A stretch of DNA of 63,369 bases, filler included, from Trichosphaerium sp. ATCC 40318 (lineage: Eukaryota; Protista; Tubulinea), in NCBI GenBank assembly GCA_038496445.1. It is 4 parts of 4 records of this genome, joined end to end, with 100 filler letters (N's around TTAATTAATTAA, not from the genome) between each part and the next. Parts side by side here need not be neighbours in the genome. Positions count along the whole stretch, not along the records: positions 24,537 to 35,108 come from JALMLS010000144.1; 3 more parts are not named here. One strand, given 5' to 3'. The notes beneath the pieces were generated by a model. The model was not told the origin of the DNA. It saw only the letters and a program-made list of their open reading frames with translations, and did no database searches. Numbering within the stretch: position 1 is the first letter of the stretch; each line of letters starts with the position of its first letter. The position numbers and the translations under genes were made by a program. Shown piece by piece: positions 1 to 63,369 of the stretch.

Positions 1-45
1 AGAGATTTGTAAACATTTTCATTTTTTGTTCTGTGAGCGTCTCTT

Positions 46-1288
46 ATGGCAATAGCGCAGTTAGAGTGCATTCCACAAACTAAAAGCGATTTAACGAAAA
101 AGTATGGTTAAACTGTACCTTTGTGAATATAACTACTATCGTTCATTAGTTTCCTGTACGACATACTGCTTTTGATTGGTTTTACCACTTACCATCACCA
201 GTGATTCAAAGAATGGTCTCAATTCTCTTTTCGCTAAAATTGTTACAGAGTTGACTGCTATTGATACTCAAAAGTATGAAAACGCATCGACGAAGTCACT
301 TACCTCTCAGAGACGAAATATGTTTCACGTTAGTAAGTTAAATATGCCCTATAATCTACCGCACTCATGCACTATTAGCCGTATCAAAGGATAAAGAAGT
401 ACTAGCAATATTCAAAAGCCCATCAAAAGTGGTTGAGATGGTTCCAGTAATGATGAATCAGCTCAAAGCTGACAACAGTGGCGAAAAGTCAATCGTCCTT
501 AACCTTGGACATAACGTTACACTGGAAGGCATAAAACGTACTGATGAATAGAACATTTCCATGAAACGCTAAAGTCCTTTAGGAGTACTGCAAGATATCG
601 ATAGAGGCTCCATTACAACGGACAAACAAAAAGTGGAAAGATTGCAAGAAGCAATGGCTGCTGCTGATTGGCTGGGTTGTCAAGTAAAACTATACTTCAT
701 TAATGTGTTAGCTAACTGCTGTCAGGAGCAATACGAAAAGTACACAATTGGGGTTGCGTTACTGAGTGATGACTTTGAAAATGTGCTAGACCAAAGTAAT
801 ATTGGTAAACAGTTTGAGAAAGCAGACTTTTCGAAAATCCCATATTATGTGAGGCAAGATATGCTCATCCACACTCTCAACAGCTATGTGGAGTATCCTG
901 GTACCAACATAAATAGGAGTGCCATAGCCAGGGCTTTTGGGTTTTGTGTTAAAAAGCTCGACATTCCTACCAACTATGGGATTGAAGATGATTTTACATC
1001 ACCGCAATTCATTAAGTTGTACTCTAAGCTAAGAGACAGGACTCTATACAATGCAATTGCTAAAACAGAAAGGGACTTGTACGACCAATTCAACAATGCT
1101 GTTTGCTTACAATTCGACATAGTATTTTTAACATAACACATGATATGAGTGATGTAGTTGAAAGGGCTTGTAGATATGCAATACAGAATCTAGATTCTAA
1201 CGAATGCTTCAAGTTTCTACACAAGAATTGCGCATTGACAGGCAAAATTAAAGCTGTGGACAAGCTATGGTATCCTAAAAAGATATGA
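46..1288 (+). CDS. Multi-exon hypothetical protein, possible Skp1/BTB-like N-terminal region (left-arm copy)
   Basis: ATG at 46 (MAIAQLECIPQTK), short introns, and ORFs 633-1136 and 1103-1288. EAMAAADWLG resembles the Skp1/POZ AAxYL helix. Confidence 0.5.
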
Positions 1289-1640
1289 CAGTGTAAACTT
1301 ATCAAGTCTTTAGGTATACATTTTGTATAACAATAAGTGGAGATAAAGAGATGGTACTAAAAGTGCTTAAGAAAACAAATAGATCAAGATACTTGCCTAA
1401 AACCAGAGCTATGCTCGCTAGACTTGCTGTAAACTATGCAAAGTAGATTGTGCACCTTATGTGTTTGCTTGTTTTATACTTTTATACTTAGTATAAAGTG
1501 TTAAATAAAGAGTTTGAGCCTATGTGGTACGCTGTTGAATCTTGCCATACTAGGTGTTCGTTTTCGCCATTAACGAAAAGACTTGAATTGCCTACTTTTG
1601 GCTATACACACCTCAAAAACCCTCTAAACTCAATGTCACA

Positions 1641-2335
1641 CTAGATGCGGCTTTTGAGAGCACCTGAACTCCACCGTTCGAATACCGGCCCTGTCTTTAC
1701 GCCATTGGCAAATATGCACTTCATTTTCAAGTTACCATTATCATACCACTCCAAGTACTCTCCGTCTTTTCTGTCATTTACGTATTTACAAAAGCTCCTT
1801 CTTTTGCCATTTTTATGCAATTGAATCATCATTCCTTGTACCTTGGAATTAACAACGTGATACTGTTTAGCCACTTGACCGTTTTCATGGTATTCTTTGT
1901 ACACTCCATCTTCAAGTTTGTTGTTGATGTACATACACTCTTGATGTATTTTGCTGTTCTTATGCCACTTTTTGTATTCTCCATGACATGCACCGTGTAC
2001 ATAGTTACACTCAGATTTCAATGATCCACTATCATACCATTTTTTCCATTTGCCGTGCTTATTCAAGTCACCATCAAACCTTGTGGTCATTGCTGTGTGT
2101 TTTGATAGTAGCGGCCATGTGTTACATAATTCGTGATCTAGATCGATAATGTCGAGATGTAGCTCCACTGGAAGGTCAAAAAGATTACCAATATTTACTT
2201 TGGATGTAGTTATCTATCAGTAGAAATTAGTCAAAGAATCGTGATTTATACTGAAATTAGTAAGTGAATCGGCTGATTGAAATAGCAGAATTTACCAAAC
2301 CGGTACAATACAAGTTCAAAAAAGTTCAAATTCAT
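1641..2335 (-). CDS. F-box-like + MORN_2 (YwqK-like) repeat protein (left-arm copy)
   Basis: Repeats of W(Y/H)xNG...Y.NG...G. In-frame upstream LFDLPVELHLDII is F-box-like. The start is inferred through one intron. Confidence 0.8.
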
Positions 2336-3844
2336 GACAGACAAGCAGTTTGCTTTCTGCTAGCGGTTGAGGACTCGCTCTTATGCACAAGACCCTGAAG
2401 TTCATTTATATTTATCCATACCTTGCGTTTTGTTGCCATTGATGTTGTGTTCAACATTATGATAACTATGTTGACTAGGCTTGATTCGTTTTATGTGTTT
2501 TCATGCTCAATATTTTTGATTTTTTTTCAGTATTGGCTGATTATTTTACTCTATTGTTGATACTCAACGCCAGAAAACTAAGACACTCACTTACACAGAT
2601 ATCTCAACAACTAAGGTAGGAATGTGATTTAAGGCGCTGTGAGAAAATGTCTGTGTATAAATAAATTGACCGTAACAACAAACAAGACACCTCCTTTGTT
2701 GACTAATCTTGTCCATCTTTAGTTAACGTTATGTGTTAAATAGTTACTTTATACTTTTTATTTACAAAGGCAGATTACTGTGTTTATGATTTGTTAAAGA
2801 AGCTATTTAAAAATGCTTATTCTTCATTTTAATTTTTACCATTGTTTTAATGGTTTTTGGTTGTTCTGCTTTGGCTTCAGTGGATCTACATTGCTTGCAT
2901 TTAAAGCTAGAAATACCCTTCGCTATAGCAGCGGTCATGCCAATACACTAAACAAAAAATTAACAAACAAAACAACTACCAATATTTTTTCTTCAAAGAA
3001 AAAAAAACAAACAAAAAATGTTGAACTATCGAACACCATCACGCGTACTTTATAGTGATACCACTCACTGCATCCGTCACAACCTATTGTAACATTAAAT
3101 ACCTTTATTATCGTGACAGTGTCATATAAAGAGGCTGTGGGTTGGTGGTGTTTATTTTTTATCAGACAATCTACTACTATGCTTACTTTCTCTTTTGATT
3201 CTGTTTTCCATTGTGGCTTACACCATCTTTGTTCTTGTTGTGAAGTGTCATATTTCCAGTAATATTAACAGCATGAAGTACATCACCAACGAAAAAAGGC
3301 TTAGTACTATAAGAAACAAAAGTGTTAAGCAATTACCTATCAATGCTATCGTATACAGTAACACCATTAAATGCAATGTTGCCCATTGTCCTGTCATCAT
3401 TAAGAGATATGGGATTCATTTCATCAATAGCCACATCGGATAGTGTTACCTTAGAAAACGACATGCTTGAGGTTGGTTTTTTATGGTGTAAATAGATGCC
3501 TAAAGTAAGTCAGTACAGTTCTATTAGAACAGATTTGTGAAAAACAAAATTAAGGACATATTTTATGGATATGAAGAAATATCTTAATCCTTTGAACTTT
3601 GTTTCTTTCAGTACCTGCACTACTCGAACTCGAAACAGTGGTGTTTTCAATATTTATAAACCTGTTGCTTCTATAGTTGCCAGGCTAATCAAGATTCCAT
3701 AAGAGGCACCATATTGCATGTTACTATCCTTAACAGTGACAGAGATATCAGCATTGTTAGCAAGTTGCCAAGATACATTTTGAAGTTGGCACCAGTATTC
3801 TAAATTTTACATTAACTGTTGTACAGATCGCTACTAGTTAAGCG

Positions 3845-4750
3845 GAACATTACTAGCAGAGGATTGTGTTTTCTCAATTACGAACGGGACATTGCCACAA
3901 GGTATTCAAAAAAACCACGCATTTTTTTTCACAATACACGTGTTACTACGATTTTAGCCGGTGTTGATTATTGAACCAGATACATCTCTCACAAAGTTGT
4001 AGATTCGTATTCAATTGATCTTTTTTTCAATGTACCGCTTAACTAGTAGCGATCTGTACAACAGTTAATGTAAAATTTAGAATACTGGTGCCAACTTCAA
4101 AATGTATCTTGGCAGACTTGCTAACAATGCTGATATCTCTGTCACTGTTAAGGATAGTAACATGCAATATGGTGCCTCTTATGGAATCTTGATTAGCCTG
4201 GCAACTATAGAAGCAACAGGGTTTATAAATATTGAAAACACCACTGTTTCGAGTTCGAGTAGTGCAGGTACTGAAAGAAACAAAGTTCAAAGGATTAAGA
4301 TATTTCTTCATATCCATAAATATGTCCTTAATTTGTTTTTCACAAATCTGTCTATATAGAACTGTACTGACTTACTTTAGGCATCTATTTACACCATAAA
4401 AAACCAACCTCAAGCATGTCGTTTTCTAAGGTAACACTATCCGATGTGGCTATTGATGAAATGAATCCCATATCTCTTAATGATGACAGGACAATGGGCA
4501 ACATTGCATTTAATGGTGTTACTGTATACGATAGCATTGATAGGTAATTGCTTAACACTTTTGTTTTCTTATAGTACTAGGCCTTTTTTCGTTGGTGATG
4601 TACTTCATGCTGTTAATATTACTGGAAATTATGACACTTCACAACAAGAACAAAGATGGTTGTAAGCCACAATGGAAACAGAATCAAAAGAGAAAGTAAG
4701 CATAGTAGTAGATTGTCTTGATAAAAAATAAACACCACCAACCCACAGCC
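3845..4750 (+). repeat. Inverted partial duplicate of the 3' half of the beta-helix gene (13579-14496)
   Basis: Near-identical ORFs 4102-4359/14000-14230 and 4480-4665/13599-13850. This copy has extra single-base indels. Confidence 0.9.
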
Positions 4751-5075
4751 TCTTTATATGACACTGTCACGATAATAAAGGTATTTAATGTTACAATAGG
4801 TTGTGACGGATGCAGTGAGTGGTATCACTATAAAGTACGCGTGATGGTGTTCGATAGTTCAACATTTTTTGTTTTGTTTTTTTTTCTTTGAAGAAAAAAT
4901 ATTGGTAGTTGTTTTGTTTGTTAACTTTTTTTGTTTAGTGTATTGGCATGACCGCTGCTATAGCGAAGGGTATTTCTAGCTTTAAATGCAAACAATGCAG
5001 ATCCACTGAAGCCAAAGCAGAACAACCAAAAACCATTAAAACAATGGTAAAAATTAAAATGAAGAATAAGCATTT
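4745..5075 (+). pseudogene. PHD-finger fragment (mirror copy at ~2810-3135, minus strand)
   Basis: Spliced reading GCDGCSEWYHYK-CIGMTAAIAKGISSFKCKQC matches the PHD CxxC..W.H..C...CxxC pattern. The upstream part is disrupted. Confidence 0.6.
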
Positions 5076-5546
5076 TTAAATAGCTTCTTTAACAAATCAT
5101 AAACAAGTAATCTGCCTTTGTAAATAAAAAGTATAAAGTAACTATTACACATAACGTTAACTAAAGATGGACAAGATTAGTCAACAAAGTGAGTCTTGTT
5201 GTTGTTACGGTCAATTTATTTATACACAGACATTTTCTCACAGCGCCTTAAATCACATTCCTACCTTAGTTGTTGAGATATCTGTGTCAGTGAGTGTCTT
5301 TGAGTTTTCTGGCGTTGAGTATCAACAATAGAGTAAAATAATCAGCCAATACTGAAAAAAAATCAAAAATATTGAGCATGAAAACCACATAAAACGAATC
5401 AAGCTAGTCAACATAGTTATCATAATGTTGAACACAACATCAATGGCAACAAAACGCAAGGTATGGATAAATATAAATGAACTTCAGGGTCTTGTGCATA
5501 AGAGCGAGTCCTCAACCGCTAGCAGAAAGCAAACTGCTTGTCTGTC

Positions 5547-6241
5547 ATGAATTTGAACTTTTTTGAACTTGTATTGTACCGGTTTGGTAAATTCTGCTAT
5601 TTCAATCAGCCGATTCACTTACTATTTTCAGTATAAATCACGATTCTTTGACTAATTTCTACTGATAGATAACTACATCCAAAGTAAATATTGGTCATCT
5701 TTTTGACCTTCCAGTGGAGCTACATCTCGACATTATCGATCTATATCACGAATTATGTAACACATGGCCGCTACTATCAAAACACACAGCAATGACCACA
5801 AGGTTTGATGGTGACTTGAATAAGCACGGCAAATGGAAAAAATGGTATGATAGTGGATCACTGAAATCTGAGTGTAACTATGTACACGGTGCATGTCATG
5901 GAGAATACAAAAAGTGGCATAAGAACAGCAAAATACATCAAGAGTGTATGTACATCAACAACAAACTTGAAGATGGAGTGTACAAAGAATACCATGAAAA
6001 CGGTCAAGTGGCTAAACAGTATCACGTTGTTAATTCCAAGGTACAAGGAATGATGATTCAATTGCATAAAAATGGCAAAAGAAGGAGCTTTCGTAAATAC
6101 GTAAATGACAGAAAAGAAGGAGAGTACTTGGAGTGGTATGATAATGGTAACTTGAAAATGAAGTGCATATTTGCCAATGGCGTAAAGACAGGGCCGGTAT
6201 TGGAACGGTGGAGTTCAGGTGCTCTCAAAAGCCGCATCTAG
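5547..6241 (+). CDS. F-box-like + MORN_2 repeat protein (right-arm copy)
   Basis: ORF 5714-6241 carries MORN_2 repeats, preceded in frame by LFDLPVELHLDII. Confidence 0.8.
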
Positions 6242-6591
6242 TGACATTGAGTTTAGAGGGTTTTTGAGGTGTGTATAGCCAAAAGTAGGCAATTCAAGTC
6301 TTTTCGTTAATGGCGAAAACGAACACCTAGTATGGCAAGATTCAACAGCGTACCACATAGGCTCAAACTCTTTATTTAACACTTTATACTAAGTATAAAA
6401 GTATAAAACAAGCAAACACATAAGGTGCACAATCTACTTTGCATAGTTTACAGCAAGTCTAGCGAGCATAGCTCTGGTTTTAGGCAAGTATCTTGATCTA
6501 TTTGTTTTCTTAAGCACTTTTAGTACCATCTCTTTATCTCCACTTATTGTTATACAAAATGTATACCTAAAGCCTTGATAAGTTTACGCTG

Positions 6592-7835
6592 TCATATCTT
6601 TTTAGGATACCATAGCTTGTCCACAGCTTTAATTTTGCCTGTCAATGCGCAATTCTTATGTAGAAATTTGAAGCATTCGTTAGAATCTAGATTCTGTATT
6701 GCATATCTACAAGCCCTTTCAACTACATCACTCATATCATGTGTTATGTTAAAAATACTATGTCGAATTGTAAGCAAACAGCATTGTTGAATTGGTCGTA
6801 CAAGTCCCTTTCTGTTTTGGCAATTGCATTGTATAGAGTCCTGTCTCTTAGCTTAGAGTACAACTTAATGAATTGCGGTGATGTAAAATCATCTTCAATC
6901 CCATAGTTGGTAGGAATGTCGAGCTTTTTAACACAAAACCCAAAAGCCCTGGCTATGGCACTCCTATTTATTTTGGTACCAGGATACTCCACATAGCTCT
7001 TGAGAGTGTGGATGAGCATATCTTGCCTCACATAATATGGGATTTTCGAAAAGTCTGCTTTCTCAAACTGTTTACCAATATTACTTTGGGCTAGCACATT
7101 TTCAAAGTCATCACTCAGTAACGCAACCCCAATTGTGTACTTTTCGTATTGCTCCTGACAGCAGTTAGCTAACACATTAATGAAGTATAGTTTTACTTGA
7201 CAACCCAGCCAATCAGCAGCAGCCATTGCTTCTTGCAATCTTTCCACTTTTTGTTTGTCCGTTGTAATGGAGCCTCTATCGATATCTTGCAGTACTCCTA
7301 AAGGACTTTAGCGTTTCATGGAAATGTTCTATTCATCAGTACGTTTTATGCCTTCCAGTGTAACGTTATGTCCAAGGTTAAGGACGATTGACTTTTCGCC
7401 ACTGTTGTCAGCTTTGAGCTGATTCATCATTACTGGAACCATCTCAACCACTTTTGATGGGCTTTTGAATATTGCTAGTACTTCTTTATCCTTTGATACG
7501 GCTAATAGTGCATGAGTGCGGTAGATTATAAAGGCATATTTAACTTACTAACGTGAAACATATTTCGTCTCTGAGAGGTAAGTGACTTCGTCGATGCGTT
7601 TTCATACATTTGAGTATCAATAGCAGTCAACTCTGTAACAATTTTAGCGAAAAGAGAATTGAGACCATTCTTTGAATCACTGGTGATGGTATGTGGTAAA
7701 ACCAATCAAAAGCAGTATGTCGTACAGGAAACTAATGAACGATAGTAGTTATATTCACAAAGGTACAGTTTAACCATACTTTTTCGTTAAATCGCTTTTA
7801 GTTTGTGGAATGCACTCTAACTGCGCTATTGCCAT
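6592..7835 (-). CDS. Multi-exon hypothetical Skp1/BTB-like protein (right-arm copy)
   Basis: Mirror of 46-1288. Confidence 0.5.
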
Positions 7836-9021
7836 AAGAGACGCTCACAGAACAAAAAATGAAAATGTTTACAAATCTCTACAACAAAAGGTACATTAGT
7901 CCAACTAAGCGCGTTTATACCTTGTATACGCGTATGGCGTTTGGACTTTCAATAACTGACGTTCAATTTCAGCTTCAAGCTAAAATGAACGATTCTACGC
8001 TCAGCTTCGGCTTTATGGTTGGTGGCGCTATGAAGGATGAATACGTAGCATCAGAAAGTTCAGAAGGTAATTTTTTCTTTCCTCACCTGCGTTTTATACA
8101 CCACCTATCGCTTAACCAATGTCAGATGTGGTTGTACAATTATTAATGGATGTCCAAAATATTGATTCTAAGATGATAACATTTATAAGTACTCGTGTAC
8201 GTTGGACACGTGAAAATTTCCTCATTTTTTTGAAATTTACTTAAGTTGTTTTAGTTATCTGCTGACATACAAAACAATGTCTTTAATGCGTTATACAAGT
8301 ATGATGCTACTCAATAAAAATAATAGCATTAATGTTATCAACAAACATACAATGGACTCCAGTAATTGTCGAAGGCCCAAAAAATTTGCAACAACTTTCT
8401 GAAAGGAAAAACACCGCGTGTTACTCCTGTGAGAATGAGAAATATACAAGACATAAAGTAAAGAGCAAGCTAAATCATAATACGAAGCCATAGCAACAAC
8501 TAGCAGAAATAGAGGGTTGTTCTCTCCTACCTAGTTACTGTTTAATGAATTGTAACCAAATAACTCAGTGACTCTGACACGAACACCCATTTCCTTCGCA
8601 GTGACATCCATGGTAAAAGACTTAACATAAAATTTTTATTACTCGATGGATGACGCCGTTACATAGAAAGATACCCGACACCAGATGTTGTTTTTTAGAA
8701 CATGGTTTTCAAAAACCGAAATTCTCTTAAAAGTTAAGAATTACTGTTTTGAGATGTATTAATAGCCCGTTTGTAAAGGAACTACTAGTAGTTATTTTTC
8801 AAGCTTTCTGACGCAATACATGGCGCCAACGTACCTTACCTACCAAAAATTAATAATACTACAATCATCACTGATAGCCTGAGCAGCTCACTATAGTTTT
8901 TTTCTACTTTTTTTAAAGGATTCGGTTGATATCCTGTGCGCAAGCTAATCAGAATAAGTCATCTAACGCGGTTCTTGTCCGGAACTTCGGATAATCTTGT
9001 AGCGAAGCGTCCACAGATCGT

Positions 9022-9088
9022 CAGTTCCCTTTCACAGAACACGCGTGCAGTTCCCTTTCACAGAACACGTGTTCAGTTCCCTTTCACA
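9022..9088. repeat. 26-bp tandem repeat x~2.6 (cagttccctttcacagaacacgcgtg)
   Basis: Three copies of cagttccctttcaca at 26-bp spacing. Confidence 0.9.
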
Positions 9089-9896
9089 AAGTACGCTTAA
9101 TTCATTTCTTAAACAACCTCCAAAATGACACTCATACCTCCCAGATTCATTCCACTTGCCTCTATAAAACAGCATTCAGGCTGCCGTTCATCAGGTATGA
9201 CATCCAACCACTCTCGCTTGTGTAAATCCCGCAGTACCTCTTGTTCTAAAAATATAGTCGCGCCGCGTATACAAACAAATCGTAAGCGTCACAGAGTGCC
9301 GCAAACTAAAGACATACGGAAAATCTGATTTTCCTACATTCCGTTCATTCATTTATTAAAAATGCTCTTAGATTCCTTCAACAAGCCTAGTAGCGTAGTT
9401 ATATCGCTTAAGACAAAAGGAATATGTAGTGGATGCAATATGGAAATGACCAAGTACCTTAACCACGTGATAAGGATAACCTTATTAATTCTTCTGCTAG
9501 TTGCAAATTTTTATGTCATTTAATCAAGAAATACTGCCCCAAACAGATCGACGAGGCCTTAGCCTATCAAACGGAGAGGATGCAGAAACTCGAATTACTA
9601 AATAAGCGCCTCAAAGCGATGTTACAGCGATGCGAAGAAAAGAAAAGCAATGCTCCAGCTGACTAAGTTGCTGTGCTACCTGTGCATCACACTATCGCAT
9701 TTAATCATGAAATGAATATTCCCATGTGCTGTGCAAATATGTTGCAAGAACAAGCATTTATTGTGAAACAAATAAAAGCTATGTACTACACAAGACTGCG
9801 AAACTCGCAACTATTTTTAGTTCCATTCACAATACATTATGGTTTAGTACTCTTTACGTTTTTTAAAGGACTACAAAGCTTAGAGCAAAGTATGAG

Positions 9897-10484
9897 TTAT
9901 AGCTTCACCACCTTTGGATCTGATTTTTGGGAGACAATAACTTCAGTGAGCTCTTTCTTTTTTTGTTTCTTAGGTTTTTCTTTGATGCAAGGACCCTTAT
10001 ATCCCAAAGCAAGAATGCATGAAGCAAATGGAAATTGAAGATTCCTCACAAATAGCTCTTTTGTTTGCAAATAATCCTCCTGTACTTTTGTCACATGATG
10101 CTTTTCATACACTGTACGTACACTATCAAAGACCTCAAAAGAAGCTCTATGAATGAAATGAATGCCCACAAAGCGTATAAGAGCAACAGCAGTTACAAAA
10201 GCTGCTATCAAGCGCCATATATTATTTGTTGTTTCCGTTCTCAATCGTACGATATCTGAGAATCCCCACGTCGCTCCTATCATATCATAAGCGTTATTCA
10301 AATACATAGACTAGTTTAACATCAAGCCACCAAATTGAAACGCTCTGAGAAAGGCAATACCATCAAAACCCTTACCTCCTGCACCTAGGACTTCTAGCGT
10401 GAACAACAGCAGTATATCAACAACTGCTATTAAAACAAGAAAATATCGTTTCGAAACTCTTCCACAACTACTTTTGAGCGACAT
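9897..10484 (-). CDS. Hypothetical membrane protein, two exons
   Basis: Exon 1 MSLKSSCGRVSKRYFLVLIAVVDILLLFTLEVLGAG, then a gtaagg...ctag intron, then ORF 9897-10307 with a hydrophobic segment. Confidence 0.55.
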
Positions 10485-11052
10485 TACTGTTTAATTTTCG
10501 CATACAAGCAATCACGTGAACAGCACTTTATCTCAAACGACGTTCAAAAACGGAAATCGAAGGAATGTTTATCCGAAACATTTTCTGCTATCATTCTTGA
10601 AAATTTCGTGGATGACAGTTCCTTTTTAATCAAAAAGTTCACCAACAGCTAGCTCTTAAGGCAAGTAGATAAGCTCTAAATACTCAATAGAATTGACATG
10701 GATTTACGGTAACTTTCGTTACATAAAAATATCCATTACAGCCTATCATTCTTATCAAACTGTGCTATATAACAAATGTCAATCCCATATTCTTTTTTGG
10801 ATAGAGGAATACAATAACAATTGGTTGGTGTCACCAACAACAAAGCACATGATTTACTTCATCACCCTTTGAACATGCAGCAGAAATAGTTCTGGATGAG
10901 TATTCGCTTTTTACCTGTTAAGCTTGTTCGAAACGATAATCAATATTTTTTGGTTAAGTAAGCTCCAATCAAGGTAAGTTGTTCTTGAGAATGTAGTACT
11001 AATTCCTCTTTATTCACGACAACTCTACAAGAAACAGAAAAACTCACCTACA

Positions 11053-13353
11053 ATGCTACTTGTTATTGCAGTGGTTTCGCTTCTCGTTATTGTACTATGG
11101 ATCATTTCTCTGTATAGAAAGCGTATGTACGCAGGAATACCACCATCAGACTACGGTAATGCTATCTAAGTGTAAATAAAAGCAGTAAAACTCTAACAGT
11201 TTTTAGGCGCACCAGTAGTGGGTAGAACGCCCAAGTTATTGACACAAGACCATATAAGCTTTTTCAAGGATTCGTTTGAGCGCCTAGGACCTGAGTTTGC
11301 AACTAACCTGTTCCTAACGGATTGTGTTGTAACTACGAACACAAAATTCGCTTTCCGTGGAAAGGTACTGCTAACAGACAAGTTTAATTCCGTCATTCCT
11401 AAAAGTGACACATTTCTTGAAGTTGGAAAAAGTGCAAGTGGTTTTTCTCATCACCATCAATATGCTTGTTATTACCCTACCGAACTATTAGTAATATAGT
11501 ACCGACTTTTTAGCTACGATAGGGTTAGATTGTCTTTAGTGTATGAGAAAACAACGATTGCACTTTTTCCAACTTCAAGAAATTCTTCTGTCTTTTCTTT
11601 TACCCGAATGAAGCTTACATATGTTGAAATAGAATCTCGATGTTGGTTGGCCAAAACATTTCTTCAAGTTGATTGGTCATGAATCGCACTCAGCGTGTCC
11701 TCTTGGGAAGCAACACAGGAGTCAACGCCAATTACTCAATTTCGCATTCACAACAAAGTAATACACTAGTTTCATGATGTAAGCGGCTTAGGTACTAAAC
11801 TAAGATTTAGAGCACTCCGTGCATCTGTTCCTAGAGTATACGCCATCGCTGAAAAAATATTCGATGAATGGGGAGAAAAAACAGGTTTCTTTGAAGTGTT
11901 ACCTGCATGCAGAGTCCTGACGTTTAGCATTGTGAGTATAGTTGGCAGTGTAGACTTGTCGTTAGTCTGATATTATATCACAGGCCAGCCAAGTGCTTTT
12001 GGGTGGAAACTTGTCACGAGAAGAGATTGACAAAATGCTAGCACAATTTGTAATTTGGGTATGTTTGTTTAAGAAAAATGTTTAACAGACTTGATCTTGT
12101 GTTGTGCTTACTTTTTTGTTGTATAGAACGTTGGTTTTGGTGCCTTTTTGTTTCCATATGATGTTCCAGGTACAGATTTTGGTAAAGCTATGGATGCAAG
12201 ACGTAAAATGCAAAAAAAGATAGGCGAAGCTATTGATTCAAAAAAACTGTTACCAGCTGTATGCAATTCACCTTTCCTAGCAGTTCAAACAGTCGTTCTT
12301 ACTTCGCTTTAGGACAGAAAAAACCTCAATTTTAGACAACCTACTGGCAGCTGTGTACGATTAGAAACAATTACTTAATCTCACGTTACTACCAGGGATG
12401 AAGACGGTAATAAACTGTCTCGTCAAGCGTTGCTTGACCAGAGTCTAATGCTACTATTTGCTGGTATGACACTTGCACAAGATTAGTGCTCACGTTGATT
12501 AATAGGATACGATACTACATCTGCTTCTTTATCTTCTATACTATGGTATTTGGCCAGTAATCCTGAGCATATCTCAAAGCTATACGAAGAAGTAAAACAC
12601 CTTGATAAGCCACTCGATGAAGGTGACTATGATGCAATACGTGAATTGCCAATGCTAGATGCTACAGTTAAAGAGGTAACAAGACTCCCTTTTAGACAAG
12701 TTTGCTATTGAATGACATCTGATGTCCTTTGTAATCATTGACCTGAGCGACCTATAGTCAGGTCCTTTCGGATATTGTATCAACTTACATACCATAGGTT
12801 CTTCGTTTAACACCTCCTTTGGTCGCTATTGGTAGAACAGCAAAGAAAGACGTAAAGACACCTAATGTTCGTTGAAGTAAGTTTAATTTTGTTCTCACTC
12901 TTTTACACAGGGAAGCACTGTTCCAGAATCATGGTCTGTTCAAGTTCCTATCAACCATATCCATCACGATCCAAAGAATTTTAAGGACCCTGAAAAAGTG
13001 AGCAGTCAGCTTTTTGTTCTTTATTGAAATAACACGCGACTGTAGTTCAACCCACAACGTTTCATTGATAACAAGATTTCGAATGATATCCACGCACCTT
13101 ATGGTGGAGGAAGCCGCATGTGTTTGGGTACGTTCTTAAGGGTCTTGAAATGGCCATTTCTGTTTGCTGACTTGTTGATTTTTACTAATGCACTTTGTCT
13201 TTGTTAGGATACAAGCTTGCAAACTTGGAAATGAAGATTTTTATCCTTAGAGTTGTATGCAAATTTTCTGATCTTACACACCAGAATCACGGCGATTTTT
13301 ACAAACTAGTCAACACACATAACTTTGATGTAAAATTAACTAAAAGGGAATAA
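11053..13353 (+). CDS. Cytochrome P450, multi-intron
   Basis: N-terminal anchor MLLVIAVVSLLVIVLWII, I-helix FAG-YDTT, ExxR (EV-LR), FNPQRF, and heme motif PYGGGSRMCLG at ~13097-13128. Confidence 0.93.
11412..11583. mobile_element. MITE-like hairpin in a P450 intron
   Basis: Perfect 26-bp terminal inverted repeat atttcttgaagttggaaaaagtgcaa / ttgcactttttccaacttcaagaaat with imperfect inward extension. Confidence 0.75.
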
Positions 13354-13598
13354 TAAATCAGTGACTACCTATGGATAACCTTCTAGCATCAGTTCTGTAA
13401 CCAGTCCTGCTTCCTAAAGCTGCAAGGATGCCTATGTTACATCTTCTTTTTGTGTAAGCACCCAACAAGTAAATGGACTGCAATGGCTTGAACGTTTCAT
13501 AAAACCTGTATATCGGTCAGAGCTCTTATGATTTAGCTACCCTTCCTCGTCTTTGATTGTTGAATTAAAGTGTTAAAAAGGCTGTGGGTTGGTGGTGT

Positions 13599-15288
13599 TT
13601 ATTTTTTATCAAGACAATCTACTACTATGCTTACTTTCTCTTTTGATTCTGTTTTCCATTGTGGCTTACAACCATCTTTGTTCTTGTTGTGAAGTGTCAT
13701 ATTTCCAGTAATATTAACAGCATGAAGTACATCACCAACGAAAAAAGGCCTAGTACTATAAGAAAACAAAAGTGTTAAGCAATTACCTATCAATGCTATC
13801 GTATACAGTAACACCATTAAATGCAATGTTGCCCATTGTCCTGTCATCATTAAGAGATATGGGATTCATTTCATCAATAGCCACATCGGATAGTGTTACC
13901 TTAGAAAACGACATGCTTGAGGTTGGTTTTTTATGGTGTAAATAGATGCCTAAAGTAAGTCAGTACAGTTCTATATAGACAGATTTGTGAAAAAACAAAT
14001 TAAGGACATATTTTATGGATATGAAGAAATATCTTAATCCTTTGAACTTTGTTTCTTTCAGTACCTGCACTACTCGAACTCGAAACAGTGGTGTTTTCAA
14101 TATTTATAAACCCTGTTGCTTCTATAGTTGCCAGGCTAATCAAGATTCCATAAGAGGCACCATATTGCATGTTACTATCCTTAACAGTGACAGAGATATC
14201 AGCATTGTTAGCAAGTCTGCCAAGATACATTTTGAAGTTGGCACCAGTATTCTAAATTTTACATTAACTGTTGTACAGATCGCTACTAGTTAAGCGGTAC
14301 ATTGAAAAATGAACATCTATTGAATACGACATCTACAACTTTGTTGAGAGATGTATCTGGTTCAATATCAACACCGGCTAAAATCGTAGTTAACACGTGT
14401 ATTGTGAAAAAAATGCGTGGTTTTTTTGGAATACCTTGTGGCAATGTCCCGTTCGTATTTGAGAAAACACAATCCTCTGCTAGTAAGTGTTCCGCTGATA
14501 TTATGGACATGCCCTAATGTGCGATTAACTAACCATCAAACAGCAGCAAAATTGCCCGTACTTGTCTGTAGTTTCTATCCGAAACTACATTTTTGATATA
14601 AATATTGCTGTCTCCAGGCCTATAAAAACACCTAAACAATACGTTACGACTATTAAGAATACCACAAGATTTCCTCACCGTCACCGCCAGTTTCTGTCAC
14701 TGTCAAGGGGCCCAATATGTTGACGTGCGAAGAATACTCGACCTTAATTCCATGACGAAATTCTGACACATTGTATTGTTTTGGATTCGTGTAATCCATT
14801 CTATGCATACGTAGTGTTGCCATACTACCAGAAGACATTACTGTGATATTATTCAAGTGAGATATTGTAAACAAACAATCATCTAGTCGCGTTTTGCCAA
14901 CAATTCAACTCCTTGTTCAAATACAATCGTTTGGTTGCTGTGCTTAGCAAATAAAGGTTGCGTTATCCATGGTTTTCCAACGTAAGGCACGATGACCTAA
15001 AACAAGAAATCACGTGACAAAACACTTTACAGCTATAAACAACCTGTTTTTGCGGCGCTAGTTGTTGTGCTTGCGCATTGTTTTGTATGGAGTGAAAATG
15101 CATTATAATGTTCTTGTTTAGTTTACCTTGTAAGTTAACTGGGATAGAGATAATTGTAGAAACTCTGTAGAGTCGTCTTCATTAAATCCATAGCACTTTA
15201 CGTTGACTTCTTGTCAGTTGTAGCAAGGATCAGTTGAAGTAGCACTTACCGTTAAAGCGAGGACTAGCAATACAAGGTATTGTAACAT
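13599..15288 (-). CDS. Secreted right-handed parallel beta-helix (pectin lyase-like) protein, multi-exon
   Basis: Signal peptide MLQYLVLLVLALTVSA, plus segments RHGIKVEYSSHVNI..TGGDG and EDCVFSNTNGTLPQ-AGVDIEPD. Confidence 0.75.
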
Positions 15289-15485
15289 TGTGAATTAGAG
15301 TTAAACAAAGTGAAAATACCTGTTTGTTTAGTTTATTTGATTAAGTTACCCTTAATACAGGCACATATCTCATTACATATAGTACCACACAAACTCCTTA
15401 CGGAGCTTGGGATATGCCCCTTACAGGGTATGTTATGTGATTTCATTTACAAGATAATCTTCGCCATTCGCAAGGAGTCGTTCTT

Positions 15486-17489
15486 TTACGCGTCTGGTTT
15501 TAATCGCGTGATTGACACTACGGTGTGTTTGTACTTCTTGTAGAGTTCTATTTGATAAATCATGTGTGACATCTCTTTCGTTTTTCTCCTAAGTCTCCTG
15601 TTGGTGGTTTTGTCTCTGTCTAGTTCTCTGTGGTATTCCGTTGACAGGCCTGTTGTTGTGAATTCTGTAGCATACCCAAAGCATGCTTTGAGTAGCATTG
15701 GTTTGTGCGTTTCGCTGTGACTAAAGACGTTATGTTCGTTATGAAATGTTGGGTATTTCATCGTGTCTTTATATTGTATGTCATCATGTGATCTAGTGTA
15801 GTCTCTTTTATTAAAGCCTAGTATGGCTAGAAGCCATAGTTCTGGTGACATGATTCTATTTGGGTTTTTGTATTTCATGAACATGTTAGTATGGTTAAAA
15901 ATGCGTTCATATAGAGGGGTGTTTTGTTCCGTTTGTTTTTCACCTAGTGGTGTAAGTTTACTTTTTATGATATTGTCCTCTAGGTGTCCTGTTATTGGTA
16001 TGGCTTTGTGTATACCTGTTAGGTCTCCATTCGTTTTGATTAGGTATTTGGTCACTTGTCCTATTATTTCTGTTGTCGATTCATAGAAGGTTCTGTGTGG
16101 GTCAGAAACTTAGGTGTGCTATGTCTTCTGCTTGTTCCACATGTGGTCTTTCGCATATTTCACATCTATTACTTTTGTACATCTCTTTCATATATTTTTC
16201 TATATATACGGTGGGGTTTTCTATCTTTTTGGCTATACCAAAGAGTCTTTCGTTTAGCCAGAGGTTGTTAGTTTTAAGTCTGAAGATAAAATCTTGGATT
16301 CTTCCAAATTCTGATTCGTTTCTGGAGAAAATCACATGTGATGTTTTCATGTCCGTGCCTTCGTATCTGGATGGTTTGGTGGATTCTGTGATCCAGCACT
16401 CATCCCAGTAGTTTTGGTTTTCGTTTTTGCGTGATTTTTGGTAATTACCGTGGACAATCATTCCGTTTTTGCTTACTGTGAACTCGTTATGACCTTCACC
16501 CATTTCTTCATAGTGTGGTGTTCTTTGTGTGATTCTGTCTCATCCTCTTTTGCTAGCTTGTCAGCTGCTTTATTCCCTTCTATGAGAGCATCTACTATTT
16601 CACTTCCATACTTTTCATTGAGTCTTTTAATTTGATTTTTCTTGTTCTTTGAGATTTTGGTTGTATCGTCATCTATGGTGTGTGCTGGTACCCATAACAT
16701 TTTTATATTCACTTTTTCCATTGCATTGTTGATACAATGGAGTATAGATTTGTATGGGAGTTTTTTTCTTTTGTGTTTATCCATTGTCTTGTAGTTTTTA
16801 ATGAGTTTTTTGGCACCTATGCAGTCTGTGCCTAAGACTGCTCTACAGCCTTGCAGTAGACTGTTTATTGCCATTTCTATCGCATATAGTTCTGCATATA
16901 TAGGGTTGGTCACATATGGAACCATCCCATAGATTTGGTATTGCTTATCTATGTATACTCCAAATCCAGCTCTTGAGTCCTGGTATTTGTCGTAGTCCTT
17001 CTTGCAACTACCGTCTGTAGATATTATGAGCGTGTTTTTCGTTTTTTCCATGTCGCTTGTTTGTATGGTGGTCCATCTTTGGTATGTGGGGCTCCATTTG
17101 TTGAGATTAGGTGTGTATATAATATCTCTTTCGTTACAACTGTTTATGTCAGCCCATGTGTCTAAGAAATTGTCATATACGTTGTAATGACTACTACCAC
17201 AACCTGGTGGCTGTAGTTTGACGTCACCAAGTTTGGATATGACCTGTGAATTAAATACTTGGGCGTTACATAATCTATCATTTTTGACTGCTTTGATGAG
17301 TGGGTTGTCATAATTTAGTATGTCGTATAGTATTGTGTTACCAAATCTTTCAGCTTGTAAATCAGATATGCATATGAGGTTTTTGGCCCCTACTTTATGT
17401 CCTCCGTATAGTCTGTGTGCTTTTTGTCCTTCAATGGATTTACATAGTTTTCTTGTGCGTTTTAGAATGAGGGTTTCTATTTTGTCCAC
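15486..17489 (-). pseudogene. LINE ORF2 C-terminal part (RNase H + Cys/His knuckle), frameshifted
   Basis: ORFs 16473-17489, 16102-16503 and 15486-16055 follow each other with frameshifts. Confidence 0.9.
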
Positions 17490-17499
17490 TGTATTATAT

Positions 17500-18532
17500 C
17501 AGTGGTAAAATGAAAACGGGATTTTGGATATAAATCCCACTAAATTCCTTTGTTTTAGGGATTTTTAAGGTAATTTGTGAAGAATTCTTATTTTTTTTTT
17601 TTTTTTATGACAGGATTTTTGATAGAATTACCATAATATTCCCTTAAATACGGAATTTTCAGAATTATTGTACAAAATCCACCAAATAATGTACTAATTT
17701 AGTTAGGGTTAGGGTTAGGGCTAGGGTTGAGGTTTATGAAAGTACAAATTAAGTTAGGGTTAGGGTTTAGTTTTATATTTGCAAAAAACCATCGACACCT
17801 TAGGTACATAGGTTTTTCTAGCGAACAATATCCACATGCTATTATTAAAGGTGCAAAAACCAATGGTACAGGTTAAAGTGCGTTAATCCAAAAAGTAACG
17901 GAGAACGCGTTTTAGGTGGTTTGGAAAATCACTTAAACATAAATATCTTTTACTTATCTGTTTTAGGATGATTAAAGCATTGCAACAGCCTTATTACACC
18001 ATTAAAGAATGTATTTAAAGCATTAACTCCAAGTACGTTGTTTTTAAAGCTTATTTCCACTTAATTTATCAAAAAACCCTACGTGTTCTTAATTTAGCGT
18101 TTACAAACGCATTAATTATTGTTCAGGCTCTCAAAACCAAATGCGATCAAATTACTTCTTTCGTTTATGAAGACATGATGTATTTAACTTGTACATATTA
18201 TTTAGGATGTTTGTATTTTGTAATGATCAATAAATAAAATGACTTTGCATTAAATCTGAACCAAAGTATCGAATAATATTTTGTGCAATTTATAAAGTAT
18301 TTTTTATTGAAATCTACAAAAAATACATTAAGAAATGCTATAAAGAATACATAGAGAATTCTATATAAAATACATATACAATTCCAAAAGTAATATTCTA
18401 AGAATTCTATGAGTAATACTTACGGAATTTCATATAAATTCAATGGGAATTAAGGAAGAGTTTTTCCGTCTACTTTTCCCATAGGAAAACAGGGTGGATT
18501 ACTTAAAAATTCCCATTTCTATTTTACTACTG
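17500..18532. mobile_element. Non-autonomous DNA transposon (CAGTRG...CYACTG termini) inserted in the LINE
   Basis: TIR cagtggtaaaatgaaaacgggatttt / aaaaattcccatttctattttactactg with ATAT on both sides. Removing it plus one ATAT restores the LINE frame ...FIAIPYNTVDKIET. Confidence 0.9.
17700..17772 (+). repeat. Interstitial telomere-like (TTAGGG)n tract inside the transposon
   Basis: ttagggttagggttagggctagggttgagg...ttagggttagggtttag. Confidence 0.8.
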
Positions 18533-18536
18533 ATAT

Positions 18537-20634
18537 GGTATAGCTATAAAGGACATCATGTATGCTGCTTTAGCTAGTACTAGTTGATTAATTGCTTTAA
18601 TTGCAATTCTCATGGGTACTCTGAACTTGGTGACATTGGTTATCATTTTATCCATACTTGTTTCTAGGATATCACCATGTTCTATTTAGGTTCATCCAGA
18701 TTCCTAGATCTTTGTAACACTCATTGCTTTCATATCTTCTGATTGGTTTATTTTTCCAGTTTAAATCTTGTTTGTCTGCGTCGTCGACATGTATGTTGTA
18801 GGTGAATCCTGACTTTTTGGTATTGATGTCTATGTTATAGAATTTTGCAAATGTTTTGACAATCGAGAATAGTTTCACCATGTTTTCTTTTTTGTCGGAG
18901 AAGAGTTTTATATCGTCAGCGTAAGCTAGCGCTGAAATGGTCAACCCTCCTATAAGGTATCCACATTTTGCGTTTTGTAGTTCTTCCATGAGTGGATTTA
19001 TGAATATTATAAAGAGAGTTGGGCTAAGTATATCTCCTTGTTTGACTCCTCTATTCACCTTGATTTTTGTGGTTCCTATTGGTGTAGTAATTTCTGCTAT
19101 TTGGTTGTTGTATGCGTTATCAATAAATTCAATGAACATTGGATCAATTTTATAGTATTTGAGGGTTTTAAGTAGTGCCCATTTGTCCACACTGTCATAG
19201 GCTTTACAAAAGTCTATGTAGGTAACAAATAGTGCATGTATATTCTCTAGGGCGTTTTCAATGATTCCATGGTATATCTTATGGTTCATGTGACAGTTTC
19301 TGGCTTGTGTGAAGCCAAACTGTGCTTCAGATATTATTTTGCAGTTTGTAATGTCTTTTTGTAGTCTTTTGGTGAGTATCGTAGATAGTATTTTGTAACT
19401 AGTGTTTAACAGTGAGATAGGTCTATAATTGCTGACATTAGCTTTGTCACCACTTTTGGGTAACAGTACGATATACGTTTCTTTCCAAGCTTTAGGAATG
19501 TTTTTATTAGCTATACAAAAGTTGCACATGTTGAGTATTTCTGTGCGTTGTTGGTTGTTTTCTGTATTGATGAGTCTTTTATATATTTCTGGGCCAATAC
19601 CAGAAGGGCCAGGAGTTTTAAAGTTAGCCATATTTTTTAAGACTTTGTTTAGTTCTTTGTGAGTTATAGGTGTCATAATACGTGTTCCTTTACTATATGT
19701 GTTTTTCTTAAAAGATTCTGGGATCAGGCCATCTTTTGGTGGGGTTGCTGTGTATATTTTTGACCAGAAACTGCCTACTAGTTCAATCATTTTTGTTTTA
19801 TCATATGTGGTTAGTATTTCATCATTTGCTACGTATTTAATGCATTCTGTGAATTTATAGCAGTTTTCATTGGCTTTACGCACACGGCTATAGAACTTTT
19901 TGAGGTATATACGTTCAAGTTCTAGAATATCGTTGATGCATTTTGAATTACTTTCTTCTTCCATGTCTTTATAGACTTGTTTTTTAGCCTTACCTATTTT
20001 ATTTATGGTACGTTTGGTAACTTTGAGTAGTTTGTCACGGTGGAATCCTTGGTTCAGATCACTGTGAGGGTTATTGTCACAGAAAAATGGTTTAAACTTT
20101 ACTGGTTTGTTCTTTGTGTTTTTGCAGATGAGGATCGCGTTATTATTACATTCTTCATCTGATATTCTCTTGTCTTTCAGCATGCTTTTGAGGTTTTTAA
20201 GTTCACTTCTTTCACGGTTGAGCTTTTTGATTTTATTGGAGTTTACTAGCCTTCCAAAGTCTCGATTGTTTGGATCTTTTGTTGATCCTGTGTATTGTTC
20301 GACGTGTTTGAATAATAGTTTAGTATAGCGTCGCCATCCGTCATCTACTGTTTTCCATCTGTTTCGCTTTTCAGCAGAGTTTTTGTAATTCATCCGTTTT
20401 TTGGATTCTAGTTCTGTTGGTAGTAGATCGGCTATGTCGTCTCTTTCGTATTTGAAGGTTTGGACACATTTTTCACCCAGGTTTTCTCTATTATATTCTT
20501 TGGTTTTAAATCTCTTAACGTAGGGTATTTTAGCTGGTTCACAAAGGTGTTCTTGCACCTTGAGATTTGTATCTACTATTACTGGCCTGTGGTCCGTGTC
20601 TAGTGTGTGATTACATAGTATTTTTGTTTCTGTA
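18537..20634 (-). pseudogene. LINE ORF2 reverse transcriptase segment
   Basis: ORF 18672-20666 has all RT motifs, with a frameshift after LNRTW. The first ~10 ORF codons belong to the inserted element. Confidence 0.95.
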
Positions 20635-20830
20635 CAGGTCTGAAAATTATCATGGTATAATACCATATTTTATGGTATAATCACCTTTTATGGTACAAGC
20701 TCAGTATAATCCATAATTATACCATATAATTATACCATAAAATATGGTATAATACCATGTTTTTTGGACAAATGGTATAACAGCCATTATACCATGTTTA
20801 TACCATATTTCAATTTATAAAATATAATTA

Positions 20831-21190
20831 TACCATAAAACATGGTACTATACCATGGTATTATACTGCATTTTAAAGTATATTATACCACGCATTATAC
20901 CATATAATTATACCATAAAACACAGTATTATACCATGGTATTATACTGTATTTTACAGTATTGTATACCGTGCATTATACCATATAATTATACCATAAAA
21001 CACAGTATTATACCATGGTATTATACCACATTTTACAGTATATTATACCATGCATTATACCATATAATTATACCATAAAACACAGTATTATACCATGGTA
21101 TTATACTGTATTTTACAGTATTGTATACCGTGCATTATACCATATAATTATACCATAAAATGTGGTATTATACTGTGGTATTATACTGTA
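20831..21190. repeat. 80-bp tandem repeat x~4.5
   Basis: Units start taccataaaa at 20831, 20911, 20991, 21071 and 21151. Confidence 0.95.
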
Positions 21191-21231
21191 TAAGTATAAG
21201 TTAGTCAAAGCTCACTTGGTCTGCACTTGAT

Positions 21232-22292
21232 CAGGTCTAAAAATTAAAGTGGTATATACCAGTTTTTTTATGGTATATACCACTTTTTTCAACAAAATGG
21301 TATATGAACTGGTATATACCATTTTGAAATACCACTTTTTTTAGAAATTAAGTGAATAAAAAAGAGGTATATGGAAGTGGTATATACCACTTTTCATTCA
21401 CATAATGAGACCTTCTAAAAATGGTATATAAAGTGGTATATACCACTTTTTTATGGTATGTGGTATATACCACCTTTTTATTGGTATATACCACTTTTAT
21501 GGTATGCTTCAAGAAGGTCATTAAGGAGCTTTTTGGTATTGGGTTTTCTTGTTGAACGATCATAGACGTCATACATTGAACGGTGTGTAGGGACCTTAGT
21601 ATATCATAGAATCTAACCAAACCAAGCTCATTCGAACCGCAGGACCTGATTCCAGTACCAACATTAAGGAAACTATATTGCAGGTATTATACAGACGTTC
21701 GTGGGTAACAGACAAAGGTTTATTTTATTTTCGTTTGATATACATTAACCGACCTCCGTAGGCCTTAGTAATTGATGGATTCAGGTGGGACCACTTTCAT
21801 TAGGTGCGCCAGCATGTTTTTACAGTAGGTACAGCAAGATCATGGAGATGGACGAATTTTCCAGACGCCCATAGTAATGTAACTGTAGTGGACATTGTCC
21901 AAAACTTGTAACTCACAAACTGTGTATTAAATAAAGTGTATTTTCTGGAATTGCAGGTGTACCATAAGTAGACATAAAGTGGTATATAAGGGTGGTATAT
22001 ACCATGAAAAACTGGTATAAAAAAGTGGTATATAAGTGGTATATACCTAAAAAAAGTGGTATAAAAAAGTGGTATATTTTTTTTTTTCTGGTGAAAAAAA
22101 GTGGTATATTTTCTGTTTTTATACCTGTTTTTTTTGGTATATTGTTGGTATATTTGGTCAATATACCACTTTTTTTGGTATATTTCAGTCAAAATATACC
22201 ACTTTTTTTGGTATATACCATAAAAAACTGGTATAAAAAAGTGGTATAAAAGTGGTATATACCAAAAAAACTGGTATATTTTTTTAGACCTG
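21232..22292. mobile_element. Nested related DNA transposon (CAGGTCTAAAAA...TTTTTAGACCTG) with GGTATATACC arrays
   Basis: 12-bp perfect TIR flanked by AT on both sides, with dense palindromic tggtatatacca motifs at both ends. Confidence 0.88.
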
Positions 22293-23748
22293 ATTTAATA
22301 GCATATGGACCTACACAAACGCCATACCACACAATGCTTTGACAGTAGCCGTTATTGAACATAATTGGCATATAAATGTGTGAAAAACAGTTTTAAGAGA
22401 GAAATCTGGTAATGCGCCCCAATTACGGGCGTTTTAGGGATAAATTGGCCAACTTTCTCCGATTAATGGTATTTGAGGAAGAAACCACTCCGTGTACCCC
22501 ATGTTAGAACGCTACAGTGGTATACACACCAAAAACGCGTTTAGTGCTCGAAAAATGCCCATTTGCAAAAAACCTCCAATTGGAGGTTTTTTTCTCCGGC
22601 TTTCATTTTTTTCTCCCCTCCATACGCATTTTTACACTCAATCAACGCCATACAGCCTCATTTACCAAATCAAGAGCAAAATTATTTATTTTTTTTTGAC
22701 ATTCTTGATATATGCCCCAATGTGTGTTAAACCACGTGATTAGTGATATAAGACAAAGTTGTTTCAGAGCCTACCCATTTTTCGAGTTTTTTGGTTTTTT
22801 TTGGATTTTTTTTGATTTTTTTGGTTTTTTTCCTACCAAATGCCCACATTTGCCGGAACAGATAGCATTTAGGCTCTGCACCCATGCGTTGACCTTACGA
22901 GTGATATTGTAAACTAATTGGCTAAGCCAGGGCATAAAACTAAGTTTTGACCAGTTTATTGCCCACACAACACAAGATATGCTAGAAAGTAGTTGTTTTA
23001 AAGCTGTTTGCCATAGGTTTTACAGGCTTAATAGGTGATATAAAAAAAACAAAACGTGTTAGCCGCCCAACCAGGTACTATTCTGCTAGAACTCGTTTCC
23101 GATGAGGTTGGTAGCTATTTTCATTTCTTTGTTTTAGTCTTGGTTTGGCTTCACCGTGCAGGTCATTTGTTACTCTCAGCGCTGCCATAAAACAACAATT
23201 TTTGTACGACTATTTATTTTGTGTACAAGAAACCAAGCCGGCGCTAACTCTTCTTTTAGGTTTCATGCTATATCCATTCAATGCACTTACAGCAAGTACA
23301 ATCTGTTCTTTTAAGGTTATTTGATCACTGCAAAAAAGGACATGGGCAAAACTAAAAGTCACGGATGTAAACAAAAAAAAGATGTATTAATAAATGTGTT
23401 TTTATTTTTAGAACAGTTTTTACACAGTATAATACACCTGGTTTTGTGGTATAATCTACCAAGTTTTAAGGTATAATATACCAGGCTTTATGGTATTATA
23501 CTGTGTTTTATACCATGTTTTATGGTAGAATTATACCATATAATGCATTTTTTCAGGTGAAAAAATATGGTATAAATTCGCACTTTCTACTGTATATTTA
23601 TGGTATAATTTGGCTGTTTCATGGTATAAATCCTTTGATTTATGGTATATTATACTGGAATTTGTGGTATAAAATTGGAATCAATGGTATAATTATACCA
23701 CAAATTCATGGTATCTACCATAAAAACAGCTCGAGAATTTTAGACCTG

Positions 23749-24436
23749 TAATACATTCAGACATTTTATCATTACTAAGACAGTAGTCTATTCAGGATTT
23801 TGCCTTTTTCGCTGAGTACCAGTCGCACCCAGACGCATGTGTGTATTTTGTCTCTTTATTATTCTCGCACCACATGTCTCTTAAGTGATGTTTCTCTATG
23901 AATTCGGACATGGTGTCAATGTTATGACGTGTTTTTTCAGAAAATCTGAATTTGTCTATTTTACGATGTATCATATTGAAATCACCTATAACAGCTAGTC
24001 TAGAGTTGTGGGTGAGCGTGCTTTCTTCTATGGCTTGGGTAATTCCATTCATAAATGGTATTTGTTTTTTATGTACATTAGGTCCGTATAGACCTATTAA
24101 TGTGATTTTAGGTTTGTCAGGTAATTCAACATAACACTTTATTGCTTGATTTTTTAGGTTCATAAGTGGTAACACTGTGACGTATCTATTAACATCCTTT
24201 CTAATAAACACGCCTACACCTCTTCTAGGGTTTAGTTTATTATCATTCATGAGTTTACATTTGTTTAGTGCTTCAACTCTCGATAGTTTATCTTTCCTGA
24301 TAAGTTCTTTAACCGTTTTTTCAGTTTTGATTGTTTTGAGTTCGTCGTCTGAGTATCCAAAAAGATGGAGCTCATAGTCTTTGATAAGTCTGTTATATTT
24401 ATTTGTTACCATGGTTCTACCTCTTTCTCTGAGGAA
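23749..24436 (-). pseudogene. LINE AP-endonuclease segment
   Basis: ORF 23792-24412 (RGVGVFI, LYGPN, IGDFN, LRDMW, YTH) has a premature TGA where the R of SRIDY is expected. Confidence 0.92.
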
Positions 24437-24536
24437 NNNNNNNNNNNNNNNNNNNNNNNNNNNNNNNNNNNNNNNNNNNNTTAATTAATTAANNNNNNNN
24501 NNNNNNNNNNNNNNNNNNNNNNNNNNNNNNNNNNNN
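24437..24536. other. Artificial contig spacer
   Basis: N run with central TTAATTAATTAA, which gives stops in all six frames. Confidence 0.98.
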
Positions 24537-24544
24537 CAAGCTAA

Positions 24545-25533
24545 AAATCGTCGGTTTTACAACAGAGTATTTTAGTGTTCGCACGCGACCGCGAGCTCGC
24601 GGTGCGATTTACGACACGCGAAACCTCTGTTTAAAAATACTTGCAAAAAAAAAAAAAAAAAAAAAAGATTAAAAAAAGATTAAAAAAAAACAACCCTCAC
24701 CTCTTTCCATTCAGCAGGACTGAGCTGAGGTTTGACTCTGCTGGCTCCCCATATCGCAAAATTCACCTTACTTATATCTCCCGCCTCCGCTTGGTAATCG
24801 AAGACCTGGCCTGCGTCGTCGCACCACATCTTGAACAGGTGGCGGTAGCGATCCACCTTGGAGTCTGGAGTGGTCAGACTTTGCAGAAAGTTGATCTTGG
24901 TGCAGTAGATCGCTATCGCTTGCATCTTGGCGAAAGGATTTATCCACTCCACATTCTTGATTGCAAATTTGCAGGTTGTAGCTGCATTTTGTCTAAGGCA
25001 AACAAGTAAGAAACAATTGAACAATAAGGAAAAACAAAAAAAAAAACTGATTCGTTGTTCGAGTTTTTACGACAGAAAAATCTCGTGTTCGAACGCGACC
25101 GCGAGCTCGCGGTCAGTCGACCGACACGTAAAACACGTGTTCGAAAATATTTGAGAACGTATGCCAACTCTGTCAAAAGACAGTGTGCTCCATCTCCAAC
25201 TCCAAAGCCAACAATAGGGTCTGTATTGTACTCATCACACCAAACAATAGGCATAGGGCAAAGCACAAACCTTTTGGTAAAGGTTTCATAAATAGGCATC
25301 TTCTGTATAATGTTCCTGGGGTTGACTCCTCTGACATTCAAAAAACAAGCTATGTGTGACATGTCCAAAGAGCCTTTGTAAAATGAGGGCTTCTTCACTC
25401 TCAGATACTTCTTGTTGATAGAGTTGGCAGCAATCCCTCTTAGCAAAGCCTTTTTTATTGATGACTTTATGATGCAGCCATTCAATTTATTGGTGCCTGA
25501 CTTCATGTAGCTACATAAAAGTTAAAAAAAAAA

Positions 25534-25565
<32 letters not shown>

Positions 25566-27300
25566 GACGACGTTCGTTTTCGAACACATAGAACGCGTGT
25601 TAAAAATATCGCGAAAAGTGTTACTTACTCCACAAAGAGATGGAAATCTGAATCATTGCCAAAGCTCAAGAAATCTCTAAAATGGACCAAAAGAAGGGCA
25701 ATGTAGTACCAAGAATCTGTGACATGAAGTCCCATGGCTGTGAAGAATATGCCAGTCCAAAGTAGCACCTGCCAATACAACTGTCTCCACTTGCAGCTTA
25801 TAATCCATCCATTCCTCTCTTTCTCCTCTACCTTCGATTCCTCATCTCCGTGTTCTCTCGGCATGGGTTTGTGCTCCTTGTAATCTCTGGTGTAGTTGCT
25901 TTCGAAGTGCATCGGCTTCCACCACTTTTCTTCATCCAAGGAGTAGATTTTTTTGACATCTTCTATAAACTTCTGCAGTTGGTCTACTCTTTCAACAAAT
26001 GGAAATCTCTCCTAAAGAAACAAATTAATTAATTAATTTAAAAAAAAAACAAAAAAAAAAAAACCTAAAAGCCGACAATTTTACAACAGGATATTTAAGT
26101 GTTCGTACACGACCACGAGCTCGCGGTCACGCATTCGACACATGAAAACTGTGTTATGAATACTTTAGCAAAAAAAATCAAAAAATAATCAAAAAAAAAA
26201 AATCAGAAAAAAAAAAAAAAACAAAAAAAAAAAAAAAAAAACAAAATAAAACGAACACGGCCCGCGCATGTATGTATCGGAAAACGTACCTTGAATGCTG
26301 CCTTCAACTTGTTGTTAGGAGTTATTTGGGACTCCAACACATTATCAAAGCTGGCAGCAAAAAACCCATTTAGGCATCTCTTCATCCTCTTGATGGGCAT
26401 GGTTTTAGCATAAACCAACTGGTTGGCTATGATAACACCTCTACATAGATAAATTAGTTGAAATGAATTAAAAATAAAAAAAAAAACAAAAAATAAAAAA
26501 AAAATATAAATGGCAGCTACGTTTATGAACATGTGCCGCGCGTGTTGCGTCGAACGCGAACTTTAATGGGTAAAAAAAAAAAAAAAATGGACAAAACAAA
26601 AAAAAAAACAAAAAAACAACCAACTTACTCAAAACCAAAGATAACATCTCTGTGTTCTCCAATAAGGGTACCCACAATTTTTGTTTCAGTATTGTGGTTT
26701 CCATGACTGCTCACAATCATCCAACCAGGGCTTGTTGGAGCTAAAAAGAGTATTAGAAGATGGCACATTAAATAAAAATACAAACATGGTTTTTTCGTGT
26801 GGAAAATATGACCTCGAGCTCGCGGTCGGAAACAAACACATTAAATATGTGTTATGTACACAACGACAAGCTTGCAGTCAGTTATAAAGCAAGACTTTAA
26901 AAAAAAAAAACGGTTTTTAAAAAAGTACACACTTTTTATGTGTACGAAAACCGGCCCCGAGCTCGCGGTCAGGTACGAACACAAAAAACATGTGTTGAAT
27001 ACCACAAAGCAAGCTTGCAGTCAGTTATAAAGCAAGACTTTTAAAAAAAAACAGTTTTTTAAAAAGTACACACTTTTTATGTGTACGAAAACCGACCGCG
27101 AGCTCGTGGTCATATACGAACACGTAAAAAACGTGTTTATAATCGTACAGTGAGCTTGTGGTCTGTAAAAAAAGCAAAACAACAAAAAAATATTAAAAAA
27201 AAAAGTACACAATTAAATTGTGAACCAAAACCAACTGCCAACTAGCGCGACATGCGAACACGCGATATACGTGTTCTAATACCGCGACGAGCTCGCTGTT
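24545..27300. repeat. Dispersed palindromic repeat, core GACCGCGAGCTCGCGGTC, 7 copies, all intronic
   Basis: GAGCTC centres at 24593, 25103, 26117, 26816, 26959, 27100 and 27289. Confidence 0.93.
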
Positions 27301-27720
27301 GAAAATTGAAGCAAAATAAAACAGTGTGAACCAAAACCAAACGAAAAAAAACGCACACGCGTTCTGCGTGTTACGAAACCCTGTTTGAGTTTGGTTCTAC
27401 CATGAGAAAAAAACCGCATGGTAATGGAAAAATCGTACACATGAAAACCGTGTACAAAAACCGTCGGTTTTTTTCGAAAAATTTACTTGAAAAATTAACA
27501 AATTTAGGGTTTTAAAAAAACCATCTAAAAGCAAAAAAACCCCCTTTATTAGTCTTTAAAAATTAAAATAAGACTAATAAAGGGGGTTTTAAAAAAAAAA
27601 GAGGTTAGTACCTAGTTTTTTCTTCCTCCTGAGCTTAAGCTTGCCATCAGCTTCTTTGGAGGGCTCATTCTCATCAGAAAACTCAATGTTTATGAGAGAG
27701 AGGTCTTCATCTGAGCTCAT
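24698..27720 (-). CDS. Unknown multi-exon protein (at least 6 exons, 3' end cut by the gap), paralog of 58439-59532
   Basis: Exons: MSSDEDLS..KKKL (~27611-27720), APTSPGWM..FGF (~26629-26740), EGVIIANQ..AAFK (~26290-26442), ERFPF..WWKPM..FHLFV (~25629-26011, one apparent homopolymer frameshift), YMKSG..LTEL (~25160-25510), QNAATT..EWKE (~24698-24993). The first four join in phase at GT-AG boundaries. Confidence 0.7.
27536..27590. repeat. Perfect 21-bp stem hairpin in the first intron
   Basis: aaaaccccctttattagtctt N13 aagactaataaagggggtttt. Confidence 0.9.
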
Positions 27721-28035
27721 CCTTGATTTATGAAAAGTCAAAAAAGTAAAATGAGGCTTTTTTTCCCCCAATAATCGCGTTGAGAAATAGACAGGAAAGT
27801 TTCGTGTTTCGAAATGTGAATCGGAAATTTCGCCTGTTTAAAAAAAGTAAGAAAAAAATGAGAATTTGACAGTTTGCAAGATTGTTGATGAGGTTCTGGG
27901 TTTGTAAAAAACTCTATCTTGCTGTAACCCTACAGGGAGATTGTATGTGCAAAAAACATAAAAAAAAGCCAAAAAAATCGAAAAAATTTTACAACAGGGT
28001 AGAGTAGTGTACAAAAAAATACGGTTGGTACATAC

Positions 28036-28233
28036 TCCTAAACCCTAAACCTCTAATTGGCTTCTAGTATTTAACCCTAATTGACATTATTTTCAACTAG
28101 GGTTAGGGCTTATTTGTACACTTACATTAGGCTTAGGAGTAGGTTTATAACCCTAATGAATGCAACACATACTGTTGGTTAGGGCTAGGGCTAGGGTTAG
28201 GTTACTAACCCTATGTTGAATTAGGGTTAGGTT
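28036..28233. repeat. Degenerate telomere-like repeats in both orientations
   Basis: Interspersed taaccctaa, tagggttagggc and ggttagggctagggctagggttagg. Confidence 0.7.
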
Positions 28234-28393
28234 ATTAAAAGTTAGTTCATAATCTTTTTTACTTTTAAATTCATGTAGGTAATAAACACCAATATAGTAC
28301 TTTACTTGGTAAAAGCTACTACATGAGGCCTAGGCCACATATTTGTCAGGCTAGCCATGTTAACAATTTATTGTTAAAGTTGTTTATTATTAA

Positions 28394-30965
28394 GGGGGCA
28401 CTCTGAGCGATTTTCGACAAATATTTCGGAACTGATTTTTATGCTTGTAAGCCATTGTTTTTTTTGATTTTTTTTTTGAAGGGCTTCACAATGGCGAGTT
28501 TAATTTGTAATAAAAGATTCATTTGAATGCAGTGCTTGATGAATGAGTTTGTTATGATGAAAATTTTTCACTTTGTAGTACGGAAAGGTACGGAACCCAC
28601 CTTTTCATCATATGTCCCCTATACAACTAAAAGCTTATTGTGAAAATATGAACATGGTGAGTTATGGTGACTATGAGATGTTGACAATTTTATAGCAAAA
28701 AACTGTAGATTTTATTTTTTTTTTTTTTCTAACACTTTTTTTGCATCTTTGTTTGCCAACACTCGATCAATTAATGCTTGCCTTTTCCCTGTCATAAGAA
28801 TCTTTCTTGGCCTTAAAAATGCTTTTAAGGTAATAATTGTGACATCTACTTTTGTTCCACCATTGTCTAAGGTTAGTATTTCTTGGACTTCATGTTCTGA
28901 ACTCATGGCTTCTGTTTTTTCTTGCTCTCCATATACGTCTCCAGCTGCATTAGATATACCAGCTTCTTTTTGTTTTTTAATATTTTTAGCTCGTTTTAAT
29001 GCGTTTTGCTGCATCTTATAACTGTCCGAGGCCTTGCGTTTCTTATCTTGTTTTGTAGAGTGATCCAATATTTCTAATTCGCGTTTTGAATAATCAGTAA
29101 TTGCAAGACATAATTGCTGCAATACACGCTTGTGTAACTCAACCTTGCCCTCATTGTGTTCGACAACAAAAGCATGAATGCGAGGAGTAAAGCTGGCTCT
29201 ATAATTGATTCGTTTAGAAACCCATTTTAGCTTAGCATTGTTGAGAGACTCAACATAACAAGTATTTTTTCCATGAATAAATGTGTTTACTTGTTTGGTG
29301 ATAGCTGTTACCTCTTTTTGTAGTGCTTTTTTTTTCTTTTGATCATCTCCATATACTGTTAAATATCTGCCTGAGTTTTTGTTTAAATACTTCTTTTCAA
29401 ACTTGGACATAATGTAATTAGCGTGCCAGCTAACTTTTTTAAATCTACCTCGATCTGGTGGTTCTAAATAACTGAATACCTCTGTCCAAACATCAGACAC
29501 CATATGCGTTTCAAATAAAGATGATTTTGATTCGCAAGACTTCCAATGAGTTGTAATACATGGACATTTGTCTTTACACATGATAGCTGAATAGTGAGAC
29601 ATTGTAAATCCCCAACGAAACAAAAACTCATTTCTCATAGCAGATATATCATCGGGATACTTTTTTTCAGATTCTTTAATACAACGCATAAACCAAGTTG
29701 TTATACGATCTGGATATGTCACGTATCGTTTTGATTTTCCAAAAATGAGTTGCAATCGCTTTTTAAATGCTTTTTTCATATGACCTGGATCTCTATACAC
29801 AGGAATAAGCTGCGTTCTTGTATCTGTAGTCCAAGCACTGTTTGTAGAAGCATCACCATCTAATGATACACTACAAACGTTTTTTAATAAATCATTGCAA
29901 GCTAATTCCTCTATCATATCTTTAAACAAAGCACCTTCCATTCCTTTGGAGGAACCGTCATAATTTCCAACAAATGTATGTGTGCCTGATGCAGTAGAAA
30001 CGTTTTGTAGTTTAGTTTTAACCCCAGCAAAGATAATTTTCCGTATTTTATAATCTATAACAAATAGTGTTCCATGTCTGGCGTTGTTATAAGCTACATG
30101 TGACCAAGCACCATCAGCTACCAAGTCTATTTTCAATAATTTGTATTTTTCTTGCCACGATAGCATGCTTTGTGTAGCCACAGCTGTTGTTGCTTTCCAC
30201 ACATATTTTTGAATCTTTGTACCCAAGTCTTTGTTAATTACAGGCAATCCAAGAGCGCCCATGAGTGCTCTTGCTTGACTTAATTCTAGTCTTGAGAGGG
30301 ATATAGCTGCTACAGCTTTGACATTTGCAGTAAATTTTTTTGATGATTCATGTTCTGTTGTATTGTGTGTATCAAACTTCTTGGTAGAACGACATGTTTG
30401 ACACTTAAGTGTATAGTGTGATATTATACCAGTAGCAGTGCTTTCATCTGGTATCTTCCAGTTAGTATCACCGCATTTAGTACACGGTACTGACAATAAA
30501 AGATTTTCGAATATTTTTCGTTCAATAATTAGTGAGTCAGCGGATACTTTGCGACCTCGTGAGTTAAGGGATTTTTTTTGTTCTTTTTTAGCCTTTAGCA
30601 CTGCACAAACAATTTTATTGCAGTTTCGGCATATATGCGTAGCTTTATCATCTTTTATAATGGATTCTGGTTTTATTGGTCGTTTTTCTTTATTAGAGCG
30701 TATATTAGATCCACAAGAGGCACATTTACCTCGAAACGATGCCATTGATAGTAAATAAACAATATTTAAGTGTATAAACCCTTACTTAACATTTATTTCC
30801 CGACAAAAATTTTGATCAAAAAAAAATTTTCCATTTTTGTTTTGCAAATTGTGAGCTTGAGAGTGAACGGAATCAAACGAAACCACCGCCGATCAAACCG
30901 CAGCATCATTTTACACCATGTAAGTGTCTTTACAGAAAAATTTTTTTTGACTCCAGAGTGCCCCC
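28394..30965 (-). mobile_element. Apparently intact autonomous DNA transposon, Kolobok-like
   Basis: TIR gggggcactctg / cagagtgccccc, with TTAA on the left and TTAC on the right, enclosing a single 677-aa transposase ORF. Confidence 0.85.
28712..30745 (-). CDS. DDE transposase (Kolobok / 'Mutator-like' domain) with N-terminal Zn fingers, internal F-box-like motif and C-terminal SAP domain
   Basis: CxxC pairs, ADGAWS, NYDGSSKGME, LDGDAS, DPGHMKK, NTCYVESLNN. SAP-like TLKAFLRPRKILMTGKRQALIDRV. Confidence 0.88.
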   Translation of the reverse strand: MASFRGKCASCGSNIRSNKEKRPIKPESIIKDDKATHICRNCNKIVCAVLKAKKEQKKSLNSRGRKVSADSLIIERKIFENLLLSVPCTKCGDTNWKIPDESTATGIISHYTLKCQTCRSTKKFDTHNTTEHESSKKFTANVKAVAAISLSRLELSQARALMGALGLPVINKDLGTKIQKYVWKATTAVATQSMLSWQEKYKLLKIDLVADGAWSHVAYNNARHGTLFVIDYKIRKIIFAGVKTKLQNVSTASGTHTFVGNYDGSSKGMEGALFKDMIEELACNDLLKNVCSVSLDGDASTNSAWTTDTRTQLIPVYRDPGHMKKAFKKRLQLIFGKSKRYVTYPDRITTWFMRCIKESEKKYPDDISAMRNEFLFRWGFTMSHYSAIMCKDKCPCITTHWKSCESKSSLFETHMVSDVWTEVFSYLEPPDRGRFKKVSWHANYIMSKFEKKYLNKNSGRYLTVYGDDQKKKKALQKEVTAITKQVNTFIHGKNTCYVESLNNAKLKWVSKRINYRASFTPRIHAFVVEHNEGKVELHKRVLQQLCLAITDYSKRELEILDHSTKQDKKRKASDSYKMQQNALKRAKNIKKQKEAGISNAAGDVYGEQEKTEAMSSEHEVQEILTLDNGGTKVDVTIITLKAFLRPRKILMTGKRQALIDRVLANKDAKKVLEKKKK

Positions 30966-31240
30966 TTACTTAATACACTTAGATTACCCCCATTAGTGAA
31001 ACTTAGTGAAACATCCTCAATAATAAAACTGTAATGTAATAGTAAAGAACCAGTTTTGTGTAGTCACAAGGTGGAAATCTTTGATACCAGCTCAAAGATT
31101 TCCCAGAAAACTCAGGTTATTTGCAGCTCGCATGGGCTTCGCTGTTGCCTTAAGGCGCTCTAATATGCTGCCAATGGTAAGTAGTAATGATAATTAGTGC
31201 ATTAAGTGAGTGCCTTAACAATGAGATTACCCCAGTAAGA
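30960..31240. repeat. ~280-bp dispersed repeat (second copy 54229-54504)
   Basis: Colinear similarity from gcccccttacttaa to gattaccccagtaaga. Sub-copies of gctgccaatgg at ~31330 and ~31450. Confidence 0.9.
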
Positions 31241-31554
31241 GATGATTTTTAGAAAAAAAGAAGTTGTGTATTGATGACATGTAGGTTGTGAATTTTTTCA
31301 CAACACAACCAACTTAAAATAGTCAAATACGCTGCCAATGGTAAGTAATAATGACAATTAGTGCATTAAGTGAGTGCCTTAACAGTTAGATTGCCCTCAT
31401 AAGTAACAAGTTTATTTCTCATCTCACATCACATACAACAACTGTATACGCTGCCAATGGTGGATGGCTTAATAGTCATAAGTTCCCCCTTTATAGCATA
31501 GTAATAACAATTGTGTGCTGTTAAGTGACAGAACTTAACACATAATCCTCCCCC

Positions 31555-32642
31555 TTAATGACGGACAAGAAACTCACTGGTTAATAAGAATTGACCAGCC
31601 CAATACAATGCCATTACAACAAGTTGGTATTGTGTTTTATCTAGAGGAACCTCATCTCGTAATTCTGTTTACAACAAGTGTTAACATTTAACAAAACACA
31701 TAGGGTAAAACAAAACTTACCAGGGCTAAACACACGAATACCAATCAATGCATCGCTTGCCATAAATAAGAAAGCTCCAATACACGTCTTTGTTGTATCA
31801 GTTGAAGCATAGCTAGCCATCAATACAATCATGAGTGAATACCCTACAACGGCAACTTGCATGACATCCTCACTCGGCCATATGCAGTACACTGCGATGG
31901 CAGCTACACGCAAAACACGTGTAAGTTAACGATATATAATTTAACGAGAAAGAATTTAGAAACGCGTTTGTAGCTGAACACGTGCACGCTGACACGTTCG
32001 TTCACAAAAAAAAAATGACAAAAACAAAAATAATGGTTACTAGAGATACAATAAAAGTTGGTGACGTACCGAGAATACTGAGAACTACGAAGAGAACAGG
32101 AGGCGGTTTAAGCGTTTTGCTCTTTTTGACGTACGAGGTAGCGAAAGCGCGTGCAAACAACAAATGAGCGACTGCGAATGCGCCAAGGCCGTATAAAAAG
32201 AACTCTTGCTTGTACTAAGCATTTATACCGGTTAGATTAACCGGTAAGTTTTTAAAACTAATCAATAATGGCAAGTACCTCTAGTAGGAAGTCGCCCAGA
32301 GCCGAAGACAATAGTGCCAAAGCAAGGCCAGTTCCAAATTCACCAGAATAAGGTGCTGTTACAGCAGAGAACGCCAAGAACACGCAAACGAGCGGTTTAG
32401 CGATTAAACGCACTGTAGGGATATCTATGCGCAAACGTGAGCTATTAGTGATACACAGTGTTACTGCAACGCGAATAGGAGTTATTCGCTCAATTTGCTC
32501 GGTTGCTTTTTCTTTTTTTCAAATATCTTTGGGCTGTTCGCTCTTATTTAGGCATACCTTGCAACAAACCAACTACATATACGGCCACTAGGACGACAGC
32601 AAGTTGGACGTAGAGGGAAAATACTGGCTTTGGGGTAGGCAT
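31555..32642 (-). CDS. YhhN/TMEM86 lysoplasmalogenase-like membrane protein
   Basis: Motifs SALGDFLL, GLGAFAVAHLLF, GAFLFMASDALIG and LYWAGQFLL across exons. Confidence 0.88.
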
Positions 32643-33107
32643 GGTTTTTATTGCGTTAGAATGAGAAATTGATTTGGAGAAAAAAAAACAGCCACAAGAA
32701 AATGAGAAACCCTTTGAACGGACACCTGTCACATTTTAACAAACAATGACGTATTAGGTGCTAACACCCCACCACTGAACCACGAGTATACAAGGGATCA
32801 CAAATGGCAGCTGATCACCGCCTTTAATTTTTATTTTTCCTATTTTCACAAAATAATGCCTTCATTTGGTTTTCCTCGTTTTGGAGCACCTCCATAGTGC
32901 TCACCTATATACAATAACGACAAGAGCATCCCTTGCAGGCGACACAACCACAATACGCTAACTACAATCCGAAAAAAAAAAAACAAGCAAGGCAAGCCGA
33001 CGCATTTAGCGCTTTGAGTGCCGTCCCTTATTTTTAGTGTCGCTTTTTTTCGTTTGTTGATTTTTTTAAATAGTTTTGCACGCTTTTTATCTCTTCGAAT
33101 AGCACGC

Positions 33108-34045
33108 CCTAATCTGTGAGGTCATCACGTGAGTGCGGGTCCAGTGGTATTTGCTGTCTGTATGCTGCAAGCAATTTGTTGGTCGACATTTGTTCGCTAT
33201 CTACACGACAAGCAATTAATATTCATTTTTTTATACATGTTAAAAAAAAAAATAAAAAACAACGACAGACTCGCTAAAATGCTACAAACCGTATGCAAAG
33301 TTGCACAAGGTTTTTTACCATGTAGGTCTAAGCGTTTTCAAAAATAAAACGGTAAAAACAACTGAAATGCGTGTATCGGTATAAAATGCTTGAACAGTAA
33401 TTTGTGGTACGCACCTTCCATGTCGTACAAGTGTCGGAGCTGAGACATAGATAAATCTTTTCTTTTTTTGTGGTATAGCTCCAACAGCGTCTCCACATCA
33501 ATATTCTCGCGTCGTTGTAGCGTTTGAATAATTTTACGCATTTTGTCACGTTCGGTGAGTTGTGCGCGTCTACGAGCCAAGAATTCCTTCACTTCTATCT
33601 GCCTCTTGCCGAGCATCGCCTCGTCGATTTGTAAGGTCGGATAAATTTCAGTTTGAAACTTTTCGCCGCTAAGGCCAGGACGCGGCTTCCTGTAACGCGT
33701 GTTGAGCGAAGGCCTTCGATTCGTGTTGTATAATGCAGGGTCGAGGTCCTGGTTCATGTACTCCTTACTACACGCTTGGTATTTATCTGAGGTGCCTGAT
33801 CGTTCACTAGATTTGCCCACTCCTTTCATCCAGTCTACTGCCTTCAGATTTGATTTAATAAGCTGCGTGCGAGACAACTGACTGCGCGTTCGTTTGTCCA
33901 GGGACAGTAAGAAATCGTCCACTTTTCTTTCCACGCTTCTAGGGTAGTTTTGTCGCCTTTCGAGCACATTTAGTCGTTCGATATTGTCGGAAGTTAAACC
34001 AACCCGCGATCTAGAGCTTTGGTTGTAACTTGCTGAACGGGCCAT
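33108..34045 (-). CDS. Hypothetical protein (long first exon plus two short exons)
   Basis: ORF 33338-34045. Splicing at gaag|gtgcgt continues in frame to ...HSRDDLTD*. Confidence 0.6.
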
Positions 34046-35108
34046 ATTTAAACACCAGTTGAGGCCGTTGCCGTTTAAATTTTGGTAAAATTGGGTAAAT
34101 TTATTTCAAGAGTCAAGAAAACTGAAACAAAATAACATTTTCGCTAGATTGTACTAACGAATAAAGCGCTATCGTTACACGCTGTTAAGCAAAGCGCACT
34201 GGAATAACTACAGCGTTAAAAACAGATTCTAAGATAATATTGCCCTGCAATTCGTTAATTTCGTGTAGTTTGAGCATGAAATTGCTCTTTGGCGCGTTGT
34301 AAGGTGTCACCACACTTTTGTAATTAAAATCTCGCATAAACAACGAGACACTGGTTTGTTGCAACCATACGGCGTTGAAGAGTGAGGTTTAGTGAGTGTG
34401 TATAACCACGTGATAAGCTAACGCAAAAATGTTTAGACATTTGAAAAAAAAGAAACGAGCTTTATAAGTGCCTGTCTACATTGCCTTTGGTGACTTACAC
34501 CTTGCCGAAGGGTACATACCTATTTTGGTGTCTTCGCAGTAGCGATCACGTGGAAATGTGAGTGCGTCCGTTCTTGCACTCATTAATCAACTACTATGGT
34601 GTATGTAACATAATATATTCTGTGACATGAAATTTAGCAGGAGATAATTGCGACAGAGGATCACTTCACGTTGCATTACAAAGTTTTTGGCTTGTATGTG
34701 CAATATTGTTTCGTTGTTGTCCTACCATTACGAAACCACTTTAACAAATACAGGAAAGCGTGGCACGCCGTTGTGCGTGAGCTCTTGGTACTTTATCACT
34801 ATGGTGTCACCTACACTTTGTTAAAAATATGTCAAGCCTGTAGGACATACCCACTTTAGGACGCACTGAACTTGGCATGCCATGTGCAACGTTTACACTG
34901 ATACCATTTTGTAAAGTGCACACTAACCCTTTGATTAAATGGTTAGTAGGTAACATTACTCTGCTTGTACCTCTATTGAGTTGTCCTGTGTTATACGCAG
35001 ATACTTTAACCCGCGTTTCATAAAAGTACTTTACTTTTAAAAGGGTATTTGATCTTTTGCCTACATACCTAAACAATTTATTAAACAACCTGGAAGCGGC
35101 GATACCAC

Positions 35109-35208
35109 NNNNNNNNNNNNNNNNNNNNNNNNNNNNNNNNNNNNNNNNNNNNTTAATTAATTAANNNNNNNNNNNNNNNNNNNNNNNNNNNNNNNNNNNN
35201 NNNNNNNN
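35109..35208. other. Artificial contig spacer
   Basis: N run with TTAATTAATTAA. Confidence 0.98.
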
Positions 35209-35446
35209 AAGTATGATAGGTTGTAAATCATCTATTCAGTCATTAATTAGCTTGTTACGTGAAGGCTAGGTAATATTTTGCATATAAGTCAACGTAGATT
35301 CAAAATTATTTCATTGCTTAAATGTTACTGCCCTGTTGATGTCGCTACGCTACACATCTTTACGTAAATAGAACCCACACCCTGTATAGGGGAGAAGACA
35401 ATAGCAAGGGACTGGAGAAGAGAGTATTATCGAAAACCTACCAAAC

Positions 35447-38079
35447 ATGTTAAACGAAAGCTCTGACGAAGAATTTTCTGATTTCGAGGATGATGACGAT
35501 TTCCTAGCTCAACGAGAGAAATGGGATAGCAAATCAATACAGGAAGGCTCTAATGGCACGTGGGTACCTAAAATCAAAAAACGTGCCAAAACAACAACAG
35601 CAAATGCGGTTTTTCTCTATTTTCATTAACCTGATTCTGTGATGTTAGGCCTCGTAGATCCAGAGCACTTTATGATGAGAAGGACCTTCAACACAAGCGG
35701 CTTTGTTAAAAAGTATCCACCCAAAGTTAATGGCGCAAGGAAGCAAACTGTGTATAAAACAATAGCAGAGTATGCTAAACACGGTACAGCATCTTCAAAA
35801 GTGGTTGTTACGAAAGTAAATGTCGCAAAGTTCCCTGATAACGCAGGTACAAACACTTTTGAAGTATAAGCTTCATGGCAAGATTCATGCCAAAATGCAC
35901 AAGATTCACAAACTTGAACTTTTTTTTGTTTATCACGTGCGCCCATGGGCGAAACATTTGTTTTAAGTCTTGATATTTTTATAAGAAAGGCGTTAATCTT
36001 GACGCTGTTTATCACGTGTTTTCAATCATTTTATGATTAGAATCTGAATTTAATAGGATTCGGTATTTCATTTGTTTGGCATGACCCTGAGCGCAAAGCA
36101 AAAGAAGTACAGGTTGTTGGTACATTCAACACATGGCGAAGAGATAGACCAATTAATCTTCAGTGTATTGAGTTACACACAGGTACGTAAAAACACTGTG
36201 TTGTTTTGTATTCCCAACTTTAACTTGAAAATGTAGAGAATGTTTGGGCTACAGTTGTATCAGAACTACCAGAGCTCGATGATGAAGATGCCAGCCACGA
36301 ATATATATTTATAGTTGATGGCAAAGAGGTACAAGCATTATCATACGCTTTTTATTGAATTATTTTCAGGTTGTTGATGACACTAAAAGAGTTGTGGATC
36401 ACACAGACGAAAATGGAAAAGCGAATATTTTAGAAGATACTGAAGAACACTACTTACGAATAGAATCAACTGAAGGACCATTCTTGTACTGTGATAAGGT
36501 ATCTAAAACCTCACAACTTTTTTTTGTTTTGTGCTAAACACTTTTTTTTAGGAGCCACAAGTACGTACAATACATGTATTGTAATGGTACATTTAATTTA
36601 CTAAATAACATAGCCAAACGATTTCAGTTGGTACCTCAACTTCGCACAGAGGTAAAGTTGCAATTCATTACACAGCTCTTTGTTTGAATTGTTTAATTGA
36701 TTGGTTTTAGAGACGTTTTCAAGTACTATGGCGCAAAAAGTTTATTTGCTCAAGACGAAATTCAAGTTGCAGAGCATCCAGCTCTTGCTTCAATTCGTGA
36801 AAGTACGTTTTGCTGAACAACGCATGAATTTTCTTGATATTGTTATTGGTCTTAATGCTATTACAGTGCTACTCGTAAAGGCAAATCGGGATGATGGTGA
36901 TATAAAGCAATTAGGTACTCATACACGCACACTAGAAGAAGGAAACCTTGCTTCTTCATCTCCAACACCCATTCTTATTCGGTACATTCATTTTGTTTTT
37001 TATCAAAATACTGAGTTGGTTTTTAATAGTGGCGTTGAACGTCTTGGTGTTATTGATACAGATAAGCTGTATGGCGTAAAATTAGGAAGAACGAAATCAA
37101 AGAAGGCAATTAAAGCTGGAATTTCCAAAGTTGAGAATGGACCTACAGTGACTAATCTTATTTGGTATGGAAATAATATTCGTATAATTTAATTCAACTG
37201 ACCTTTTATGTTAGCATGCAAGCACCAGGTGCCGAAAGTTTTGTACTAGAAAGGAATTGTATAACTTCAAAAAGGTTGTCAGAAAGATTGGGGAAAAGAG
37301 TACAAAAAGTGGCAGCTTGAGTATGCGTTACGTACTGCTTACACATCATTTGTATCTGGTACCCTTTCATTCGTTCAGGATTTTGTTTCCATTAACTTGA
37401 TGTTTGTAGCTGTTCATGAATCAAAGATGGGCCTCGCAGAAAAGAACGCCAATGGTGATGAAGAACAGGATAGCGATGATGACTTGTCTGACTCTGATGA
37501 CGAGTCTGAAGATGATGATTTCTGTGTAATTATACACACTGGCAACTGGTACGTTCTAATACAAGTATTAGTTTGATTTTAATCTGATAATTGAAAATAG
37601 GGTTGTGGAGCGTAAGTTATTTCAATTATGAGTAGAAAACGGACAAGTTTTATTGTTAAATGTCTTGATAGGTATGGCAATGATTGTGAGTTGATGGCAC
37701 TAATTCAAATTGCTGCTGCTTATTATGCCAAAGTAAACATACTCGTTTACTATCCACTTGATGATAAAGGCGCGGTATGATTTAACAACAAACAAATTAT
37801 TAGTTTTTCTTTCTAATAAGTTATTCACATTCTTCACAGAAAGCACTAGATTCTGCACAGTCACTATGGAGTGCATGGATAGGAGATGAGGATAGTGATG
37901 ATGAAGATGATGAAGAAGGTGATAAGAGTGGCGGTGAGAAGGAAAGATACGAAGTACGTCACAATGATTGGTTTGTAGTTCAACAAAGTTTATTTTCGCA
38001 ATAGGTGCACTGCCCTTACATGTTCTTGGATATGCTGTACAAGAGAAAGTATAAATGGAATAAAGGCAACAACACCTAA
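35447..38079 (+). CDS. PARG-like (poly-ADP-ribose glycohydrolase fold) protein with an inserted CBM48/AMPK-beta-like domain, multi-exon
   Basis: LFAQDEIQVAEHPALASIRE (~36742-36800), PTPILIR-GVER, IHTGNW-GCGA-YG. CBM48-like FVWHD..EVQVVGTFNTW..HEYIFIVDG (~36070-36325). Confidence 0.75.
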
Positions 38080-38779
38080 ATATACAAGAAAGCATAAGTG
38101 TTAAACAACCAAAACAACAAATAATAAAACTTAAGCAACATGTTATGTATGCATGATCTCAAACACCTTCTTTTTCACTCGGTTTTCGAACAGTTTTGTT
38201 ACCTTTCTGAACCGTCATTATGGTTACTCAAGCCGGTCAAATAACACACATAGTTATTCAGTAGAAAATCTTCCCTGCTCGTGGGACTGTAACTTAATAA
38301 TTGCTTTAAAAATACTGGTGGTAGGCTGTGTTAAAATAAATCACTGATGTGACTGCTATTCACATTATTGCTTTACATGTCTTTTTTTTTTTTTTTTGAT
38401 AGAGAAAATTAATGACATTTATTGGTACCACTAATTTCTTCACTTTACTTCAGTTACGATTTGAGTATCACAACTTCGTGGCACATTTCACCAGCACAAG
38501 TGTGCAGGTAATAATATTGAACAAAACGCCTGTTTGAGGTATTCAAAAAGAAATCGCTTCAAAGAGCTTTATTTCTGCCAGTTACACTGTAAGCTGCTCT
38601 TACAGTATAATAATTAATAATTCAATCCATTCAAAGTTATTTGACCTGCGTAGACTGTCAAACAAGCCTTCAGGGTAAAAGCCATTTTCTGTACAACTAC
38701 CCACAGGATTTTCTTGGCAATCAAACACTAATATTGTACGGTTTAAATTATCTTTTTTAATGCTAATTTGAAAAAACAG

Positions 38780-40388
38780 GCACAGTGCTCCATGTGGAGA
38801 ATTTCGGATTCAAAGCAGCAAGAGTTTAAAACACTATTCTACAAAGAAGATAGTACCAATACTGGTTACATTTCAGGAAAACGATGCAAACAGCTGTTTG
38901 TGCAATACAACTTGCAGTATGATAACAATGTCAACTCTACCAGTGTCATGTGTATTAATTTCTTCTGTTACATTATAGTAAAATGGACTTGGCAATGATA
39001 TGGGGCATTGCTGATCAAGATGAGAGTGGCAGATTGAATATCCTTGAATTCACTGTTGCCATGTTTCTCATAGATGGAATCAAATGTAAAACCTTACCTC
39101 GTGTGCCTACAGATGTACCTCCTGAACTCAAAATCGACTATGAAAATGGTACCATCGGTGGGACAACTGGCGCTGGTGTGGCTACCAGTAGTAACAAGTA
39201 CGAGACACAAAAAAAACCAGTTGAACAAATACCAACTTTTCTTCCAATTCAGAGAGCAAGAACACCTTGAAGATTCAAAGGACATGTGGTGTATACCAGA
39301 TTCAGAGATGAAAACATACAAAGCTCTGTTTCATAAACTAGATACGTCTAACGTTGGATACATTGATGGACAACATTGCAAAGAATTATTTGTTTCTTAC
39401 AAAATGGGGTATGCAACATGTGATATAAAACGTTTTTTGTGCTTATCTATTATTAAAGAAACGCACAATTGGCAGTTATTTGGAGTATCGCTGATCAAAA
39501 CAGGAGAGGCAGATTGAATGTTCTCGAATTCACAGTTGCCATGTTTCTCCTAAATGGAATCAAAAATAAAACTGTAACTCATATACCTGCAGATGTTCCT
39601 CCGGAACTAAAAATCGATTATATACATGGCACTATTGGTCCCAGTGCAGAGGGAAATTCAGAAGGTAATGGAGCTGGTATGATAACTAGTGGCACTAAGT
39701 ACGAACACAAAAAAGATCTTTCTCAGTATTTTTTGCAAAGTCTTCTGAACAAGTCTCACTTAAACTTTACCTAGAACAGAAGTTCAAAATAGTGATAAAA
39801 AATTATGGTGTATACCCGATTCAGATATACAAGCATACAAAGCTCTGTTTCTTAAACATGACACCTCTGACGTTGGATACATTGATACCCAACAAGGCAA
39901 AGATTTATTTTTGCTTTCCAAACTAGGGTACAGACACATGCCAAAAAAACCAACTTGTTCCTGAATATCGTTTTAGAACTTCACAGTTATCACGTATATG
40001 GACCATTGCTGATCAAGACGGGAGTGGCAGATTGAATATTCTTGAGTTCACTGTTGCCATGTTTCTCATAGACGGAATCAAACATAAAACCTTACCTCAT
40101 GTGCCTACAGATGTACCTCCTGAACTAAAAATAGATTATACAAATGGTACCATCGGTGGTAAACCAATAGATATTACATCTGCCAAAAGCTACAAAAAAT
40201 TAGAGTGGACTAAGATATTGACAATGTCAGGTTTTGACAAACAACGCACACAAAAACTTGGGTTACTGTTGAACCGTATGTGTGTTGATGACATACATGA
40301 AATAACAGGTGAAGTTATGAAGGAATTAGGCTTTACAGTGCTAGAACGTGCAAAATTTGTAAAGTATCAAAACAACTCCTTGGAGTAA
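38780..40388 (+). CDS. EH (Eps15 homology) domain protein, three EH repeats plus possible C-terminal SAM-like domain
   Basis: Three repeats of W.I..S....(F/Y)K.LF...D....GYI and IW.IADQ...GRLN.LEFTVAMFL....P..VPPEL. Confidence 0.9.
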
Positions 40389-40665
40389 AGATAAATTAGT
40401 GAGTAGTTGACTTATATAAAAGTTATGCATTATGGTCACTTAGTTGGTAATACACTATTGTTTCCATTATTTACTATGGTGTACAAGTAGCAGTACAGTA
40501 ACACTTGTCAAGCGAAACTTCAATTGCTTCATCCAATGTTGTTTTTGTTGATAAACAAAAGAAGTATTGACGTTTCACAAAGCCATAATAGTTTTTTTAA
40601 CCTAATAACTTGATTTTATTTTAGAAAAACGCACGTGTTTTTGTGGATATTATCGTTTCTAAAAC

Positions 40666-42371
40666 TTATTTGTTTTGGCTTTCTTTTAGTTGTTCCTTAA
40701 GTTCTTGAACTTCTTTTTGAAGCGCTATTTTATCTTCATAAAGCTTCTTATATTCCACCTCTACTCCATTCTCATAACTCGTATAAGTCACCTCCTCTTC
40801 ATAATCATCATCTACTGTTCTAATCATATAAAATCCATGTAACTTATTATTCTTGTAAGAACAAGACTTCATTAATACTCCGCTAAAGTTCCATTTTTTA
40901 TACTCTCCTTCTAACTTTCCATTATCATCATAAAAGCAATCTAATTGCATTACTCCTTTGTAATTCCATTCGTCATATTTACCAACTTTTACTCCATTTT
41001 TGTAAAAGCAATGAACACAGTACTTACCATCATCATTCCAAGTCTGATACTCTCCATCAAGCTTATCATTCTTATAAAAACAACACTTTGTAAATTCTCC
41101 ATGGTAACCCCACTCAGTACATTCTCCCTCCTTCATACCTTCCTTAAAGAAGTGCTTCTCCTTTAACTGGCCATTATCATAAAATTCTTTAAATTCTCCT
41201 TCTTCTAATCCATCTTTAAATCCAACAACTGATTTCAGTTGTCCGTTCTCATGCCACTTTTTTTTCTCACCTTGCATCTTCCCGTCTTTATAAAAACACT
41301 CAACTTTCAGTTGACCATTACTAGGGTACCAGCATTTGTATTCACCATGTCCAACTGCTGAGATAGAGCTGCTAACCAAATTCAGGCGGCGTGATCTGCG
41401 ATCTGCTTGTTTTTCTTTAATTTCACTCTCACTGACTTCTTTGTAGAAAGCAGAACACTCCAACCGCCCACCCTCATCAAATTTCCTCTTTTCTATTATG
41501 TTAAGACCACTTTGCGTTTTAGTAAAAACACGTGTTTTGTACAACACCCCAGAGTCAGGACGTAAAAACTTGTGTTCACCTGTTTTCTCACCATCCTTGT
41601 AACTACCTTTAAATATCACTTGATTAGTTCTACTCCATTTTGTACAATCCCCATGATACTCATTATCCTTGTAATAGCTGTGCTCCTTTAATGAACCATC
41701 ATTGTGCCACTCCATATACAAACCCTGTTTTTCTCCATTTTTATAGAAACACTGACGAACATCAACACCGTCTTTATTCCATTCTTGAAACTCTCCTTCC
41801 ATCTTTCCATTATCATTAAAACAATACGCTTTATGTAACTGTCCATTCTCATGCCATACCTTTGTTTCTCCTTTAGGCTTTCCTTCAATAACGAATCCAG
41901 TTAAATGGATTTGTCCATTTGAATACCACGTTGTAGCTTTTCCAGCAACGTGATCGTTCTTGTTTTGCCATTGGTGACTTATTTGCCCGTCTTTATACCA
42001 AGCTAAAAACATGCCTTCCTTGATTCCCTCTTGGTAGTAGCACTTCTCTTTCAAATTACCATTATTGTGCCATTGTATCCAAAGACCGTTTTTACTGAGA
42101 TTTCTGTAAAAAACGAAAAAGTTAGGCGGCGCATTGGTTTTTGCGATGAGAACTAACGCAAAAGCGGTAAAATCAGTCTGGTACGTACGCGTTAAAATGG
42201 GTCTTCACAGCTGCTAGTTTTGACAGCGAATGTAACGATTTAAAGGTGTGTTTGTTGTAATTGCTTATTTCGACCTTTAAAAGTATGTTAGTCGCGTTAA
42301 AAGTGAATGCAAGTCGTAAAGATCTTCGCCAGACGTACTAGTATATCGCATGGTAAACTAAGCAAATTCAT
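40666..42371 (-). CDS. MORN_2 (YwqK-like) repeat protein with F-box-like N-terminus
   Basis: 462-aa ORF of W.xNG repeats, with upstream exon MNLLSLPCDILVRLAKI. Confidence 0.85.
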
Positions 42372-42935
42372 AGCTGTAAAACCTCTTTGACGCACGCTAG
42401 CGTTAATTAGTGTAAAATTGGGCTTAGATCTGATTTTAGCGGGCTTTGTTACCTTTTTCTTTTGATCATTTGCCGGCAATAGTGTTTACAACACGTAAAA
42501 TTTATCGAGTAACTAACAGGATTGGCGCAGTTTAGACAAAATCAGGCTATTGGTAGCTATGAAAAACGTGTTGACTTTTTTGAGAATCAATTGGGAGACG
42601 CTGTTGTCCATGAACTGGCAGAGCCTATATAGATAGCGTACCTCACCACAACATCATATCTGACCAATGTAGATGTAACGATTGAAGTACACGTGCCACT
42701 AAAGAGTTATTCTTTGTTGCTATGTTTGATTTGTTGTGCGTTTGGTTTTCAGTTACAACTGTTGGAGTAGTAGATATTTCTGTTACACCTTGTTAAGAAG
42801 GTTTTATTTTATGTACAAGTGAGGTATGTACAAAACAAAAATTATTTACACAACTACAAAGTCTACATCAGACACAGAAATTTCTTTAGCTTTTCTATTC
42901 GCATCTAAGACCACGTGTTAACTTTTTGGGTTTTT

Positions 42936-44879
42936 TTACTGTTGCGGTGTATCCGTGCCCATTCCAATATCTTCGTATGTCATTGGGGGAGCAGATGGAC
43001 TGTGCTGGATTGGAAGAGGTGCCTAAAAAAGGTGAGTAAAAAAGGTTTGAATGGTTTATGTTTTCTTTTTGTTCGTACACTGCCCAAGCCTTGCTGATGA
43101 GGCTGCGCGTACGCTTTAGGCATTTGAGGGTTTACATAAGCTTGTGGATTCGCATTAGGCGCCTAGTGAGCAACGGTTAAGGGAGAAAAGTAAATAGTTT
43201 GTTTTGAACCTGTACAACTTGAGGAGGTTGTTGAACAATGTTGTTGTTGTGGTAATGGTGATGATGTACATGGACCACAGTAGGTGCAGGTGCAGCCTTT
43301 GTCGGTGGAGGGCGTGGTATAATCAACAAAGGACAATTGAGAGTAAGCTATGAAACGAATAAGCTGGTAAAAGATAACCTCAAAATGCACCTCTGGGCTT
43401 CTTCTAACAAATACTGTAACAACTAAGAAATATCTAACGCTTATTGTCTTTGCTGTGTCAATAGTTGGATTTATATCTGTAGGTATTTGAACATTTATAG
43501 GTAGTTCAAATATGGATACAGGAGTAGGAGAAAACCTAAAGAGAAATCAACAAAGGCAAAAAAACTTGATATTTCATTGTAAAACTCGTTTGTTTTCTTC
43601 GCGTCAGACACTCGCAAATAACGTTGGAGTATTGATAGGTGTAGCATTGGTTATAGTAGAAGGACGTAGACAAAAGCGTATGAAGTTAAATTGTAGTTTG
43701 TAATATAGTGTGAAAACGCAACAATGGCGTTCCTTTTATCTTTATGTCACGTGATTTTAAAATATCGATAAATTGTGTACGTACTGTGACATCATATAAT
43801 CTGCGTGAGAGAACGCAAGATTATCACGTAAGTTACCAGCAGCCCAAATCTGTCTAATGTCCACTGAGAATTTCGAGATTGGAAGCAAAGCCTTATTTTC
43901 AATTTTTAGATGAATTGCCATCACATCTCCTAGAAATATGTTAAGAATGTATCCATATTAATTAAAAGCAATAGTAGATGGTTACATAAAGTACTACGAA
44001 AAATTATAGGCGCGTACCAGGGAACATGGCATGTCTTAAGAGAGTACATTCTGTTTTAATAGGTTTTGAAGAAACACTTTTTGTTTGAGCAAATAGGGTC
44101 TGTGGTCTAGCAACTGGAGTAGGATCTGCTAGAACGAATACCTCCTGTGACGCTTGACCTATTTTTTTTTCAAAAAACATCAGTGTTTACAGATACGAAG
44201 CAACGTAAAACTCCAAAAAAGAAACAAAAAGAACCTTCACAAAACAAAAAAAAATCTAAAGACAACTCAGGAGTTGGTGCAAAAAGTTGGTCTGGAATAT
44301 TGTTTACACTCTAACAAATTGATCTGAGTTTGTTGATCTTTTTTGTGACACTTGTACACGTGAAAGTTAAGAACTTACTGTTAGGGTATCCGGGTACTTC
44401 TAAATGTGCGCTTAGCGTGTATCTGAGGCGAAATATGCCCTTGGGATGACCACACGTTGACGGGATACCCATTGGGAGTTGAATTTCAAAAGGAAATGTA
44501 TGTTCACCTACGGGTAATTTAATCGCGTTATTGCGTATTAAGTGATGGTTTTTACCTCCTGGAAGACGTTTTGAATATAACGGATTTGAAGGATCGCCTA
44601 TGAGGTAACGAACACGTTCTAGTACTTTAACCCTCTTTACGTTGGATTTGGTGATACTCCCTTTGCGTTTCTTTTTTCTTGTGGGCTCTACGATACTTTC
44701 GACGCCAACAAACGCGATACGCAAATATCTACGCTTATGTTATTTATTGGTTGTATAATAACGCGACTTTACCTTATTGTAAGCGGTTTAGCTTTACCAT
44801 AGCTGACATGTCCTCGTATTGTTTCGCCAGCATACCAATGATGTCGTTTTTCGTTCAGCTTTATCGCAAATCGCACCAT
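42936..44879 (-). CDS. Alpha-arrestin domain protein, multi-exon
   Basis: WYAGETIRGHV, LPVGEHTFPFEIQLPMGIPST..RLRYTL, arrestin-C IPTDINPTI..ISVRYFLVV, and a Pro/Gln-rich tail ending PSAPPMTYED. Confidence 0.88.
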
Positions 44880-45587
44880 CACCGAGTTTATTTTTTTTTT
44901 TGCTTTTTTTTCTTTCAGCAAACGAAAAGCTCCCAGTTTTCTATCCGAAATCACATAGTTGCTTGAAGAAATAGAAAGTCCTTTGTGAGCATAAATTTGC
45001 TTCCATTAGAGCTCAAAAAGAAACGACAATCACATAGAACAAGCCTTGAAAACGTACCACAACTGGATGTACTGCTAGCGCATCAAATTTGTTGGTACGG
45101 TGAAATCCCTTGTCTACCCTTTTTCACTGTATTATGGCCTAGTACCTTCGAGGTTTTGTACTTGGGCAGCATCGCTTTTGAGGCGTTTTCAGAAATCCCG
45201 AAAAATACCTAGGTAGGATATGTATAGCAACATAGCTACATGTTGAAAGTAGCGATTGAAGATACGATGGTTGCGAGTTGTCAAAATATTTCATAATTTT
45301 TCGAAACATCTCAAAAGCGATAATGCCCCAGATCACACGTACCAGACAAATTAGAAGATCAAGCTTATTTAAATTGATTTTGCACAGTATGATGGACTAC
45401 ATCCAAATCAACAATCCTGTTGAAGTCTCACCGTTGTAACGCGATAAGTAATACTTGGGATACTTTTCATTCTGACAAAGGGGTAAGTTTTTAAGGCTTG
45501 AATAAAGGCACAAGTATCCAATTGTTCATCTATTCACACATCAAGTACACAGTGATTGCTATGTAATCTACGCAATAACACTTTCTG

Positions 45588-46181
45588 TTATTCTACCCAA
45601 GTCATATGTATCTGTCCCTGCTCACGCCATTCTCTGCACTTACCCTTTCGTTTTCCATTAACATAGTTGTAGTGTTTCCATAGTACACCGTTTTTATACC
45701 ACTTCTTGTACTCTCCATCAAGATTACTACTTACATAATTACATTGAGTGCTGATTTGTCCAGTGTAGTACCAAGTTCTGTACTCTCGTTCAAGATTACC
45801 AAGAACATAACTACAACAAAGCTTTGGACGACCATTCTTGTGCCAACTTTTGAACTCTCCATTCTCTGCACCATGATTCCAATCTTCAACACCTAAAATC
45901 TTCGGGTTTATCCTTCTAGATGGTTCTACCAAATATTTTGTCCATTTCCCATGTTTATTCAATTCGTTATCATATCTTGTTATGATTGCTGACTTTTTTG
46001 AGAGCAAAGGCCACTTTATTTCCAACTCAGTGTCCAAGTCAATTATATCAAGCTGTAGCTCTATTGGAAGATGCACTAGATAGCATTCATCTAATTCTGA
46101 GGTATTTGTCTGTTTTAACGGTTCATTAGCTATTGTAAAGGCATGTAGATTGTGAACAAGTGCCTTTTGTGTTGCTGTCAT
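45588..46181 (-). CDS. F-box-like + MORN_2 repeat protein
   Basis: LVHLPIELQLDIIDLDTELEIKWPLLSK is homologous to the 5714 protein, followed by MORN_2 repeats. Confidence 0.85.
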   Translation of the reverse strand: MTATQKALVHNLHAFTIANEPLKQTNTSELDECYLVHLPIELQLDIIDLDTELEIKWPLLSKKSAIITRYDNELNKHGKWTKYLVEPSRRINPKILGVEDWNHGAENGEFKSWHKNGRPKLCCSYVLGNLEREYRTWYYTGQISTQCNYVSSNLDGEYKKWYKNGVLWKHYNYVNGKRKGKCREWREQGQIHMTWVE

Positions 46182-46471
46182 TCTGTTACAAAGTACTGTT
46201 TTTTTTTGTACTAGAAATTAGACACGTGATAAAAAAGTTTGAACGGGACTAGTCTTGACTATTTGGCTATGGTGGTTCCTAGATGCAAACAAACCAATTT
46301 CCGCTTTGACCACATTGTACATAGAGGTACACGTTTTTAAGTTAAACACAAGATACAGTGATGGCATAATACGTATGTTTGTGCTTCTTGCCTATGGAGT
46401 CAATGAGATGCAACTATGAAGGAGCCCTAATGTGGGTCTTAAATGTAGCCATAGACTTATTAAACTAGAAT

Positions 46472-48800
46472 TTATTCATTCGTTTCTGTCTTCTTGGAAG
46501 TATAAAAAGCATATCTGCTTTTTGTCTTTGTAGTAATGCTTCCTTCTTCAGTAATACTTGCTTCAGAAAGTGTTTCATATCCTACTGTTTGTTAGATCAA
46601 ATATAACATGAAAGAAAAATACTAGTAATACTTGTGGTCTCCACTCTCTTCACTGTTTTCAGTGTGGTGCATAATTGTCATTTCATTTCCATTTTCCTTT
46701 AATCCTTCTTCTAGAAATACATCAAAAGAAAAGATAATCAAGTATAAAACAGTACGTTGCATTTTTGAGTATTCTACATGTTTTCTTCTTTTATACTTCA
46801 AGAATAAAACAATCGTCACAGACAATAGCGACACAAGGACTACAGAATATATACTACCCAGTATAATACCAGCGAGGCTGTATTTGTCAATAAGCCCTAC
46901 AGAAACAGGTTTGCCTATGAAAAAGTTACATGGTGCCAGAGGATTTCTTCATACCTTGAGTTAATGGCTTTGCCTTTGTCACTTTTACTACTACAACAAC
47001 AATTTAAGTACAGCACAATGAAAGCAAAACAATAAGAAGTACAACGTACAGCATGTTTCATTGTCAGGATTGCAAAAAGAATGCAGCTTCTGTTCACTTA
47101 CACATTGCAACAAGTGAGTGTTATCACATCTACCACAATCAATATTGTTACAAGATAATTTACTGTATCACTAACGTTAGCAAGTATAATTGTTATGAAA
47201 TAAGCACACCATTCTATAAGGCGAGAGTTGTTAAATGTCCGTTCATCAGTACAAATACTCAATAAGTTGTTTTCAAGATTCCTACAATTTTCTTATCAGA
47301 TGCCAGACACGATACAGCACCAAACAAATTTTGCTTGAATGCAACTTACATTCTTCTTAAATTATTCCCTACTGGAGGTACACTACCATATAGTAGATTA
47401 TCGCTTAGATCTCTAGTGAGCTAAGTTAGTATCAACCGCAGAAATTATCTTGCATTTGGGTTATTCGTCCTTCAAAAAAATTCTTTGGAATCAATCCAGT
47501 TATGTTGTTACTTGATAATAACCTACCGTGCCATTAGATAAATCCAATATTATTCATCGTAGACGTACAGTATACTCATGTCTCGAGGTAACTCTGTAGG
47601 TAGAGTTGTGAAAAAGTTGGCTTCTCCAAAACTAGTTTTTTGTTATTCCTAACAACCCAAGGTTAAAACGCACAAACTGACTAATCTCGATTGTGAAATA
47701 GCCTCAAGAGAACCACTTAATTCGTTTTCTGATACGTCCCTAAACAAGAAAACCAATTGGCAAACAATCATGAATGAAAATGCTTACAAGCTTAGCATTG
47801 AAGGTGATATTGCCTTTAGAGGACCATAAAAGTTGTTGTTATTGAGAGTCACAAACTGAAGTGATGTTGCATCACCAATGAAATCAGGTAAACCGCCAGT
47901 AAGTAGATTGTCTGATAAATTCCTGAAGAAAGTTAAAAAAACCTGACAGGTTAAGCAAAAACACGTGTACAAGTCCACAAGTATTGGGGAAACTGTATTT
48001 GATATCTCCCCGGTGATATTAGTACCGCGTATAGATATAATCTCTAAAGAAGCATCTAATAATGTCGGTGGTATAGTGCCATGAACTCCTCTTTGTTGAT
48101 GAATTGCGCTTAGTAATTTTTTTAGAGCGCAAAGCAGTCTCTTTTACGCAACGTACAATTCTTGAAAGTTAGAATCTACTCTGTCAAAGATATCGGGGAT
48201 AGTACCAAATAGCGTGTTTTCTTCGAAAAACAATTCCCTACGCACGTGTCATTAGACATACAGGATTATTTGATTGGTATTTTTCACGTGGATCACAGAA
48301 CGCACATTCGAGAAACCGAACTCCCTGAGCACACGAGAAAGCTATGACCAGTGCTATCTTGTATACTACACCAAGAATCAACGTTGGCTGTATCTAACTC
48401 AAAAGGCCATCCGGAGAAGCTCGCTAGAGGCACGTATAGTTAGCTATACATACCCAAACAGCATATTCACCTTTAAAGTCTTTCAAGAAGCTCACGTATC
48501 GAGAAGAGAGTTTAGCATTTACTAAAATAAAGAAGCTGAGTGCTAAAACGAATACTGACAGTAGGGTCGGATGTCGAGGACTCATTGTTGTGGCCAAGTG
48601 TTGCTGTGATTTTCTTTAAATTCAACGAACAACCTACTGGCTTAAGCCACAAAACCTGTCCACAGAAGAGCTCTTGTCTTTGGTGTATTTTCACTTACAC
48701 TATCTCCCTGTTGAAACTGGCGACAAAATTGTTGAACACTGCAGTCAAACGATACAAGAAGTATTCAGGCTATGAAGCTAACGAAAGTTTTTGCTGTAAT
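46472..48800 (-). CDS. Leucine-rich-repeat membrane protein, multi-exon (possibly defective 5' end)
   Basis: LSDNLLTGGLP, LNNNNFYGPL, LSSNNITGLIP and LSDNLLYGSVP repeats, followed by hydrophobic helices. Confidence 0.75.
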
Positions 48801-49074
48801 TGAGCGTACCTCAAGTCAAACTTTTAGCGAGCACTTTTGATGTTAGAAATTTCACTGTTTGTGGCTAATATCAGGTAAAAAACACCAAATTAAACCATTT
48901 ACGATACTGCAAGTTTATCACTTACATACAAAACTACAAGACATAACATATCAAACTAAGTGCTTGTGCAACGACCTCCACCGTCTTAGAATATGAAAAC
49001 TTATCTCAGTAAAAAATGAGTTTGAAGTATTCTGTTGTTTATTGTTCTACACTTTATCGTTCATGTCAGTTTAG

Positions 49075-50480
49075 TTATCCAAGTAACCAACCCATACTAG
49101 TGCTTTTAGGAGCAACTTTTATTTGGCTTGGTTGATTCCAGCTTAAGTAGTATCCAATCTGTGCTTCTTTGATATCAGTAGATTTAGAAAAAGCATCAAT
49201 TTTCCAAAGACGTTCAATGTACGCCCTGATGTTTGGATACTCATGAATGTGCTTTTCGTTAAGCTTGTATAATCCATAATAAACAGAGTCGAACCGAATC
49301 ACGTGTACGAAAACATAGACATCAGCAAGAGTGAGTTTGTCGCCGAACACATATTTTCTTCCGTCAGAAAATCGCTTGTCCAAGTCTTCAAGAGCTTTAA
49401 AGACAGAGTCATAGTACTTACTGTATACGTCCTTATCTTTAGCGAAACCAGCACGATATATAGCGGATACGAAGGTACTTCCGATATTGTCGTTGAAAGC
49501 GTCAATGTCCTTACGCTGGGATTCAGGGTATAAGTCAAGTTCTGGGGCTTTTGAAACGTCATTAAAGCTACTGTTTAGCATTCGTATTATTTCAGCTGAT
49601 TCTGTATTTACGACTTTGTTAAGCTTCTTATCGTAGAATACGGGTACAGAAAATCGCGATGGAGGATTATCAGTACCAAGCTGTGAACTTTGTTAGCATA
49701 AACATACCTTCAGAAAATATACTTACTCGGTAAATATCAGGTACAGTCTTGGTGTCTTTCACTGGATTAGGTTCTCCATCCTTCGCTACATGTGGTGTAA
49801 GTGTTTATGTAGCTGTGGGGCGAAAGTTTAAGTCTTACCAGCGTAGACATTGTCTAGTTTCCATCCCGTCTCAGATTGAATAGAGCAAGCTATAGTTAAC
49901 CCAATGCTATCTTCTAAGCCTTTCAGTCTTCTCACAATTTCTGTTCTATCAATGCAAATAAGCACAACAGTGTCAAGCGCAAAGTTAAAGGCAAAGAGAA
50001 AAAAAAACAAAAGCAACAAATGCCTATAATCTCGCTAATACTTCAAAAAGGAAAAGCACGTGATAGCGGATAAATTTGCGGTAAATTTTTCACTATGAAT
50101 TTCTAACGGTGCTTGTTTATACACCTTGCAAACTATGGATTGACAACCAGACGAACACAAAAGGTGTGAATGATTTCGGAATAATTTAAAGGCAAAAAAG
50201 GAAAGACACCCGAGGGTAGCTTGAAGAAGCGTAGATACCCTTATGGTCAATAGTAATACGTGCCTGTGTGCGAATGGGCATAGTTTTGCTGTAAATAAAT
50301 GATAGCGACCAGCTTCTGGTTGGTGTGGTCCTTCTTTTGTTATTTCGTTTTGTACGCCAACTGTAGTCACATGACACGTTTTAAAGTCGTCTCTAAAGGC
50401 GAGTTAATGTTGGAAAGTCAAAGAGCATAAATGCGCTAGAAACATGATAAAGCTCACCCTTTAGTTGATTTAGATGCCAT
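49075..50480 (-). CDS. Glutathionyl-hydroquinone reductase (GST Xi/omega class, YqjG/ECM4-like)
   Basis: GRYHLF..LCPFAHR, SVPVFYDK..VNTESAEIIRML, TLADV..F.H.IRFD.VY. Confidence 0.92.
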
Positions 50481-50547
50481 AGTGTAACGTTGGATTGATT
50501 GTGGTGAGTTTGATGTGAATTAACGTCAATTCTGGTCAAAACGTGAG

Positions 50548-51862
50548 ATGGCGTCAAAAAAGGGGGCGAATAGGCGGAAAATACTATTTTGTGGCCTAGG
50601 TGGCGGTTTGGACATTGTTAATGCCAGTCTCCTTTATTTTATGGCAAAACGCGAGGGTACACATGACGTCGCTATAGGAAGTAGTAGACCATGTACTGTT
50701 GACAAAATGACTAAACACAAAAAATTTCACCAATTTGGCACAGTAATTAACCCAGAGACCGTTATAAATTACCCCGGAAGGTACCATGACGCAATACATA
50801 AGTTAAACCAATCAATCGCCTTCAGTGACTTTTTTTTTGACATTTTCACTGATCTTGCTGAAACGGGCTAGATACGCAGAACCAAAGATCTCAAAGGCCC
50901 TAAATGAAGATGTTATATATTATGCAAGATGGAAAGATGAAAACTCTAGGTTCTACGAACCAAGAAACCTCAAAAATGCCGTTTCAACATCATTTAAAAA
51001 ATTTGGTTTATCAAACATTATATTCGTTGTACGTCACAGCCTACCCTTTAAAAGCGTTAATAACAGGACCTCTCAAAAATTAAAAATACTCACAGATACT
51101 AGGATGGTGGTGGAGACTCTCTAATCCTCCAAAAGTCAGACTGGACGTCGCCAAAAACTGATCCTTTTAAAGGAGGAGATGCACAAGTTTTATCATCGAT
51201 AAAGTCCGTAAAAAACGTATACCACGTATGTACACAATGTCTTATGAGTTGATTGAACTCCCATGAGTTGTTTTAGTAAGCTTAGCTCTTGTTTTAGGCT
51301 GTCATCTCAGTTGGCTTAGACATTCTCGAAGAAGCTTTTCAAAAAAATGTTGACATGCTTAGAAATGCAGGCGGTTTTTATGGCTGTATTAATCTCAAGA
51401 CAGGTAAGATCAATACTCTATAGATCACAAGTTGTACTAATATTGTTCGCATTGTAAAAAGGTGAAAAGAAAGAGTGGAAGTTAGAACACTTGCTTGCTT
51501 TTAATGATACTTCATTTCTTGAAGATTATTTCGCTTTTGCAGAAAAGGTTCTTGTGATCAAACCTGAAGATCAAAAAGACAAATCCAAGACAAAGTCGCA
51601 TACAGCTGTTACTACATATCATGCACTAAAGGTGAGAAATTATTATACATTTAACTTTGTGTCAACGCTTTATTTTTATCTTTATTTATCAGCTTTTCCT
51701 GTTTTTTTCTCACTTGCGCCCCAGGGTAATTATGGTCCACAACCCACCTATGTGCAGTGGTGTCCAAAAGGAGGCGTACAAGTTAAACCAGAGCATTGTT
51801 GGATGTACTTTTTTAATCCAAAAATCGTTGAACAAGTAAAGTACCAGCTACGACAGAAATAA
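50548..51862 (+). CDS. DUF1152-like protein, multi-exon
   Basis: GLGGGLDIVNA and V-DGGGDSLIL motifs, with coherent exons. Confidence 0.7.
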
Positions 51863-52619
51863 TCTGCGTTTGCATCACAACCACTTGTCAGACTCAATAT
51901 CTTTACAGTTGCATATCTATTCTATAGATGGTCGGTCTATAAAATCATCAAAAAAGTAACTTATATATGAGAGGCCACTGTAATGCTTGAAGAACTTACT
52001 TGGTACCAAAAAAAACAGAATTCAAAAAAACCAGCGGCCTCACCTAGCTTTTGGTTTGATTGTATTGCGGATTTTTTACCCCTGATGCAAAGCACAGACG
52101 AAATGACAGTGTACAAAGTAAAATGAGCTTATTTCGTCGCCGTATCAACAGGACAACATGTCCCCAAGGCATCAAACTTGAAACTGTTTGCAATACGTCA
52201 TTTGTTGTCAAAACTGTTGGTAAACCTCAAACCAAGTTAGGTTGGTGTTATCAACTGTCATTCTCGCAACAACAAAAAATTAGCTTTCAAGGCGCTAAAT
52301 ATCAGCGAAATAAAATTCAATACACGTGCATTTGACTAAAAAATGACCACAACATTTTTTTATTTATTCGAAGAAGCAGAGCTAGCCATGATTCATATAA
52401 ATTTTTAGCCTTAGTAAACGCATTTTAACCAGGATAAGCAGTGATTATTGAGTATGGTACGCAAACCTCGTAAATAGCTGCAGCTCCCTTGTAACGCTCA
52501 TAAGTGAAATCAAGGCGCATTGCGGTTTTTTAATTGCTTTTTTATTCATGAATATGACTTATTGGTTTGTTTTAAAGTCTGGTACTAAGAGTATAAACAA
52601 ATATGGTATAGCGGGGTCT

Positions 52620-53632
52620 TTGAGTTTACTGGATATTCCACGTGAACTTCAAACATATATTTGTACTTTCAATGCGGATTCTCAAAATTACATCAAAGAG
52701 AGCAGCAATTAATACTCATTTTGATGAAATGTTACAAAAGAAAGGAATATGGATACAATGGTATGAAAGTGGAGAGGTTGCACAACATGTAAGTTCTGCT
52801 AGTTTTTGCGAGTTCTGTCAGATTTTGTCAGTTTTGATAGATCTTGCAAGAACTGACAGGTTTGATACCAACTTGTGGAACCAGTGCAATGTGAACGCAT
52901 CACATTCTACAACTCCAGTCAAGGTACCGTGCTTGCCGTCCTTATGCACATTAAGGCAAGATGAAAAAGCACTGTGTCAAAGTCACATCATCTAACAAGA
53001 CGATCGCAGTATTTTTCTTAGGTGCGCTCAGTACTGCTCACCCCAAGGAGCTACAAAAACAGGTACAAATTAATAATGCTTTTTTACATTAACTTTCTAG
53101 CATCAGGCGCGAATGCTGGCACATTCAGGCGTAAAGAGGAGTATTAACTGCGAGAAAACGTTAAAACCTCAAAGAAAATTACAAGCGCTTCCAAAGTATC
53201 TTGCTGAGCGTACGGTATTAACATAGCGTAATAATCTGTTTTAGAGTATAGGAGACAACTGTTGGACCTCAGGTAGTCAGAGACGTTAACAGGACTACCT
53301 AATGTACCAAATAAAATAATGGTTAAAAACACGTGGTAGCAATAATATGTATGCGTTTAGACGTAGATTTAGTTTGTACCAGAACTGACAAGATCCGTCA
53401 GATCTTGTAGTATTTGACAGATCTTGCAAGAACTAACAAGATCTTGTAAGAACTAACAGAAGTTGCAAGATCTGTCAGATCTGACTAAACACGAAAACCA
53501 AAAGTCACAAACAGCAAAAAGTTGCAAAGATTAGCAAACTTGAATGATACAGACAATACGCTGATGGTAAAAAACATGGTGAACATAAAGAGTGGTATGA
53601 AAATGGACAACTTCAGTCACAAGGTATGTAGG
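52620..53632 (+). pseudogene. F-box-like/MORN_2 pseudogene interrupted by an insertion
   Basis: LLDIPRELQ..KGIWIQWYESGEVAQH, then the insert, then QYADGKKHGEHKEWYENGQLQSQGM*. Confidence 0.75.
52789..53550. mobile_element. Insertion with subterminal gatcttgcaagaactgacag arrays (putative non-autonomous transposon)
   Basis: Interrupts a MORN repeat, has the same motif at both ends, and has imperfect inverted ends. Confidence 0.6.
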
Positions 53633-54228
53633 TTGATGATATACAACACAAAACCAATATGGAAAGAAAATGGACAACTTGAGAAAGATTGAAGGAAAAT
53701 TACAACAAGTTTAGATTGTATTTTAACACTGCACTTTCCTCTTGTACATAGTAGATAAATAACAACCTATATTTCGTGTTGGTTTTAAGTGCTACCTGTA
53801 AGCTTGAGAGGTCATACCATCTTTGTAGTTCTCACATGACTTTCAACGGTTTTTTGTATGTTTGGAAGTACTTTATGTCTTGTGAAATGACATTCATCAC
53901 AGTCAGTTAAACCAATTAATTAGACAACATACGTGTATTTTAATAGTTGATTTGTGGCTTAGGAGGCATGTCCCTTCTTTTATTAGTTAGGCTATGCAGT
54001 CCTCTATTTAGATTATGTCCAATTATTTTCTGATTGTAGACCATTGGTAGCGCACTTTTCACAATCACGTGTTTTAGAAAATTACCATTCTGTTAACAGT
54101 AATTTATACACAAACCAGCCGTAAATCCTTTTCAGTGAGGGCCATTTGGCCTAATTACTGTTACAATAATGCCTCAACAGTAGGCCCTCTAATTTAGGTC
54201 GCTCACTCTAGGGCTCGACCCTTTTTTT

Positions 54229-54504
54229 GCCCCCTTACTTAACACACCTAGTGCCCATTAGTGAAACTTTGTGAAAAATGTACAATAATAAAACTGTAAC
54301 AAGTGGTAAAGAACCAGGTTTGTGTGGTCACAAGGTAGAAATCTTTGGTACCAGCTCAAAGATTTCCCAAAAAACTCAGGTTATTTGCAGCTTGCTTGAG
54401 CTTCGCTGTTGCCTTAAGGTGCTCTAGTACGCTGCCAATGGTAAGTAATAATGATAATTAGTGCATTAACTGAGCACCTTAATAGTAAGATTACCCCAGT
54501 AAGA
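54229..54504. repeat. ~280-bp dispersed repeat, copy 2
   Basis: Aligns with 30960-31240. Confidence 0.9.
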
Positions 54505-54699
54505 CATATTGTGAATATGAAAATAGATATTTTATGTGAACTGCAAGCCCTTAGATGATCTAATACGCTGCCAATAGTAGATATACATAGTACTGTTAAA
54601 TACCTCTTTAAGGGTCTGTCTTTTTTTATTTCTCTTTGTTGTATACCAAGGTCTGTAAAAGATCATGAATGTGACCCGAAATGAAATAATCTTTAAAAG

Positions 54700-55596
54700 G
54701 TGTTCTTGAGTCGCGTATAACATAATCAACATCAACATGAGACTATATTCAGCTTAGTCACCTTGTATTTTATACTAATAACGAACCTGTTTTATGTTAA
54801 GAGTATCTCCATATTGGTACCATACATCGCTACCTAATGGGTATTTTATACCCACTTTGAGGTTAACAAGCTTTTGAAATTCTTTCTTTGTTGACTTCAC
54901 CAAAATTGTTAAAAGTGAGTCGTATCCATTTATTGCTGCCCATACAAACGCTCTAGTATGCTTTCCTCCAGATAATATACCTACATGATCTACATTAACC
55001 ACTTGAACAAGTTAAAACCTCAGAGGTGAAACGTACCAGAGACGAAGTTATGAAGGATGAATTGTTGACCTTTAAAACCCTTGTCTTTGCGATAGTACTC
55101 ACAAAATTTGTCACCACGTGCTATTATATTAAGTTTTAATAAACACACGACCTATAGATTGTACTTACTGACATACTTGACCAAAAGAGCAAGACCAACC
55201 CTGTTAGAAAAAAGTCAAAAAAAAACATTCATGTTTTACAAAAAACTCCAACTTTCCTTGCTTTGAAGTGGTAAGACTGTTCCTCTGAACTTCTCTTCTC
55301 TCTGATGAAGTAGTAGCGTGATAAAGGCGATCTCTCAGTGCTACTAGTAGATCCTCCAAAAGATTTCTAGGAAAGAAAATAAGCTGCTCTGTTTTCAAAT
55401 AAAATGTTATTGCGCTTCCAAAAGCACGACGTACGTTAAAACTATACTTCCAAATATCGTCTGACGTTAATATACCGTTCCATGCTTTCGAAACAATGAT
55501 ACAAGAGCATAGAGAGTCTACAAGTAACTGTTTAAAACACATATGATGTATTTCGCTAGGTAAATCATTAAAACAAAGTGCAGCTGTTATTGACAT
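54700..55596 (-). CDS. F-box protein, multi-exon, possible ankyrin-like segment
   Basis: FNDLPSEIHHMCFKQL..LCSCIIVSKAWNGILTSDDIWK, and AFVWAAINGYDSLLTIL. Confidence 0.75.
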
Positions 55597-56180
55597 TGTT
55601 GCTAATGCGTTTTGGTTTTAAGTCAAACCAGAAAGTTTAAGTAGAGACGAAAAAGGAAATTTGAAAAAAAGTGTCAACAAGTGCCGTTGAATGACCTGAA
55701 CATTTGGGGTAATAGCGTATGTTACATGGTTGAGAAAAAAGTACGATGAATCACACGTATCAATCTCAAAAAACCCTCAAAGAATGAGGCCGCTGTGAAA
55801 AAACTTGGTTTTTTTTTGAAATTTTTGTTTATTAACCAATATTTACACTCGAATAGGAAAGAGAGTGAGACACCACGTTTACTTTTTTTCAAATAAAAAT
55901 AACATGGAGAAACTCCTTGTGTTTCACCTATCTTACAAAGGTGCAGAAAAATCACATTGAGATCCTTTGGTTTCATCGGAAACAAGAAGCTAAAAAACAA
56001 CAATAAGTCAAAAATAGGCAAAAAAAAAAAAAAGAAAAAGAAAGCTCCCACGTGTTTCAAATGAAATAAAACTCTTATTTACAAAAACTCTAATAATGGG
56101 AGGCTCTTTAGACATATTAAAATATATGAATAGTACGGCATGTCAAATGAAAAAACATGCAAAAAAAAAAACAGAAAAAA

Positions 56181-58338
56181 TCATGAGTAAAAAAAATTCA
56201 ACTTTCTATCGATCTTGTCTTGTCTTATCTTTCGTACATTTTTGGCTTTTTCTTCTTCACCAGCATCTAGAGCCTTTTTCTTTTCCTCTCTCTCTTGCCA
56301 GTAATTATTTTTATAGATATAGGTCCATCCAGCAGGTTCATTAACATCATCTATTTTTTCAAACCATTTTGGTACCCATGGCTTATCACCACGCTTAGTA
56401 GCATTATCTCTTTGTCTTTGCTCAACCTTTAGCTTGAGTGCAGTAGCCTCTTCGATTTTTTCTTGTTCGAGTAGAATACGGTCAGGACGAAGTCTAGAGT
56501 CGGTAGGAGGTAAAAGTTTTTCATAAGCTTCATCTCTATCTAAAAGAAAAACGTGTAAGCACAATAACAAAAAAAAAAAGCGAGTCTCCCATGACGTACC
56601 ACTAAGTGTTTTTGCATATTGAGTCATATTATGTTTATCACCAGTATACCATTTCTAAAATAATCTATTAATATCATATTTTGTTCACATGACTCGGAGA
56701 TAAAAATACTTTTTGAAAATTTTTAGTCGAAAGGGCTCAGGCCGTTTTTATCATCAAAGAGAGTGCTACAAGGTAAAACACCAAGAGCTCTCGATATGAC
56801 TCGTCATGTTGTAACCATCATAACGCCCAACCATATTTTTTTTTTACACGTCAAGTTTGAGTTAAAACCAAAAAAAAAAATCTTGGCTGAAATGTTTAGA
56901 GTGACGTACTTCAGGTACACGCCATAATTCAATTTCTTCACCAGCTTTGTGGCTAGAACTATCTACGAGCCATTTTGCTTTGATGAAGGTGTTCCATTTA
57001 CCAGTAAGCTCAATTCTATAAACGAATTAGTAAAGACAATCAGAAAACGTAAAAACAAAAGCCAGGGGCAAGATCAAAGCAATCTGCTGTTATAACATAC
57101 AATTTCTCGCCCTTGGAGTTGGTAATGTATCCTTTGATATCATATATAGCGCTGAACAAGTTTGTCCAACCACATTTTTGGAAGGTAACAGAGCAAGACT
57201 CTTTTGTTTTCAAGTTAATGATTTTCAATTCACCAAAATGCTCCAACCATGTTTGGCCGACAATAATGCTTTGAACACGAGTGCTAGTAATAAGTATAAG
57301 TACCACATAGAAGGGGAAGGAAATCAAAGGTCATATAGCGAAGATAGGACATAATTAATCCAATTTTTTCTCAAATGCTATAAAACACGTACCTTGGTGT
57401 TCTGAACCAGTAATGCTCATCCTTTGCTGGGAAAACAAGATGAGAACTTGCTCTATAAGTGCATCAGTGATGATATGTCGGAGTAAGGAGACTAGGTTAT
57501 GAAGCCTTATATTGCCAAAAGGCACTAGTAACGTACTTGGTATCAATGTCCAATGCGTTACCCAAAAAGCGAGTTTCGAGACGACTTACTTGCCAAAATT
57601 TCCACGTATCAGCTTCTACGTGGTTCGCTGTTATTGGAGGGTGGTGACTGACCTATTCTAGTGATTAGAATTCGAATGTACGCACATCTTAAAACAAGAA
57701 TTCACCATCATAAAATGGGGTAACGTGCCTGCTCAGCGAGGAATTTGCAACCATTGCTTGATACATGCTCGTAAGTCTCACCAAGTACTGGGTTGAAATT
57801 TGTGTCTTAAAAGATATTAGATTCATTGTTTAAACTCGTTTTAACGCTTTTTAGCGTTTGGGTAACGACTACGTGTTTCGAAAATATTTATGCGTACAAT
57901 AACGCTCTGTACTGGCAACACCAGACACAGCAAATGCACACACATACGCCAATCTATCCATGGAATCGACTTGTTTTTCAGCGTCGTGTAGCAATTTACA
58001 GAAAGCCATTGTTTCTGCTGACCTCTGTAGTACAGTGAGAGACTCATAGTACTGACAAGGTAGCGATAGGCCAGCTCTTATTAGATCAACGCCTAATTTT
58101 CCTGGGGACACTGTAAGGCAAAGAACGGCGCAAAAAAAACAAATAATTGCAAAAGTGGCCGGAAAAGGATTAATGAGCGCGTTTAACGCGTCCCAACAAA
58201 TGTTACAAGTTAAATACCGTAAGTGAGGTTCCACAGCGTAGCAGCCCATGTATCTGCCTCGTCTGGTTTATCCGGCATTTCTGCTTTCTCCTCTTTTTGA
58301 GCACTTTGCTCGGTACCACCCCAAACCCAACCGGAAAC
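56181..58338 (-). CDS. Oxysterol-binding protein (OSBP/ORP family), 5'-truncated by the gap
   Basis: FNPVLGETYE, EQ-VSHHPP, LPPTDSRLRPDR, K.KVEQRQR, WVPKWF. Confidence 0.95.
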
Positions 58339-58438
58339 NNNNNNNNNNNNNNNNNNNNNNNNNNNNNNNNNNNNNNNNNNNNTTAATTAATTAANNNNNN
58401 NNNNNNNNNNNNNNNNNNNNNNNNNNNNNNNNNNNNNN
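58339..58438. other. Artificial contig spacer
   Basis: N run with TTAATTAATTAA. Confidence 0.98.
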
Positions 58439-59532
58439 CAATTCCATCTTGTCCAAGATATTTCTAGTGTTTACTGATCTGACATCCATAAAACACACAA
58501 TATGGGACATTTCATCAGCTTTTGGTTCAATATCCCCAGGAAGTAGTAGGTCTTCTACTTTCATGCCATCTTTAGCTGCTGTATGATTTAAAGCTTCTAA
58601 ATCCTTTTTATCAATCAAACACAGATTCATTGACTCATGTGCTTTAGTGCAACTAATATAGAAGTAAGTACAATATCAAAGAGTAAACGAAAATATACAC
58701 ATGCGGTCGGCATGTTCGTTCGGACGTACGACATGAATTCATCAAAATCAGCAGCTTGCTGAAAGGATAGCGAGTTTCTGGCATACACCATCAACAGTGC
58801 AGCATAGTATTCAGAATCTGTCAGATTTAATGCTGTGGCCTCATACAATTGCTCTGTCCAAATAACAATCTGCCAATATAATATTCTTTCCACACAAGTA
58901 TTGTACCAAGTCTGTTTGTCCATTTCTCCATCATAAGCCATAGGCTCCCACCACTCAGAAGGAGCTTCATTAAAAGTATGTATCACTTTGTTTAAGAATG
59001 TTGCCAAAGAGTCTTTGGTATCAAAGTGAGGAAATCTTATCTAAAAAAAACAAACAATGTCAGCATCAACAATTCTGATAAATAAGTAGACTAAAAAGGC
59101 ATGTGTGCTAACCTTCCGAGCTCAGAACGCTACCGGACAAGAAAACGTGTGTAAATATACGTTTCGAGCTCAGAACGTGTGTTTACATGCATGGACCTGT
59201 TCGGATTACGTTCCTAGCTCAAAACGCTATCATAAAAGAAAAATGCATGTTAACATTGATCCCGAGCTCGGACCGCTATCACACAAGAAAAACGCGTGTA
59301 AAGTATAGGTTCCGAGACTGGGATCCTACGTGACAAGTGTGTGTTTATGAAAGGAAAAATACATACCTTGAACAAATTTGATAGCTGCTCTGGATCATTC
59401 AAATCACATGCTGCAGCCAATGTATTTGTAAAACTGAGTGAAAAACTATTGCTCAAAATATTTTCCAATTGCTCTAAAGGCATACTTCTGACATGTACTT
59501 GGGTAATATCTTTGTTTGGTAAAATTGCCTCT
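58439..59532 (-). CDS. Unknown multi-exon protein, paralog of 24698-27720 (partial)
   Basis: IRFPHF/ERFPF, WWEPM/WWKPM, RILYWQIVIWT/RQLYWQVLLWT, TDSEYY/TDSWYY, MSHIVCFMDVRSVNTRNILDKM/MSHIACFLNVRGVNPRNIIQKM, with the same intron positions. Confidence 0.75.
59110..59300. repeat. ~49-bp degenerate tandem repeat with (G)AGCTC core, intronic
   Basis: Cores at 59118, 59166, ~59215 and 59264. Confidence 0.75.
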
Positions 59533-59702
59533 CTAAATACATGTAAATAAAACATTGAAAGGAACAAAAGTATATCAGTAAGTATCACATGGTAAAGTTA
59601 CACCAACTCTTATTTTTTTGAATAGTTTTGCAAAGCAATAACACATGGTTTATACCCTACAACATCACAAAACTATTTTTTTGTCAGGTATAACCTTTGC
59701 AG

Positions 59703-60468
59703 AAAGTTTACAGTACAAGCTTTAACAGAGCTGAAAAATCTTGGGTGGACCCACATGATAGATGATGAAACCCCTGTTGATATTGAAGATGAATGGTCTT
59801 TGTCTGAATATGCAGCAGAATTGTCTGATGGCATATTAAAGCAATTGTTGGTATATGATCCAAAGCTATTGTTCACACCAAAGAAGACTAGTGATGCAGT
59901 GTACTATGATTTTAATATCAAGGGCTCCTTGGACAAATTGCAGTTTTCACACACTGCAATGGAGGCTATGATATGTGCAGACTCTAACTTGGTTAAAGCT
60001 AACAGTAAGTGATGGTTTTTATTTCATTCGACTAAGTAGCGCCGTTCGCGCACACACGATCGTTTGTAATGACTCGTTTTCGACAGGGGATGCATTGGAG
60101 CAAAAAATGATTGAAAGTTATAGCCATTTCAAAGAGGTTAAAAGTGGCAACACTAAAAATGCCAGAAGCCACAAAAACAAAAAAACAGGAGAAACAGATG
60201 TAGAAGATTTAACCAAAGCAAAGCCAACAACAAAATCTCCAAGAAGAAGGAAAAGCAAAAGAAGTAACATTAATATTGCTACATTGACAGTTGGTGGTGC
60301 CAATAAAACCTTTGTCGGTCCGCCGGGTACACGCGCATGGCTGTTAGCCACCCGATTGTATCTAGTTGTCCCACTAACTTTGTTTATTCTAGCACCTTTG
60401 GCAACCATTCAGGCTTCCTCTAATGTTGGTGGTGCTTCAGTTGTTTCAAATACCACTGACACCAACAA
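59703..60468 (+). CDS. Unknown multi-exon protein fragment, truncated by a transposon at 60469
   Basis: ORFs 59755-60012 and 59975-60502 are linked by a gtaagt...cgacag intron (60005-60086). Confidence 0.55.
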
Positions 60469-62550
60469 CAGTAGTAAAACGAAAACGGGATTTTTTAGGT
60501 AATTCATTCTGTTTTCCTATGGGAAAAGTAGACGGAAAAACTCTTCCTTCATTCCCATTGAATTTGTATGAAATTCCACAAAGATTTCCAAAGGAATTCT
60601 ATAAAGATTATTATTGTAATTGCAACAAGAATTCATATGTAAGTCAACAAGTATTTGTTATGAAAATCTGAAAGTATTTATGATGAAATTCTGCAGGTAT
60701 TTCTATCGGAATTCTACAAGTATTTTTGACAATATTTCATAATTATTTCTAATGAAATTCGACAAGTATTTCTATCAAAATTCTACAAGTAATTCAATCA
60801 TAATTCTGTAAGTATTTCTATTAGAATTCAACAAGTATTTTTAACAGATTTCTACACAATTTTCTATTTATTGAATTACAACAACGTTTCAACAACGCTT
60901 GAGCTATACGTTGTTCAAGTTCTCCAAACCTTTCAGTTGCTGCTATGCTTTAAAAATATAATTGTCTTTTGTAGTTGATAATTCACGAATTATTGCTACC
61001 ATAGAAATGCGATTGGTAGTCACTAAAGCAACTTAGATAAATTTGTGTTGTGTGTACGTACATAAAGGATATTTTTGGACTATTTGGCTTTGATCTCTGT
61101 GATGTTTGACACTTTTCAAAAATGGAAATAATTGCGATTGTAAACCTTCTAGAAATATTTCATCAGATGCGTTCAAAAGATATTCTATTGGATTGTTCTT
61201 GTCTTGATAACACTTATCAATACATTTGAGTATGCCAATGGCAGTGGCTCCAGATGTAGCACATTTCTTTAGCATTATACTTTTGGAATCGTTTTTGCAC
61301 TTTAAAAAAGACATTACCAGCTTTTTAGTCTTTTCAAACAGCTGCGTAGGAGCTTAAAAATAATTAAAACCAAAAAACCAATATTTAAAGCACGTACCAA
61401 GAAAACAAATTTCTCGTTTTGATTTTACAGTCAATGTCCAATGCCTAAAACAAATTATTTTCGTCTTAATTTTGTTAGTACCAAGTTTTAGGATAGTCTA
61501 GTTCCAAACCCAACGCTGAGAGAGTATCACACAACTCAACATCTTCATTTTCACCAAATATTACTGGCACTGGAGCAATCCAACTTACACTGTGCAGATT
61601 GGATAGCTTCTAAATGTTAAAGTAAATTGTGAAATCATAGTATTATCATTGTACCGTTTTGTGCCTGGTGAAATCACTCGGCGAAATAATGAGGCCATCG
61701 TATTTTATTGCTATCAATGCCCAAAGAACTTTTTGTGTCATCACAAAATCATCATTGGCAAACAGCGGCAAGAATTCCTGAACATTAATGGGAGTATCTT
61801 GTTTAGTGTAAAACGCATCTTGCTTGTTTATGACAATCTAATAGTTAAGTGTAAGTGGTAACACACAAGTTTAAAAAAACTAGATACTCACATTGTAGGT
61901 AACAATCTCTGAAACATGAACGTTTGATGGAATACTTGATTGTGCAGCATTTGTTTGTGAAACACTATCTCGTAAAGACAACGCAGCAGGTAAAGGAGGC
62001 AAAGAATAATCACTATGTTTTTGTTGTTGATTTCTGGCGTTGGTTTCTGTCTCTTCTTCAAACACCACCAATGGGTGTCGGTAATCATTTGTATTGCTAC
62101 AACAGGTATCAGCACATTAAGAATTAAGTCTAAGTAAATATAGATTACGTACACAAAAGAATAATCTCCTTCATAAGCTGATTTAACTTCTCTTAGTTTA
62201 TTTTCAAAGCTTTGTGATCCTCGTTCCGTAGGTTGTTTAAGAGCAAGAAGGTATTTGTAGCAATCGCAATAAAACAGGTTGTCGTTTTTGTGGTGAGAAA
62301 AAAAAGATGGCAACATAATCTCTGCTAGCGCCACCAATTTGTGATCTAAAGTTATAAATAAACAACAACAAAACAAATGACACGTACTAGTTGTTTCTCC
62401 ATTACCAAAGTGCATTACAAACTTTTTCATAGCAGTTTTAAACTTTTTGAATACACTTAACTCTCGGTATGCGTCTAATGAATTGTATACTTCCGTGGTA
62501 AGCAATTTTTTTTTGCTTTTGATTTCGTAGCTGTTGTATACTTTCATAAT
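60469..62550. mobile_element. Longer member of the CAGTAG transposon family of 17500-18532; other end not seen
   Basis: 60469-60578 aligns with the reverse complement of 18423-18532, followed by gaattc(t)ac subterminal arrays to ~60880. Confidence 0.8.
60910..62547 (-). CDS. Multi-exon hypothetical protein inside the element, weak Ulp1/C48 peptidase-like segment
   Basis: ORFs 61888-62547 and 61033-61314, plus a small exon HWTLTVKSKREICFL (~61400-61445). Confidence 0.4.
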
Positions 62551-63369
62551 CAGGGCTGAAACTCAGCTAGGCATTGCCTTAAAAAATGATGCGTATTCCT
62601 AACATTTGGCATTAGATGGCAAAATCAAGGCATTTGCATTTGGCAATGCCCAATAAAATAAGGCATTTTTACAAAAAGGCAATGCCTTCATCAAAAAGGC
62701 ATTAATACCAGGCATTTTTGGGCATCTTTTGGCATTGCATAAAATCAGGTAATGCCTTGTGTTGCATTTTTTGGCATTGCATAAAATCAAGTAATGCCCT
62801 GTATTGCAAGTACTTTATGCCTTTATTATGCCTTATTTTTTTAAGCAATATGTGCCTTGTATTTTAATTCATATATAAGGCATTGCCTATACTATATCAT
62901 AGGACTGATCACATTAAGGAAGTGGTTTAAGGTAAGTAACAGTCAAACAACTTTTACACTTTTTTTTTCACATCACCTACTGACGTTTTATATAGATAGG
63001 CACCTAGCGCTCTTAGTAATTCATGAAATTAGACGAAACCACCGCCAAACGGACCGCAGCACTCTATTTCACCTACAACAGTAGTAGGAGTGAACTCCGC
63101 GATATTTCCAGGACCGCGGAATTCTAACACTACAAGGTAAGTTTTTTTTTTTTTTTTTTTCTACACCATCTCATATTTTCTTTAAGGTTTTTTCAAATGT
63201 GGACTTAGGAGTTTTGTGTATTGTATGTGTACTGTATTATAAAATAAATAGTTGTGTTATTACCTGAAAATGCCTGGTTTATTAGGCACTGTAGACTATG
63301 ATAATGCTTACTTTTTGCCTTCAAAATAAGGCATTGATGCATGAGTTATGCCCTAATTTGAAGGGCATA
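62551..63369. mobile_element. Putative non-autonomous transposon beginning CAGGGCTG with GGCA/TGCC subterminal arrays; runs off the window
   Basis: Abrupt start aat|cagggctgaaac and dense aaggcatt/aatgcc motifs at 62570-62890 and 63270-63369. Confidence 0.65.

Follow-up and report, generated by a model that had tools for sequence, protein, structure and literature searches.

All six visible introns of a putative spliced gene of Trichosphaerium sp. ATCC 40318, here called gene X, carry the same palindromic motif, and four of them hold a larger module in which two such motifs flank a palindromic core at fixed distances. We interpret these modules, with a probability of roughly 0.4, as a selected array of protein-binding sites that may have spread by duplication and conversion and would keep the non-coding parts of a methylation-targeted gene open. 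The window, i.e. the whole stretch of DNA analysed, consists of four contigs joined by linker gaps (63 kb in total), with gene X at the left edge of the one spanning 24537-35108.

From the open reading frames and splice signals of this contig we predict six minus-strand exons, which together form a continuous open frame of about 463 codons (Table 1). The contig end falls inside intron 6, which is recognised from its donor alone, the sequence being cut at 24537. Intron 5 has no good in-frame GT donor, the choice being between a weak GTTGGC at 25168 and a non-canonical ATACGT at 25162, the latter one base off GTACGT, a common donor in this organism; this copy of gene X may therefore be damaged. 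Gene X is likely to be spliced, and splicing is supported by the matching intron positions of a paralog on a separate contig (59532-58439), which itself has GT-AG introns and reads as an open frame once these are removed. The paralog introns agree with introns 3 and 4 of gene X in position and phase, and intron 2 is matched to within two codons. Across 217 aligned residues the two proteins share 35% identity (alignment score 313, against 67 for the best of 300 shuffles).

Table 1. Predicted exons, introns and palindromic modules of gene X and its paralog, in window positions.
Feature	Position	Strand	Description
Gene X exon 1	27612..27720	-	from first ATG; 0 CpG
Gene X intron 1	26741..27611	-	871 nt; 3 full modules in a 143/141-bp tandem duplication, 1 degenerate module, lone arms
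Gene X exon 2	26629..26740	-	0 CpG
Gene X intron 2	26441..26628	-	188 nt; single lone arm 26529-26545; 8 CpGs
Gene X exon 3	26290..26440	-	0 CpG
Gene X intron 3	26012..26289	-	278 nt; full module and lone arm 26255-26271; position and phase as in paralog
Gene X exon 4	25629..26011	-	5 CpG; strongest paralog match
Gene X intron 4	25511..25628	-	118 nt; single lone arm 25584-25600; 9 CpGs; position and phase as in paralog
Gene X exon 5	25163..25510	-	0 CpG; end 25163 (ATACGT donor) or 25169 (GTTGGC donor)
Gene X intron 5	24993..25162	-	170 nt; almost filled by module with perfect core
Gene X exon 6	24701..24992	-	12 CpG; gene runs on past contig
Gene X intron 6	24537..24700	-	donor only; cut by contig end; holds full module
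Full module	24562..24630		arm 24562-24578, core 24587-24604, arm 24614-24630
Full module	25072..25140		arm, perfect core 25097-25114, arm
Full module	26086..26154		arm, core 26111-26128, arm
Full module, likely inverted	26784..26852		core 26810-26827; opposite spacer order
Full module, likely inverted	26927..26995		core 26953-26970
Full module, likely inverted	27068..27136		core 27094-27111
Degenerate module	27258..27300		one intact arm and a core with 6 mismatches
Two lone arms, intron 1	27355..27453		27355-27371, 27437-27453
Three weaker arm-like sites upstream of ATG	27791..28010		27791, 27932, 27994; ranks 2-4 of non-training matches in window
Paralog exon, like gene X exon 3	59367..59532	-	matched to exon 3
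Paralog intron, like intron 3	59041..59366	-	5 units of ~49 bp, with GAGCTC-type cores and ACA-N10/11-TGT-type arms in alternation
Paralog exon, like exon 4	58730..59040	-	matched to exon 4
Paralog intron, like intron 4	58653..58729	-	ACA-N11-TGT at 58699-58715
Paralog exon, like exon 5	58439..58652	-	cut by contig end

Gene X is an orphan, with no homologue, family or fold found in the following searches. The preliminary description had recognised no domain in the protein, and scans against Pfam, PHROGs and NCBIfam agree; exons 2-6 scanned singly gave no Pfam match below E 0.06, and the protein, whose C-terminus lies beyond the contig, showed no DNA-binding domain. Exon 4 compared with longer proteins yielded 51 candidates (0 at E 0.01) and had no match among 1.84 billion representative sequences; one candidate for exon 5 and eight for exon 6 included no homologue. 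The ESM Atlas contained nothing usable for exons 4 and 5 (best 0.83), and PDB sequences gave no homologue (best E 0.28). Protein searches of viral contigs confirmed 0/62 and 0/28 candidate stretches, and a further one confirmed 2/5, which had no locus, are not counted and may come from the window's own record. One sequencing run contained 0.06 of the words, and 0 of its contigs aligned to the part with exons 3-6. The predicted structure of exon 5 had a pLDDT of 29, and that of exon 4, which is helical (pLDDT 55), had no fold match at E 0.001. A ParB/Srx N-terminal domain in exons 5-6, a lead noticed by eye, failed three profile tests that used profiles built from 47 ParB-like and 10 GmrSD sequences: ParB profiles scored below 0 bits in hmmsearch, hhalign reached a probability of 0.1, and glocal z-scores were -0.67 and -0.16 against 150 shuffles. 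For a possible link to DUF3723 and Starship elements there was neither a Pfam match nor, in a literature search, a paper joining it with ParB.

Upstream of gene X, and outside it, an ORF with PF20700 and an F-box occupies a unit with closed ends at approximately 28391-30970, TTAA flanks and GGGGGCACTCTG inverted ends. Kolobok elements have a TTAA duplication and RR..YY ends (PMC9587614), and this unit fits a Kolobok-like element. We considered the PF20700 gene as part of the gene X system and rejected it, as it belongs to a separate insertion with its own ends.

Seven copies of an 18-bp palindrome, perfect at 25097-25114, had been reported from four introns and never from exons. A search of the whole window allowing up to three mismatches recovers six of them with at most two, at 24587, 26111, 26810 and 27094 (one mismatch each), 25097 (perfect) and 26953 (two), and 100 dinucleotide shuffles of the window contained none (0.00 expected). 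The seventh copy, at 27283-27300, keeps CGAGCTCG, differs at 6/18 positions and is degenerate; all seven cores do lie in introns (1, 3, 5 and 6) of the gene model. By alignment, the core is the centre of a 69-bp module and is flanked on either side by an arm of the form ACA-N11-TGT, mostly ACAC-N9-GTGT. What had been described as an inverted repeat of about 90 bp consists of three palindromes in a set arrangement rather than a single long hairpin: in 6/6 full modules the two arm centres are 25.5 and 26.5 bp away from that of the core, with 52 bp between arms. The spacer order is reversed in the intron 1 copies, which are therefore likely to be inverted. The spacings of 143 and 141 bp noted in intron 1 exist and are the period of a tandem duplication.

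Among arm spacer lengths from 4 to 19, ACA-N11-TGT has 18 matches in the six introns and none at N10 or N12; peaks at N9 and N7 reflect the overlap of ACAC/GTGT, and the remaining window is flat, with about one match per equal length. Over 1000 shuffles, arm matches averaged 0.7 with a maximum of 4, and all six introns were matched together in 0/1000. Each intron of gene X holds at least one arm, and since introns 2 and 4 carry the motif, all six introns belong to the pattern. These two had been singled out as CpG-rich, which they are (8 and 9 CpGs, respectively), with bounds corrected to 26441-26628 and 25511-25628 and with the same arm motif in addition. When each intron was left out in turn, none of the 59,391 background positions scored above its arms in 14/18 cases, and a single one did in the remaining four, the six defining bases having already served for arm selection. 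The best arms outside the training set were found at 31906 (the top match, intronic in a YhhN-family gene that shares the contig but is unrelated), upstream of the gene X ATG (three sites), in intron 1 and in the paralog intron. The other contigs carry spliced oxysterol-binding, EH-domain, arrestin, GST and F-box genes with short introns. As controls we retained 26 of 31 hand-picked putative introns (median length 56 nt), one of which is the paralog's neighbour; the six-base arm pattern occurs in 1/26, and the five dropped candidates include the YhhN intron with the best outside arm.

The exact 18-mer was found in viral DNA at 6 loci, all of 67-70% GC and none with a related protein. The arm-plus-core pattern occurred at 0 viral loci and at 103 metagenome loci, all of 50-75% GC and none encoding a relative, and the full geometry pattern at 0 viral loci. 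The literature, searched by topic, contained no description of the module. The poly(dA) tracts described around the palindromes are real, in the form of sense-strand T in all six introns, with no sense-strand A run of 8 or more. They are not a symmetric or conserved part of the module, given that they are T on the sense strand only and that the array intron of the paralog has no run longer than 8.

Between introns, module copies share 64-75% identity, which is spread unevenly: pairwise values are 0.92 for the core, 0.84 and 0.79 for the half-sites and 0.38 for the spacers, and conservation is mirror-symmetric (rho 0.63, 0/20,000 permutations), also outside the core (0.48, p 0.0035). Sites for dimeric proteins typically show a constant distance combined with unconstrained spacer sequence; against such a reading, and against selection, common descent of the copies can also give equal spacing. 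Of the core CpGs, 20/24 are kept, and the decay does not seem to have been neutral, because the CpG-rich core is the best kept part, though neutral decay in a CpG-losing gene would strike it first. Judged from these patterns, the modules are likely to be maintained by selection.

In the paralog, the intron matching intron 3 contains an array with GAGCTC-type cores, whose flanks differ from those of gene X, and with similar arms. Among the 19 GAGCTC sites in the window, an arm lies 22-27 bp away in 7/7 in gene X introns, 3/3 in the paralog intron and 0/9 of the others, against a background of 1.2%, where both the 22-27 bp band and the N10-11 range were picked post hoc, after inspection of the data. 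The profile link between the two kinds of module was not significant (E 0.073 when the paralog was searched with the gene X model; no match to gene X modules with the model from the paralog), and a common module architecture is thus suggestive, not proven. The proposal that the introns contain a repeated functional module rather than neutral spacers is strengthened by the fixed spacings, the mirror-symmetric conservation without covariation and the diverged counterpart in the matching intron of the paralog; among the functions that had been suggested, the same observations favour binding sites for a dimeric protein as a candidate.

The coding parts of the gene family have a different composition. 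Gene X exons contain 17 CpGs against 44 expected and those of the paralog 1 against 19 (0/2000 simulations as low; expectation from the codon use of 8 other ORFs), and the observed/expected ratio of TpG+CpA is 1.35 and 1.51, respectively. In introns the CpG ratio is 2.23 for gene X and 1.45 for the paralog, compared to 1.24 in control introns and 0.76 in the window, so CpG-rich introns are partly general in this genome. Several protists carry 5mC on transposons and silent genes (PMC12344493). Given this use of 5mC, the loss of CpG together with the TpG/CpA excess suggests a methylation record, and the CpG-poor exons of the family likely preserve the trace of past CpG methylation. The 12 CpGs of exon 6 speak against this reading.

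In our favoured explanation, the modules would be DNA sites of fixed geometry, recognised by one or two dimeric proteins. When occupied, they would keep methylation off the introns and promoter, and the exons of the family would have been eroded through CpG methylation. Tandem duplication and conversion may have carried module copies from intron to intron, in either orientation, with selection retaining half-sites and spacing and the spacers drifting, and the set of sites would have diverged alongside the gene. The gene X product itself is a possible binder.

The best of the alternatives, possible but unlikely, is that the module represents a MITE, i.e. a short non-autonomous transposon with inverted repeats, whose arms are the ends bound by transposase and whose survival in introns is due to the lethality of exonic insertions to the gene. 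MITEs are short, dyad-symmetric and multi-copy, occur in both orientations and have T/A-rich surroundings. Much of this applies to the module, which is about 70-85 bp long and dyad-symmetric, has terminal inverted repeats around a short non-coding body, occurs in both orientations in a T-rich setting and has copies with the degree of identity given above; transposons are also common in the window. Unlike a MITE, however, the full module is not scattered: the other 59 kb of the window contain no copy (best outside match E 0.073), so that within the 63 kb it does not behave as a common MITE spread through unrelated DNA. Target-site duplications are likewise lacking, a flanking direct repeat of at least 5 bp being absent in 6/7 copies in a search that excluded low-complexity repeats and would let a TA or A-tract target site escape. 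The decay, with the CpG-rich core best preserved, is not that of neutral copies, and extra events would be required for the lone arms, which occur upstream and in introns 2 and 4, as well as for the differently built array of the paralog. Even as a MITE, the confinement of the module to one gene family would need explaining.

It is distinctly less probable that a larger element, integrated or extrachromosomal, uses the modules as sites of recombination, replication origin or partition, and that they lie in introns merely because these spare the coding sequence. Resolvase sites have a three-site layout, and the arm-core-arm geometry with 52 bp between arms speaks for such a role, but neither contig yielded a recombinase, replication or viral core gene, the ParB/GmrSD profiles fail on gene X, and seven sites in one gene would invite deletions. 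The hr regions of baculoviruses, which serve as enhancer and origin (PMC4535591), resemble gene X in being tandem units, each with an imperfect palindrome (PMC4535591, PMC2834656), whereas the gene X units belong to a eukaryotic-style gene, within introns of spliceosomal type, and no viral gene was identified in its vicinity. In its accessible text, a preprint on an intron-bearing endogenous giant virus does not mention palindromes (10.64898/2026.10.09.758095).

We give little credence to the modules acting as RNA or single-stranded DNA hairpins, i.e. as structured intronic RNA or a splicing aid. Folding z-scores of the seven modules range from -1.45 to -3.60 and arm positions 5 and 13 pair in 12/18 arms with two pair types, yet this pairing is not significant (Fisher p 0.12), and covariation within modules stays at shuffle level, its score being matched by 159/500 shuffles (10 rows, 3 of them reverse-strand repeats; few independent copies). 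Core mismatches have no sense-strand G-U preference, both module orientations are likely to occur in one pre-mRNA, predicted folds vary by copy, the two introns with lone arms fold no better than shuffles, and Rfam contained no match near the gathering score.

Very improbable, too, are introns that are themselves introners or a module that serves as a nucleosome-length spacing cassette: intron 5 is almost filled by the module and the acceptor-side arms of introns 6/5/4/3 are 510, 512 and 502 bp apart with exons of 292, 348 and 383 nt, a series noticed post hoc that breaks after intron 3, but intron ends are unlike, lengths range from 118 to 871 nt, introns 3 and 4 (and, within two codons, intron 2) are positionally common to a 35%-identical paralog, no flanking duplication was found, and the 143/141-bp spacing that had been likened to a nucleosome core is a duplication period, against about 49 bp in the paralog. 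Introners share with gene X related sequences in several introns and an inverted-repeat structure, but they are whole-intron families at new positions (PMC9860276); in gene X the similarity is interior and does not span whole introns, within the window it is restricted to one gene family, and the intron positions are old. The introner survey filtered out interior similarity of introns as secondary insertion (PMC9860276). The symmetrical sister stwintrons of Hypoxylaceae are likewise self-reverse-complement introns with a central palindrome and no target-site duplications (PMC8469720). Their inverted repeats, however, are the 45-55 nt intron termini, they occur in many unrelated genes and their palindrome is a 10-nt AT-rich one (PMC8469720), whereas the CpG-rich module of gene X is interior, has arms that are themselves palindromes and is limited to one gene family.

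If gene X sits in a selfish element, an array of protein-binding sites such as we favour would work like the arrays that VANC proteins target in the VANDAL transposons of Arabidopsis. The motif bound by VANC21 is short and amplified as tandem repeats in introns, those of the VANC21 gene included, and in upstream regions (PMC5735166), and the protein lowers CG methylation locally (PMC5735166; PMC10398659). Gene X and its paralog likewise have short motifs in introns and upstream DNA, built up in tandem and diverging between related copies. The VANC21 motif is the 9-base YAGTATTAY, for which the accessible text of the source mentions no palindromes (PMC5735166), whereas gene X has three palindromes at fixed distances; and local CG-methylation loss is reported for VANC, the counterpart in gene X being the indirect one of the CpG contrast. 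Pfam scans of single exons, with the C-terminus beyond the contig, detected no VANC-type homology, no Mutator-type element was found enclosing gene X and nothing in the window identifies it as belonging to a mobile element. Gene X is not a member of the VANC family.

A more far-reaching version, which we regard as improbable, is that an undescribed selfish gene family of a microbial eukaryote encodes a dimeric DNA-binding protein recognising arm-core-arm palindromes in all of its own introns and thereby escaping silencing by CpG methylation, with paralogs having co-evolved site codes, i.e. a 52-bp arm spacing with one core in gene X and a 49-bp period with another core in the paralog. If true, this would be a VANC-like self-licensing system of independent origin outside plants. 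In the accessible text of the literature searched, anti-silencing by motif arrays in an element's own introns is described for Arabidopsis VANDAL transposons only. The three-site geometry in two naturally diverged versions offers a ready swap test of protein-site co-evolution, and a second, unrelated case in a protist, if true, would suggest that such arrays are a general strategy.

Acceptor-side arms (ACA-N11-TGT, the outer parts of the palindrome modules in the introns of the six-exon, minus-strand orphan gene model, and present as a lone arm in intron 4) lie at window positions 24562, 25072, 25584 and 26086 in introns 6, 5, 4 and 3, respectively. The successive gaps of 510, 512 and 502 bp, each about three 170-bp steps, hold although the intervening exons vary by 91 nt; the regular series of about 510 bp stops beyond intron 3.

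Outside the orphan gene, the top arm-like site was found inside a CpG-rich intron, at 31904-32030, of a YhhN-family gene. The gene head-to-head with the orphan gene's 35%-identical paralog, for which a Pfam search gave no match, has no CpG in its first ORF part, followed by an 82-nt intron with nine CpGs and one ACA-N10-TGT.

Features located in the window
Feature	Position	Strand	Description
Kolobok-like transposon	28391-30970		TTAA flanks, inverted ends GGGGGCACTCTG, PF20700 transposase
LINE-like element	15486-20669	-	reverse transcriptase and RNase H ORFs
Gene of unknown kind	59626-60499	+	head-to-head with the paralog

Intron 1 of the orphan gene also contains a near-perfect inverted repeat with arms of about 21 bp (CCCCC...GGGGG, 27533-27596), which is distinct from the module and possibly a tiny MITE, and degenerate telomere-like TAACCC/TTAGGG repeats occur in both orientations upstream of the gene (28040-28230).

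An F-box match is internal to the transposase of the Kolobok-like element, and an end sequence related to that of the element is present near 54228-54507. By-eye comparison showed a short sequence, GAAACCACCGCC..., to be alike at 30880-30915, the gene start of this element, and at 63030-63070, on the paralog's contig. The LINE-like element adjoins tandem arrays with units of 80 bp and shorter (20600-23750).

Elsewhere, positions 1-7880 form a long inverted duplication with an arm identity of about 99% and duplicated ORFs, which may reflect amplification or an assembly foldback, and the minus-strand oxysterol-binding protein gene likely has two GC-AG introns, at 57728 and 57593.
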